Sequence record: DRR723986_5541
Length of the DNA stretch: 47,384 bases
Reading direction: 5' to 3' (one strand)
Part shown: one piece after another, positions 1 to 47,384 of the stretch
Numbering within the stretch: position 1 is the stretch's first letter
Layout: every line of letters begins with the position of its first letter
The notes under the pieces: generated by a model
The model's database searches: none
What the model was told of the DNA's origin: nothing
Seen by the model: only the letters and a program-made list of their open reading frames with translations
Made by a program: the position numbers and the translations under genes

Positions 1-88
1 CAAAGCTGTTAGCCTTAGGCTAACAGCTTTGGAATTGAGCCTCAAAAAACAGCTGTTAGCTTAAGCTGTTAGCTACAAGCTAACAGCT
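1..88. repeat. Cluster of AGCTGTTAGC/GCTAACAGCT motifs forming two perfect inverted repeats (REP-like)
   Basis: 1-31 = CAAAGCTGTTAGCCT-T-AGGCTAACAGCTTTG (15-bp perfect arms); 64-88 = AGCTGTTAGCT-ACA-AGCTAACAGCT; extra direct copy at 51-60. Confidence 0.85.
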
Positions 89-238
89 CATTTTTCTGAC
101 ATTTTTCAATCAAAAATCCTTCATCCCGGACGCCCGGAATCCGTCGCGCAAAGCATCAAAAATGCCGACCGTAAATCTGGTGAATCGGCTGCCCCGGCAG
201 CCACAATTTCAATCTGTTTAAGAGGAAAGAACAGCCCA

Positions 239-508
239 ATGAAAGTGCAAGACGAAACCCACGTGAGAACTACCATCCGCGACTACTTTGCCGCGAACAT
301 GGGCAAAGACGCCAACTTTGGCGATGGCGACGACATTTTTGCCGAAGGACTGGTCAACTCCCTCTTCGCGCTCCAACTCGTCACATTTCTGGAAAACGCA
401 TTCAAAATCACGGTGGACAACGACGACCTGGACCTGCAAAACTTCCGCAGCGTCGACGCCATCGGCGCATTCGTAGCCCGCAAACAACGCAAACTGGCCG
501 CAGGCTAA
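239..508 (+). CDS. Discrete acyl carrier protein, FkbJ/ZmaD-like (glyceryl/hydroxymalonyl carrier)
   Basis: 89 aa; GLVNSLFALQLVTFLE motif (NSL in place of DSL, typical of hydroxy/methoxy/aminomalonyl ACPs); AGAGGA RBS at ~221-226. Confidence 0.9.
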   Translation: MKVQDETHVRTTIRDYFAANMGKDANFGDGDDIFAEGLVNSLFALQLVTFLENAFKITVDNDDLDLQNFRSVDAIGAFVARKQRKLAAG

Positions 509-540
509 AGCTGCACACGCAGGATAACACCATCATTCAA

Positions 541-1692
541 ATGCAAGACACAAGCGAACAACACTACGCCGAGCTGCGCAAGGAATTTGAAGACTTTGCC
601 GCCGAACACATTCAGCCCCACGCCGATGCCTGGGATCAGTCCGGAGCCGTACCCGAAACTGCGATTCAAGCTATGGCACAGGCGGGCTATCTGGGCTTAA
701 CAATTCCCGCGGAATACGGTGGTCGCGGCCTGGATCAGTACAGTTCCATGCTGCTTAACATTGCCATCGGGCAGGCCTGCTCCTCCATGCGCAGCCTGAT
801 TACCGTGCATTCCGCGCTCGTGGCCGAGACGATTGTCCGCTGGGGGACGCCGCAGCAAAAACAGGCGTGGTTACCCGATCTGGCCTCCGGGAACAAGATT
901 GCCGCTTTTGCGCTTTCCGAGCCCGAAACTGGTTCCGACGCTAAAAACGTGCACACGCGTTACACAAAACATGGCAGCACCTATAAAATCAGCGGCCGCA
1001 AAACCTGGACGACTTTTGGGCAGCGGGCCGACGTCTACCTTTGCATAGCCAATGGCGATGAAGGTGTTTGTGCGTTTTTACTTGACCGGAATAAGCCAGG
1101 CCTTTTGGTTGAGCCGCTCGGCGGCATGCTGGGCACGCGCGCCTCGCTCCTGGCCCAAATTGAGATTTCGGAGAGTGAAGTCTCAGAGTCCGACATCCTC
1201 GGTCGCCGCGGCCTCGGCTTCCTGCAAATTGTCAATACGGCTCTGGATAATGGACGCTTCAGCGTTGCATCCGGCTGCGTCGGTATTGCCAGAGCGGCAT
1301 TGCTTGCAGCGGTGGACCACGCCAACTCCCGCGAGCAATTCGGTCAAAAACTGCGCGAATTTCAGCTGATCCGTCGGCGCGGAACCGCACTGGCGCTGGA
1401 CGTTCGCAGCGCTACACTGCTCTGTGAAGATGCGGCGCGTCTGCGTGATGCGCGCAGCCCACAGGCAATCATTCGCACGTCGATGGCTAAATACCAGGCT
1501 TCGGCCGCCGCCAACCGCGCTGCCGACCACGCCGTCCAGATTCTGGGTGCGCTGGGCTGCCACGACTCCAGTCCGGTGCAGCGTTACTACCGCGACGCAC
1601 GTGTAATGGAAATTATCGAAGGTTCGACCGAGATGCAGGAATTGCTGATCGGAGAGCAGTTGTTTAACAACCCAGCGGCCCTGATCGGCTAA
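541..1692 (+). CDS. Acyl-CoA/acyl-ACP dehydrogenase, FkbI/ZmaE-like
   Basis: AFALSEPETGSD, GRKTWTT, REQFG and RYYRDARVMEIIEGSTEMQ ACAD motifs; lies between the ACP and FkbH. Confidence 0.92.
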   Translation: MQDTSEQHYAELRKEFEDFAAEHIQPHADAWDQSGAVPETAIQAMAQAGYLGLTIPAEYGGRGLDQYSSMLLNIAIGQACSSMRSLITVHSALVAETIVRWGTPQQKQAWLPDLASGNKIAAFALSEPETGSDAKNVHTRYTKHGSTYKISGRKTWTTFGQRADVYLCIANGDEGVCAFLLDRNKPGLLVEPLGGMLGTRASLLAQIEISESEVSESDILGRRGLGFLQIVNTALDNGRFSVASGCVGIARAALLAAVDHANSREQFGQKLREFQLIRRRGTALALDVRSATLLCEDAARLRDARSPQAIIRTSMAKYQASAAANRAADHAVQILGALGCHDSSPVQRYYRDARVMEIIEGSTEMQELLIGEQLFNNPAALIG

Positions 1693-1787
1693 CGATTCGT
1701 CAATTACTGGTCAGGCAACATCCCAACAGCCGGGAACATTCAACACATGATTCACTCCACACAGCCATTCCAAAACGGAGCAAAACC

Positions 1788-2756
1788 GTGATTAGCATAC
1801 ACGCTATACGCGAGTATATCACCGGTGCGCGGCGCCCAGCTGCGGACCTGCCCGAATACGCTGAGCTGCGCGACGACGAGCGCGAATACTTTGCGCAGAT
1901 GGGCATCGAAACGTATTACGATGCGGGTGAAGTCGGTGCCTTTGAGCTGGCGCTGCGCGCTTCCGAGGAAGTTCTGGCCCAGAGCGGCGTTGGCGGCGAT
2001 GAGATTGACTACATCATCTACATCCGGCCGCGCATTCCCGATCAGTTTATCAGCTCCGATGCTACGCGCCTGCAGGATGCACTTGACGCGCAGCGCGCAT
2101 GTAGTTTTGGACTGAGCGATCTTGGCTGTGTGGACAGCACCATGGCACTGAAGCTGGCGCGCGACCTGCTGCTGGCCAACCGCCGCGCACGTTACGTTCT
2201 GATAGCTTATGGCCACAAACAATATTCGCCGCGCCGCTTCCGCATGCCGGTAACTATTCAGGGAGATGGCGGCGTAGCGGCCCTGATCGGCCGCGGCGAG
2301 AACAATACGATTGTGGATATCGAGCTTGAATCCAACGGGCGTTACTGGGATCTGTTTGCCATGCAATACCGCGACCGCACCTTTGCCGAGTACAGCGAGC
2401 AGGTATCCGATCCGCGCAAATACGGCTTTGAATTGGCCGTGGAAAGCAAAAATCGTTTTGTAGAGCTTAACAAACGACTGACCGAGCGCAATGGCCTCAG
2501 CCTTGAAGGCATGCAGCACGTCATGATGCAGAACATCGCCCGCCGCGCCTTTGACTATTATGAGATGGCGCTGGGCTGCAGCATTTCGCCCGTGTGCAAA
2601 ATGAACCTTGCGCAGTACGGCCACCTTGGCTGTGCCGATATTCTGTTAAACTACAAAACCGGTTTAGAGACCGGCATGGTCAATCCCGGCGACAACGTTC
2701 TGTTAATGAATAACAGTCCCGTTGCTGCCTGGAGCGGCGTAATCGTAAAAGCTTAA
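1788..2756 (+). CDS. 3-oxoacyl-ACP synthase III (FabH)-like protein with non-canonical triad
   Basis: 322 aa; Cys114 in DLGCVDS, GDGGVAALI motif, YGHLGCAD in place of FabH GNT; Gln248 at the FabH His position; GGAG RBS before GTG. Confidence 0.85.
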   Translation: MISIHAIREYITGARRPAADLPEYAELRDDEREYFAQMGIETYYDAGEVGAFELALRASEEVLAQSGVGGDEIDYIIYIRPRIPDQFISSDATRLQDALDAQRACSFGLSDLGCVDSTMALKLARDLLLANRRARYVLIAYGHKQYSPRRFRMPVTIQGDGGVAALIGRGENNTIVDIELESNGRYWDLFAMQYRDRTFAEYSEQVSDPRKYGFELAVESKNRFVELNKRLTERNGLSLEGMQHVMMQNIARRAFDYYEMALGCSISPVCKMNLAQYGHLGCADILLNYKTGLETGMVNPGDNVLLMNNSPVAAWSGVIVKA

Positions 2757-2807
2757 CTTGTTGACTGAACTATCACTACATCAGGTTCTAACAAAAAGGA
2801 ATTCCTC

Positions 2808-3923
2808 ATGTCCGCCGAAATCGTAAAAGTTAAAGTTGTTGCCTGGGACCTGGACAGCACCGTCTGGCATGGCGTCCTGACCGAAGGGGATGAGTTGGTG
2901 CTGCGCGATAATATCCGCAACATCATGCAGGAGCTGGACCGCCGCGGAGTCTTGCAGACGATTGTAAGCAAAAATACACATAGTGATGCCTGGCCGCGCC
3001 TGGTGGAATTTGGGCTGGACCACTACTTCCTTTACCCACAAATCAACTGGGGACCAAAGTCCGAATCCATCAAAGAAATCAAGGAGCGCATCAACATTGG
3101 ATTTGATGCGATTGCCTTTATCGACGATACGGCCTTTGAGCGCGACGAAGTCAGCTTTGCACATCCGCAAGTACAGACCTACGATGTTGACGTGATTGCC
3201 GGGCTGCTCGACCTGCCGCAGTTTATGCCGCGTTTTATTACCGACGAATCGGCACGCCGCCGCGCCATGTATCAGGCCGATGCAGAGCGCGATGTAGACA
3301 GTGAAAAATTTGAGAATAACCAGGAGTTTTTGCGCTCACTGGGCATGAAGTTCAAAGTAACGCCCGCCGTTGCCGAGGACCTAAAACGCGTGGAAGAACT
3401 GACCGTGCGCACCAATCAGTTAAATGCGACCGGCATAACCTATTCGTATGATGAACTGTTGGAGTTGATGAAGTCACCCGCGCACCTCTTGTACGTTGCC
3501 GAACTGGTGGACCGCTATGGCAGTTACGGAAAAATTGGCGTCGCCATGCTGGAGCGCGTCGATGACGCCTGGCGTATTAAACTCCTGCTGATGTCATGCC
3601 GTGTGATGGCGCGTGGTGTCGGCACGGTTTTACTCAACTATTTGATTAACAAAGCGCGCGCCAATGACATGCAGTTGGCGGCTGAGTTTAAACACACAGA
3701 CCGCAACCGCATTATGTTCATGACCTACCGCTTTGCCGGATTTACAGAGGGGCCTGAAATTGCGGGTGGAGGTGTTTTGCTGGAACATCCGCTGGCCACA
3801 GATCAGGCCTATCCAGATTACATTGAACTGGAATTGCCTGAGCTAATCGAAAAGGGGAGTGCCGGCACAAACGGGGCCGCGACATCTGTGCATTCAGATT
3901 CGCAGCCGGAACTCTCGAATTAA
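2808..3923 (+). CDS. fkbH: FkbH-like glyceryl-ACP synthase (HAD-IIIC phosphatase/glyceryl transferase)
   Basis: VAWDLDSTVW HAD motif, SKN, INWGPKS, FIDD, RTNQLN, DRYGSYG, LLMSCRV catalytic Cys; AAGGA RBS. Confidence 0.93.
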   Translation: MSAEIVKVKVVAWDLDSTVWHGVLTEGDELVLRDNIRNIMQELDRRGVLQTIVSKNTHSDAWPRLVEFGLDHYFLYPQINWGPKSESIKEIKERINIGFDAIAFIDDTAFERDEVSFAHPQVQTYDVDVIAGLLDLPQFMPRFITDESARRRAMYQADAERDVDSEKFENNQEFLRSLGMKFKVTPAVAEDLKRVEELTVRTNQLNATGITYSYDELLELMKSPAHLLYVAELVDRYGSYGKIGVAMLERVDDAWRIKLLLMSCRVMARGVGTVLLNYLINKARANDMQLAAEFKHTDRNRIMFMTYRFAGFTEGPEIAGGGVLLEHPLATDQAYPDYIELELPELIEKGSAGTNGAATSVHSDSQPELSN

Positions 3924-4003
3924 TGCTATTTTATCAATCAGAATCACTGCACTGCGATGTTAAACAGTGACCGCCAAGTATTTTATTAGTGCGAGATAGA
4001 CCT

Positions 4004-7000
4004 ATGAATAAACCAATCGCCATTATTGGAGTGTCCGGGCGTTTTCCGCAAGCGCCGGACGTACGTGCAATACATGCTATGCTGCGCGACGGTGGAGATG
4101 CCGTTAACCGTATCTCCAAAGACCGCATCTGCAATTCCACCTTGCCACTGCTATCCACAGACTTCCGCCCGATGGGGTGGTTGGACAATGTGGACCATTT
4201 TGACTACAAATATTTTAACATTTCCGGCCGCGAAGCCGAGCAGATCGACCCACATCAACGCATCATGCTGGAATGTGCCGTTGAATGTATCGAACATGCC
4301 GGTTATTCTACGGAGTCAGTTAACGGCAGCCGCATGATGGTCCTGGGGGCCAATGCCGACTACCAATACTACAAACACTTTGACCATTTTGAGCCGGCTA
4401 TGTTCCCGGGGAACACGCCCTTTTCAGTGGCCGGCCGTATCTCACGTTACCTGAACACCAAAGCACCTGCCTGGGTGGTCGACACCGGCTGCTCTTCGGC
4501 CTTGTTCCAGGTGGTTCAGGCCTGTGAATACCTGAATGCCGAGCTGGCTGAATCGGCCCTTGTCATCGCCTCGCGCGTCATGCTGGACCCCATCCGCGAA
4601 GGGTTAACTTATGATGTTGGTGTGACCTCGGATGACAGTAAAACACGAACATTTAATGCCGATTCCAAAGGCTCCGGGTCTTCCGAAGCCGTTGTGTCTG
4701 TATTGTTAAAACCGCTGGACCAGGCGCAGGCCGACGGCGATAACATTATGGCTGTGATTGCCGCCGCCGCCAGCAATTCGTCGGGCAACAGCGCCTCAAG
4801 CCTCACAGCCACAAGTAGCATAGCACAGACAGAAGTCTTGCTCCAAGCCTGGAATCAGGCAGAAATTGACCCGCGCTCCATCGGCTATATCGAGCCACAT
4901 GGAAGTGCGACGCGCCTCGGTGATCCAATCGAGGTTGCAGCTATCGATAAAGCCATGCGCAGCGCCACGCAGGATAAACACTTTTGTGCGCTGAGCTGTG
5001 TGAAAACCAATATTGGACATACCGACAAAGTGGCCGGCCTGGCCGGATTGTTAAAAGCCGTACTCAGCGTGCAGCACCGCGAACTCTACCCGTCGCTGCA
5101 TTTTGAGACGCCCAACCCATTCATTGACTTCGCCAATTCAGCCACATTCGTTAACACTGAACTGCGCACCTGGGAGCCGGCGGCTGAACATCCACTGCGT
5201 GCCGGTGTTTCGTCCTGGGGTTTTGCCGGCAACAATGTTCACGTTGTGCTGGAAGAAGCTCCGCAGCGAGCTGCCGATGAACGTCCGCGCGAACAGGCTT
5301 ATCCCGTCTGCATTTCATCCAAACGCGCCGACGGCGTGCATGCAACAATTCAAAAATTGCGTCAGCATCTGGAGTATTATCCGGATGTGGATCTGGCGGA
5401 CATCGCCTACACGCTTAATTGCGGCCGCGGACATTACCGCTATCGCTGCATTCTGGTGGCGCGTACAACCACCGAACTGCAGGAAATGCTGGCGCATGTG
5501 CCCGCCGAAGATGTCTCGTTTGATTCCGGTGCCGACGCAAGTCGGGGGCTCCTGTTCACTTGCTCCGAGGGCGGCGACTGGACGTCGGAAGACATTGAGT
5601 TGCAAGCCGCGGCCGATGCCGACTTTGCGCAGGCATACGCACAATTTTCAGCCTTCATCAAAGAAGACGATCGCGCAAACTCCGCATGCCTCGCAGTCAT
5701 CGGACAAACCTGCGCCTGGCACAGCCTGAAAAACCGCGGAATTACAAGCAATCGGATCCTGGGCCTCGGCGCAGGTGACATCAGCGTGCAACTGATTCTC
5801 GGTGAGCTGGACCACGAGCATGCGCTTGACATGGCCCGTGCCTACGATTCCGCCGGACCACCGGCCGACATGCAGGAGCGTGTCCAGGCACTTGTAGAAC
5901 GCGAAAGTGCCGCAGGCAAAGTGCTCTTTATCGAGCTGGGCCCCGGCGGCGAATTGAGTGCCGCGCTCGACAGCTGGCAACCGGCCGATCGCGATGTGAT
6001 GTTTGACGTACTGCGCTTTGATCCGCGTCAGTTCACGGCCGCCGCAGTGATGAGCGCCGAACTGTATGCCTGCCACTGGAATGTGGATTGGAAAACCTGG
6101 CATGCGGGCCGTGCCGGCCGGCGTATCAATCTTCCCGGTTATCAATTTGCAGGGCTGCGCGCCTGGGCACGGCCGGCCTGGACCGATGCCGAATTTGAGC
6201 AGTGGCAGCGCTCGCTTAAAGATCCAAATGTCAAAGCGCCCTCGCAGAACACGCAGAACGGCTCAGCCGAACAGGACTTCTTCAAAGCACCGGACCTGGG
6301 ACCGGCAATTGACGCTGCGGCAGTTGATGAATCATGGACTTCCATGCAACAACGCGTGGCTAAAATCTGGAAAGCAGTCCTCAAGATTGACACGCTCAAA
6401 CTGGATGACGACTTCTTTGGACTCGGTGGACATTCGCTTTTTGGCACAATGGTTACCAGCCGCATAGAGCAGGAATTTAAAGTGCGTTTGCAATTCAAGG
6501 ATGTTCTCAATTTCAGTACGGTGCGCCGTATGGCCGCCGGAGTAGAACAGCTGGCTGCGCAAGGGGCAAACAATGGCCACGCCGCGCTCGAAATCACCGC
6601 AGCGCCGTCAGCGGATGTCTATGACCTCTCATTCAGTCAGCGTCCCATGTGGATCATCAACCAGCTTGACGGTGGACAAAACCTGGCGTATAATCTGGTT
6701 TCTGCGCTGCATCTGGACGGCGAGTTTGATCAGGAGCGATTTGAGCATGCCTTCCGTCAGATGATCGCGCGCCACGAAGTATTCCGCACATCTTTTGAGA
6801 TGCTGGAAGACAAACCTGTGCAGCGCATTCATCCTTCGGTTGAATTTGCGATTGAACATCTGAGCACTGCTGCCGATACTATCGAAGACGCGGTCCACGC
6901 CTTTACGCGGCCTTTTAATCTGGCCGAGGCTCCAATCATCCGCGTAGCCCTGCTGGAAGTCAAAGGTGCTGGGCTGATGTTACTGGTCGATGTGCATCAC

Positions 7001-7945
7001 ATCGTCTTTGACGGATCTTCCGCTGCGATTTTCCTGCAGGAACTCGCGGCGCTGTATCGCGGTGAACAGCTGCCGCCGGCAACCTTGCACTACAAAGATT
7101 TTGCGAACTGGCAGGCCGAATATCTTGCTGGTCCGCGCGGGCAAAGTCAGGGAGAATGGTGGCGTGAGAAATTTGCTACGCCGCCGCGGCCACTCGACCT
7201 GCCCACAGACTTCCCACGACCTGCCCAGCGCGGGTTTTCCGGCAACCGTCTGACAAACAGGCTGGAGCGTGAACTTGTCGATCGCGTGCGCGCAGTAGCG
7301 CGCGAACGTGAGGTCACAGTCTTCATGTACCTGCTGGCCTCGTACTACACACTGCTGCAGCGTTATTCCGGTCAGAACGACATCGTGGTGGGAACACCGG
7401 TGGCCGGCCGTTCACACGTAGCTCTGGAGCGCATGCCCGGGATGTTTGTTAATACTCTGGCTCTGCGTGCGCAGTTGGATGCTGATGCTGGATTCGACAA
7501 GTTGCTGGCGCATGTTAAGAGCGTCTGTCTGGATTCCTACGCGCATCAGGAGTATCCAATCGAGCTGCTCGTGGACGAACTGCGCCTGGAGAGAGATGCC
7601 TCGCGCAATCCTATGTTCGATGTAATGTTGCTCCTGCAGAACGTGGCGTCAACAAACGTGCAGATAGACGAAAAACTGGCACTGCGGCATCATGAATTTG
7701 CGCCGCAAACTTCCAAGTTTGACCTTAGTTTCGAGTTCGTTGAAGATGGTCAGGATCTCATTCTGGGCGTAGAGTATTCGACTGACTTGTTTGAGCAGGC
7801 CAGTATTCAAACGATGGTAGATGACTTTGTGACTATTTTGCGTGCAACGGCAGAAAGCGCGACTGTTGCACCGGTAGACATACCGATAGGAGTGCAATTC
7901 AAAAGCATCGGCAGTGATTCAGATGCCGAGTTTGGCGAGTTCTAA
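4004..7945 (+). CDS. Type I PKS/NRPS hybrid: KS - degenerate AT - ACP/PCP - condensation domain (ORF track start 3989 GTG; ATG 4004 preferred)
   Basis: KS triad DTGCSS (Cys 4490), EPHGSAT (His 4898), NIGH (His 5018); AT active-site position reads GLGAG (5762-5776); carrier GGHSL (Ser 6434); C domain HHIVFDG (6995); no KR/DH motifs. Confidence 0.92.
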   Translation: MNKPIAIIGVSGRFPQAPDVRAIHAMLRDGGDAVNRISKDRICNSTLPLLSTDFRPMGWLDNVDHFDYKYFNISGREAEQIDPHQRIMLECAVECIEHAGYSTESVNGSRMMVLGANADYQYYKHFDHFEPAMFPGNTPFSVAGRISRYLNTKAPAWVVDTGCSSALFQVVQACEYLNAELAESALVIASRVMLDPIREGLTYDVGVTSDDSKTRTFNADSKGSGSSEAVVSVLLKPLDQAQADGDNIMAVIAAAASNSSGNSASSLTATSSIAQTEVLLQAWNQAEIDPRSIGYIEPHGSATRLGDPIEVAAIDKAMRSATQDKHFCALSCVKTNIGHTDKVAGLAGLLKAVLSVQHRELYPSLHFETPNPFIDFANSATFVNTELRTWEPAAEHPLRAGVSSWGFAGNNVHVVLEEAPQRAADERPREQAYPVCISSKRADGVHATIQKLRQHLEYYPDVDLADIAYTLNCGRGHYRYRCILVARTTTELQEMLAHVPAEDVSFDSGADASRGLLFTCSEGGDWTSEDIELQAAADADFAQAYAQFSAFIKEDDRANSACLAVIGQTCAWHSLKNRGITSNRILGLGAGDISVQLILGELDHEHALDMARAYDSAGPPADMQERVQALVERESAAGKVLFIELGPGGELSAALDSWQPADRDVMFDVLRFDPRQFTAAAVMSAELYACHWNVDWKTWHAGRAGRRINLPGYQFAGLRAWARPAWTDAEFEQWQRSLKDPNVKAPSQNTQNGSAEQDFFKAPDLGPAIDAAAVDESWTSMQQRVAKIWKAVLKIDTLKLDDDFFGLGGHSLFGTMVTSRIEQEFKVRLQFKDVLNFSTVRRMAAGVEQLAAQGANNGHAALEITAAPSADVYDLSFSQRPMWIINQLDGGQNLAYNLVSALHLDGEFDQERFEHAFRQMIARHEVFRTSFEMLEDKPVQRIHPSVEFAIEHLSTAADTIEDAVHAFTRPFNLAEAPIIRVALLEVKGAGLMLLVDVHHIVFDGSSAAIFLQELAALYRGEQLPPATLHYKDFANWQAEYLAGPRGQSQGEWWREKFATPPRPLDLPTDFPRPAQRGFSGNRLTNRLERELVDRVRAVAREREVTVFMYLLASYYTLLQRYSGQNDIVVGTPVAGRSHVALERMPGMFVNTLALRAQLDADAGFDKLLAHVKSVCLDSYAHQEYPIELLVDELRLERDASRNPMFDVMLLLQNVASTNVQIDEKLALRHHEFAPQTSKFDLSFEFVEDGQDLILGVEYSTDLFEQASIQTMVDDFVTILRATAESATVAPVDIPIGVQFKSIGSDSDAEFGEF

Positions 7946-10900
7946 TGCACAGGCGGCGCGGTCGATTGAGTATGGATACAATTAGTCTGGCAAAAATCAG
8001 AAGCGATGCACGACTGCAACGTGAGCGTGACTATTGGCGTGAAGTGTCATTAGCCGATACGCCTGCTTTGCAATTGGGTTCGGCTGCCCCAAACCCAATA
8101 AATACTCCGGCATATACCAAGTCGCCACAAGAGACTTTTGCCTTTGAGCTGGATGCCGCCGCTTTGTTAACAATTGCCAAAAACTCCGATGCCGCCCTCT
8201 TCACGATTTTGGCTGCCGCTGTTCGTCACCTGGGGCTGCGCTGCGGGCATTCTGGTGAACGCCTTATTTTTACCGCGCCCTTTAGCAGCGAATATATCGG
8301 CGATGGACTTGCAGACTTGCTGCCGCTTAAGTTGAACGCGCAGCCGCAAGACTCAGTGCGTGCATTGCTCAACTCTACGCGCAGTGCCGTCCAGGGAGCC
8401 CATAAACATCAGAACTACCCTCTGGCCGCGATCCTGCACCAGGCAAACAGTGACGGCGAGACTTCCAATCTGCCCGCAGCTCAAGCCCACCCGTCCGCTC
8501 AGTCTGCTCTGGAACAACCCGCAACCGTGATTCTGCTCGAAAACCTGCAGAACCCGCGCTACCTGGAAGAGACTGAGCCAGGCCTGCTGTTTAAGTTTAA
8601 GCGCAGCGAAACGCGCCTGCACTGCACAGTTAAACTCGGGAGTCAGCAGTCGGCAGATGTTAAACTGAAGACGCTGGCAGAGATTTTGCAGCAGCTCCTG
8701 CAAGCTTATCCTTCCAGTCTGCAGTCCAGCTTGGCGCAGCTTGAAATTATTGGACCTGCATTGCGCAGTCGGCTGCTACATGAATGGGCGCATGCCGACT
8801 CCTCTCGGCCAAACATGGTGCCAAACATGGGGCCAAACATGGCGCCAAGCATGGGGCCAAGCATGGGGCCAAGCTCAGCGCAAAACACAGCCGCAAGCTC
8901 CGGCTCTGAGGAAGACAAGTTTGTTTCTCTTCCGGACATGGTTTTAGAGCAGGCCGCGCTGACACCCCAGGCTCCGGCCTTGTTGGATCACAAACGGACA
9001 CTTAGTTATGCCGAACTTAACACGCGTATTAACAATCTTGTAGCCGCGCTGCACGCGCACGGTGTTGGTCCCGAAACGGCTGTTGCCGTCTGCATGCGCC
9101 GCATAGCATATCTCCCCGCAACCATGCTGGGCGTAATGGCTTCCGGTGCCATGCTCGTTCCGCTTGATCCCAAATATCCAACTGAACGACTGGAATACAT
9201 GCTGCGTGACAGCGGCGCAGAGTTGGTCGTGACAGATATTGCAGGTGAGCTGCGCGCGCAGGGATTACAAGTTGCATGTATTCCGCCTTTTGTCTCAGAC
9301 GCGGCGGGAGGCCAGGAACAGAGCAGGTCGGACCAATCTAACGCCCGGACTATTTACCCACGGTCGGCGGCCTACTGCATCTACACTTCCGGTTCTACCG
9401 GCGAGCCCAAAGCCGTTGTTGTTGCACATGCTGCCGTGGCTAAACTTATTACTTGGTGTGCTGAGGTGTTTACATCCGAGGACTTGCAGTGTGTGGCTGC
9501 TACAACTTCGGTCTGTTTTGACATCTCCGTGTTTGAGCTGTTTGCGCCGCTGGCCTTTGGCGGTAGTGTGCTTGTCGCCGCCGATGCTTTTGATCTGGCT
9601 GATCATCATCTGGCGGATAAGCTGACTTTGTTAAACACCGTGCCAAGTGCAATCGCCGCGCTCCTGAACAAGGGCGCTCTGCCAAACAATCTGCGCGTTG
9701 TTAACCTTGCCGGAGAAGCGCTGCGCAGCAGCCTGGCCCAGTCAGTCCTGGAGGCCGTGCCCGGCGCAAAGCTGTTTAATCTGTTCGGGCCGACAGAAAC
9801 GACTGTTTACGCAAGTTTTGCGCAGGTTTTGGCACAGGATAATCCGCCTGCAATTGGACGTCCGGTCAGCGGTACGCTGGTGTATGTTCTCGATGACAAC
9901 ATGCAGCTCCTGCCACCGGGCATTCACGGTAATTTATACATCGGTGGAGAGCTGTTGGCTCGTGGCTATTTTAAGCGCGGCGCAACAACTGCCACGCGAT
10001 TTGTGCCCTGTCCCTTCGATACTTCCGGTGCCGGAGCACGCCTGTATCACACAGGTGATATTGCCAGTTTTACAACTAATGGCCAACTGCTCTTTCACGG
10101 CCGCGCCGACGACCAGCTCAAGATTCGTGGGTACAGGATCGAACCGGGTGAGATAGAAGTGCGCCTGCTGGAGTCTAAAGCAGTCGAGGCCTGCGCCGTA
10201 ATTGTGGACCGTCCGCAGACCGAGGATTCGCTTCAGCACGCGCGCCTGGCAGCCTTTGTGCAAATCAGCCGAGCATCGGCTCCAGATGTTGATGTTAACA
10301 GTCTCCGGCAGGAACTTAGTGCACGTGTGCCCAACTGGATGCTTCCGACTTTGTGGTTTGAGATTGAAGCTCTGCCAAAACTGCCCAACGCAAAAGTTGA
10401 TAAATCGGCTCTGCGTGAGCTGATTCGTGAACGCGAATCGGCACCGGAGGACGCTCAACCGGCTGCTGATGAGGCTGCATCCAATGACACTGGAATTCAG
10501 GCAATTGAGGCCCAGTTGTTGCAAATTTGGCGCGACGTTTTACGCCAGCCGGGAATCAAACGCAATGACAACTTCTTTGCGATCGGCGGCGACTCAATCC
10601 TGGCGCTGCAAATCGTGGCGCGTGCTGCACAGGCACAGTTGACTTTCCAGCCGGGCCAGATGTTTTTGCATCAAACTCCGGCCGCACTGGCTCCACATGT
10701 TCGCCGCGGTGTTAAACATCAGGCCGAACAGGGAATCGTGACGGGGAGCGCACCACAAACGCCGGTGCAGCGCTGGTTTGGCGCTTTAAACCTGCTGCAA
10801 CCCGCACACTGGAACCAAGCCGTGATTCTTTCGGCTCCAGTCGGTCTCACGCGCGCGCGTCTCTCCCAAATTGCGCTTGAGTTGCAGCAACATCACGATG

Positions 10901-13900
10901 CCTTGCGCATGTTTGTACGTCCCGACGGCATGCTCGAATTCGCGGAACACGCCGAACTCAGTTTAACGGAATTGCACTGCAAAAACCTGAGCAGCGCCGA
11001 AGCAGTTAAACAACATGCCCAGTCCGTGCATGCCGGGCTGAATATCAATGTCGGACCAATTTGGTCTTTGCTCCTCCTGCACTGCGCCGACGAAAGTATT
11101 GTGATTGTCAGCATTCACCATCTGGCAGTCGATGTCGTTTCCTGGGGTGTTTTGCTCGAAGATATCAAGCACATTAACAGTTCCCTGGCAGCAAGCCGGC
11201 CGATAGTTTTACCGGATAAAACGACTGCCTTCCGCGACTGGGCGCGCCGGCTTGGCAAAATTGACATCTCCGCGCACATGCCCGCACTGAGGGAAGTGCT
11301 TAACATTGAGCGCTACAAAGACATCGCTCCATTGCCGCGCGATTTTGAGGTTGATGAATCCCAGGTAAATATTGAAGCCAATCAGCTTATTATCTCGGCA
11401 ACGCTGGATGAGAACACCACAAAAAGTCTGCTGCACGACGTAACTACGGTGTATCGCACCAGAATAGACGAGTTGTTGCTGGCCGCTCTGGCGCGTGCAT
11501 TGCGAGCCTGGACGGGTGAGGACCGCTTGTTAATTGCTCGCGAGGCGCATGGACGTCAGGCGCCGGGCGCGCTTAACATGCCGGACGTCTCGCGCACAGT
11601 TGCCTGGTTTACAACTATTACACCGATTGCATTGGAACTGCCCTATAACGCCGATTGGGAAGAGATTGTGCCTTTGCTGAAGGAACAGGTGCGCACAACC
11701 ACCGAACAAGGTTTTGTGTTTAATATTGCGCACTACCTGCAAAAGCAGTTTCAAGAACTTCCCGCTGCCGAAATTGTGTTTAACTACCTCGGGCAGTTGG
11801 GTGATTCTTCAGGTGCTACGAACGACGCAAGTGATCCGATAAGCCAGGAGTGGCACTTGCGCCAGCTCTCTCCGGGCTTACTGCGCGGAGCGCAGAATCA
11901 GCGTCCCTGGTTACTTGAAGTTAATGCCGGCGTCACCGACGGCCAATTTCACATGTATCTTGCCTTTAGCCCCGAACTGCATGAGCAGGACGGTATGCAG
12001 GCTCTGCTGGAGCGCAGTATCGATGAGTTGGAAAGCCTGGTGCAACACTGTTTAAGTGTGGGCAACGGCAAATATACGCCGTCGGATTTCCCCGTGTTAA
12101 ACTCTGCCCAGGGGCTTATGCAGCAGAATGCGGCACTTAAACTCAATCAGCCTCAGCTGGATGCCGTCATTAAACAAATTGGTGGGGAAGTGTTGCGCCC
12201 ACCACGTCTGGAATCTATCTTACCTCCGGCACCGCTGCAAGCCGGAATGCTCTTTTTTGGGATGCTGCAGGATGATTCGGGTGCGTCCTCCTCGCTCTAC
12301 ACGCAGGTCTTTGACTTTTCCATCACCGGTGTGTGTGACGCTGAAAAATTGCGCCAGGCCTGGAATCAGGTGTTTAACAGGCACAGTGCCTTGCGTGCCG
12401 CTTTTGTCTGGTCTGCAGATGGTGTGCTCCTGCAGCTGATTCACGAAACTGTTGAAGTGCCCTGGAAGGAACATGACCTAAGTTCCGTTGCAGTGGCGCG
12501 TCAGGAGCAAATGTTTAAAACCCTGCAAAATACTCAGGTTCTGCAGGGTTTTGATGCTGAACAAGCGCCGCTCAGTCGCTTCTTTTTCTATCGTACCGGA
12601 CCCGCGAATTGGCGTCTTTTCTGGGTGCATCATCACGCAATTGTTGACGGCTGGTCCCTGCCAATTGTGCTTGGTGAAGTGCTGCACGTCTACAGGGATT
12701 TAGTGCAGGAACGCGCCTCAGAGCTTAACATCGCGCCTTCCTATTCTAATTATGCGGAATGGTTAATCAAGGCTGATGTTGACAAAGCGCGCGCATTCTG
12801 GCGTGCTGAGCTGCAAGGGTTTTCCGCAGTTACGGATCTGGGGTTTGACCGCGTATTCACAGATTCCACCATGCGTGACGATCGTGAGTTTGAACATGTC
12901 TTCAGCAAAACCATGACTGAAGATTTGGTCGCTGCTGCGCGCAAATACCGTGTGACACTTAACACTTTGATGCAGTATGCCTGGGCGCGTGTTCTGGCCT
13001 TAACAACCGGGCGTGACGAAGTCCTGTTTGGCTTTGCAGTGTCCGGTCGTTCGCCGCAGCTGCCGGATATGGACGCTATGGTCGGCATGTTTATAAACAC
13101 AATTCCAGCGCGCTTTAATTTTTCCAGTGTTTTAACGTTGGAACAAGAACTGCAACTGGCGCGCGACAATATGGCGCGGCGTGAGGAGTACGCTTACGTC
13201 ACCTTGCCTCAGATTCTGGGCTGGAGTGATATTTCTGCTGCTGAGTTGTTTAACTCAATTCTTGTGTTCGAGAACTTTCCCTTCGACAAGGAGTTGATGC
13301 AGGACTATGCCGGTATGCAGGTCCAGCATGCGCAGGGGCGGGAACGCACAAATTACCCGCTTACTTTAGTCTTTCGTCATTCGGATTTACTGCGTTGTAC
13401 TTACTCATATGACGCCACGAGTTTAAGTCCGGAACGTGTTAAACAGTTGCACGCGCTCTTCGAGCTAGTGCTTCATGAACTGCTCGCGCCCGGACGGGCT
13501 AATCAGGTTTTTTCTCTGTTGTCCACCGTACCGGAATCCACAGCAGGCACCGAGTCAGTTTCCGGTCAGCAATCTGAAAGTTCCCAGTCTGTATTTTCAG
13601 TGTTTAAGTCGGTCTGCGCTCAATATCCGGAGCAAATTGCTCTGCGCGGATCATCGGTTAACTGGACCTACGCGGACCTGATGCGGCATTCACAAGAGCT
13701 GGCTGCCTGGCTCTGGCGCTGGGGCGTACGTCCGGGTGACTGCGTTGCAATTGATTTGCCGCGTTCGCCGGCGGCGGTGGCACTTCTACCGGCGATTCTG
13801 CAGATTGGAGCACATTATCTGCCATTGGATCCTCAGGCCCCGGCACGCCGTCGCGAATTTATGTTGCAGGCCGCGGCTTCACGTTTTCTGGTATGTCGCG

Positions 13901-16878
13901 AACGGCCGACCTGGCTGCCACCCGAATGTCTTGCCATTGAAATGGACAGCCTGAATTTGGATCAGGATGTCGAATCCCTGCCGGAGCTTGATGTTTCGGC
14001 GGAAGCGGCGGCATACCTGATGTTTACGTCCGGTTCCACAGGCAGACCAAAAGGTGTGATAGTTCCAAACCGTGGGATTTTGCGCCTAACGGTTAACAAT
14101 CAATTCTGTGAACTTGAGCCTGGAGACTGTTTCCTGCACTTGGCCTCGCCGGCATTTGACGCATCCACCTTTGAAATCTGGGCTCCACTTCTGAATGGTG
14201 CGACTCTGGAAGTGTATGAAGAAGCTGAGATTGATCCTGCGACCCTGGCTGCGAGAATTGAAAGCAGTCAGGTTACACATATGGTGTTAACTACTGGCTT
14301 GTTTCACGCTCTCGCCGCGGAGCAGGCATGGATGTTTAAACCCTTAAAAGCTCTGCTTGTTGGTGGAGACGTTGTTGCACCGGCACGTGTTAAACAAGTG
14401 CAGGAAGTTTGTCCGCAGCTTAATATAATTAATGGTTATGGCCCAACTGAGAACACGACATTTTCGAGCACTTACAGTATGCCGCACAGTTTGTCGGCCA
14501 GTCAGCTGCGCGTGCCGATTGGGGCTCCGTTACCTGACAGCTGTTGCCTGATACTTGATAAGAACATGCAGCCGCTGCCGGCCGGCGCTCTGGGCGAACT
14601 CTATCTTGGTGGAGCAGGTTTGGCACTGGGATACACGCGCCGGCCGGGCCTGACAGCCGAGCGATTTGTACCAGATCCAACCAGTGCCACAGGAGCAAGA
14701 CTTTATCGCAGTGGTGACCTGGCACGAATCCTGCCCGACGGATCGATCGACTTTCTTGGTCGCCGCGATAAACAAGTTAAAGTTCGTGGATTCCGGATCG
14801 AACTCAGTGAGGTTGAAACACAGCTGCGCACTGATTCTGCCATACGGCAGGCGGCGGTTGTAATGCACAATCAACAGCTCTGTGCTTTTGTTGCCCTACA
14901 CGCTGAGAATGAAGAACTTAATCAGCCACAAAATGACGTGGAGACAAGTAAGAGCGGCACAAGTACTGAGGCAATTGCCGCGCCAATACCCCTTGAAAGC
15001 GCTCAGACCTCAGAAATACGCAGGCGCCTTAAACAGTTTCTGCCCGACTACATGCTGCCCGGCAAGGTATATGCACTCACACAGTTGCCCTTAAATGCCA
15101 GTGGCAAAATTGATCGCCGGGCGCTGTTGGAATTGATACCTGCAAGTGTGGCACAAGTGGGCGCGGTGCCACAGACTGCAGAGCTTCAGCATGCTGACAC
15201 AGCGACAAACAAGATGGCATTTGCTGAGGCTTTGCTGGAAATCATGCGAACCTTGTTGAATGTACCAGGCATGCATTTGGACGACGGTTTTTTTGAGCAA
15301 GGTGGAAATTCAATATCGGCAATTCAGTTGGTGGCACGCGCGAGTAATGCCGGAATGCGCGTCCGCCTGCGCGACGTTTTTGAGAATCCAAGGGCACGTG
15401 AACTGGCGGAATGTGTGCAAACTGGTGCAAGTGATCGACGAGCAGATATTGCCGACCTTCCGCTGCAACTATTGCCGGCACAGGCCTGGTTCTTCGAAAA
15501 AGAATTTGCGGACGCACATCATTTTAATCTTGCGGTTCTCCTGCGGCTTAAACGAGCAGTCGAGCCTGCCGATATCGCGCGCGCTGTTAAACAGCTCCTT
15601 GCAACACATCCACAGTTAACAAATGTGTTCTCCTTAACAGAGCGCGGCCCCCGAGTTCACCGCACTGCAGACGCATCGGCAATTTTGCATGAAGTTGAAC
15701 TGGACGGACCTAGTGATGTTAAAACGTATACCGCCACGGCACAGTCGGCATTTACTCTGGATGGCACAGCGCTATTCGGTGTGCATGTGATACGTTTGCG
15801 CGATGAAAGCTTGCGGTTGTTTATTGTGGCGCACCATTTGATTATGGATGTTGTTTCGCTGCGTATTATTGTTGATGAGCTGCAGACGAGTTTAATTCTA
15901 CCACAAGCGGACTCCCGGCCGGGCCATCAACCAGCTGTGGAAGAAGGGGCGCGAATTCAGGCGCATAATCTGCGAAAGTTAATCGCAAGCCCCGGACTTG
16001 AAGAAGAACTGAAATATTGGCGTGACTTAACTTCTGTCAGTTTTGATGATCTGCCGGCAGCCGGCCTTGCCGAGGGAGGCCCAGTAGAAAGTGGCATCAA
16101 TACATTAACATTTGAATTGTACGCAGCCTCTGCACTTGATTTACAGAAGCGCAAAACCGCTATTGATTCGCTTCTACTGGCTGCGCTGTCAACCAGTTTA
16201 CGCGAATGTATGGGCATGCAGGACTTCCTGATTGAGTTGGAGCATCACGGCCGTGATACGATTTACGCTTCCGCTGATGACAACCTTGAACTTTCGCGCG
16301 CGCTTGGCTGGTTCACGATCATGTACCCGCTGCGAGTGAAGCCGCAGTTTAATCTGCCGGCCACACTTAAACAAATTGAAGCCGACCGTGATTCGATTGC
16401 ACATGATGGATTGGCCTTCGCCGTCGCGCGTTACCTTGCGCCGGAGCAATACCCCGGGCTGTTAAGCCTGCCGCCGGCTCCAGTTGTGTTTAACTACCTG
16501 GGGGATACCGATGCTTCATTCTCTACCGATCTCTGGGAGTTTGCTGCCGAGTCAATGGGTGAAGATCGAGCCAATTCAAATGCCGCGCAGCAGCAGCTGA
16601 CCGTTAATGTGTGGAGTGAAGCTGATAGTTTGCACGCGCGTATAATTTGTGCCGCCGATCGTTGTAGCCGGAGTGCAATCGAGCAACTTGCCGATAAGTA
16701 CACCGAGCAATTAGCGCTACTCCTTGAGCAAATGCAGCTTGTTTCCGAAGAACACGCGGAAGTTGCTGCGCCCACGGAAACCATTGAAAAGGCGAAAGAT
16801 GCGGGCCTCGACGCCAGGAATATGGCGGCTTTGATGGAGCAGATTCAACAGTCCGGCAAAGGAGCGATGGACCGGTGA
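7945..16878 (+). CDS. NRPS1: truncated C-like domain - A(Ala-like) - T - E - C(DCL) - A(Val-like) - T - E (alternative start ATG 7972)
   Basis: A cores YTSGSTGEPK (~9382) and FTSGSTGRPK (~14023); T motifs GGDSI (10585) and GGNSI (15301); E motifs HHLAVDVVSW/EAHGR and HHLIMDVVS/EHHGRD; C HHHAIVDGWS (12628); TAATG overlap with the PKS stop. Confidence 0.95.
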   Translation: MHRRRGRLSMDTISLAKIRSDARLQRERDYWREVSLADTPALQLGSAAPNPINTPAYTKSPQETFAFELDAAALLTIAKNSDAALFTILAAAVRHLGLRCGHSGERLIFTAPFSSEYIGDGLADLLPLKLNAQPQDSVRALLNSTRSAVQGAHKHQNYPLAAILHQANSDGETSNLPAAQAHPSAQSALEQPATVILLENLQNPRYLEETEPGLLFKFKRSETRLHCTVKLGSQQSADVKLKTLAEILQQLLQAYPSSLQSSLAQLEIIGPALRSRLLHEWAHADSSRPNMVPNMGPNMAPSMGPSMGPSSAQNTAASSGSEEDKFVSLPDMVLEQAALTPQAPALLDHKRTLSYAELNTRINNLVAALHAHGVGPETAVAVCMRRIAYLPATMLGVMASGAMLVPLDPKYPTERLEYMLRDSGAELVVTDIAGELRAQGLQVACIPPFVSDAAGGQEQSRSDQSNARTIYPRSAAYCIYTSGSTGEPKAVVVAHAAVAKLITWCAEVFTSEDLQCVAATTSVCFDISVFELFAPLAFGGSVLVAADAFDLADHHLADKLTLLNTVPSAIAALLNKGALPNNLRVVNLAGEALRSSLAQSVLEAVPGAKLFNLFGPTETTVYASFAQVLAQDNPPAIGRPVSGTLVYVLDDNMQLLPPGIHGNLYIGGELLARGYFKRGATTATRFVPCPFDTSGAGARLYHTGDIASFTTNGQLLFHGRADDQLKIRGYRIEPGEIEVRLLESKAVEACAVIVDRPQTEDSLQHARLAAFVQISRASAPDVDVNSLRQELSARVPNWMLPTLWFEIEALPKLPNAKVDKSALRELIRERESAPEDAQPAADEAASNDTGIQAIEAQLLQIWRDVLRQPGIKRNDNFFAIGGDSILALQIVARAAQAQLTFQPGQMFLHQTPAALAPHVRRGVKHQAEQGIVTGSAPQTPVQRWFGALNLLQPAHWNQAVILSAPVGLTRARLSQIALELQQHHDALRMFVRPDGMLEFAEHAELSLTELHCKNLSSAEAVKQHAQSVHAGLNINVGPIWSLLLLHCADESIVIVSIHHLAVDVVSWGVLLEDIKHINSSLAASRPIVLPDKTTAFRDWARRLGKIDISAHMPALREVLNIERYKDIAPLPRDFEVDESQVNIEANQLIISATLDENTTKSLLHDVTTVYRTRIDELLLAALARALRAWTGEDRLLIAREAHGRQAPGALNMPDVSRTVAWFTTITPIALELPYNADWEEIVPLLKEQVRTTTEQGFVFNIAHYLQKQFQELPAAEIVFNYLGQLGDSSGATNDASDPISQEWHLRQLSPGLLRGAQNQRPWLLEVNAGVTDGQFHMYLAFSPELHEQDGMQALLERSIDELESLVQHCLSVGNGKYTPSDFPVLNSAQGLMQQNAALKLNQPQLDAVIKQIGGEVLRPPRLESILPPAPLQAGMLFFGMLQDDSGASSSLYTQVFDFSITGVCDAEKLRQAWNQVFNRHSALRAAFVWSADGVLLQLIHETVEVPWKEHDLSSVAVARQEQMFKTLQNTQVLQGFDAEQAPLSRFFFYRTGPANWRLFWVHHHAIVDGWSLPIVLGEVLHVYRDLVQERASELNIAPSYSNYAEWLIKADVDKARAFWRAELQGFSAVTDLGFDRVFTDSTMRDDREFEHVFSKTMTEDLVAAARKYRVTLNTLMQYAWARVLALTTGRDEVLFGFAVSGRSPQLPDMDAMVGMFINTIPARFNFSSVLTLEQELQLARDNMARREEYAYVTLPQILGWSDISAAELFNSILVFENFPFDKELMQDYAGMQVQHAQGRERTNYPLTLVFRHSDLLRCTYSYDATSLSPERVKQLHALFELVLHELLAPGRANQVFSLLSTVPESTAGTESVSGQQSESSQSVFSVFKSVCAQYPEQIALRGSSVNWTYADLMRHSQELAAWLWRWGVRPGDCVAIDLPRSPAAVALLPAILQIGAHYLPLDPQAPARRREFMLQAAASRFLVCRERPTWLPPECLAIEMDSLNLDQDVESLPELDVSAEAAAYLMFTSGSTGRPKGVIVPNRGILRLTVNNQFCELEPGDCFLHLASPAFDASTFEIWAPLLNGATLEVYEEAEIDPATLAARIESSQVTHMVLTTGLFHALAAEQAWMFKPLKALLVGGDVVAPARVKQVQEVCPQLNIINGYGPTENTTFSSTYSMPHSLSASQLRVPIGAPLPDSCCLILDKNMQPLPAGALGELYLGGAGLALGYTRRPGLTAERFVPDPTSATGARLYRSGDLARILPDGSIDFLGRRDKQVKVRGFRIELSEVETQLRTDSAIRQAAVVMHNQQLCAFVALHAENEELNQPQNDVETSKSGTSTEAIAAPIPLESAQTSEIRRRLKQFLPDYMLPGKVYALTQLPLNASGKIDRRALLELIPASVAQVGAVPQTAELQHADTATNKMAFAEALLEIMRTLLNVPGMHLDDGFFEQGGNSISAIQLVARASNAGMRVRLRDVFENPRARELAECVQTGASDRRADIADLPLQLLPAQAWFFEKEFADAHHFNLAVLLRLKRAVEPADIARAVKQLLATHPQLTNVFSLTERGPRVHRTADASAILHEVELDGPSDVKTYTATAQSAFTLDGTALFGVHVIRLRDESLRLFIVAHHLIMDVVSLRIIVDELQTSLILPQADSRPGHQPAVEEGARIQAHNLRKLIASPGLEEELKYWRDLTSVSFDDLPAAGLAEGGPVESGINTLTFELYAASALDLQKRKTAIDSLLLAALSTSLRECMGMQDFLIELEHHGRDTIYASADDNLELSRALGWFTIMYPLRVKPQFNLPATLKQIEADRDSIAHDGLAFAVARYLAPEQYPGLLSLPPAPVVFNYLGDTDASFSTDLWEFAAESMGEDRANSNAAQQQLTVNVWSEADSLHARIICAADRCSRSAIEQLADKYTEQLALLLEQMQLVSEEHAEVAAPTETIEKAKDAGLDARNMAALMEQIQQSGKGAMDR
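8809..8874 (+). repeat. In-frame 12-bp tandem repeat (5.5 copies) in the NRPS1 linker
   Basis: CCAAACATGGTG CCAAACATGGGG CCAAACATGGCG CCAAGCATGGGG CCAAGCATGGGG CCAAGC = PNMV PNMG PNMA PSMG PSMG PS. Confidence 0.95.
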
Positions 16879-19800
16879 GTAAAGGTGCGGCAATCGAAGA
16901 TATTTATCAGTTAGCGCCCATGCAGGAAGGCATGCTGTTCCACAGTGTGTACGCTACAGGCGTTGAAGTCTACTTCCAGCAAGCCCATGGTGACATGTTT
17001 GGCGAGTTTAACCGGGAATTGTTTAAACAAGCCTGGGATGACGTAATTGCACGCCATGCTGTTCTGCGCACTGCTTTTTACTGGGAAAACCTCGATGCAC
17101 CAATGCAGGTTGTCATGCGCGAAGCCAGGATGCCCTGGACCGAACTTGACTGGCGAGAAGTATCCGCAGAAAAACTGGAAGATGACTTTCAGCATTTTTT
17201 GCGTGAAGACCGTGCGGAAGGATTTGCTCTGGGAAGTGCGCCGCTCATGCGTTTTGCGCTGCTGCGTCTGACTGAAGACAAGTATCGTTTTGTCTGGAGT
17301 TTTCACCACATAGTTTTGGATGGTTGGTCAACTGCAATTGTTTTGGCAGACGTTCTTGAAGCCTACCAGGCCAGACTTGCCGGAAGAGAACTGGACAAAA
17401 AGGCTCCACTGCCCTTTAAACACTACGTGGAGTATGTTAAACAACGTGACCCCAACTCAGCCAAAGCGTTTTGGCGTGAATATCTGAATGGAGTTACTGC
17501 GCCGTCACTGGTGCAGATGGATCGCATGGAGTCCGGCGCTGCCGTCGCTGAAGTCCGCGGAGAGTACATCCAGTCACTGGGGCGCGAACTGACGGACGCA
17601 CTTTCAGGCAGCTCACGCAGCCTGGGTACAACGGTTAATGCGATTGTGCAGGCCGCCTGGACTCTGGCGCTGGCCATCGAAACCGGGCGCGCTGACGTCA
17701 TTTTTGGTGCTACAGTTTCTGGGCGTCCTGCAAACCTGGAACGCGTAGAAGAAATTGTTGGGCTCTTGATTAACACTCTGCCTGTGCGCAAACAGATTAA
17801 CTGGCAATTGAGTGCTGCTGATTTGATTCGCGAGTTAAGTGCCGACCATGCCGTCAAGGATGAATATGCACAAACGCCATTGAGTGACATTGCTGCATGC
17901 AGTGACCTGGGGCGCGGTGCAGAGCTGTTTGATAGTTTGCTGGTCTTTGAAAACTTTCCGATGCTTATCGAGCCGGATAGTCAACGCGATTTGCAGTTTG
18001 ACAACTTCGGTGGATTTGAGCGCACCAATTTTGCTTTAACAATTCTTGTGATTCCGGGTACGGAATTGGGCTTGCGTTGGGTTTATGATGGCGCAGCCCT
18101 CAGCCACAACACAGTGGAGCGTCTGGCTGAGTTCATGCAGCATATATTGCAGGCGTTTACGCGCAATGTTAACAGGCCGCTGCTGAGCTTGGCGTTAACT
18201 GACGCATCACAAACGCGTGCACTGCGCACCTTGAGCCGCGGAACGACGACAAAGCCGAGTGCCTCAAACCTGATTGAATTGTTCGATAATGCCTGCCGCG
18301 AACACGCTGACAAGACGGCCCTCGTAGATTCAAATACAAGGCTGTCTTATGCTGAAATGCAGCACTTAAGTAATGCGATGGCGCAAGTGCTCCGTGCAAA
18401 CGGTGTTGGGTTGGGTGACGTAGTTGGAATTCAGCTGGAGCGTTCAGCAGTGTCGGCCGTAGTGTTAAGTGCTGTGCTACGCTGTGGCGCGGCTTACCTG
18501 GCGCTTGATCCGGTCTATCCGCAGGAACGGCGCACATTTATGGCGCAGGATGCGGACCTGAAACTGTTAATCAGCGCTTCTGCGGACAGTGACGTGGGCA
18601 GTGATTTAAACAGTGACGTGGGCAGTTCTGAATTGGCGGAATTGTACAAATGTGAACAGCTGTCGCTGGATGAATTGCTGGCTGAGTTGGAAGGAGAGCG
18701 GCACTCCAAAGTTGAACTGCCGGTATTTCCTGGTGAGCGGACTGCAGCCTACCTGATGTATACATCCGGTTCCACAGGCCGCCCAAAAGGTGTCGTACAT
18801 GAACATGCAGCCTTAATTAATCTAATTTACTGGCAGGTCAACGATTCTGAGTTTTCCTCCGGCGCGCGATCTGCGCAGCTGGCTTCCTATAGTTTTGACG
18901 TGTCTTTTCAGGAGTTGTTTGCCACCTGGGTGAGCGGCGGTGAACTGCACATTGTTTCTGAAGATGTTAAACGCGACCCGGGTTTGTTGCTCCAGCAGAT
19001 TGCATCTGCTCAACTGGAACGAATCACATTGCCGTATGTGGGCCTGCGCTCCCTGGCGTCACATGCTTTGGAGGCTAAGACTGCAGAGCTGCAACTGCGT
19101 GAAATTCTGACGTCCGGCGAGCAGTTGGTGGCCGACGCTGCTATTCAGGAGTGGGTTGGTTCCCTGGGCGCACGTCTGCGCAATCAGTATGGCCCGACTG
19201 AAAGCCATGTATGTACTGATTATGTTTTGCCACGGAATGTTGCGGAATGGTCTGTTCTGCCGCCAATCGGGCGTCCTGTTAACAACTGTGAAGTCTATAT
19301 ACTGGATGCCAACCTGCGGCCGCTTCCGCGCGGATTTGTGGGTGAGCTGTATCTGGCTGGTCGCAGCCTGGCACGCGGATATGTTAACCGGCCGGGACAA
19401 ACGGCGGAGCGTTTTGTGCCGAATCCTTTGGGCCGCGCCGGTGAGCGCATGTATCGTAGCGGCGATCTGGCCCGCTGGACAGCTGACGGCAACCTGGAAT
19501 TTGTGGGCCGCGCCGACGCACAGGTGAAAATCCGTGGTTACAGGGTGGAGCCTGGAGAAATTGAACAGGTTTTGCAGGCCTGTTCCGGTGTTCGTGCCGC
19601 CGCCGTTACACTGCGTGGCTCTGGTGATGAAGCGCGCCTTTTGGCTTTTGTGTGTTGCGACTCCCAGGTCGATCCCGATCTTGGCAGGATTCGAAATCAG
19701 CTGGCCGCAGTTCTGCCGGATTATATGCTTCCGAGCGTTTATACCGTGCTGGAAAATCTGCCTTTAACATCCAGCGGCAAGATCGACCGGCGTGCATTGC

Positions 19801-22800
19801 AGCAGATTGCTCCAGAGGGCGCCGGCCGGGCGCTGGACCGGAGCGTACCGCGAACGCCAAGCGAAGAAGTGATTCTGGGAATCTGGCGCAGCCTGCTGGA
19901 TAATCAAACACTGGGAATTCACGCGGACTTCTTTGACGCCGGTGGCCATTCGCTGCTGGCTACACGTCTTGTAGCACGCCTGCGCCCTATTTTCCAGCGT
20001 GAGATACCCGTCCGCCTTGTTTTTGAGAATCCAAGTGTTGCGGCCTTAAGTGCTGCCCTTGCAGCTATTGACAAGTCGGACAAACTTCATGAGATTCCAT
20101 TCCGTACGGCGGATGCGGCCTTGCTGCTGGCACCGGCACAGTTGCGACTCTGGTTTATAGAAATCTTACAGGGCGCAAGTCCACAGTATAATTTGCCGGC
20201 GGCGGTTAAGCTGCGCGGAGACCTGGACCAGCGCGCGCTGCAGACGGCTGTTAAACATCTTGTAGCGCGGCATGCAGTCCTGCGCACGCGTATTTTGAAC
20301 GATGCCGGAAGTGCACGTCCTTTGCTTGCCGATGCAGCTGAGTTTGAAGTTGACGTCCAGGAGACTTCGGCAGACATATTTCATGATGCCGACAAATTAC
20401 AGGAGCGCGTTGCACAAATAGCCTGGCAGCCTTTTAGTCTGGATATTGACCTGCCGATCCGATGTTCACTGCTGCGCGCCTCTGCTACGGAGCACGTCCT
20501 GGTTCTGGTCGTGCACCACATCGCATTCGACGGTTGGTCACAGTCGGTGCTGGTGCGTGAGTTCAGTGAGATCTACGGATTGTTAAGCCGCGGGGAGACG
20601 CTCCCGGCACGTAAACGCAAACTCGATTATCACGATCTGGCGGCCTGGTGGGGGAGCCCCGACGGCGAAGCCAACCTGGCTGAAGATCTGGACTATTGGC
20701 GTGAAGTATTTGCCGCTGAAGTTGCGGTCCTGCAGTTGCCCGCAGATAAAAGCAGACCAGAAGAACGCAAATACAATGGCGCGACCTATAATCTGGAATT
20801 TGATGCGGAAACAACGGCGGCACTACATGCGCTGGCTCGCGAACAGAATTCCAGCCTGTATATGCTTTTGCTCGCAGCTTACGTCTGGATTTTGGCGCGG
20901 CATGCCAATGTCAAAGATGTGGTGGTTGCTACACCTGTGGCCAACCGCCGCCGCACAGAATTTGAGTCGATTATTGGCTTTTTTGTTAACACCCTGCCAC
21001 TGCGCTTCAGCGTTGATTTCTCTTCAGAGCTGTCGGACTTACTGCAGCATGTGCGCACGGTGACGCTGGAGGCGTTTAACCATCAGGACGCGCCTTTTGA
21101 CAAGATTGTGGAGGCCGTCCAGTCGGGACGCGACCTGGGGAGCACACCACTGGCGCAGACATCTTTTATTCTGCAGAATACACCTGAACCCGTGCTGGAG
21201 CTGCCGGGCCTGCAGTCTGAAGTCGTTGAGCTGGCCGCACCGAATGTCAAGCATGAAATTGACATGGTATTTATGGAGCTGGCCGATGCTGGAGCCGATG
21301 CAATCGGTACTGAAAATGGGACACGGCTGATTGGTGCGATTGATTATGATCGCGATGTTTTTTCTGCTGATGAGATAGAGAACCTGGCGCTGCGATTCCG
21401 CCGCGCGCTGCAGCTGATTTTGCGCGACAGGACACTGAGCCTGCAGACGTCGGAGTTGTTGAGTGACGTGGATAATGAGCGGCTTGACGTATTGCGTGGC
21501 AACGCACTGCCGCTGCCTGTCGTAGGCTCTGGGGAATCAGGTTTTGCGGCGGAGGGAACAGCGGATGACATTCTTGCCTCCAGCCTGGAATACTTTGCGC
21601 TGCACTCGCCTGATTCGGAGGCATTGGTCTCAGCGGCTGAGCGGCTGACGTACGCGCAGTTAAACGCCAGAGTGAATCAGTGGGCGCATTTATTTGTGCG
21701 GCAGGGTGTCAGGCCCGGCGATCGCATTGTGCTGCTGCTGGGTAATCACTTTGACTACAGCATACTGTTAAGTGCCGCGCTGAAATGCGCTGCGAGTTTT
21801 GTGCCCGTAAATGTTAACAGTCCGGATGCGCGCCTGCAATTGATTGTCCAGGAGTGTGCTCCGCGTTTGCTTGTGCACGCAGACTCCAATTGGGAAAGCG
21901 AAGTGGACTGCCCGGTCCTGAGTCTGGAGCAAGCTGGGCATCAGCTGATTTCTATGCCGGAAACTAACCCAGGTATTGGCGCACATGCCGAGCAGGCCGC
22001 GTACTGCATATTTACTTCCGGCTCAACCGGCAAACCCAAAGGCGTTGAAGTGCCGCGCCAGGCGTTAAAGCGGACCTTGCACAGTTTCTGCAGCCTAACT
22101 GAAATTGGACCGGAGAGCCGCGTCCTGGGTTACGTTGCTCCAGGCTTTGATGCCGTTCTGCTGGAAGCTCTGGGGCCTCTGATGGTCGGAGCGTGTATTT
22201 GTTCCGCCGCTTCGATTTCACGTGTTAACCCCAGCGATGTGCAGCGCGATACAAGCGTCCTGCAGCCGACACATTTGCATTTTGCCGTGGCCCTTTATGC
22301 AACATTGCTGGAAAGTGGTCTGCAGGTCGACACCAGCGTTACTGATGTAATCGTGGGTGGTGATGTTCTTCATGACGCTATAGCTCAACTGCATCACGAT
22401 CGTTTGCCGGCGGTTAAGTTGCACAATGGTTATGGGCCGACCGAAACGACGATCATGGTCACGCAAGACTATGTTAAACAGCTGCCGGTCAGTTTGGGTA
22501 AACCGCTCGACTTCGTGGGCTGCTACATTCTGGATCAAAGCGGCCAGAGACAGATTCCCGGGGTTGCCGGTGAACTATTCATTGGAGGACCGGCACTAGC
22601 ACAGGGTTATCTGAATAATCCGCGGCAGACCGCGAGTGTGTTTTTACCAGATCCCTGGGCTACGGAACCCGGCAGTCGCATGTATCGCACGGGTGACATC
22701 GTACGCCTGCGCCAGGGCGACAAACTGGAATTTCACGGTCGCAGCGACAATCAGGTGAAAGTTCGCGGAGTGCGCGTAGAACCGGGAGAACTTGAAAACA

Positions 22801-25800
22801 CTCTGATGTCACATCCACTCGTGGCGCGTGCGCAAGTTACTGTGCGCCGTGATGAGGCTGAAGCCGGAAGCGAAAACAGTTTGCATGTTTTCTGTACACT
22901 GCAGGCAGGATCAAAGGCCGAATCGGCGATCAATGTTAAAGAGTTAAACAGCTTTCTGGCTGCACGGCTACCGGAATATCTGCAGCCGACTACACTTAAC
23001 ATTCTGGATGAGTTTCCTTTAACGACCAATGCCAAGATAGATGTCAAGGCTTTAAACCGTCTGATTGTTTTGGATAAACAGGCAGAAGAATTTGTTGCTC
23101 CATTGCCGGGCCTGGAGACAGATGTTGCTGCTGTCTGGAGTGCACTGCTCGATAATGCAAAAATCGGCAGGCATGATGACTTCTTCCGCCGCGGCGGACA
23201 TTCACTTCTGGCGGTCAGGGCCGGGGCGCGCCTTGCAGAGACTCTGGGAATCGAGCCACCGGTTCAGATGATTTTTCGTCACCCGACTTTAAGTCGATAT
23301 GCTGCGGCGCTGGCGGAAGTGAGTGCCACAGGCAGCCTGGAACCACAGGAACAAGGTCTGGAGTTGCTACCGCGCGAGCATCCAGCGGAGCGGCCGCTTT
23401 CCTTTGCGCAGGAACGCCTTTGGTTCCTGGACCAGCTTGAAGGTGGTGGACGGGTTTACCTGATGCCGATGATGCTGCGTCTGCGCGGTACCTTAACCGT
23501 CAGCGACCTGAGTGCAGCGTTAAACAAATTGGTTCAACGGCATGAGCAATTGCGCAGCATGTTCCCAGCCATCAATGGACAGGCGCGGCAAGTCCCCGTT
23601 GAAGCCTCACGACTTGAAGTTGGAAGGATTGAGCGCGACGAAGAATATACGCTGCAGGAGCAGCTGGAGGCGGAGGCCCTGCGCGAAGTTGAGCAAGACT
23701 TTGATCTGCAATCCCAGTTGCCGATCCGTGCGCGCCTGCTGGACATAGCCGCAGACGACAAGGTTTTGATTGTCACACTGCACCACATCGTGGCCGATGG
23801 CTGGAGTATGGGAATTCTGGCCGATGAGTTGGGCGCGATTCTGCGTGGAGAAGACCTGCAGGCTCTTGACATTTCCTATGCCGACTTTGCAGCCTGGCAA
23901 CGCGATGAAGCACGCCTGAAACGCGACGAAGCCCAACTGGACTATTGGCGCACGGCATTGGCCGACGCTCCCGAAGCTCTTGACTTACCAACTGACCGGC
24001 CACGACCTGCACAGGCAAGTCATCGTGGGGCGGTGTACAACTGGGAGCTGGATGCGGAGACAACGGCAATACTTAAACAACAGTGTGCTGCGCAGGGCAT
24101 GACTTTAAGTATGTCACTCAGTGGATTGTGGGCCGTCTTGCTGGCTCGTTTCTGCGGAACCGATGACATAAGTATTGGCATGCCGGTTGCGAACCGGCGC
24201 CCGGCGGTAACCGAAAAAATAGTCGGTTTATATCTGAATACGGTCGTTCTGCGCGTCAGACCCGAGCCATTAACTTCTCTGCACGAGGTGCTGGAGCAAG
24301 TGCGCGAGAGTTCCCTCGCGGCTCTGGCCAATCAGGATGTGCCCTTTGAGCGCGTGGTGGAAGCTGTGCAGCCCAGCCGTTCCCTTAGCCGGACGCCCCT
24401 GTTTCAGGTCATGTTTGTAATGCACAACATGCCTTCCGGAGCACTGGAAAGGCAGGGGCTTAAAATTGAATCACTTGAAATGCCGGTTTCGGGTGCGCGT
24501 TTTGATTTGACTCTTACCTGCCGCGAAACCGAGTCTGGAATCGCATGCTCAGTTGAGTATGCGCTGGACCTGTTTGGTGAGGACTCCGTGCGTCGCCTGG
24601 CGGAATTGTATAGCGGTCTGATTGCTTCAGTTCAGCGGGAGCAGCATACACCTGTTGCCGCACTGCCACTTAACAATTACAGCAGCAGGCATGCGGAAGT
24701 TATCACGCCTCCTGCGGCGCGCTTTCGTGGTGGTGTTCATGTCTTTTTTGAAGCCTGGGCTCAACGCGACGGCGATAAACCCGCGATTCGTTTTGAAGGC
24801 AAAACCTATCGTTTTGCGCAGGTAAATGCTCTTGCCAATTCGGTTGCGCGCGCCTTGAACGAACAAGGTGCCGGCCCGGAGCAAGTTATCGGAATCTGCG
24901 CCGAACGTTCACCGGAAATGATTGCCGCCCTGTTTGGCATTTTGAAAACGGGTGCGGCATTTCTGCCGCTGGAGCCGAGCCTTCCCGCAGAACGCCTGGC
25001 GGGCATGATTGCAGATGCAAATGCTAATCTGGTTCTCTGTGATGCCGTCGGTGAGCTGGTCCTGAAACCAGTCGAATGCCGCAAAATGCCCCTGCTGTCC
25101 ATCAAACCGCAAGAGTTTGATTCTACAAACTTTCCAACACCATTGCTAGGTCGCGACAGCGCCGCATATGTCGTCTTCACATCCGGTTCTACGGGGCGCC
25201 CCAAAGGTGCGCTAAATACGCATGGAGCGCTCTGGAATCGTCTGGCATGGATGGAGGAATATTTGGATATGGGGCCGCTGGACCGGGTGCTTCACAAAAC
25301 GCCGATATCCTTTGATGTGTCCGTCTGGGAACTGATTCTGCCCCTCTGTACCGGTGGCCTGCAAGTCATAGCACGTCCGGAAGGGCATCGCGACGCCGCT
25401 TACCTGGCGAGCCTGATACAGTCGGAAGGTGTCACGATTTTGCACTTTGTGCCGCCGATGCTGCGCGTTTTCCTGGAGGAGGCAAGTGCGGAACAGCTTT
25501 CACAGGTACGGCATATCATTTGCAGCGGCGAAGCGCTGTCCCCGGATTTGGTTGAGCTGACGCACCGCAGCTGTGTAGCCGAAGTGCACAATCTATATGG
25601 GCCTACCGAAGCGGCGATTGACGTCAGCGCCTGGCGCACGACGCTTGCCAGCGAACGCAGTGTGCCTATCGGCCATGCTATTGATGGAGTGGAACTGCTC
25701 GTACTGGATGCATTTATGCAGCCCTTGCCGCCTGGCGTTCCCGGTGAGCTTTATATCGGTGGCGTCGCCCTTGCGCGCTGTTACGCCGGTAAATCGGCGC

Positions 25801-28800
25801 AGACTGCTGAGGCATTTGTGCCGCACCCATACGCCGATGGTGCGCGCCTGTATCGCACGGGAGACATAGCGCGCCGGCGCCCGGATGGGGCGATTGAATT
25901 TGTGGGCCGCCGTGATCACCAGATAAAACTGCGCGGCTTCCGCATTGAACTGGGAGAAATTGAGCAGCAGAGTCAAAAACTACATTGGGTGCGCAACAGC
26001 GTAGCCGTAGTTCGCGAGCGCGCAGTCTACCTGTTTGCCGAGGCAGAAGCCACGCATCAGGGGACGCAAGATGCCGAACTGCTGATGGAACATTTGCGAC
26101 GCATCCTGCCCGAATACATGCTGCCACAGGAAATCGTCCTGATGGCCCAAATGCCACTCACACCGAATGGCAAAATTGATCGTCGCCGACTGCCGGCAAT
26201 CCGCAAGCCGGACGATGAGTTAACATATGTGGCTCCGCGCAGTGCGCACGAAGCGCTCCTGGCTGATATCTGGGCGGACGTTCTGGGGCGTAAGCGCGTC
26301 GGGATTCACGACAACTATTTTGCTTTGGGTGGTGATTCCATTCTCAGCATTCAAATACTGGCGCGCGCACGTACCGCCGGATTGCACTTAACAGTTCGCG
26401 ATGTATTTGAGCGCCAGACAATAGCTGAGCTGGCGGTAATGGCCGGCCGCGGCGGGATTGTACAGGCGGAGCAGGGCAGCGTTACCGGCCGCGCGCCACT
26501 GACGGCGATTCAGGAGTGGATGTTTGCGCAAGATTTGCAGAATCCCAATCATTTTAATCAGAGTTTGATGTTCCAGGTTCCGGTCGATTTTGACGCGGAA
26601 CGTGCCTACCTTATTCTTAACCGCCTGGCCGAACATCACGATGCGCTGCGCACGCAGTTTGTTAAGCATGATGCTACCTGGGAACAGGTGTGGAACGCCG
26701 AGAGCAATGTACCGATTGTCTGGAAGTCCGCACAGATTCTAAGTGCCGACCCGGCCGTGCAAGTGGAACGGCTTGAAAAACATTGTGCGCAGCTGCAGGC
26801 GGCTTTTGACCTAAAAAATGGACCGGTGTTTGGCGGTGCGTACTTTAAAATGGCGGGCTCGGCGCCCGGGCGTTTTCTAATTCTGGCACACCACCTGGTA
26901 GTTGACGGCGTGTCCTGGCGCATTCTTCTTGAAGATTTTGTGCAACTGTATCGCAGTCCGGGAAGCCTGACTGGTGTTGAACTGCCTTCGAAGTCTACCG
27001 CGTATCGCGATTGGGCGCGCGCGCAGCAGCAGTGGGCCAATCAGGACCTTCCACAATCGGTTCAGGCTGAATGGCAGGCCTGGCTGCGCCGTAAAGGTGG
27101 GCGCCTGCCGCTGCTGCCGGAGATGCAGGCAGCAGCAAATCCGGACAGTGTTAACACAAATCTGGCGGCCGAAGAAGTTAATCTGGTAGTTGTGCCGGAG
27201 TTGGCGCGTGCACTAACCGAAACGGTCGCTTCAATTCGGGGCTGCTCAACGGATGAAATCCTGCTGGCGGCTATTGCTCGCGTGTTAACACGCCTTGCCG
27301 CTGCCGAGCATGTGCGCATTGATGTTGAAGGGCATGGACGCGATACAAACATCACATCCATGGATCTCTCGCGCACTGTCGGTTGGTTTACTACAATTTT
27401 ACCGCTGCTGGTCACACCCGACGTGGGCGGCAATGTATTGCATGACCTCAAAGCTATTAAACAAGCTTTACGTGGGGCGCCGCATGGTGCCGCGGCTTAT
27501 GGCGCTCTGCGATATGTTAACAAGGATAACAGTGTCCGCGAATCGATGCAGGCCTGCCCTCCGGCAGACTTGCTCTATAATAATCACGGCAATGTACGCT
27601 CTGGCAGTGACGAGTTTTTAAAACCGGCGGGCGAACGCGGAGGACCGATGTACGCGCCCGAAAATCAGCGCTCTCACCGCCTGGAAATTAACGCTATTAC
27701 ACAAGATGGGCAGCTGGCAATTGTCCTGCGTTATGCCGCCGCGCTGTACGATGCCGAATTGATCGATGCATTGTGCAGTGGAATTCGCGATGAGCTGGCA
27801 GCGCTCCTGGCGCAACTGCGGACCGTCAAAAGTCCAATTCAAACGCCATCTGATTTTCCACTGTTTACCATGTCTCAGACGGAACTGGATGCGGTTACCG
27901 ACGGCCGTTTTGTGCAAGACATTCTGCCGATTACGGCTGCGCAGCGCGGCATGCTCGTAGAATCAATTTCAGTGGCGGACCGCAATCTGCACGTTGAACA
28001 GCATGTCTATAGTTTAACTTCCATGCGTGATCCGCAGCAGTTAAAAGACGTCTGGCAGCGCACCCTGCTAAGGCATGAGAGTCTGCGCGCCGCCTTTGTC
28101 TGGTCACCAACGCTGGGACCAATGCAGTTGATTGAACATGACGTCAGGCTGCCATGGCGCCGCGTGGTTTTATTGACAAACGATCCCGCAGATCGCGATG
28201 AAGAACGCCGCCGGCTGATTGAAAATGAGCTTGCACAGCCTTTTAACCTGGAACGCGCACCGCTGATGCGCCTTTTGTACATTGATGAGGGAGAAGGACG
28301 CGCAAGCCTGGTCTGGACACATCATCATATTCTGGTTGACGGCTGGTCCGTGGGCCTTGTGTTGCGCGAGCTGCTGGCAGGGATAGGGCAGGAAACAACT
28401 ACAATTTCACGGCCGGCGCCGCTGCGCAGTTACATGCAGTGGTTAACAACGCGCGATCGTGAGGCGGCTCAGGCGTGGTGGCAAAACAACTGTAAAAATG
28501 TCAAGTTTCCAACGCCGCTGGGACAGGCCGCGCAAGCCCCTGCCACAATTGCTCCTGACACTGGTTTTGGACACTTTGATCGCGCCTGGTCGGTCCACGA
28601 AAGTGAGATGCTGCGCGCGGCTGCGCGTGAGGCACGCACTACTTCAACCACGTACCTGCATGCAGCCTGGGCACTGGTGCTCGCAGCCAACTCAGGCCGG
28701 CAGTATGTCGCGTTTGGCGCGACGGTCAGCGGGCGTCCGGCCGACCTCCCGGGCACGGAGGAAATGACCGGGATGTTTATTAACACCTTGCCGGTCGTGA

Positions 28801-30422
28801 TTGAAATAAATGCAGAAAACACTGTTGCACATTCGATTGGCCGGATTCATGCCGCCGCCCTGGAACGCCGCGAATTCGAGTGGAATTCCGCCGGTGAGAT
28901 TCACGACTGGGTAGGCGCCGATCGCGGTGCCGGGTTGTTTGACAGTTTGCTGGTAGTCGAAAACTTCCCCGCAGGCCACTCCGAAGCTGAGAGTGCCGGC
29001 CTGGAACTCGGTGATTTCCAGGCGCGTGGCGCCCAAACCGCGCATCCCATAACACTGATGCTCGCAGAAAGTGATCGCCTGCATCTGCGCATGGTATTCC
29101 AGAACGCATGGCTGAACCAGGCGACCGCCGACCTGTTGCTGCAACAGCTGCAATGTGCATTAAAACTCCTGGTGCAATCCAGGGAACAGACTATTGCGGC
29201 GATTATCGCTGAAGTCCGCCAACTCGGAACGCCAGAATTACTTCAGCATCGAAGTCACACAGACTCTATCCCCAAGCAGGTGAGTCTTGCAAGCACAAGC
29301 GAACTCACAAAACCATCAAACCGCGATGAACAAGTGGTGTTTGAGATTTGGTCGGAGCTTCTGCAGCGCGACAATTTCAGTGTGACCGACAATTTCTTTG
29401 ATCTGGGCGGCAGCTCACTGCTTGCCGTGCGCATGATTCAGCGCTTAAATCAGGTGTGTAAGCGCAACATTGCACCTGCCGATCTACTGCGCGCCGGCAA
29501 CATTGTTAACATCGCTCAAATGTTGGCAAACGATGAGGAAAAAGTCTGGACGCCATTAGTTGCGTTGGCGGAGAATAGTGACAAGGCCGTAATGCTGCTC
29601 GTGCATCCGGCCGGTGGTAATGTGATGTGTTACCACGAACTCGCCAGGGCCCTCAGCGGGGAACTGAGCGTCTACGGTTTACAGGCGATGGGGCTGCGCG
29701 ACGGTCAAAACCCAATCGAATCGATAGCAGAGATGGCCGCGTTCTATCTGGATTCAGTTGAGGCTGAAATGGCTGGGCGCGATCTATTCATTGCCGGATG
29801 GTCCTTCGGCGGTGCCGTTGCCCAGGAAATGGCCGTGCAGGCCAGGCAGCGTTTACTGCCTTTGCGCCAGGTCTTTATCATCGATTCTTATCCGATGGCC
29901 GACAGTGACGAGGCCATGCCACGCGACGAAGCTGAACTCCTGGCCGCAATTGTTAAAGAACATTTTGACGTTGATCCGGATAATTTGCGCGCACATTCAG
30001 CCAATATGCTCGAATATCTTGTCGATAAAATGCATGCCGCCGGCGCGCTGGATGCAAATGTAGGGCATGCCGACGCACAGAGAATGATCGATGTGTTCCG
30101 GCGTAACACCAGCATGCAGCACAAACCGCAGCACTTTGACGGGACGATGATGATCCTGCGCGCCGCCGAACACCCTGCGCCATTCGATGGGGTGGAGCTG
30201 CTCCAGCGCTGGAATGGCCTGGCTAATTCTGTCAAAGATGCAGTCATCGGCGGCACGCACGACACGATTGTCTATGCGCCGCATGTGAATCGTATGGCCG
30301 ACGTCATTTTGGCGGAATGTCAGGAGCAGCGGCAGGGGAGCCGGCCAAAATCACGCATGCAAGGTGCGCCTGCGGGCCTGCCGCAATTCTCACCCAGTGA
30401 CAAACAAAAAGGTGAGCCCTGA
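16875..30422 (+). CDS. NRPS2: C(DCL)-A(Pro-like)-T-C-A(unassigned)-T-C-A(Ser)-T-E-C(DCL)-T-TE
   Basis: Four C motifs (HHIVLDG 17304, HHIAFDG 20514, HHIVADG 23781, HHHILVDG ~28320); three A cores; T motifs GGHSL, GGHSL, GGDSI, GGSSL; E HHLVVDGVSW/EGHGRD; TE GWSFG (29796); GTGA overlap with the NRPS1 stop. Confidence 0.95.
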   Translation: MSKGAAIEDIYQLAPMQEGMLFHSVYATGVEVYFQQAHGDMFGEFNRELFKQAWDDVIARHAVLRTAFYWENLDAPMQVVMREARMPWTELDWREVSAEKLEDDFQHFLREDRAEGFALGSAPLMRFALLRLTEDKYRFVWSFHHIVLDGWSTAIVLADVLEAYQARLAGRELDKKAPLPFKHYVEYVKQRDPNSAKAFWREYLNGVTAPSLVQMDRMESGAAVAEVRGEYIQSLGRELTDALSGSSRSLGTTVNAIVQAAWTLALAIETGRADVIFGATVSGRPANLERVEEIVGLLINTLPVRKQINWQLSAADLIRELSADHAVKDEYAQTPLSDIAACSDLGRGAELFDSLLVFENFPMLIEPDSQRDLQFDNFGGFERTNFALTILVIPGTELGLRWVYDGAALSHNTVERLAEFMQHILQAFTRNVNRPLLSLALTDASQTRALRTLSRGTTTKPSASNLIELFDNACREHADKTALVDSNTRLSYAEMQHLSNAMAQVLRANGVGLGDVVGIQLERSAVSAVVLSAVLRCGAAYLALDPVYPQERRTFMAQDADLKLLISASADSDVGSDLNSDVGSSELAELYKCEQLSLDELLAELEGERHSKVELPVFPGERTAAYLMYTSGSTGRPKGVVHEHAALINLIYWQVNDSEFSSGARSAQLASYSFDVSFQELFATWVSGGELHIVSEDVKRDPGLLLQQIASAQLERITLPYVGLRSLASHALEAKTAELQLREILTSGEQLVADAAIQEWVGSLGARLRNQYGPTESHVCTDYVLPRNVAEWSVLPPIGRPVNNCEVYILDANLRPLPRGFVGELYLAGRSLARGYVNRPGQTAERFVPNPLGRAGERMYRSGDLARWTADGNLEFVGRADAQVKIRGYRVEPGEIEQVLQACSGVRAAAVTLRGSGDEARLLAFVCCDSQVDPDLGRIRNQLAAVLPDYMLPSVYTVLENLPLTSSGKIDRRALQQIAPEGAGRALDRSVPRTPSEEVILGIWRSLLDNQTLGIHADFFDAGGHSLLATRLVARLRPIFQREIPVRLVFENPSVAALSAALAAIDKSDKLHEIPFRTADAALLLAPAQLRLWFIEILQGASPQYNLPAAVKLRGDLDQRALQTAVKHLVARHAVLRTRILNDAGSARPLLADAAEFEVDVQETSADIFHDADKLQERVAQIAWQPFSLDIDLPIRCSLLRASATEHVLVLVVHHIAFDGWSQSVLVREFSEIYGLLSRGETLPARKRKLDYHDLAAWWGSPDGEANLAEDLDYWREVFAAEVAVLQLPADKSRPEERKYNGATYNLEFDAETTAALHALAREQNSSLYMLLLAAYVWILARHANVKDVVVATPVANRRRTEFESIIGFFVNTLPLRFSVDFSSELSDLLQHVRTVTLEAFNHQDAPFDKIVEAVQSGRDLGSTPLAQTSFILQNTPEPVLELPGLQSEVVELAAPNVKHEIDMVFMELADAGADAIGTENGTRLIGAIDYDRDVFSADEIENLALRFRRALQLILRDRTLSLQTSELLSDVDNERLDVLRGNALPLPVVGSGESGFAAEGTADDILASSLEYFALHSPDSEALVSAAERLTYAQLNARVNQWAHLFVRQGVRPGDRIVLLLGNHFDYSILLSAALKCAASFVPVNVNSPDARLQLIVQECAPRLLVHADSNWESEVDCPVLSLEQAGHQLISMPETNPGIGAHAEQAAYCIFTSGSTGKPKGVEVPRQALKRTLHSFCSLTEIGPESRVLGYVAPGFDAVLLEALGPLMVGACICSAASISRVNPSDVQRDTSVLQPTHLHFAVALYATLLESGLQVDTSVTDVIVGGDVLHDAIAQLHHDRLPAVKLHNGYGPTETTIMVTQDYVKQLPVSLGKPLDFVGCYILDQSGQRQIPGVAGELFIGGPALAQGYLNNPRQTASVFLPDPWATEPGSRMYRTGDIVRLRQGDKLEFHGRSDNQVKVRGVRVEPGELENTLMSHPLVARAQVTVRRDEAEAGSENSLHVFCTLQAGSKAESAINVKELNSFLAARLPEYLQPTTLNILDEFPLTTNAKIDVKALNRLIVLDKQAEEFVAPLPGLETDVAAVWSALLDNAKIGRHDDFFRRGGHSLLAVRAGARLAETLGIEPPVQMIFRHPTLSRYAAALAEVSATGSLEPQEQGLELLPREHPAERPLSFAQERLWFLDQLEGGGRVYLMPMMLRLRGTLTVSDLSAALNKLVQRHEQLRSMFPAINGQARQVPVEASRLEVGRIERDEEYTLQEQLEAEALREVEQDFDLQSQLPIRARLLDIAADDKVLIVTLHHIVADGWSMGILADELGAILRGEDLQALDISYADFAAWQRDEARLKRDEAQLDYWRTALADAPEALDLPTDRPRPAQASHRGAVYNWELDAETTAILKQQCAAQGMTLSMSLSGLWAVLLARFCGTDDISIGMPVANRRPAVTEKIVGLYLNTVVLRVRPEPLTSLHEVLEQVRESSLAALANQDVPFERVVEAVQPSRSLSRTPLFQVMFVMHNMPSGALERQGLKIESLEMPVSGARFDLTLTCRETESGIACSVEYALDLFGEDSVRRLAELYSGLIASVQREQHTPVAALPLNNYSSRHAEVITPPAARFRGGVHVFFEAWAQRDGDKPAIRFEGKTYRFAQVNALANSVARALNEQGAGPEQVIGICAERSPEMIAALFGILKTGAAFLPLEPSLPAERLAGMIADANANLVLCDAVGELVLKPVECRKMPLLSIKPQEFDSTNFPTPLLGRDSAAYVVFTSGSTGRPKGALNTHGALWNRLAWMEEYLDMGPLDRVLHKTPISFDVSVWELILPLCTGGLQVIARPEGHRDAAYLASLIQSEGVTILHFVPPMLRVFLEEASAEQLSQVRHIICSGEALSPDLVELTHRSCVAEVHNLYGPTEAAIDVSAWRTTLASERSVPIGHAIDGVELLVLDAFMQPLPPGVPGELYIGGVALARCYAGKSAQTAEAFVPHPYADGARLYRTGDIARRRPDGAIEFVGRRDHQIKLRGFRIELGEIEQQSQKLHWVRNSVAVVRERAVYLFAEAEATHQGTQDAELLMEHLRRILPEYMLPQEIVLMAQMPLTPNGKIDRRRLPAIRKPDDELTYVAPRSAHEALLADIWADVLGRKRVGIHDNYFALGGDSILSIQILARARTAGLHLTVRDVFERQTIAELAVMAGRGGIVQAEQGSVTGRAPLTAIQEWMFAQDLQNPNHFNQSLMFQVPVDFDAERAYLILNRLAEHHDALRTQFVKHDATWEQVWNAESNVPIVWKSAQILSADPAVQVERLEKHCAQLQAAFDLKNGPVFGGAYFKMAGSAPGRFLILAHHLVVDGVSWRILLEDFVQLYRSPGSLTGVELPSKSTAYRDWARAQQQWANQDLPQSVQAEWQAWLRRKGGRLPLLPEMQAAANPDSVNTNLAAEEVNLVVVPELARALTETVASIRGCSTDEILLAAIARVLTRLAAAEHVRIDVEGHGRDTNITSMDLSRTVGWFTTILPLLVTPDVGGNVLHDLKAIKQALRGAPHGAAAYGALRYVNKDNSVRESMQACPPADLLYNNHGNVRSGSDEFLKPAGERGGPMYAPENQRSHRLEINAITQDGQLAIVLRYAAALYDAELIDALCSGIRDELAALLAQLRTVKSPIQTPSDFPLFTMSQTELDAVTDGRFVQDILPITAAQRGMLVESISVADRNLHVEQHVYSLTSMRDPQQLKDVWQRTLLRHESLRAAFVWSPTLGPMQLIEHDVRLPWRRVVLLTNDPADRDEERRRLIENELAQPFNLERAPLMRLLYIDEGEGRASLVWTHHHILVDGWSVGLVLRELLAGIGQETTTISRPAPLRSYMQWLTTRDREAAQAWWQNNCKNVKFPTPLGQAAQAPATIAPDTGFGHFDRAWSVHESEMLRAAAREARTTSTTYLHAAWALVLAANSGRQYVAFGATVSGRPADLPGTEEMTGMFINTLPVVIEINAENTVAHSIGRIHAAALERREFEWNSAGEIHDWVGADRGAGLFDSLLVVENFPAGHSEAESAGLELGDFQARGAQTAHPITLMLAESDRLHLRMVFQNAWLNQATADLLLQQLQCALKLLVQSREQTIAAIIAEVRQLGTPELLQHRSHTDSIPKQVSLASTSELTKPSNRDEQVVFEIWSELLQRDNFSVTDNFFDLGGSSLLAVRMIQRLNQVCKRNIAPADLLRAGNIVNIAQMLANDEEKVWTPLVALAENSDKAVMLLVHPAGGNVMCYHELARALSGELSVYGLQAMGLRDGQNPIESIAEMAAFYLDSVEAEMAGRDLFIAGWSFGGAVAQEMAVQARQRLLPLRQVFIIDSYPMADSDEAMPRDEAELLAAIVKEHFDVDPDNLRAHSANMLEYLVDKMHAAGALDANVGHADAQRMIDVFRRNTSMQHKPQHFDGTMMILRAAEHPAPFDGVELLQRWNGLANSVKDAVIGGTHDTIVYAPHVNRMADVILAECQEQRQGSRPKSRMQGAPAGLPQFSPSDKQKGEP
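18586..18626 (+). repeat. 17-bp direct duplication with 24-bp period inside an A-domain loop
   Basis: ACAGTGACGTGGGCAGT at 18586 and 18610, encoding SDVGSDLNSDVGS. Confidence 0.9.
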
Positions 30423-30496
30423 AAGTAAACCCTGAAAGTAAGTCCTGAAGGTAAGCCCCGAAGGTAAACCCCGAAATTAAGCTGAAGGTAAGCCCT
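30408..30496. repeat. 13-bp tandem repeat, 7 degenerate copies, consensus GAA(A/G)GTAA(A/G)CCC(T/C)
   Basis: AAAGGTGAGCCCT|GAAAGTAAACCCT|GAAAGTAAGTCCT|GAAGGTAAGCCCC|GAAGGTAAACCCC|GAAATTAAGCT|GAAGGTAAGCCCT; spans the NRPS2 stop codon. Confidence 0.92.
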
Positions 30497-30731
30497 GTCA
30501 GATGAATTTTGTGTGCGCAAGTCTGCCAATGTTGCGGACACAAAGCAAAAAGTTAAACATATTTGTGTGGTTAAATCCACCGAATGAAGTTCCGCTGAAA
30601 CTGTATTGAAGCAGCCCGTGTGACGCTCAACTGCCATTTTTTTCGCAAATTGCAGCTTAGCGTTACCGTTTTTCTCCGGAACAAACAATCGACCATGTCA
30701 AATTTCACTTCAATCGAAATGGTGCCAGCGT

Positions 30732-30953
30732 ATGTGGGATGATGAAAACGCAATTTTTCATGTGGTAGTTAACAAAGAAGAGCAATACTCAATTTGGCCT
30801 GAAGACCGCGACCTTCCGCTTGGATGGAGCAAAATCGGCTTTAAGGGTACCAAACAGGAATGCCTGGACCATATCGATGAAATCTGGACCGATATGCGCC
30901 CTTTGAGCCTCCGCAAAAAAATGGAAGAAGACGCGCGCAAGGCCACTGACTAG
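30732..30953 (+). CDS. mbtH: MbtH-like NRPS accessory protein
   Basis: VVVNKEEQYSIWP...PLGW...CLDHIDEIWTDMRPLSL with the three conserved Trp. Confidence 0.97.
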   Translation: MWDDENAIFHVVVNKEEQYSIWPEDRDLPLGWSKIGFKGTKQECLDHIDEIWTDMRPLSLRKKMEEDARKATD

Positions 30954-31043
30954 GCGTCGAAACACTTGCCGGAGATGGTTTCCGCTCTCCGGCGGCTCCC
31001 AAACCAGCTATAAGTTTCCCGATCAGTAGCGCTCCAAACTTCT

Positions 31044-31739
31044 ATGCAGATAGTTTTTTTGCCCTTTGCCGGTGGCAGCAGCTTTTCATACAACGTCCTG
31101 CGCGAGCACCTTTCCGGTGTTGATTCGCTGCTCATGCTTGAGCCGCCCGGCCGCGGACGTCGCCTGCGTTCCCCCTTGTTGCGCAACTTTGATGCAATTG
31201 TCGATGACATTGTGACGCAGATGCAGGACAAGCTGGAGGAAGGCTACACGCTGTTTGGCCACAGCATGGGGGCGCTCCTGGTCCGCGAAGTTGTCCATGA
31301 GTTACGCAAACGCTCTATGCCTTTGCCAGTTCACATGGTTTGCACGGGATGTGAAGCTCCCTGCCATTCGCCGAAGGGGCGCAACTATCACGAGCTATCG
31401 CGCGCTGAATTGATTGAAGTTTTGCGCAACTTTGGCGGCAGCCAGGGTGAAATTCTGGATCATGCTGAGTTGATGGAAATGCTGGAACCCGTGTTTCGCG
31501 CCGACTTCGAAGCTGTTGAAACTTATCGCTACGTTGAGCGGCCGCCGCTTGACATTCCGCTGACCGTTATGATAGGATCAGAGGAAGACATAATCCCGGA
31601 AGAGGCGCAAGCCTGGAGCCGTGAATCAAATCTTATGCGTCCACTCATTACGCTTGCGGGTGGACACTTCTTTCTTTTTGAACAGGCTTCCGAGTTTGTG
31701 AAGCACCTGTTGATTTTTGCACAGACCCCACGGCTCTAG
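31044..31739 (+). CDS. Type II (editing) thioesterase
   Basis: LPFAGGS, PGRGRR, FGHSMGA nucleophile elbow, RADF, GGHFF. Confidence 0.93.
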   Translation: MQIVFLPFAGGSSFSYNVLREHLSGVDSLLMLEPPGRGRRLRSPLLRNFDAIVDDIVTQMQDKLEEGYTLFGHSMGALLVREVVHELRKRSMPLPVHMVCTGCEAPCHSPKGRNYHELSRAELIEVLRNFGGSQGEILDHAELMEMLEPVFRADFEAVETYRYVERPPLDIPLTVMIGSEEDIIPEEAQAWSRESNLMRPLITLAGGHFFLFEQASEFVKHLLIFAQTPRL

Positions 31740-31741
31740 AA

Positions 31742-33367
31742 ATGATGACCCTGATTGACCTGCTCAAGAAAGAGTCAACAACATCCAATCGGACCATTCT
31801 GATAATGGCCGGGCTTTCTGGTATCGCAAATGCTGGAATCCTTGCCATCATTAACTCGGCCGCCGCAGAAGCCAATCACGAAGACTCCAATTTTCGCTTG
31901 ATGATGCTCTTCCTGCTTGCGCTCAGTACATTCATCTATACGCAGCGATTTATCTTTCGTGAGACCTCGTCAATTATCGAAGGCATCATCGATCAGATTC
32001 GCCTGCGGATAGCCAATAAAATTCGGCAGTCCAACCTGCTGACAATCGAAGCTCTGGGCCGTTCGGAAATTTACAGCCGTCTGACGCAGGGGACTACAAC
32101 CATCTCGCAGTCCGGCATGGCGATTATCGCCTCCGTGCAGTCGCTCATGATGGTTATCTTCGCAGTCTTTTACATTGCAACTCTCTCATTCCCGGCGTTT
32201 TTCCTGACGATCGGCATGATCGTCGGTGGTGTTTACATCTACCTGATTTACGATAAGAAAATCGTGGCCAACATCCTGCGCACCACGCGTAAGGAAGTTG
32301 AGTTTTTCACCGTAGTCACACACACGCTGGACGGATTTAAAGAGAGTAAAATGAATGCGCGCCGCGCCAGTGACCTGGAAGACCATACCAACGCTACCTC
32401 CAAAGAGCTGCGTGGATTAAAGGTCGTGACCTCCGGACTGTTTACGAACAACTACATCTTTGCACAGAGCTTCTTTTATGTGCTCCTGGCCGCCATCGTA
32501 TTTGTTCTGCCGCGCCTGATTGAAACCTACTCGGAAGATATTACCGAAATAACCTCAGCAATCCTTTTCATTATTGGACCGCTCTCAACCGTGGTGGCCG
32601 GAATCCCTGCGTACACAAACGCAAATACCGCTGCGATGGACATTGCCATGCTGGAGGGTGTGCTCGACCAGCATGAATCCGATGTGCCGGTAACGCCGAA
32701 TCAAACCGCTTTTGCAAATCGATTTGAAGAAGTGCGCCTGCACGGTATTGAGTTCAGTTATCGGGACGCTTATGGCAAACCGCTCTTTGGCGTCGGGCCC
32801 ATAGACCTGCAGCTGATCGGCGGGGAAGTCACATTTGTCGTCGGGGGGAACGGTAGCGGAAAGTCTACCTTCCTCAAACTGCTTACCAGCCTCTACAGGC
32901 CGGACCGCGGTACCGTTTCTGTTGACGGCCGTGCCGTCAATGAAGACAGCATCCAGGCCTTCCGCGAGATGTTTTCCGTAATCTTCGCTGAGTTCCACCT
33001 CTTTGATCGCCTCTACGGCCTCAAGGATATCGACGAGCGCCGCGTACAGGAACTCCTCAAGCAGTTTGAAATCGATGATAAAACCAGCTATGAAAATGGC
33101 CGGTTTACACATATCGATCTTTCAACCGGACAGCGCAAGCGCCTGGCAATGGTTGTTGCCCTTCTTGAAGACCGACCAATCTACGTCTTTGATGAGTGGG
33201 CCGCTGAGCAGGACCCCGAATTCCGACGTTATTTTTACGAAGAATTGCTGCAGGAACTTAAACTGCGTGGTAAAACCGTCGTGGCCGTAACCCACGATGA
33301 TCACTATTTCGCGAATGCCGATAAAGTCGTTAAAATGGACTACGGCAGAATTGTTCAATATCAATAA
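31742..33367 (+). CDS. Cyclic peptide export ABC transporter (PvdE/SyrD/YojI family), fused permease-ATPase
   Basis: About six hydrophobic segments; GFKE motif; Walker A GGNGSGKST; signature LSTGQRKR; FDEWAAEQDPEFRRYFY; VTHDD. Confidence 0.93.
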   Translation: MMTLIDLLKKESTTSNRTILIMAGLSGIANAGILAIINSAAAEANHEDSNFRLMMLFLLALSTFIYTQRFIFRETSSIIEGIIDQIRLRIANKIRQSNLLTIEALGRSEIYSRLTQGTTTISQSGMAIIASVQSLMMVIFAVFYIATLSFPAFFLTIGMIVGGVYIYLIYDKKIVANILRTTRKEVEFFTVVTHTLDGFKESKMNARRASDLEDHTNATSKELRGLKVVTSGLFTNNYIFAQSFFYVLLAAIVFVLPRLIETYSEDITEITSAILFIIGPLSTVVAGIPAYTNANTAAMDIAMLEGVLDQHESDVPVTPNQTAFANRFEEVRLHGIEFSYRDAYGKPLFGVGPIDLQLIGGEVTFVVGGNGSGKSTFLKLLTSLYRPDRGTVSVDGRAVNEDSIQAFREMFSVIFAEFHLFDRLYGLKDIDERRVQELLKQFEIDDKTSYENGRFTHIDLSTGQRKRLAMVVALLEDRPIYVFDEWAAEQDPEFRRYFYEELLQELKLRGKTVVAVTHDDHYFANADKVVKMDYGRIVQYQ

Positions 33368-33427
33368 GATGCGCATGTTGAACGAGCAGCACAGGCATAC
33401 AGGCTCCAAACTCCAGGACGTTTTGAT

Positions 33428-34342
33428 ATGAAAGCGGAATTTGATGCCGATAAAACCAGCAAGCCGGATTCAGGTGCAAAGCCCGAATCTCCTGAGGCAG
33501 CACCGCGGCTCGGCAGTCGCTTCATGCGCTGGTACGAAGCCAATAAAACCTGGATTGTGGTCGGCGCGCTGATCATCGCATTTTTTGTGGCCTACTTCTG
33601 GGAAAGCATCTTCTATTCACTGGAACCAGGTGAAAAAGGTGTGCGCTGGGATCGTTTTGTCGGTACGGACCTTAACTACGTCTACCTGGAAGGGCTGCAC
33701 GCCATCTTCCCGTGGGACAAAATGTACATCTATGACACGCGCATCCACGAATCTAAAGACACCGTGGAACTGCTTTCGCGGGACGGTCTGCCAATAGATA
33801 TTACCTTTTCGATGCGCTACAAGCCGCAGGATACGCTCCTACCCAAACTGCATCAACGCGTGGGACCGAACTACTGCGAAAAAGTCGTACGCCCCTCAGT
33901 CATTGAGGCCATGCGTATGGTTATCGGTAATTACACCGTTCAGGAAGTATTCTCTTCCGATGAACGCGGCCTGCTCGACGAAATCGACCACGTTCTGAAA
34001 GGTGAAATGCTGGACTACCCCGAAATCGTGATCGACGAAGTCCTCCTGCAGGAACTTAAATTGCCGCGTGTTATCGAAGCTGCGATTCAGGACAAGCTGG
34101 AGCAGGAGCAGCGTCAGCAAGCCTATCGCTTCAAAATCATGCGCGAGCGCGAAGAAAAAGAACGTAAAATTATCGAGGCCAAAGGGATCGCCGAATTCGA
34201 AGAACTCTCCGGCATCTCAGCCATCAAATGGCGCGCACTCGATGTGACCGAAGAGCTGGCGAATTCGCCCAACGCCAAAATTATCGTCGTCGGTACGGAT
34301 GACAATGAACTACCAGTGCTGCTCAATGCCGGTCAGCCTTAA
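33428..34342 (+). CDS. SPFH/Band 7 (prohibitin-family) membrane protein
   Basis: Single N-terminal TM (IVVGALIIAFFVAYFW); PGEKGV, EGLHAIFPW, SRDGL; coiled-coil IEAAIQDKLEQEQ...IEAKGIA; SPNAKIIV tail. Confidence 0.88.
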   Translation: MKAEFDADKTSKPDSGAKPESPEAAPRLGSRFMRWYEANKTWIVVGALIIAFFVAYFWESIFYSLEPGEKGVRWDRFVGTDLNYVYLEGLHAIFPWDKMYIYDTRIHESKDTVELLSRDGLPIDITFSMRYKPQDTLLPKLHQRVGPNYCEKVVRPSVIEAMRMVIGNYTVQEVFSSDERGLLDEIDHVLKGEMLDYPEIVIDEVLLQELKLPRVIEAAIQDKLEQEQRQQAYRFKIMREREEKERKIIEAKGIAEFEELSGISAIKWRALDVTEELANSPNAKIIVVGTDDNELPVLLNAGQP

Positions 34343-34359
34343 CTCTGGAGTGCGCCGGT

Positions 34360-35139
34360 GTGATTGAAGATGCATCATCCGGCTCCAGGCTGGATTTCGT
34401 GGCGCTGGATCTGCAGCACTGCCGCCAGATTTTGGACGCCAAGGGTTATCCGCCCGGTGTTGATCCCGCGCGTCACGCGGCTATCCAAAAGTTTGTGCGT
34501 CCGGTTGATCAGTTGCGCGCCTGGGCCGGTGAAATCTGCGCGCGTTTCCTGCTGATTAACACTTTACACTGCGCGCCGCAGGATGTCCAAATCGTGCGCG
34601 ACCGCTTTAACAAGCCCTGCCTGCAGCATGGTGCAGGCGACGCCCCCGAGTTTAACATCTCACATTCCGGTGACTGGGCCGTTGCGGTTTGTTCCGACCG
34701 CAACATTGGTGTTGACATCGAACAACATCAGGCAGTCGACTGGGCCGTTTGCCGCATCTGTTTTACACCGGCAGAACGCGCTTTACTCGAAAACTGTGCT
34801 GACGAATCTGAAAAATCGCAGCTGTTCTTTCGGCTCTGGACCCTAAAAGAAGCGTACATCAAAGCGCGCGGCATGGGCATGCAAATCGATTTGCAAAGTT
34901 TTGCCATGCGGCCACAGGGGAAGCTCTGGCATGTTGATGTATCTACGGCAGCTGACAAACAAGTTTGGCAACTGTTCACGCCCGAATTCCGCAGAGGTTA
35001 TTCGCTGGCGGTATGCCGGGCTGGTGAATCCAGTGTTCCATTGAATGTTGAATCCCATCCTGGCACAAGCCATTTTGGTGTTCCGCACAATTTGAGCGCA
35101 AATATTCAGCAGTTGATTGACGTTGTTTATACGCTCTGA
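34360..35139 (+). CDS. Sfp-type 4'-phosphopantetheinyl transferase
   Basis: NKP, FNISHSG, IGVDIE, FFRLWTLKEAYIKARGMG motifs; GGAG RBS before GTG. Confidence 0.93.
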   Translation: MIEDASSGSRLDFVALDLQHCRQILDAKGYPPGVDPARHAAIQKFVRPVDQLRAWAGEICARFLLINTLHCAPQDVQIVRDRFNKPCLQHGAGDAPEFNISHSGDWAVAVCSDRNIGVDIEQHQAVDWAVCRICFTPAERALLENCADESEKSQLFFRLWTLKEAYIKARGMGMQIDLQSFAMRPQGKLWHVDVSTAADKQVWQLFTPEFRRGYSLAVCRAGESSVPLNVESHPGTSHFGVPHNLSANIQQLIDVVYTL

Positions 35140-35399
35140 GCCAAAAAACTGTTTGAAATTGCGTTGTAATCGCGTATTTTAGTCCGTGCCCGGCGTGGTA
35201 CGTGCACCTGAACCCGCTGAGCCGAGCCGTAAACCTCGATTGCGCGTTAGTGTGCATCGCCGTTTGCATGGACTATTTACAAGGCTCGTTATCATGGCCC
35301 ATTTTCGTGACCCATTTACATGGCAAATGGTTGCCACGCGAACTCAAGCTCTGCTGAGCCGCTAACAGCACTGTAGACTGCATTGCAGGAATTTTTCAT

Positions 35400-35579
35400 A
35401 TGCCAATCATCATTGCTTACATTATCCTCTGCGTTATCTGCGGCTATCTGGCCCGTCATAAAACAGTAGGGTTTTGGGGGTTTCTGATTCTTTCGCTGGT
35501 CCTGACTCCGCTTGTAAGTATTGCTGTGCTGGTACTTGGCATGGACCGCGAAGTGCGTGAAGTACAAGTCAAATCTTGA
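35400..35579 (+). CDS. Small 59-aa two-helix membrane protein (absent from the ORF track)
   Basis: Manual translation MPIIIAYIILCVICGYLARHKTVGFWGFLILSLVLTPLVSIAVLVLGMDREVREVQVKS*; CAGGA RBS at 35386-35390; two hydrophobic segments with a basic loop. Confidence 0.8.
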   Translation: MPIIIAYIILCVICGYLARHKTVGFWGFLILSLVLTPLVSIAVLVLGMDREVREVQVKS

Positions 35580-35720
35580 TTGAGCGCTGCGCAATAGGGG
35601 AATATCCCGTATCAACACTGAAAACATATCGTTTGTACACATACGTTGAACAAATGATTTACAATGTAAATGTAATCGTCTGAACCTTAAACTTTATTGA
35701 TCAACTACAGGAAGGCATGT

Positions 35721-36257
35721 ATGTCAACTGCAGCTAACGTCGAAGAAACCAAACTCGACGCACACCAACTTGAAGAGAAAGCCCACAAATCTCTCCGCCG
35801 CTGGATGTGGTGGTCGGCCGGCGCTGGTCTGATCCCCGTACCAATCGTAGATGCAGGCGCCATCCTGGGCATGCAACTCAAAATGTTGTCGGAAGTCGCC
35901 AACGTTTATAAGGTTGAGTTCCGTCAATCCCTCGGTAAATCCCTGATTAGCACACTGATTGGTAGCCTTGGTGCTACCGGCCTTGCATACGGTGGTGTTG
36001 GTCAATGGTTAAAAACCATTCCGGGACCGGGTCAGCTTCTGGGAATGCTCTCAATGCCAGGTTTTGCCGCCGCTTCCACATGGGCCGTCGGTCGTGTATT
36101 TATCATGCACTTCTCCGCTGGTGGCACAATGCTGGACTTCGATCCAGTTGCCATGTCCGATCACTTCAAAAACGCATTTGCTGAAGGTAAAAATAAAGCT
36201 GAAGCAGGTGCCACTGAAGAAGAAGCAACCGAAGTCCACGCTGAAGAAGTAAAGTAA
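35721..36257 (+). CDS. DUF697/YcjF-family protein (ATG 35721 preferred over TTG 35697)
   Basis: AGAGLIPVPIVD...MQLKML and LKTIPGPG...STWAVGRVFIMHF motifs; AGGAAGG RBS at 35709-35715; acidic tail. Confidence 0.8.
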   Translation: MSTAANVEETKLDAHQLEEKAHKSLRRWMWWSAGAGLIPVPIVDAGAILGMQLKMLSEVANVYKVEFRQSLGKSLISTLIGSLGATGLAYGGVGQWLKTIPGPGQLLGMLSMPGFAAASTWAVGRVFIMHFSAGGTMLDFDPVAMSDHFKNAFAEGKNKAEAGATEEEATEVHAEEVK

Positions 36258-36348
36258 GCGTTTGATGCGCTTCGGCGTTTCCAAATCGCGATTTAGACTT
36301 CTTGATTTGCCCTTCTCCGGCAAAATTTTCCGGCATAAACGAATCGAC

Positions 36349-36378
36349 AAGCCGTCCAGATTTCTGGGCGGCTTTCTT
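36349..36378 (+). terminator. Probable intrinsic terminator closing the cluster
   Basis: AAGCCGTCCAG-ATTT-CTGGGCGGCTT stem (one G:U pair) followed by TCTTGCTTTT. Confidence 0.6.
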
Positions 36379-36922
36379 GCTTTTAAAGCTTTCGCCTCGC
36401 TCCATACTTAACACCACATGTACAGTTTATCAGGCCGTTTGAGCCTGATTACAGGCCGTTCAGCTTTTAACGTTTGCACACTTTACGCTTTCTGGCCACC
36501 TTTAATCTAAACAAGACCCGCATTTGGAATTGAACTCAGTTTCATGAAATTATTGCGCTGGAAAATCAACCGAACATTTAGAATTGGAAGGCTGCCGGAA
36601 TGTTATCTATATGGCAAAAAAGATTGACGGGCATCTGTTGGCGCATCAAAGTCTGGGCGCATATGCTGTTGGAATTAAACTCAATGACAAACAAAAAATT
36701 CAAAAAACGAGCCGTCAGGCGCTGTAATCTTGTTTTTGCTGGTGCTGTCCAGATCGCACACCCGTGTTCACATAAAACGCCTTTGCCCCTTGGGCAGGCT
36801 CTAAAGGCCATCTTGTTTGTCGCCGGGAGCAAAACGACAATGCGCACAGTCTGTGACAAGTGCCTGCGACAATATCCGACAGGAGTTTGGTAAAGGGAAA
36901 CGCAGCTTTCACACAATAAAAC

Positions 36923-36951
36923 TTGACACTGTGCAAAAATTGTCACATAAT
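36923..36951 (+). promoter_or_regulatory. Near-consensus sigma70 promoter
   Basis: TTGACA (36923-36928) - 17 bp - CATAAT (36946-36951), with A-rich sequence upstream; 240 bp before ORF 37192. Confidence 0.6.
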
Positions 36952-37191
36952 TGGACTGGTCCAACGATCATGCAAATACCCCCCAGCCGTTAGCCCTGCA
37001 AGTAGTTCCTGCAAATAGTCCATGTGTTACAAATTGTGGCACGATTTTGTAAGTATTAGTAACGCCTCGTCTTTCCTCGTGTTTCCCGGCACAGAGCAAC
37101 TATCCTCGATTATTGCGCCAAGTGCCCTGGGTAACCGGCTTCCCTCTGCTGAAGCCAGTCCAGAATAATGCAATAGAAAAGAGGAAAACAT

Positions 37192-38022
37192 ATGAACGGT
37201 CGTTTCGGTTTGATTGTGCTGGCGGTAGTTTTCGTTTTGCCGACGCTTGAAGTGTTTGGCGGCGGATGGAATCACTACAAAGACCAGGGTTTTATCATGT
37301 TTGGCACCAGTGATTTCCACGCGGATGAATACGTCTGGCCGAATGGCAGGTCGTTTCCAATTAACACCTACCATTCCGTGACGATGAGTATTTCGGGTGA
37401 ATATGGTCTTGACGATAATTTTACCGCACATTTTTACATTCCATTCCTGAAAGAAATTACGCTTAGTTCGCTTAAAAACCGCGGACCGTCCGATGCCATT
37501 TTTGGATTGCGCTACGGAATCATCCAGAACTCCTCGATGGGTTGGAATGCGGGTGTCACAATGCGCGCTCCGCTGGGGGACTCGGATGACCAGAATAATA
37601 TCGCTTTGGGAGTGCATGATTTTCCCGTGTATTTATCCTCGCAATTGGGGCACTCACTGCCGTGGTTGGGAGCATATACTGTCGTTGAAGCTGGTCTGAA
37701 CATTCGCATGAATTGGTTTCCATATGAAATCCATTCTTCGCTTGAAGTCGGCGTGCCCATCATTGAACATTTTACCTTGATTGGCCGTGTACAATCGATG
37801 TGGACACTTGGCAATGGTGATTTTGAGATTGTACCGATTTCCGCCGGTTATAATGGCAATTCCGTTAATCAGGGCAATCTTGCATTTAAACTTCTGGTAG
37901 AAGCGACCTCCAGATGGGGTTACATGGCGGAATACTCATTCCTGCTGCACGGCCGTAGTGTGCTGGTTGGGCCAACCATAAGTTTTGGGATATTTCATCG
38001 CCTGGGGGAGTTCACTGAGTGA
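37192..38022 (+). CDS. Exported protein, putative outer-membrane beta-barrel of unknown function
   Basis: Signal-peptide-like N terminus; aromatic/Gly-rich alternating strands (SGEYGLDDNFT, DAIFGLRY); AGAGGA RBS. Confidence 0.6.
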   Translation: MNGRFGLIVLAVVFVLPTLEVFGGGWNHYKDQGFIMFGTSDFHADEYVWPNGRSFPINTYHSVTMSISGEYGLDDNFTAHFYIPFLKEITLSSLKNRGPSDAIFGLRYGIIQNSSMGWNAGVTMRAPLGDSDDQNNIALGVHDFPVYLSSQLGHSLPWLGAYTVVEAGLNIRMNWFPYEIHSSLEVGVPIIEHFTLIGRVQSMWTLGNGDFEIVPISAGYNGNSVNQGNLAFKLLVEATSRWGYMAEYSFLLHGRSVLVGPTISFGIFHRLGEFTE

Positions 38023-38176
38023 AAACTCTACCGCTTAACTGGAATTACTGCCCGGTTAACTAGTTAATCCTACCGTATACCTAAAAACTTCTTGTGCCCT
38101 TTGCTTTTTGCTGTAAATTTTGCCTTGAACACATGCAGTTCAGGTGGAACGTAAACAGTTCAACTAGAGCAAAAGG

Positions 38177-40108
38177 TTGAGGATGCCCGCAGAAGAATTT
38201 AGAGGTAGCGACGGTACAGCTGACCAGCCCAGACGCCGACCACGATTGTTGGGCTGTGCATTGGCCGGCGTCATAGTCGCAAGCATTGTAATCAGCTTGA
38301 TTGCCTGGTTTGGGCAGGACTACCTCGACTCCGCAATCCGTGATGAAGTCAACAAGCAGGTAACAGCCCTCAATTCTGAGCAGACGAATGCACGCAGCTT
38401 AACTGTGGCCTACAGCGCTCTGGAATTTGATGTTCTGGGCGGCTGGATGTCACTTAGCGGTATTCGGATTAAATCTGCAGCGAAGGTTGATTCTGTCGCC
38501 TCAAATCCAGGCCCAGGTCCAAATCCAGATTCCGGGTCGCACACAGATAGTGTAAATGTGGCCATAGGCAACGATGTATTTTCCGTTCAGATAGACTCAA
38601 TACATGTTAACGGAATTTCGTGGTTTGATCTGCTGAGTGAAGCACCAATTACTCTGCAGGCGGTTCAAATATTCCGGCCACAGATTCTTGGTCATGTGCA
38701 CACCGATGACATCTTTGCCGCGTTTAAGTCTAATCCGCATTCCAGCACTGATGCCGCCAAACAATTAGCAGAATTTAACGACACGTCGGCTGAAAGTGGT
38801 CTGCGCATCTGGATAAACTCGCCAATCAGAGTGTGGGCTAAACCAGACTGGGCCACAGAACCCGACCTGCAGGATCTGGCCGGTCAGAACCCAACTGAAC
38901 AATCACCACAAGACGCAGTTTCTACCACGTCGGTGAGTGTTGAGCGCCTGGATTTGCAGCAACTCACAGCTTCTGTTAAACACGTAAGTGCGGGCGACAC
39001 TCTTGAATTCATAGAACTTGAAGAGACTGGATTAAGTCTGCAATTGCTCGACGTCTATACGCTGCCGGACGGTCCGCTGGTTTTACTGGAGGATGTCGCT
39101 TTTAATGCCGGTGCATTCTTGCACCAGGCGCCCGGCAGCGACTATTGCATGCGCGCAGACCGCATCAAACTTCAGGCCCAGGCCGGTGAGATAGAACTCG
39201 ATAGTGTCCGGTTTGCATTAAACATTCCGCAGAGTGAATACTTTGCGAAGCAGCCATTCCGCGCCGATGTTCTTGACTTTGCCGGCGAGCGTGTGACACT
39301 TTCCGGAGTTGGATTTAATGAGCTGATTGCGGGCGAGGCCGCGACGATGGCATCACTACGCGTAGAGGGCGCCAGATTTGACATTTTAAGTGACAAGCGC
39401 AAAAGTATTAATCCACATTCAACAACTCCGCTGATGCCGTCCCAGGCGCTGCACGCATTTCCGATGCTCCTAATGATCGACAGCATTCAGGTGCGCAATT
39501 TGTGGTTGCGTTATGGCGAACGCCAGCCCGGCTGGAGCGTGCCCGCCCGTCTGTATTGGGAAAACTTGAATGCCGATATTACCAGTGTTGATAATATGCA
39601 ATCCGGCCGCGAGACACTGCAATTTGAGTTGGCTGCCGCCGGCCGGTTTATGGGTGAAGCACGCATGCATATTGACATGCAGATGTCTACCGCTCACGCG
39701 GGACTGTGTTTCGAGGCCACCGGCGGGCTGGAAGCAATGGCACTTAACAACCTCAACCAGTTTGTCAGCATCAGTGAACTGTTGCGGATTGACGGCGGCC
39801 GCAATCTGGGAGCTACGTTTAACCTAAACGTTATTGACGGCGTCGCCGGTGGCACGGTGGATGTGCGCTACCGCGACCTCGATATTTCGATGTTGGATAA
39901 GGACGATCTGGAAGACGGCAACTTACTGACGCGTTTTAAGGGTTTCCTGGCGCGCAGTTTTGTGATTCGAAGTGAGAATCTACCGGAAGACGATGGTTCG
40001 ATTCAATTGGGCAAAATTAACTATCGCCTGCAGGCTGACGAAACCTTTCCCTCGTTCTTGTGGAAGAGTGTTCGAAGCGGACTGGGCGAATTATTGGGAT
40101 TTGGCTGA
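38177..40108 (+). CDS. Membrane-anchored AsmA/DUF748-like periplasmic beta-rich protein
   Basis: 643 aa; one N-terminal TM helix; long run of predicted beta strands; C-terminal amphipathic FPSFLWKSVRSGL; family call tentative. Confidence 0.6.
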   Translation: MRMPAEEFRGSDGTADQPRRRPRLLGCALAGVIVASIVISLIAWFGQDYLDSAIRDEVNKQVTALNSEQTNARSLTVAYSALEFDVLGGWMSLSGIRIKSAAKVDSVASNPGPGPNPDSGSHTDSVNVAIGNDVFSVQIDSIHVNGISWFDLLSEAPITLQAVQIFRPQILGHVHTDDIFAAFKSNPHSSTDAAKQLAEFNDTSAESGLRIWINSPIRVWAKPDWATEPDLQDLAGQNPTEQSPQDAVSTTSVSVERLDLQQLTASVKHVSAGDTLEFIELEETGLSLQLLDVYTLPDGPLVLLEDVAFNAGAFLHQAPGSDYCMRADRIKLQAQAGEIELDSVRFALNIPQSEYFAKQPFRADVLDFAGERVTLSGVGFNELIAGEAATMASLRVEGARFDILSDKRKSINPHSTTPLMPSQALHAFPMLLMIDSIQVRNLWLRYGERQPGWSVPARLYWENLNADITSVDNMQSGRETLQFELAAAGRFMGEARMHIDMQMSTAHAGLCFEATGGLEAMALNNLNQFVSISELLRIDGGRNLGATFNLNVIDGVAGGTVDVRYRDLDISMLDKDDLEDGNLLTRFKGFLARSFVIRSENLPEDDGSIQLGKINYRLQADETFPSFLWKSVRSGLGELLGFG

Positions 40109-40324
40109 CCTGGACGGAGACGCCTGAAGCGAATCTGTGTCGCTCGAATGGGACGCGCCCCAAAGAGTTCACATAGTGCATCACCGGAAGTCGGCAAACG
40201 CTGATTAACATTTTACGATCGGGTTCAGGCACTGCTCTGCTTACAAATTGACCAGACTATCTGCACCGGCTTACAAACGCTGCTGCCGGGTAGCTTGCAG
40301 CCTAAAATGAGATAGAGGGGAATT

Positions 40325-41140
40325 ATGGAATTGATACGAGACAACAAAGCTGTTCCAAACAATAAAACAACATTGTTAAACCGAACAGCAATCCAGGGCA
40401 CCGCTGCGCAGTTGCCTGCTGCAAGCGATGACATCGATCTGTTGGGCATGGCGGCGCATGAGTTAAAGAATCCACTTTTTGCCATTCGGCTGGCAACGCG
40501 CTTCCTGGCGAACCGCGCCGGAAGCAACAGTGTCGATGATACTCAGAGCCTCTGTAATGACATTGAAGAATGCCTCACCCACGTCTTTACGATGATCGAT
40601 AACATGCTTGGAACTGCCAGAGCTGGGCACAATATTGGTCGGCAGGGGATAGGAGAACTTTGCCTTGCCGGTGCTGTAGAGCGCGTCCTGGCCCGTTTTA
40701 AGCACCACATGCGCAGCAAAAATATCGACGTGGAACTCTTACAGGCCGATCCTGGCGTGTATGTGCTGGCAGATGCCGACGCGCTTGATCACGTGCTGGA
40801 TAATCTTATCGCCAATGCTGTTAAGTTCTCGCCGACCGGTAGCTGTATCAGGATTACGCTATCGCGCGAATGGAATAAGGTGGCCTGCGCCCATAGAGGG
40901 CAAATCAGTATTTGTGACGAAGGTCCCGGATTTAGCAGGAGTGACGTCAAAAAGATGTGGGGCAAATTTGAGCGCCTCTCAGCGCAGCCAACGCAGAACG
41001 AAAGTTCAACGGGTTTGGGATTGGCGCTCTGCAAACGAATTGTGGAGCAGATGTACGGAGTGATTGATTGCAACAACCGCTCGGAAGGTGGCGCGCGCTT
41101 TTTTGTGCAATTGCCGGTAGTGCAAGCTATTGCCGCCTGA
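40325..41140 (+). CDS. Cytoplasmic histidine kinase (HisKA + HATPase_c only)
   Basis: H box AAHELKNPL, N box DNLIANAVKFS, G1 DEGPG, F box KFER, G2 STGLGL; GAGGGG RBS. Confidence 0.9.
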   Translation: MELIRDNKAVPNNKTTLLNRTAIQGTAAQLPAASDDIDLLGMAAHELKNPLFAIRLATRFLANRAGSNSVDDTQSLCNDIEECLTHVFTMIDNMLGTARAGHNIGRQGIGELCLAGAVERVLARFKHHMRSKNIDVELLQADPGVYVLADADALDHVLDNLIANAVKFSPTGSCIRITLSREWNKVACAHRGQISICDEGPGFSRSDVKKMWGKFERLSAQPTQNESSTGLGLALCKRIVEQMYGVIDCNNRSEGGARFFVQLPVVQAIAA

Positions 41141-41671
41141 AGGAGCAGATTTGGCGGGTTGGCATGTCTTTAGCGGAATCTCAATAAACAAGTTGAGTTC
41201 CGCAGGAAAATCGAACGACATTGATTCACTGATGCTCTACGCCGGGGTTCGGGCTGACATGCATCACTGAATAGCGCTGAACCTTACTGAACCCTGCCTG
41301 CAATCCCGTCAGGCAGGCAAAGATTTGTATTCTTGACACCATTAATTGACCAATTCAGTCTCGTTTCGTTCTCATTAATAAACTGAGTCTGTATTTTGTG
41401 CGTCTGGCAGGCGGTTCGAGTGGTCTGCGCCGCACGAAGGACTTATGGCGCATGCAGCTGAAGGCATGTGTCGGCTTCCGAATTGCGACTCAGGTTCACG
41501 AATCTGGACCCGCGCAGCAGGCCGCGAAAAAATTGATGATAAAAAAGGTAACCTACGGCGGAGTTTGCCGTAGGTGCGCGACATACTAATTGCCAAAAAC
41601 GCAATCGGTATGGTCATAAGCCGCTCGCACATTGACCAAGAACTACGAATCGAACGGAACATCAGAGCAGA

Positions 41672-42355
41672 ATGGTTGAATTGCAAGGCATCAACAAAGC
41701 CTATAAAGTTGGTAACAACACACTGCAGGTTCTCAAAGACATCGATCTGTTGATAGAAGCCGGCGAGTTCGTTTCTATCATGGGATCCTCCGGGTCGGGG
41801 AAGTCAACGCTGCTGAACATTATCGGCATTCTGGATAACTACGACACCGGTAGTTACACCCTGGCAGGCCAGGCGATTGGCAGCATGTCCGAACGGCTGG
41901 CGGCGCGCCTGCGCAATGAACACATCGGATTTGTTTTTCAGGCCTTTAACCTACTTCCATTTAAGACTGCCCTGGAAAACGCTGCTCTTCCGCTCTATTA
42001 CCAAAAAATTCCGCGTCGCAAGCGCAACCGCATTGCGATGGAATATCTTGACCGTGTGGGCCTGGCGGACCGTGCTGAGCACTATCCGAATGAACTCTCG
42101 GGGGGGCAGCAGCAACGCGTTGCCATTGCGCGCTCCCTTATCTCCAAGCCGAAATTGCTTCTGGCCGATGAGCCGACCGGCGCGCTCGACTCTGCGACTT
42201 CAGACCAAATTATGCAGGTGTTTGAGGACGTCAATCGCGAGGGCATAACGGTTGCCATCGTGACACACGAACAAGACATCGCCGAACGCACAAAACGCGT
42301 CATCCACATCAAAGACGGCTGCATCGTTGAAGAAACGGCCGCCGTTGAAGCCTGA
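41672..42355 (+). CDS. ABC transporter ATP-binding protein, LolD/MacB type
   Basis: GSSGSGKST, IGFVFQAFNL, LSGGQQQRVAIAR, LLADEPTGALD, VTHE. Confidence 0.95.
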   Translation: MVELQGINKAYKVGNNTLQVLKDIDLLIEAGEFVSIMGSSGSGKSTLLNIIGILDNYDTGSYTLAGQAIGSMSERLAARLRNEHIGFVFQAFNLLPFKTALENAALPLYYQKIPRRKRNRIAMEYLDRVGLADRAEHYPNELSGGQQQRVAIARSLISKPKLLLADEPTGALDSATSDQIMQVFEDVNREGITVAIVTHEQDIAERTKRVIHIKDGCIVEETAAVEA

Positions 42356-42422
42356 GTTTTGAGCCGGAAACGACCTACAGACAGCTTTCAGTTAAGCCAA
42401 ACGTTTATGGTGCCGCAGTACT

Positions 42423-43655
42423 ATGTTTGACCTGGATAAATGGGGCGAAATCATCGGAACGATGCGCAAGAACTTCATGCGCACACTTCTGACTGCCATG
42501 ACCGTAGCCTGGGGGATCTTCCTGCTGGTTATTCTCGTAGCTGCCGGCAACGGCCTGCAAAATGGAATCCAGTACAACTTCCGCGACGATGCGGTCAATA
42601 GTTTGTGGCTCTATCCCGGCAAGGCATCCATGCCTCACCGCGGAATGCCTGTGGGGCGCCAGATTCAGTTTACAAACCAGGACTATGAGATTATTGAAAA
42701 GACCGTAGAGCGCGTGGAGTATATCACCTCGCGCTTTTATCTGCGCGGCAACTTTACAATCAGCTATAAAAAAGAAGCTTCATCTTTTGAAGTGCGCGCC
42801 TGCCACCCAGACCACGTTTTCCTCGAAAACACAATTATGGTCAGCGGCCGTTTCCTGAATGACATCGATATTGCCGAGAAGCGCAAAGTCACGGCGATTG
42901 GTACGCGTGTGGTGCAGATGTTATTCAAGGAAGTTGATCCCATCGGCAAGTGGATCAACGTCAACGGTATCATGTATAAAGTCGTAGGTGTCTACCGCGA
43001 CGAAGGTGGCCCAGGCGAAGAACGCAAAATTTACATTCCGATTTCAACCGCACAGCAGGCCTATGGCGGCGGAAATCGCGTCAACCAGATAATGATGACC
43101 ATCGGTGACGTCGGTGTTGCCGAAAGCGAAGAAATTGCGCAGTCACTGCGTGAACTGCTGGCCGCGCGCCACAACTTTAACGTTAACGATCGCCGCGCCG
43201 TGTTTGTGCGCAACAATCTGGTGCAAATGCAGAACTTTGCGGCAATCATTGATACAGTCAAAATTTTCCTTTCCGTCATGGCGATCATGACAATTATTGC
43301 GGGTGTCATCGGCGTGTCTAATATCATGCTGATTACGGTCAAAGAACGCACACGCGAATTTGGCGTGCGCAAAGCGCTCGGTGCCACTCCCGGATCAATT
43401 GTTGCGATGATCCTGCAGGAATCCGTCATGCTCACGGCACTCTCGGGTTATGTGGGCCTGGTGCTTGGTGTTGTGGCCATTGAACTGGCTAATACATATT
43501 TGCCGCCGCATGACTATTTCCGTACGCCGACGGTAGATGTAAGCCTTGGTCTTGTTGCTACCGGAATTGTAATTGTAGCCGGCGCACTTGCGGGTTTATG
43601 GCCGGCCTATCGTGCCGCGCGCATCAAACCCGTTATCGCTTTGCGCGACGAATAA
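42423..43655 (+). CDS. MacB/FtsX-type ABC permease 1
   Basis: RTLLT + TM1, large periplasmic domain (GRFLN), GVSNIMLITVKERTREFGVRKALGA, PAYRAARIKPV. Confidence 0.93.
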   Translation: MFDLDKWGEIIGTMRKNFMRTLLTAMTVAWGIFLLVILVAAGNGLQNGIQYNFRDDAVNSLWLYPGKASMPHRGMPVGRQIQFTNQDYEIIEKTVERVEYITSRFYLRGNFTISYKKEASSFEVRACHPDHVFLENTIMVSGRFLNDIDIAEKRKVTAIGTRVVQMLFKEVDPIGKWINVNGIMYKVVGVYRDEGGPGEERKIYIPISTAQQAYGGGNRVNQIMMTIGDVGVAESEEIAQSLRELLAARHNFNVNDRRAVFVRNNLVQMQNFAAIIDTVKIFLSVMAIMTIIAGVIGVSNIMLITVKERTREFGVRKALGATPGSIVAMILQESVMLTALSGYVGLVLGVVAIELANTYLPPHDYFRTPTVDVSLGLVATGIVIVAGALAGLWPAYRAARIKPVIALRDE

Positions 43656-43753
43656 TTTGAACAAACTGAGCCGGAGTTGTGGAATGTTCTGTTGCGAACA
43701 TATGCATTCGCCGGATATCAGCTCTGTGAATTTCCGCTCGGGAAAATCCCTTT

Positions 43754-45013
43754 ATGTTCGATCTTGAGATCTGGCAGGAAATAGGCAATGTGATCCGCAA
43801 AAATAAACTGCGGACGCTGCTGACGGCTCTGGGTGTTTTCTGGGGCATCTTCATGCTCGTTATTATGATGGGCTTTGGCAACGGCCTGGAATTTGGCGTG
43901 CGCATGACGATGGGGCCCTCAACGACGAATGCCTGTTACATCTGGTCGCAGCGCAGCAGCATGCCGCACAAGGGTTTGCCCGCCGGCCGCTCTGCCAAAT
44001 TGAATAACAGCGATGGTGAGGCTATTCGCGCTTCGGTAAGCGGCATGGAATACTTTGCGCCGCGCTGTCAACTGGGCGGCTGGCGTGACAACAATAATGT
44101 TGCGCGCCGCAATCGCACCGGAAGTTTCTCAGTCTACGGTGATTTCCCAACCTACGCCAAAATCGAAAAGCTGCAATTTCCAGTCGGACGGTTTATTAAC
44201 CAGCTCGATATCGACGGCAAGCGCAAAGTCGCCGTGATCGGTCAGCGCGTCCGTGACGTGTTGTTTGAGCCCGACGAAGACCCGATTGGTGATTTTATAA
44301 CGGTTCGCGGCGCATACTTCATGGTTGTTGGCGTGTTTAAGTCAATGGCTCCCGGCGAACGTGCCGCACGCGATGAGCAGTCGGTCTACATTCCGTTTAC
44401 CACATTTCAGCAGGCATTTAACTACGGTGACAGACTTGGCTGGTTTGTATTGACTTCACAGCCCGGCATCAGCGTCGGCAAACTGGAGACAGAAGTTAAG
44501 ACCTTGCTGGCTGAGCGGCATTCCATGAATCCCCAGGACCCAACGGCTTTTGGCTCATTTAACTCCGAAGAACGCTTCGGCAAAATCATGAGCCTCTTTG
44601 ACGGCATCCGTGGTTTTGTTTGGATCGTTGGCATCCTGACGCTTCTGGCCGGTGCTTTTGGCGTTTCCAACATTATGCTGATTGCCGTAAAGGAACGGAT
44701 GAAGGAACTTGGAATCCGCAAAGCGATCGGTGCTACGCCCGGCTCAATCATCCGTCTTATCATGATGGAATCTGTGGTTCTGACAGCCTGCGCCGGAATT
44801 TTTGGCCTGGCACTTGGAGTTGGCCTGCTTGAACTTGTATCCTACGTTGCGCCGCCCAATGACGGCGCCTTCCAAATATTTGACTCACTGAATATCAGTG
44901 CAAATGCTGCTGTGGCAGCCCTGATCCTTTTAACATTTGCTGGTTTGCTTGCCGGTGTGATCCCTGCCAGACAGGCCGCCGTTGTTAAGCCGATCGAGGC
45001 GCTACGTTCTTAA
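43754..45013 (+). CDS. MacB/FtsX-type ABC permease 2 (paralog of permease 1)
   Basis: MFDL..W.EI start shared with permease 1; GVSNIMLIAVKERMKELGIRKAIGA; KPIEALR. Confidence 0.93.
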   Translation: MFDLEIWQEIGNVIRKNKLRTLLTALGVFWGIFMLVIMMGFGNGLEFGVRMTMGPSTTNACYIWSQRSSMPHKGLPAGRSAKLNNSDGEAIRASVSGMEYFAPRCQLGGWRDNNNVARRNRTGSFSVYGDFPTYAKIEKLQFPVGRFINQLDIDGKRKVAVIGQRVRDVLFEPDEDPIGDFITVRGAYFMVVGVFKSMAPGERAARDEQSVYIPFTTFQQAFNYGDRLGWFVLTSQPGISVGKLETEVKTLLAERHSMNPQDPTAFGSFNSEERFGKIMSLFDGIRGFVWIVGILTLLAGAFGVSNIMLIAVKERMKELGIRKAIGATPGSIIRLIMMESVVLTACAGIFGLALGVGLLELVSYVAPPNDGAFQIFDSLNISANAAVAALILLTFAGLLAGVIPARQAAVVKPIEALRS

Positions 45014-45037
45014 TTAGCAAAAACGAGTTTCGCGACG

Positions 45038-46165
45038 ATGAAAACTGCCCTGATTGTCATCTTTGTTGTATTACCGCTCATCGGACTGGCCGGCGGAACA
45101 ATCTACTATTTGTATTCCAAGGCCGAAGAAGTGCCATTGGTCTACCGCACTGTTGGTATCCAGCCGACGTCAATTGTTAAAAAAACAGTTGCAACCGGTT
45201 CAATTGTACCGCGTGAGGAAGTCGGCATCAAGTCTCAGGTTTCCGGTGTTGTGGAAGAACTTTTTGTTGAGCCGGGCCGCCCCGTTCGCAAAAACGATCT
45301 GATCGCACGCGTGCGTATCATTCCCAACCTGGTTGAGTTAAACAATGCTGAGGCGCGTGTACGTACCGCCAAAATTAACCTGACCAACTCAGAGCGTGAG
45401 GCCGAGCGTTTTAAGACGCTCTTTGACAAAGAGATTATCTCCGAGGAAGAATACCTGCAGGCGCGCGACCGTGCGACGCTTGCCGCCGAGGAAGTCGAGA
45501 CGGCCGAAACCAACCTGCAGCTGGTCAAGGAAGGTGCTTCCAAAAAGAGCGGAACGCAGCAAAACCTGATTTACTCCACGGTTTCCGGTACTGTGCTGGA
45601 AGTTCCGCTCAAAGAGGGCGAAACTGTTATCGAAGCCAATTCCTTTAATGAAGGCACTAACGTCGCCACAGTCGCCGATATGTCCGATCTGATTTTTAAA
45701 GGGCTGGTGGACGAATCCGAAGTTGGCAAAATTCGTGAAGGCATGGCCCTGGCCATCAAAGTTGGTGCTATTGAGAGCATCAGTTTTGAGGGAGTTCTGG
45801 AATATATTGCCCCCAAAGGTTTTGAGCAGGAAGGTGCAGTTCAGTTTGAAGTTGAAGCCAGTGTTAAACAGCGCGAAGACGTGGTGATTCGCGCCAATTA
45901 CAGCGCCAATGCCGACATCGTTTTGGACCGCCGGGACAGTGTTATGGCGCTACGCGAGGCCGCACTTCAGTTTGAACAGCGCGCGCCATACGTAGAGGTT
46001 TTGACGCAGGATTCACCCCAGCAATTTGAGCGCCGCGACGTGACGCTTGGCCTGAGCGACGGCATCAATGTAGAAATTGTAGACGGTCTGGACGAAGGCG
46101 ACAAGGTCAAGATTGGTCGTGGTATGCCTGCCGGAGCGGCACCTGGAGGTCCTGGCGGCGCATAG
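45038..46165 (+). CDS. Efflux periplasmic adaptor (MacA/HlyD-type membrane fusion protein)
   Basis: N-terminal TM; ATGSIVP..EVGIKSQVSG lipoyl half-motif; alpha-hairpin; VDESEVGKI; VTLGLSDGINVEI. Confidence 0.92.
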   Translation: MKTALIVIFVVLPLIGLAGGTIYYLYSKAEEVPLVYRTVGIQPTSIVKKTVATGSIVPREEVGIKSQVSGVVEELFVEPGRPVRKNDLIARVRIIPNLVELNNAEARVRTAKINLTNSEREAERFKTLFDKEIISEEEYLQARDRATLAAEEVETAETNLQLVKEGASKKSGTQQNLIYSTVSGTVLEVPLKEGETVIEANSFNEGTNVATVADMSDLIFKGLVDESEVGKIREGMALAIKVGAIESISFEGVLEYIAPKGFEQEGAVQFEVEASVKQREDVVIRANYSANADIVLDRRDSVMALREAALQFEQRAPYVEVLTQDSPQQFERRDVTLGLSDGINVEIVDGLDEGDKVKIGRGMPAGAAPGGPGGA

Positions 46166-46569
46166 TTGATGGCACGTACTTCGGCCGTATAGTTTGATTT
46201 ACTGACCGTTGGTACGTGGAATCGGGGCGTTCGTGTTTTTCTGTTTGAAGAAGTCTTTTTGTTAACACAAATTGTATGCGTCGAATTCTCCGGAAGGTTC
46301 GGCCTCGTCGCGCTGGAAGCTGGCCTGTTTGTGGTCAGTTAACCTGCAGCCAGGTTTTCGCCTTAGAGGCGGAGACGTGCCAAAAAAAAATCTGTGAAAA
46401 CCGGGGCGGGAGGCGTATGTCCTGGGGATAAAATTCCGGAAAAATTTGGTCTGGCGGCGGCGGGGGTGGGGCCCCCTCTTGGGGCACAAAAAATTCCCGC
46501 CTAGTCTTAAGTCTCGAGACTGTCTCACTTCGTAAATTTTAACAATCTCTGCGTCTTGAAATTTTTCGG

Positions 46570-46833
46570 ATTAGCGTTTTGAGTCAGTCGTTTGAGCGAA
46601 TTGAGTATTTCGCATCAGCGTTTTGAATTTGTCGTATCTACATTTCGAGATCATTTCATCAGCGTATTGAGTTTGTCGTTTGAGCGAATTGAGTTATTCG
46701 GATCAGCGAATTGAGTCCGTCGTTTGATCGAATTGAGTAATTGGGATCAGCGTTTTGAGCCTGTCGTTTGAGCGAATTGAGATATTCGGATCAGCGTTTT
46801 GAGTCCGTCGTTTCTACATTTTGAGTTTTGCGG
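46570..46833. repeat. Non-coding tandem array of six 44-bp units, each made of two related 22-bp halves
   Basis: AT(C/T)AGCG unit starts at 46570, 46614, 46658, 46702, 46746, 46790 (exact 44-bp period); consensus about ATCAGCGTTTTGAGTCCGTCGT-TTGAGCGAATTGAGTTATTCGG. Confidence 0.93.
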
Positions 46834-47384
46834 TTCTGCACCGGAGTACTTTAGGCATCTTCATCTGAACTTTTGCCGTCTCGAAGCCCTAAATTTGGTC
46901 GCTGCCGGATCCGAGACTTGACCGCCTCAAGAATTGAGAGTTTTTGCTCTCGCACCTGAATATTGGGAGTCTGCTCGTCAGCATTTCGGCCGTCCTATTG
47001 TCTGCTCTCTCATTCTCGAACTTCGTACTTTGTTGTTTTCAGGCTTGATTTTGCGCGCCTGCGCGGAATTAAAAAAATCGTGCACCTTTGGATGGTCGGC
47101 ATTGTTCTCGACGCGTTTTAGCGGACTCAACGTGCCGCCAGGCACTTAACATTATCAACTGACATATTGCGTATTTGCCTTTTGTTTGTCGGCTCCTGCC
47201 AGTATTTGAGAATGTTTGCTTCTGCCTCTGTTAAATTTTGCCGTTTGTTAACTGTCAGCTCTGTGTGGTCAATCGTTAAATTTGGTGTTTGTGTTTAAGT
47301 GATTGTGGTTGCATCTCTGATCGCTTTGAGCCCTGCATTTCGCTTTCTGCTCAATTTGGTCTCAGGCTTTTTGATTTTTTTGTT

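Follow-up and report, generated by a model that had tools for sequence, protein, structure and literature searches.

The question raised by this locus is how a KS module with a dead AT obtains its extender unit. The locus lies in a window of 47,384 nucleotides, which is the whole stretch of sequence record DRR723986_5541 that was analysed, and it encodes a KSIII-type protein within an extender cassette. The sequence-only reading of this DNA had proposed that the protein moves a hydroxymalonyl or glyceryl unit from carrier to carrier in place of an AT. Delivery of hydroxymalonyl in this manner is supported by motifs, gene neighbourhood, and a two-way control. We estimate a probability of about 0.7 that this is a thiolase-fold transacylase of the OzmC family, which would stand in for the missing AT by carrying hydroxymalonyl over from the free ACP to that of the module.

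Extender cassette and partner module

The features of the window are shown in Table 1. The KSIII gene is located between the ACAD and FkbH genes with the free ACP gene ahead, and the intergenic gaps are 32-95 nt, which is the arrangement of an ACP-linked extender operon. Domain matches confirm the placement between ACAD and FkbH beside a PKS with a dead AT that had been claimed for this gene. The open reading frame call, the codons, and the FabH alignments also confirm Cys114, Gln248, and His279 at the places given to them. The window begins just 5' of the free ACP gene, and for the genes further upstream the analysis turned to relatives, where the usual gene order is 3HCDH-ACP-ACAD-KSIII-FkbH. 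Two or three short palindromic repeats that are REP- or terminator-like are located 5' of the ACP gene (1-95). The arms at 1-15 and 17-31 form a perfect 15-nt palindrome and a 26-nt copy at 63-88 is 85% alike.

Table 1. Positions of the cassette, the partner module, and the remaining cluster genes in the window.
Feature	Position	Strand	Basis or remark
Free-standing ACP (FkbJ/OzmE type), putative hydroxymalonyl donor carrier	239..508	+	PP-binding match; same position in relatives
Acyl-ACP dehydrogenase ACAD (FkbI/OzmD type), putative second oxidation of glyceryl-ACP	541..1692	+	Acyl-CoA_dh domains; synteny
OzmC-family KSIII-fold gene	1788..2756	+	GTG start, 322 aa; domain matches, alignments, tree
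Codon of Cys114	2127-2129
Codon of Gln248	2529-2531
Codon of His279	2622-2624
Codon of Asp284	2637-2639
FkbH glyceryl transferase/phosphatase	2808..3923	+	TIGR01686 269.6 bits, cut-off 146.65
Hybrid module KS-AT remnant-ACP-C, no KR; putative acceptor	3989..7945	+	KS triad C168/H304/H344 intact
AT remnant (approximate limits)	5552..6163	+	hhalign
NRPS, two modules with epimerisation domains	7945..16878	+	Domain matches, A-domain codes
NRPS, three A modules, final C-T without A domain, TE	16875..30422	+	Domain matches, A-domain codes
Type II TE, cyclic-peptide ABC exporter, Band-7 protein, PPTase; cluster end	31044..35139	+	Domain matches

The window module is a KS module without an active AT. 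Its AT motif is GLGAG instead of GHSxG, with Gly594 at the place of the catalytic Ser. The AT remnant was undetected by the AT profile HMM and was revealed by profile-profile comparison alone. The region that follows the KS aligns with the N-terminal AT half (hhalign probability 96.3, E 1.5e-9, 98 columns), and an AT-like FIELGP motif at the C-terminal end of the remnant is joined to that half. The middle of the AT with the catalytic His appears to be deleted, as read off the hhalign alignment. PF00698 (AT) has no match on either the KSIII protein or the PKS of the window, and the GHSxG motif of Acyl_transf_1 proteins of the ZmaF/ClbG type was not found on them.

The GxGxG motif and an upstream Gln are invariant in all 18 aligned partner modules. 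Of the 75 KS domains examined, 74 keep the Cys-His-His set, and only OzmJ KS2 departs from it. In 13 loci, the partner module is of a second class, KS-ACP-reductase, which retains the linker alone and exhibits no AT match (domains read for L054). Complex prediction with the KSIII dimer and the post-KS region returned a score of 0.00, to which the tool assigns no weight either way.

The A-domain codes of the first NRPS are presumably those of Ala and Val, and the codes of the second are taken by us as Pro-like, uncertain, and Ser. The last module of the second NRPS (final ~1.3 kaa) is C-T-TE without an A domain, which is also the case in the closest relative (G003). The first NRPS begins with ~320 residues (7945-8900) that have no strong domain match; they follow the terminal C domain of the PKS protein and possibly represent a degenerate C half. 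A second KS-AT remnant-ACP-C module was observed in G003 (L099, G003:C1:232957-236967) in a divergent operon without its own cassette; it may share the single cassette and enzyme of that genome.

Fold and active site of the KSIII-type protein

The AlphaFold2 model of the protein (pLDDT 96) exhibits the KSIII (thiolase) fold. NatS, ChlB3, and DpsC rank at the top of the structural alignment (Z ~35, rmsd 2.3-2.6, 308-311 residues). FabHs trail them by about 1-2 Z units (Z 33-34) and are therefore so close behind that the fold alone is indecisive. The matches to ACP_syn_III and ACP_syn_III_C are weak, and true FabHs rank first in whole-protein searches. The best PDB match of the C-terminal 102 residues is ChlB3 (E 0.001, among the 7 sequences listed).

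A protein of this fold could be a condensing enzyme, namely an ordinary FabH that initiates chains, an enzyme that makes a glycolyl starter, or an RkD/Mad16-type synthase that makes a tetronate from glyceryl-ACP. Tetronate operons likewise encode FkbH and a free ACP and, according to the available text of PMC7489565, use unoxidised glyceryl-ACP for chain release. The active site argues against such a role. HMMER alignment to solved FabH structures places Gln248 (in VMMQNI) on the FabH His (PHQAN) and His279 (in YGHLGCAD) on the FabH Asn (GNTS), so that the Cys-His-Asn triad of FabH is lost and its positions are occupied by C114, Q248, and H279. The protein scores far under the cut-offs of the fabH models, with 58.5 against 292.1 for TIGR00747 and 65.5 against 249 for NF006829. 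An ordinary FabH, which the sequence-only reading had named as a finding that would speak against its proposal, is thus unlikely as judged from triad and scores, and we give a condensing role of any of these kinds very little credence.

Conservation was counted in the ungapped rows of 272 unique matches above 120 bits, which include some low-scoring rows from outside the family. C114 is kept in 263/266 rows, H279 in 263/264, and Asp284 in all 264. Gln is found at position 248 in 244 of 264 rows and His in nine, eight of which are locus members of the OzmC-type family. In the ChlB3 alignment, YGHLGCAD faces LGHLGASD and MQN faces YMN, so H279 and D284 fall on the GHLGASD motif of ChlB3. The invariant Asp284, the occasional His at position 248, and this alignment make Cys114-His279-Asp284 the better reading, and the catalytic triad is likely to be this set, as in ChlB3. 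The Cys-Gln-His triad put forward earlier had overlooked Asp284. By alignment, C114-H279-D284 corresponds to the Cys/Ser-His-Asp set of the ChlB3, CerJ, and DpsC transacylases. The available part of PMC9573744 gives C113-H296-D301 for ChlB3, which performs ACP-to-ACP transfer, and the same set for CerJ, and that of PMC12308425 gives S118-H297-D302 for DpsC.

The members with His248 form a subclade with the motif SHNLS (L040, L043, L097, L125, L130, L197, L198, and L201). They keep the His-Asp pair, and the KS is AT-less where seen. This subclade would also suit a condensing role.

The OzmC-type family and its near exclusion from AT-bearing clusters

Relatives of the protein number 255 at an E threshold of 1e-20, and 39 representatives reach 1e-30 in the 50% library. 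The family loci (30 from genomes and 47 from metagenomes) belong to Bacteroidota, Actinomycetota, and others, and 37 matches are found in 29 of 401 Streptomyces genomes. The FastTree tree was constructed from 109 sequences after removal of >72% redundancy, with every third background representative and a midpoint root. The family forms one clade (support 1.0) that is separate from FabH-like proteins and from the other GHxG proteins of the loci. The sequence-only reading had proposed a phylogeny against FabH, ChlB6, CerJ, DpsC, and RkD; the present tree was built without named reference sequences, such as those of ChlB3, CerJ, DpsC, or RkD. None of the curated NCBIfam models reaches its cut-off for the 7 family members scanned, and mean column identity in the family is 58%. 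The broad OzmC-type family without a curated model is a new finding.

The family takes its name from oxazolomycin biosynthesis, which is covered here through two reviews, PMC9057759 and PMC6164871, in their available text. According to PMC9057759, ozmBCDEFG encode FkbH, OzmC, ACAD, ACP, O-methyltransferase, and 3HCDH. OzmC has 325 aa, is closest to DpsC (25/39%), is called crucial, and is a candidate discrete AT that passes methoxymalonyl-ACP to module 11. In PMC6164871, OzmC is listed among the non-malonyl trans-ATs, next to KirCII and ZmaF. The earlier statement that no KSIII-mediated extender delivery had been described therefore has to be withdrawn.

Our comparison uses the syntenic orthologue in genome G249 in place of the deposited Streptomyces albus OzmC sequence, and no protein named OzmC is among the matches listed for the window protein. 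The G249 cluster exhibits the ozm gene order with an O-methyltransferase, a tandem AT, and a second KS with Cys-Thr-His as in OzmJ. The sizes also match (ACAD 366, 3HCDH 287, and frames of 7781, 1204, 5062, and 854 aa). The protein encoded at the OzmC position in G249 has 37% identity with the window protein over 316 aa (E 3e-71), belongs to the same clade (support 1.0), and shares the C, Q-N, GHLGxxD, and NSPVAAW motifs. A 480-aa ORF beside the G249 cassette was considered as OzmA by its size; it is ATP synthase beta and this match was dropped. The oxazolomycin-type cluster directly adjoins ATP synthase genes there (L113, 3400-7400; beta confirmed).

A neighbourhood set of 36 of the 77 loci has more than 4 kb on each side. 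FkbH and ACAD are found within 10 kb in 33 of them and an AT-less KS in 35; in the remaining one (L069), the KS falls below the threshold set for a KS call. A cis-AT module is present in none and a free AT in two. For Streptomyces, 34 of the 37 matches were read, plus L027 separately, and two were left out. The 33 loci that are wide enough include FkbH and ACAD in 24, an AT-less KS in 28, and an intact AT in one. Free intact ATs near the KSIII gene were seen in L014 and L015, and a cis-AT module in L117.

The reverse test covered all 59 cassette-type ACAD matches in the 401 Streptomyces genomes, with ~10 kb read on each side. Five candidates were scored per genome, and divergent cassettes are missed by this search. 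Two kinds of call were made by hand: the L192 KS (149 bits) was counted as AT-less, and the contig-cut AT fragments in L152 and L154 were counted as AT. The co-occurrence with AT-dead KS modules that the sequence-only reading had proposed to survey is borne out. Among the cassettes with the KSIII gene (n = 13), 11 have an AT-less KS only, one has an intact AT (L117), and one has no modular KS, against none with an AT-less KS only, 35 with an intact AT, and 11 with no PKS seen among the cassettes without the gene (n = 46). The Fisher p is 7e-10 on raw counts and 1e-5, 3e-4, and 0.01 after ACAD clustering at 85, 75, and 70%, values in which kinship remains and which are not clean probabilities. 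The ozm clusters do encode OzmM, ~45 kb away. The KSIII gene and true ATs show near mutual exclusion beside extender cassettes, and this observation is new here.

The exclusion bears on the possibility that loading of the module falls to a FabD or to a cis-AT working in trans, and that the KSIII protein performs tailoring or editing, i.e. O- or N-acylation with hydroxymalonyl of the CerJ/ChlB6 kind or hydrolysis of stalled units. CerJ has the same triad and is described as making malonyl esters in the sources available to us. Candidate ATs also exist. In a PF00698 search of ten genomes, several of which are incomplete MAGs, the closest relatives (G002 and G003) have only a FabD-sized AT, the cis-AT of the cluster, and one large unrelated frame, so that no discrete AT other than the FabD-sized one is present, and G004, G406, and G410 have one small AT each in all. 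The cis-AT of the G003 cluster, in a KS-AT-KR module upstream, is intact and of the malonyl type, and it might act in trans. This alternative does not predict the exclusion from AT-bearing clusters. Four of the five Bacteroidota clusters that were read across cassette and module have no intact AT on either side, and the fifth is contig-cut upstream. In oxazolomycin, methoxymalonate forms part of the backbone, and the available text of PMC9057759 describes OzmC as crucial. We therefore regard tailoring or editing as unlikely. A dedicated upstream trans-AT that suffices for loading, which would have spoken against the sequence-only proposal, was not seen in the relatives.

Several loci depart from the usual arrangement. 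In an incomplete MAG (L013/G004:C25), the family gene is located beside a KS-AT remnant-KR-ACP-C module and no cassette was found, including no cassette-type ACAD; in G004, FkbH is one of the domains of a 3892-aa NRPS frame, which also includes those of an FkbM methyltransferase and a glyoxalase. In G005:C25 (485640-489554 and 514408-515376; L109, L014), the family gene is accompanied by a stand-alone A domain with a Ser code and by ACP, ACAD, and 3HCDH. FkbH was not found in the G005 genome, nor in G379. The G005 cluster, in which intact ATs are also present, is a candidate for aminomalonyl delivery. A different KSIII protein of the GHAGPSD type is encoded ~4.6 kb from a methoxymalonyl cassette in L151, L156, L157, L176, and L183, and its neighbours in L151 are a P450, a Rieske protein, and a divergent KS-KR protein. 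Its presence near these cassettes is perhaps an independent recruitment.

Proposed transfer, predicted product, and known systems

By the established pathway, FkbH would place glycerate on the free ACP, and a 3-hydroxyacyl dehydrogenase and ACAD would oxidise glyceryl-ACP to hydroxymalonyl-ACP. The gene of the former is presumed to lie just upstream of the window, as in relatives. Cys114, activated by His279-Asp284, would accept hydroxymalonyl as a thioester, which the KS-AT remnant-ACP-C module would then receive on its ACP. Gln248/Asn249 replace the decarboxylation His of FabH, and the unit would thus be moved intact; the loss of His at this position is not universal since nine rows retain it. 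The intact KS of the module would then elongate the upstream peptidyl chain with hydroxymalonyl.

The order of the last two steps could be reversed: the module KS would condense with hydroxymalonyl while this is still bound to the free ACP, and the chain thus extended would be shuttled to the module ACP by the KSIII protein. Such a shuttle is compatible with the triad and with the co-occurrence with AT-less modules, and ChlB3 carries a completed acyl chain between ACPs in the literature available to us. The family is highly conserved (mean column identity 58%) even though the upstream chains vary widely (a polyene in ozm, peptides here), which fits a small common substrate better, and we consider the shuttle improbable. 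Transfer of hydroxymalonyl before condensation is the preferred reading.

The position of the module was read from G003, in which the KSIII protein is 79% identical to that of the window. Its line consists of an acyl-loading A-T, T-C-A-T-KS-AT-KR-T, a 4403-aa NRPS (three modules, two of which are Thr-coded), the cassette, KS-AT remnant-ACP-C, and NRPSs that match those of the window. The module is internal to the NRPS line in G003 and in four Bacteroidota relatives that were read whole, NRPS modules ending in A-T precede it in relatives, and both dehydrogenases are in the cassette. The unit is therefore an extender. A glycolyl starter or a tetronate, which the sequence-only reading had kept as alternatives, is unlikely with an internal module, with both glyceryl-ACP-consuming dehydrogenases co-located (ACAD in the window, 3HCDH in relatives), and with a TE of the line's own. 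Chain release from unoxidised glyceryl-ACP would involve Agg4/Agg5 partners, and the scan of 19 window proteins revealed none that resembles Agg4/Agg5.

Without a KR and a methyltransferase, the unit would be a 4-amino-2-hydroxy-3-oxo-acyl unit inside a lipopeptide. Its oxidation to a vicinal tricarbonyl may follow, which is a weaker inference. YM-47141 and YM-47142 from Flexibacter sp. contain leucine-derived 2,3-dioxo-4-amino-6-methylheptanoic acid according to the available text of PMC8954713 and PMC7291377. This residue corresponds to the oxidation product of an amino acid that has been elongated with hydroxymalonate and has not undergone ketoreduction. The composition of both compounds is assumed by us to be cap, Phe, 2 Thr, Dah, Ala, Asn, and Leu, and both published formulas were reproduced by calculation from it. 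The module order in G407 and G408 is X-Thr-(Thr)-hydrophobic, KS, hydrophobic-(Asn)-Gly, where some A domains are missed by the motif search and the Thr, hydrophobic, Asn, and Gly assignments follow code meanings that we take as given. A Thr-(Thr)-hydrophobic, KS, hydrophobic order was also observed in L003, L004, L005, L007, L009, L010, and L030 from Chitinophaga, Mucilaginibacter, and Taibaiella, whose clusters are candidates for YM-47141-like compounds. The link of the Bacteroidota relatives to YM-47141 is suggestive only. The window line is longer than YM-47141 would need and a different peptide is predicted for it. No gene cluster for YM-47141 or YM-47142 was found in the accessible portions of open-access papers that name the compounds.

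A wider reading is offered tentatively, at somewhat less than even odds. OzmC could be the prototype of widespread thiolase-fold extender loaders that displace the AT in NRPS-PKS hybrids, are paired with a conserved pseudo-AT module, and serve hydroxy-, methoxy-, and probably aminomalonyl-ACP. In that case, the Bacteroidota members would supply the missing clusters for YM-47141-type depsipeptides, which are protease inhibitors with a vicinal tricarbonyl, and the product of the window would be a lipopeptide that contains such a unit and has not been described. Citations of OzmC as an exceptional case go back to 2010 and apparently rely on genetics, and no in vitro test of it was found in the open-access literature. 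The small free-standing proteins, free ACP donors, and single-module acceptors make the claim on OzmC directly testable. The family would provide a marker to predict hydroxymalonate in "AT-less" NRPS-PKS modules from KSIII genes that are now labelled FabH or hypothetical, and an AT-independent way to install oxygenated extenders in engineered assembly lines. It also points to candidate clusters for tricarbonyl depsipeptides.

Other systems were compared with the window protein. Foxicin, alpiniamide (AlpE), and oxazolismycin (OxaC) were rejected as precedents, where the available descriptions give a fused FkbH or a starter-loading KSIII. A link to amipurimycin/miharamycin found no confirmation in the open-access literature. 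The available text of PMC6395733, PMC12090451, PMC6113372, and PMC5318452 is without bearing on the extender-transacylase claim.

The KSIII transacylases ChlB3, CerJ, and DpsC resemble the window protein in the thiolase fold and in Cys(Ser)-His-Asp with the Asp five residues past the His. They differ in that identity is ~17-20% and in that they handle starter units or finished aryl groups or esterify sugars and do not deliver extenders; the OzmC-type family forms its own clade in the tree, from which their named sequences are absent. The trans-ATs ZmaF and ClbG and the cis-AT ZmaA are described, in the sources available, for the job proposed here, i.e. passing an ACP-linked extender to a module ACP, but they differ in fold and nucleophile (AT Ser against the thiolase Cys of the window protein). 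The tetronate synthases RkD and Mad16 are also FabH-like and encoded with FkbH and a free ACP, but they use unoxidised glyceryl-ACP, whereas the OzmC-type setting has both dehydrogenases, a TE, and an internal module.

OzmC of oxazolomycin from Streptomyces albus JA3453, as far as the reviews describe it, is DpsC-like as well and is encoded between ACAD (ozmD) and FkbH (ozmB) in an ACP-linked cassette with an AT-less PKS. Unlike ozm, the window cassette has no O-methyltransferase and hydroxymalonyl is predicted. In the window, just one KS-AT remnant-ACP-C module within an NRPS line is the putative acceptor, whereas that of ozm is a multimodular trans-AT PKS. The idea of KSIII-type extender loading is therefore not new, and the window gene is the probable hydroxymalonyl, single pseudo-AT-module counterpart of OzmC.

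Follow-up and report, generated by a model that had tools for sequence, protein, structure and literature searches.

A terminal NRPS module without an adenylation domain and the lineage of its condensation domain

The cluster around NRPS3

The stretch of DNA that was analysed, DRR723986_5541 (47,384 nt, called the window here), contains a hybrid PKS-NRPS cluster in its downstream half. The gene whose end is discussed in this report, NRPS3, lies within it at 16875-30422 on the plus strand, and an SPFH gene is also among the genes of the cluster. The other genes of interest are listed below with NRPS3 in order of position.

239..508, +, discrete ACP of the FkbH/KSIII cassette (profile match)
541..1692, +, acyl-ACP dehydrogenase (ACAD) of the cassette (annotation)
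1788..2756, +, KSIII-fold protein with the invariant Cys114 and a GHLGxxD motif, without the HQAN His of FabH and with a His in place of the FabH Asn; probably an OzmC-like acyltransferase
2808..3923, +, FkbH glyceryl transferase (TIGR01686, 270 bits against a cut-off of 147)
3989..7945, +, AT-less KS-ACP-C; the Cys, His and His motifs of the KS are present and there is no AT; likely client of a hydroxymalonyl cassette
7945..16878, +, NRPS2, truncated C remnant-A-T-E-C-A-T-E (domain profiles)
16875..30422, +, NRPS3, 4515 aa, C-A-T-C-A-T-C-A-T-E-C-T-TE
30732..30953, +, MbtH-like protein (annotation)
31044..31739, +, type II thioesterase (TEII) with a GHSMG motif; an editor or possibly an aminoacyl shuttle, two roles that are indistinguishable from sequence
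31742..33367, +, cyclic peptide export ABC transporter (TIGR01194)
34360..35139, +, 4'-phosphopantetheinyl transferase (PPTase; annotation)

The terminal module of NRPS3

NRPS3 is a single unbroken ORF of 13 domains, and its last condensation domain (C6) is followed by a carrier domain (T6) and a thioesterase (TE). The domains that bear on this ending are the following.

18240..19811, +, A3, code DVQTLSQVCK; Pro-like
21555..23069, +, A4, code DALHIGGIMK; varies among the homologues; candidate loader of T6
24705..26204, +, A5, code DVWHISLIDK; the Ser-type code is kept in each of the four homologues; candidate for loading T6
26238..26453, +, T5 carrier (profile match), presumed to hold the D-Ser-ended chain
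26484..27824, +, E5 epimerase, on the donor side of C6; HHLVVDG and EGHGR motifs both present
27909..29186, +, C6, DCL-type condensation domain of an A-less lineage (aa 3679-4104); HHILVDG at 28323 and the acceptor-gate Gly in QRGML at 27942
29316..29534, +, T6 carrier domain (aa 4148-4220); DLGGSSLL at 29400, with the attachment Ser codon at 29415 matching the GGxSL site
29559..30314, +, TE, type I thioesterase (aa 4229-4480); GWSFGG at 29796, Asp in IDSY at 29877 and His in GTHDTI at 30252

By the usual specificity codes DVWHISLIDK is Ser-type and DVQTLSQVCK Pro-like, and the assignments of codes to Ser, Thr, Pro, Ala, Val and Asn in this report follow the same convention.

With domain borders drawn from profiles, the linker between C6 and T6 is 44 aa long and holds no remnant of an A domain. 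A six-frame scan of positions 27701-30500 with 12 short A-core patterns also gave no such remnant, only five isolated chance matches. By motif inspection the catalytic motifs of E5, C6, T6 and TE are all intact, and an AlphaFold model (pLDDT 79, pTM 0.60) followed by a fold search gave ordinary C, T and TE folds only. The best PDB matches of C6 are the DCL domains of PvdL, McyB, BacC and SrfA-C, C6 clusters with DCL domains in trees, and E5 immediately precedes it. C6 is a DCL-like condensation domain, for which the formation of a D-L peptide bond is predicted. The initial annotation of this DNA had described an A-less C-T-TE end behind E5, with a DCL-type C and no frameshift; this description was borne out, motifs and coordinates included, by the unbroken frame, the PDB matches and the tree grouping. 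It had also put the C-T spacing at about 50 aa, against 44 aa by the profiles. T6 has an ordinary pre-TE carrier motif. Its identity to the other T domains of the window is 21-32%, none being clearly nearer, and this comparison is uninformative on the loader.

The same ending in other genomes

A search of 1.84 billion representatives gave the identical 13-domain string in 2 of 150 proteins among the matches listed. Whole-genome searches placed these two copies in genomes G001 and G002 and found a third copy in G004. NRPS3 of G001 and G002 is 57% identical to that of the window, and the terminal C is 55-56% identical; for G004 the identities are 38% for the terminal C, 33% for the T and 36% for the TE. 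The MbtH, TEII, exporter, SPFH and PPTase genes lie downstream of NRPS3 in all three genomes alike, with TEII identities of 79, 80 and 49% in G001, G002 and G004, respectively. G004 was the only new match in 41 genomes searched around G002. In a 401-genome sample of the phylum of G002 only G002 matched, with three candidates scored per genome, a depth too low to show rarity. A nine-residue identity was seen between T6 and an ACP of G002, and similar helix-1 words recur in other carriers of G002.

Whether close homologues have a full A domain at this place was a point raised in the initial annotation, and the result favours the A-less reading, as G001, G002 and G004 are also without it. The shared ending excludes misassembly and recent deletion as far as homology can show, and to that extent the A-less end appears to be an old feature and no recent loss. 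A vestige or artefact, whether it arose by recent deletion of an A, by misassembly or as a dead C-T that is skipped on the way to the TE, is highly improbable: the same architecture occurs in three other genomes at 38-58% identity, and the catalytic motifs are kept across the lineage described in the next section. The best explanation of the sequences is that C6-T6-TE would be a working last module that has long been without an A domain of its own.

A lineage of DCL domains without adenylation domains

The C domains sampled, 1367 in 480 proteins, are directly followed by a T domain in 42 cases and by an A domain in 1278. In a tree of 181 C domains, C6 falls in a group of 13, every one of which is followed by T (support 98). 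A 12-member profile was run against proteins of 294-1484 aa, sizes at which C-A-T and C-A-T-TE proteins would also be picked up. The larger tree that resulted has 301 rows and places 34 of them in the group, 33 with C-T, one with a truncated T and none with an A (support 99). All 208 A-bearing rows of this tree lie outside the group. A member from Nostoc brings the lineage to 35 rows, with an A after the C in none of them; because the sampling was steered by the profile, this size and purity apply to these rows. An IQ-TREE analysis of 32 members against the 24 closest A-bearing DCL domains separated the two sets by one split, with an SH-aLRT of 100 and a bootstrap of 100 that was not fully settled; G001, L131 and P0391, which are near or exact copies, were omitted from it. 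Its members come from Cyanobacteriota, Chloroflexota and uncultured taxa; those with names are from Dictyobacter, Ktedonobacteraceae and Nostoc.

A-less C domains are also found outside this lineage, in the second C-T of G004, in P0127 and P0135, and in cases from Burkholderia, Agrobacterium and Gemmatirosa. This scatter indicates that loss of an A domain after E happened many times. A metagenome scan gave mostly generic DCL domains, with a C-T join at 11 of 73 loci. In the literature covered, which is thin for subscription papers, no description of an A-less DCL subfamily was found, including in the accessible text of a survey covering 18 subtypes of C domain (PMC10212144), and papers on cyanochelin and on Nostoc UHCC 0926, as far as their text was available, gave no product of any lineage member. 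What is new here is a well-supported A-less DCL lineage that is placed mostly after E; the terminal A-less end itself is ordinary in kind.

An E domain precedes the C in 13 of the 14 members with visible upstream context, the exception (L129) having no NRPS gene before it. The type of the residue before the lineage module varies and includes Ser, Thr, Ile/Val-, Asn/Asp- and aromatic-type. Most members are separate proteins that start with the C domain. Downstream of the C-T there is a TE in 8 members, a cyclisation (Cy) domain in 6 (5 distinct), a C with an LCL motif in 12, a docking end in 6, a degenerate C/E in 2 and a truncated end in 1.

Sequence changes were scored in 31 lineage members against 146 A-bearing DCL domains. 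The HHxxxD motif is kept in all 31 members examined and the gate Gly in 30. After GML there is Glu in 23/31 members, where A-bearing DCL domains have His (121/146), and before xEQ there is His in 27/31, where they have Tyr (139/146). The Leu of YxPL, present in 145/146 A-bearing domains, is replaced by Ala, Gly or Ser followed by Gly in 29/31, and before xTxYP all 31 members have Ala or Gly instead of Glu. By an alignment offset, one lineage motif is tentatively linked to SrfA-C Tyr337. An equation of the lineage SxGxIH motif with FscG R2906-V2908 was considered and dropped, as the alignment offsets put these FscG residues in a later loop. The His to Glu change on helix 1 adjoins residues described as contacting the acceptor carrier in FscG (PMC8097023). 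The other changes would map to the helix after the YxPL motif and to the latch end, near the acceptor side.

Why would a condensation domain be kept between an E domain and a TE when its module has no A domain? The main rival to the reading that we prefer below, and less likely than it, is that C6 adds no residue and instead selects the D-ended chain on T5 and hands it to the free thiol of holo-T6, for a TE unable to accept the chain across E. For the relatives of C6 we tentatively consider the same kind of transfer, with a cyclisation domain, an LCL domain or a docking end as the recipient and the lineage as a dedicated post-E adaptor. The lineage could then be a DCL subfamily of transfer adaptors and a natural, cross-phylum case of pass-through, which is so far a hypothesis for C domains; this too is a suggestion that we would not favour. 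The purity of the lineage is consistent with such a hand-off, since the A-bearing rows of the same tree all fall elsewhere, and so are the preceding E domain, found whatever the residue, the lack of any ordinary DCL domain after a lineage C-T, the lineage-specific changes on helix 1, the helix after YxPL and the latch end, and the many members that are adaptor-like separate C-T proteins with a docking end. The gate Gly would admit an unloaded pantetheine arm, and the authors of the FscG study tie a small gate to pass-through; however, DCL domains as a whole have this Gly gate, and it is not specific to the lineage (PMC8097023). Hand-off of a D-ended chain to an LCL domain would also break the usual rule in 12 members. 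Furthermore, E-TE without any insert exists (penicillin synthetase, P0078), so an adaptor is not strictly needed, and the OcfD-like case compared below appears to add a residue.

The FkbH/KSIII cassette and its likely client

FkbH, the discrete ACP and the acyl-ACP dehydrogenase were found in the window. In G001 and G002 a 3-hydroxyacyl dehydrogenase (HADH) gene lies directly 5' of the ACP gene; judged by the spacing, a counterpart would stop immediately ahead of base 1 of the window. The gene order HADH-ACP-ACAD-KSIII-FkbH is that of ozmG-E-D-C-B of oxazolomycin minus the O-methyltransferase. OzmC is described as a discrete acyltransferase that loads the extender unit onto an AT-less module (PMC9057759, PMC6164871). 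The KSIII of the window keeps the catalytic Cys but not the His/Asn pattern of FabH; it has weak matches to ChlB3 and DpsC-type entries, and its size, position and non-FabH active site are as described for OzmC. Within 6 kb of the best 80 of 147 KSIII loci, several of which end early at contig ends, there is an FkbH in 73, an ACAD in 75, an ACP in 71, an HADH in 66 and a KS in 60.

This gene order and co-occurrence suggest that FkbH, KSIII, ACP and ACAD very probably make hydroxymalonyl, deliver it to the AT-less KS module (3989-7945) and play no part at T6. Hydroxymalonyl, not methoxymalonyl, is expected because the cassette has no O-methyltransferase between HADH and ACP in G001 and G002, and as KS-ACP-C has no KR the extended residue would be a 2-hydroxy-3-oxo unit.

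The initial annotation had raised the idea that FkbH or KSIII loads a glyceryl or glycolyl unit on T6 and thereby links the two ends of the cluster. The more general proposal is that glyceryl, hydroxymalonyl or glycolyl is loaded on T6, followed by ester formation by C6 and lactone closure by the TE. In the window, G001 and G002 the genes do belong to one operon, and C domains can form esters. Against this, the cassette is complete, neither oxidising enzyme being absent, and the AT-less KS is an obvious client for it, and T6 has a pre-TE motif of the usual kind and is just 30% identical to the ACP of the KS module. The cassette and the A-less module also occur apart. All four cassette clusters that were followed downstream (G043, G044, G049 and G054) end in C-A-T or C-A-T-E and not in an A-less C-T-TE, whereas a complete plasmid cluster of Nostoc sp. 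UHCC 0926, with 6 amino-acid A domains, ends in C-A-T-C-A-T-E-C-T-TE with a C that belongs to the C6 lineage, and the only FkbH on this plasmid is about 150 kb away. A search for C6-T6 in 25 cassette-bearing genomes (at most 57 candidates scored in each) gave at least three contiguous C-T matches, one in G054, outside the C6 lineage, and two in G058. FkbH and KSIII gave no match in G004, where the cluster is split over contigs at their expected spot. The oxazolomycin-like order and the separate occurrence rule out loading of T6 by FkbH or KSIII as the main reading, and we give it very little weight.

Loading of T6

How, then, could T6 be loaded? The options listed in the initial annotation (a neighbouring A domain, a stand-alone A or simple chain transfer) were the right ones, apart from the FkbH/KSIII option. 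In G002, a MAG that carries the whole cluster on one contig, none of the 18 AMP-binding matches is a stand-alone amino-acid A, as far as the MAG is complete. G001, also a MAG, and G002 have 18 such matches each; 13 belong to the cluster, namely one fatty-acyl ligase and 12 A domains of multi-module proteins, and the remaining 5 lie outside it. In G002 all 12 amino-acid A domains lie inside multi-module proteins, and the 5 AMP-binding genes outside the cluster comprise 2 acetate-CoA ligases, 2 fatty-acid ligase-like genes and 1 MenE-like gene, all of which are below the TIGR01733 cut-off or outside its best matches. The ORF lengths of the 5 outlying genes of G001 match those of G002.

These counts bear on a further alternative, in which T6 is loaded in trans by an A-T off the running line, of the SyrB1/SyrC, RthB/RthD or WS22/WS20 type, with TEII as the shuttle. 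The C-T-Te of SyrE is loaded in this way (PMC8949500), TEII shuttles have been described (PMC8552735, PMC8748450), and TEII is well conserved beside NRPS3. The source would be a free-standing gene beyond the window or else the A(Thr)-T-T that is embedded upstream in G001 and G002 behind a C without the HHxxxD motif, and which may be a donor there. However, the AMP-binding genes of G002 and, judged by ORF length, of G001 offer no free amino-acid A, and in 46 kb of the Nostoc sp. UHCC 0926 cluster no free A-T and no match to the TEII was seen. We consider loading in trans, from either source, unlikely.

The reading that we prefer, and to which we give about an even chance, is that T6 receives its amino acid from an A domain of the line itself and that one L-residue is added after D-Ser before release by the TE. 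A5 would load Ser on T5 and E5 would convert it to D-Ser, as the motifs and the established rules for NRPSs predict. T6 would be aminoacylated by A5, A4 or A3 of the same polypeptide, either directly or through the conserved TEII, C6 would couple this L-residue to the chain that ends in D-Ser, and release by the TE would give the product, probably as a ring. The catalytic motifs are kept although the domains have diverged to 33-56% identity. Moreover, in 12 of the 35 lineage members the next domain is a C with the LCL Arg-gate motif. Such domains normally accept an L donor, as an L-residue added at T would provide. P0127 (A-T-E-C-T-E-C-T-C) shows the same logic, and loading of several T domains by one A has been described for mannopeptimycin, yersiniabactin and lugdunin (lugdunin, PMC8163882). 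On the other side, the conserved substitutions of the lineage would not be explained by the mere loss of an A domain, and since most members are separate proteins the loader would need to act across polypeptides. P0127, the OcfD-like C and other E-C-T cases outside the lineage show what E-C-T-TE is capable of, not how this lineage behaves.

Why does this ending matter? A-less modules break the prediction of products from sequence and are usually handled one by one. A lineage of 35 members whose C domains are always A-less is a sequence marker for one A-less class, and carriers are in culture (Nostoc sp. UHCC 0926 and Dictyobacter spp.). Should members of the lineage pass chains on, they would offer a natural connector by which D-residues can be placed ahead of release or cyclisation domains. 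Should they add residues, A domains would be shown to be reused routinely, beyond E domains and from one polypeptide to another.

Comparison with known systems

A close likeness in architecture is seen in Burkholderia arboris plasmid NZ_CP101526.1 (L228), where an ORF of exactly the size of ocfD (9495 bp) has the domain order A(Asn)-T-C-A(Ser)-T-E-C-T-TE. The cluster matches the reported ocf gene sizes (ocfD 9495, ocfA 1704 and ocfN 720 bp; PMC9494966). Like NRPS3, the OcfD homologue ends in A(Ser)-T-E-C-T-TE and is A-less after D-Ser; unlike in NRPS3, its C lies outside the C6 lineage, which marks an independent loss of the A domain, and the B. arboris cluster has a TauD-family enzyme while the window has none. 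This cluster has 6 amino-acid A domains and no free A-T, and the gene of OcfJ size in it encodes a fatty-acyl ligase-ACP-KS. Occidiofungin is described as having 7 amino acids and a polyketide unit, with D-Ser8 and a ring from Ser8 to Asn1 (PMC10897925). With 6 A domains, 7 amino acids and a D-Ser8-to-Asn1 ring, the A-less T of the B. arboris protein should carry Asn1 if the predicted product is correct, and the simplest account would be that the Asn A two modules back loads it. For the addition of a residue with a borrowed A, this parallel is the strongest argument. The published model for occidiofungin assigns Asn1 to OcfJ (PMC9494966, PMC10897925), contrary to this account; our side result suggests that the assignment deserves another look.

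MgpD of megapolipeptin (C-A-T-E-C-T-TE) resembles NRPS3, by its description, in that its second C is of the DCL clade with an intact HHxxxDG. Its authors leave the role of the C-T unassigned and invoke one valine only (PMC11411415), which would fit a hand-off without addition of a residue. In burkholdac a putative pass-through C has a small acceptor gate as in C6, a feature general in DCL domains, and pass-through is a hypothesis there as well (PMC8097023).

Module 9 of SyrE from syringomycin is, like the end of NRPS3, a terminal C-T-Te without an A (PMC8949500). It is loaded from the stand-alone SyrB1 via SyrC, whereas no such A-T was found in G002. A-less modules with TEII shuttles have also been described for WS9326A (PMC7539972), rotihibin (PMC8552735) and legonindolizidine (PMC8748450). 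Mannopeptimycin, yersiniabactin and lugdunin are alike in having an A-less C-T that depends on an A within its own line but, as described, they have no terminal E-C-T-TE. The OzmB-G cassette of oxazolomycin has the same order as that of the window, G001 and G002 and serves an AT-less PKS module (PMC9057759, PMC6164871). It differs by the O-methyltransferase between HADH and ACP, of which G001 and G002 have none, and the likeness of OzmC to the KSIII of the window is one of description.

Modules without an adenylation domain

In an A-less module of a nonribosomal peptide synthetase, a condensation domain is joined directly to a carrier domain, with no adenylation (A) domain. The lineage mentioned below is the 35-row group of DCL condensation domains that includes C6 of the window.

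L160:14363-15097: LpxO/OlsC-like hydroxylase gene, directly 3' of a lineage member ending in E-C-T-TE
L126:3934-6891: lineage C-T with an E-like domain downstream
L116 (G004:C6:19933-28350): second A-less module of homologue genome G004, within C-A-T-C-T-C-A-T
P0015, P0041, P0050, P0148, P0154, P0157, P0162, P0168, P0183: proteins of an LCL-side C-T group of 10 domains

Besides the L160 member with its hydroxylase neighbour, four further lineage members have a C-TauD ending. In L126 the E-like domain is without the HHxxxD motif, and the synthetase terminates there without a thioesterase. The condensation domain of the L116 module is LCL-type and of separate origin. In the tree, 10 LCL-side condensation domains, each followed directly by a T domain, formed a separate group (support 95), which is possibly a second A-less lineage.

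Borders and upstream half of the cluster

33428-34342: SPFH/Band 7 gene of the window, after the exporter
35697-36257: DUF697 gene of the window
1-90, 30415-30500, about 46570-46800: three intergenic stretches of the window with short, imperfect repeats
G002:C1:201190-245971 (L093-L096): upstream half of the cluster with odd parts, same region present in G001
G002:C1:229582-232719 (L095:9582-12719): trypsin-like protease/exo-endo-phosphatase/endonuclease I fusion, within the cluster

A SPFH/Band 7 gene also lies 3' of the exporter in the homologue genomes G001, G002 and G004 (77, 78 and 56% identity). DUF697 genes border both cluster ends in G001 and G002 and occupy matching ends of the two G004 contigs. 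In the window's intergenic repeats, 8-mers recur 3-4 times by raw count. The upstream half in G002 and G001 holds a condensation domain accompanied by what remains of a dead A (757 aa), another AT-less KS-ACP-C, for which no acceptor is obvious, one protein with a lone T at its start, and an A(Thr)-T-T downstream of a condensation domain lacking the catalytic motif. After the corresponding KS-ACP-C, G004 has a C-A-T-E gene in place of the fusion.

Comparison with the oxazolomycin and occidiofungin systems

1788-3923: KSIII and FkbH part of the window's cassette, compared with loci L003-L080
B. arboris plasmid NZ_CP101526.1, about 691-740 kb (L230 and L228): occidiofungin-like cluster

Across L003-L080 the HADH-ACP-ACAD-KSIII-FkbH cassette, adjoining KS and NRPS genes, is widespread in Bacteroidota and Actinomycetota, whereas a review terms OzmC unique among such loci. 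The related cassette clusters of G043, G044 and G049 (L004, L005 and L011), followed downstream, end in C-A-T or C-A-T-E, without a thioesterase domain.

The B. arboris cluster has a fatty-acyl ligase-ACP-KS as its OcfJ-sized gene and a TauD-family gene of OcfK size. It encodes six A domains of the amino-acid type, one short of the seven residues. The A-less terminal T is probably the entry point of Asn1 in this line, which contradicts the published occidiofungin model.
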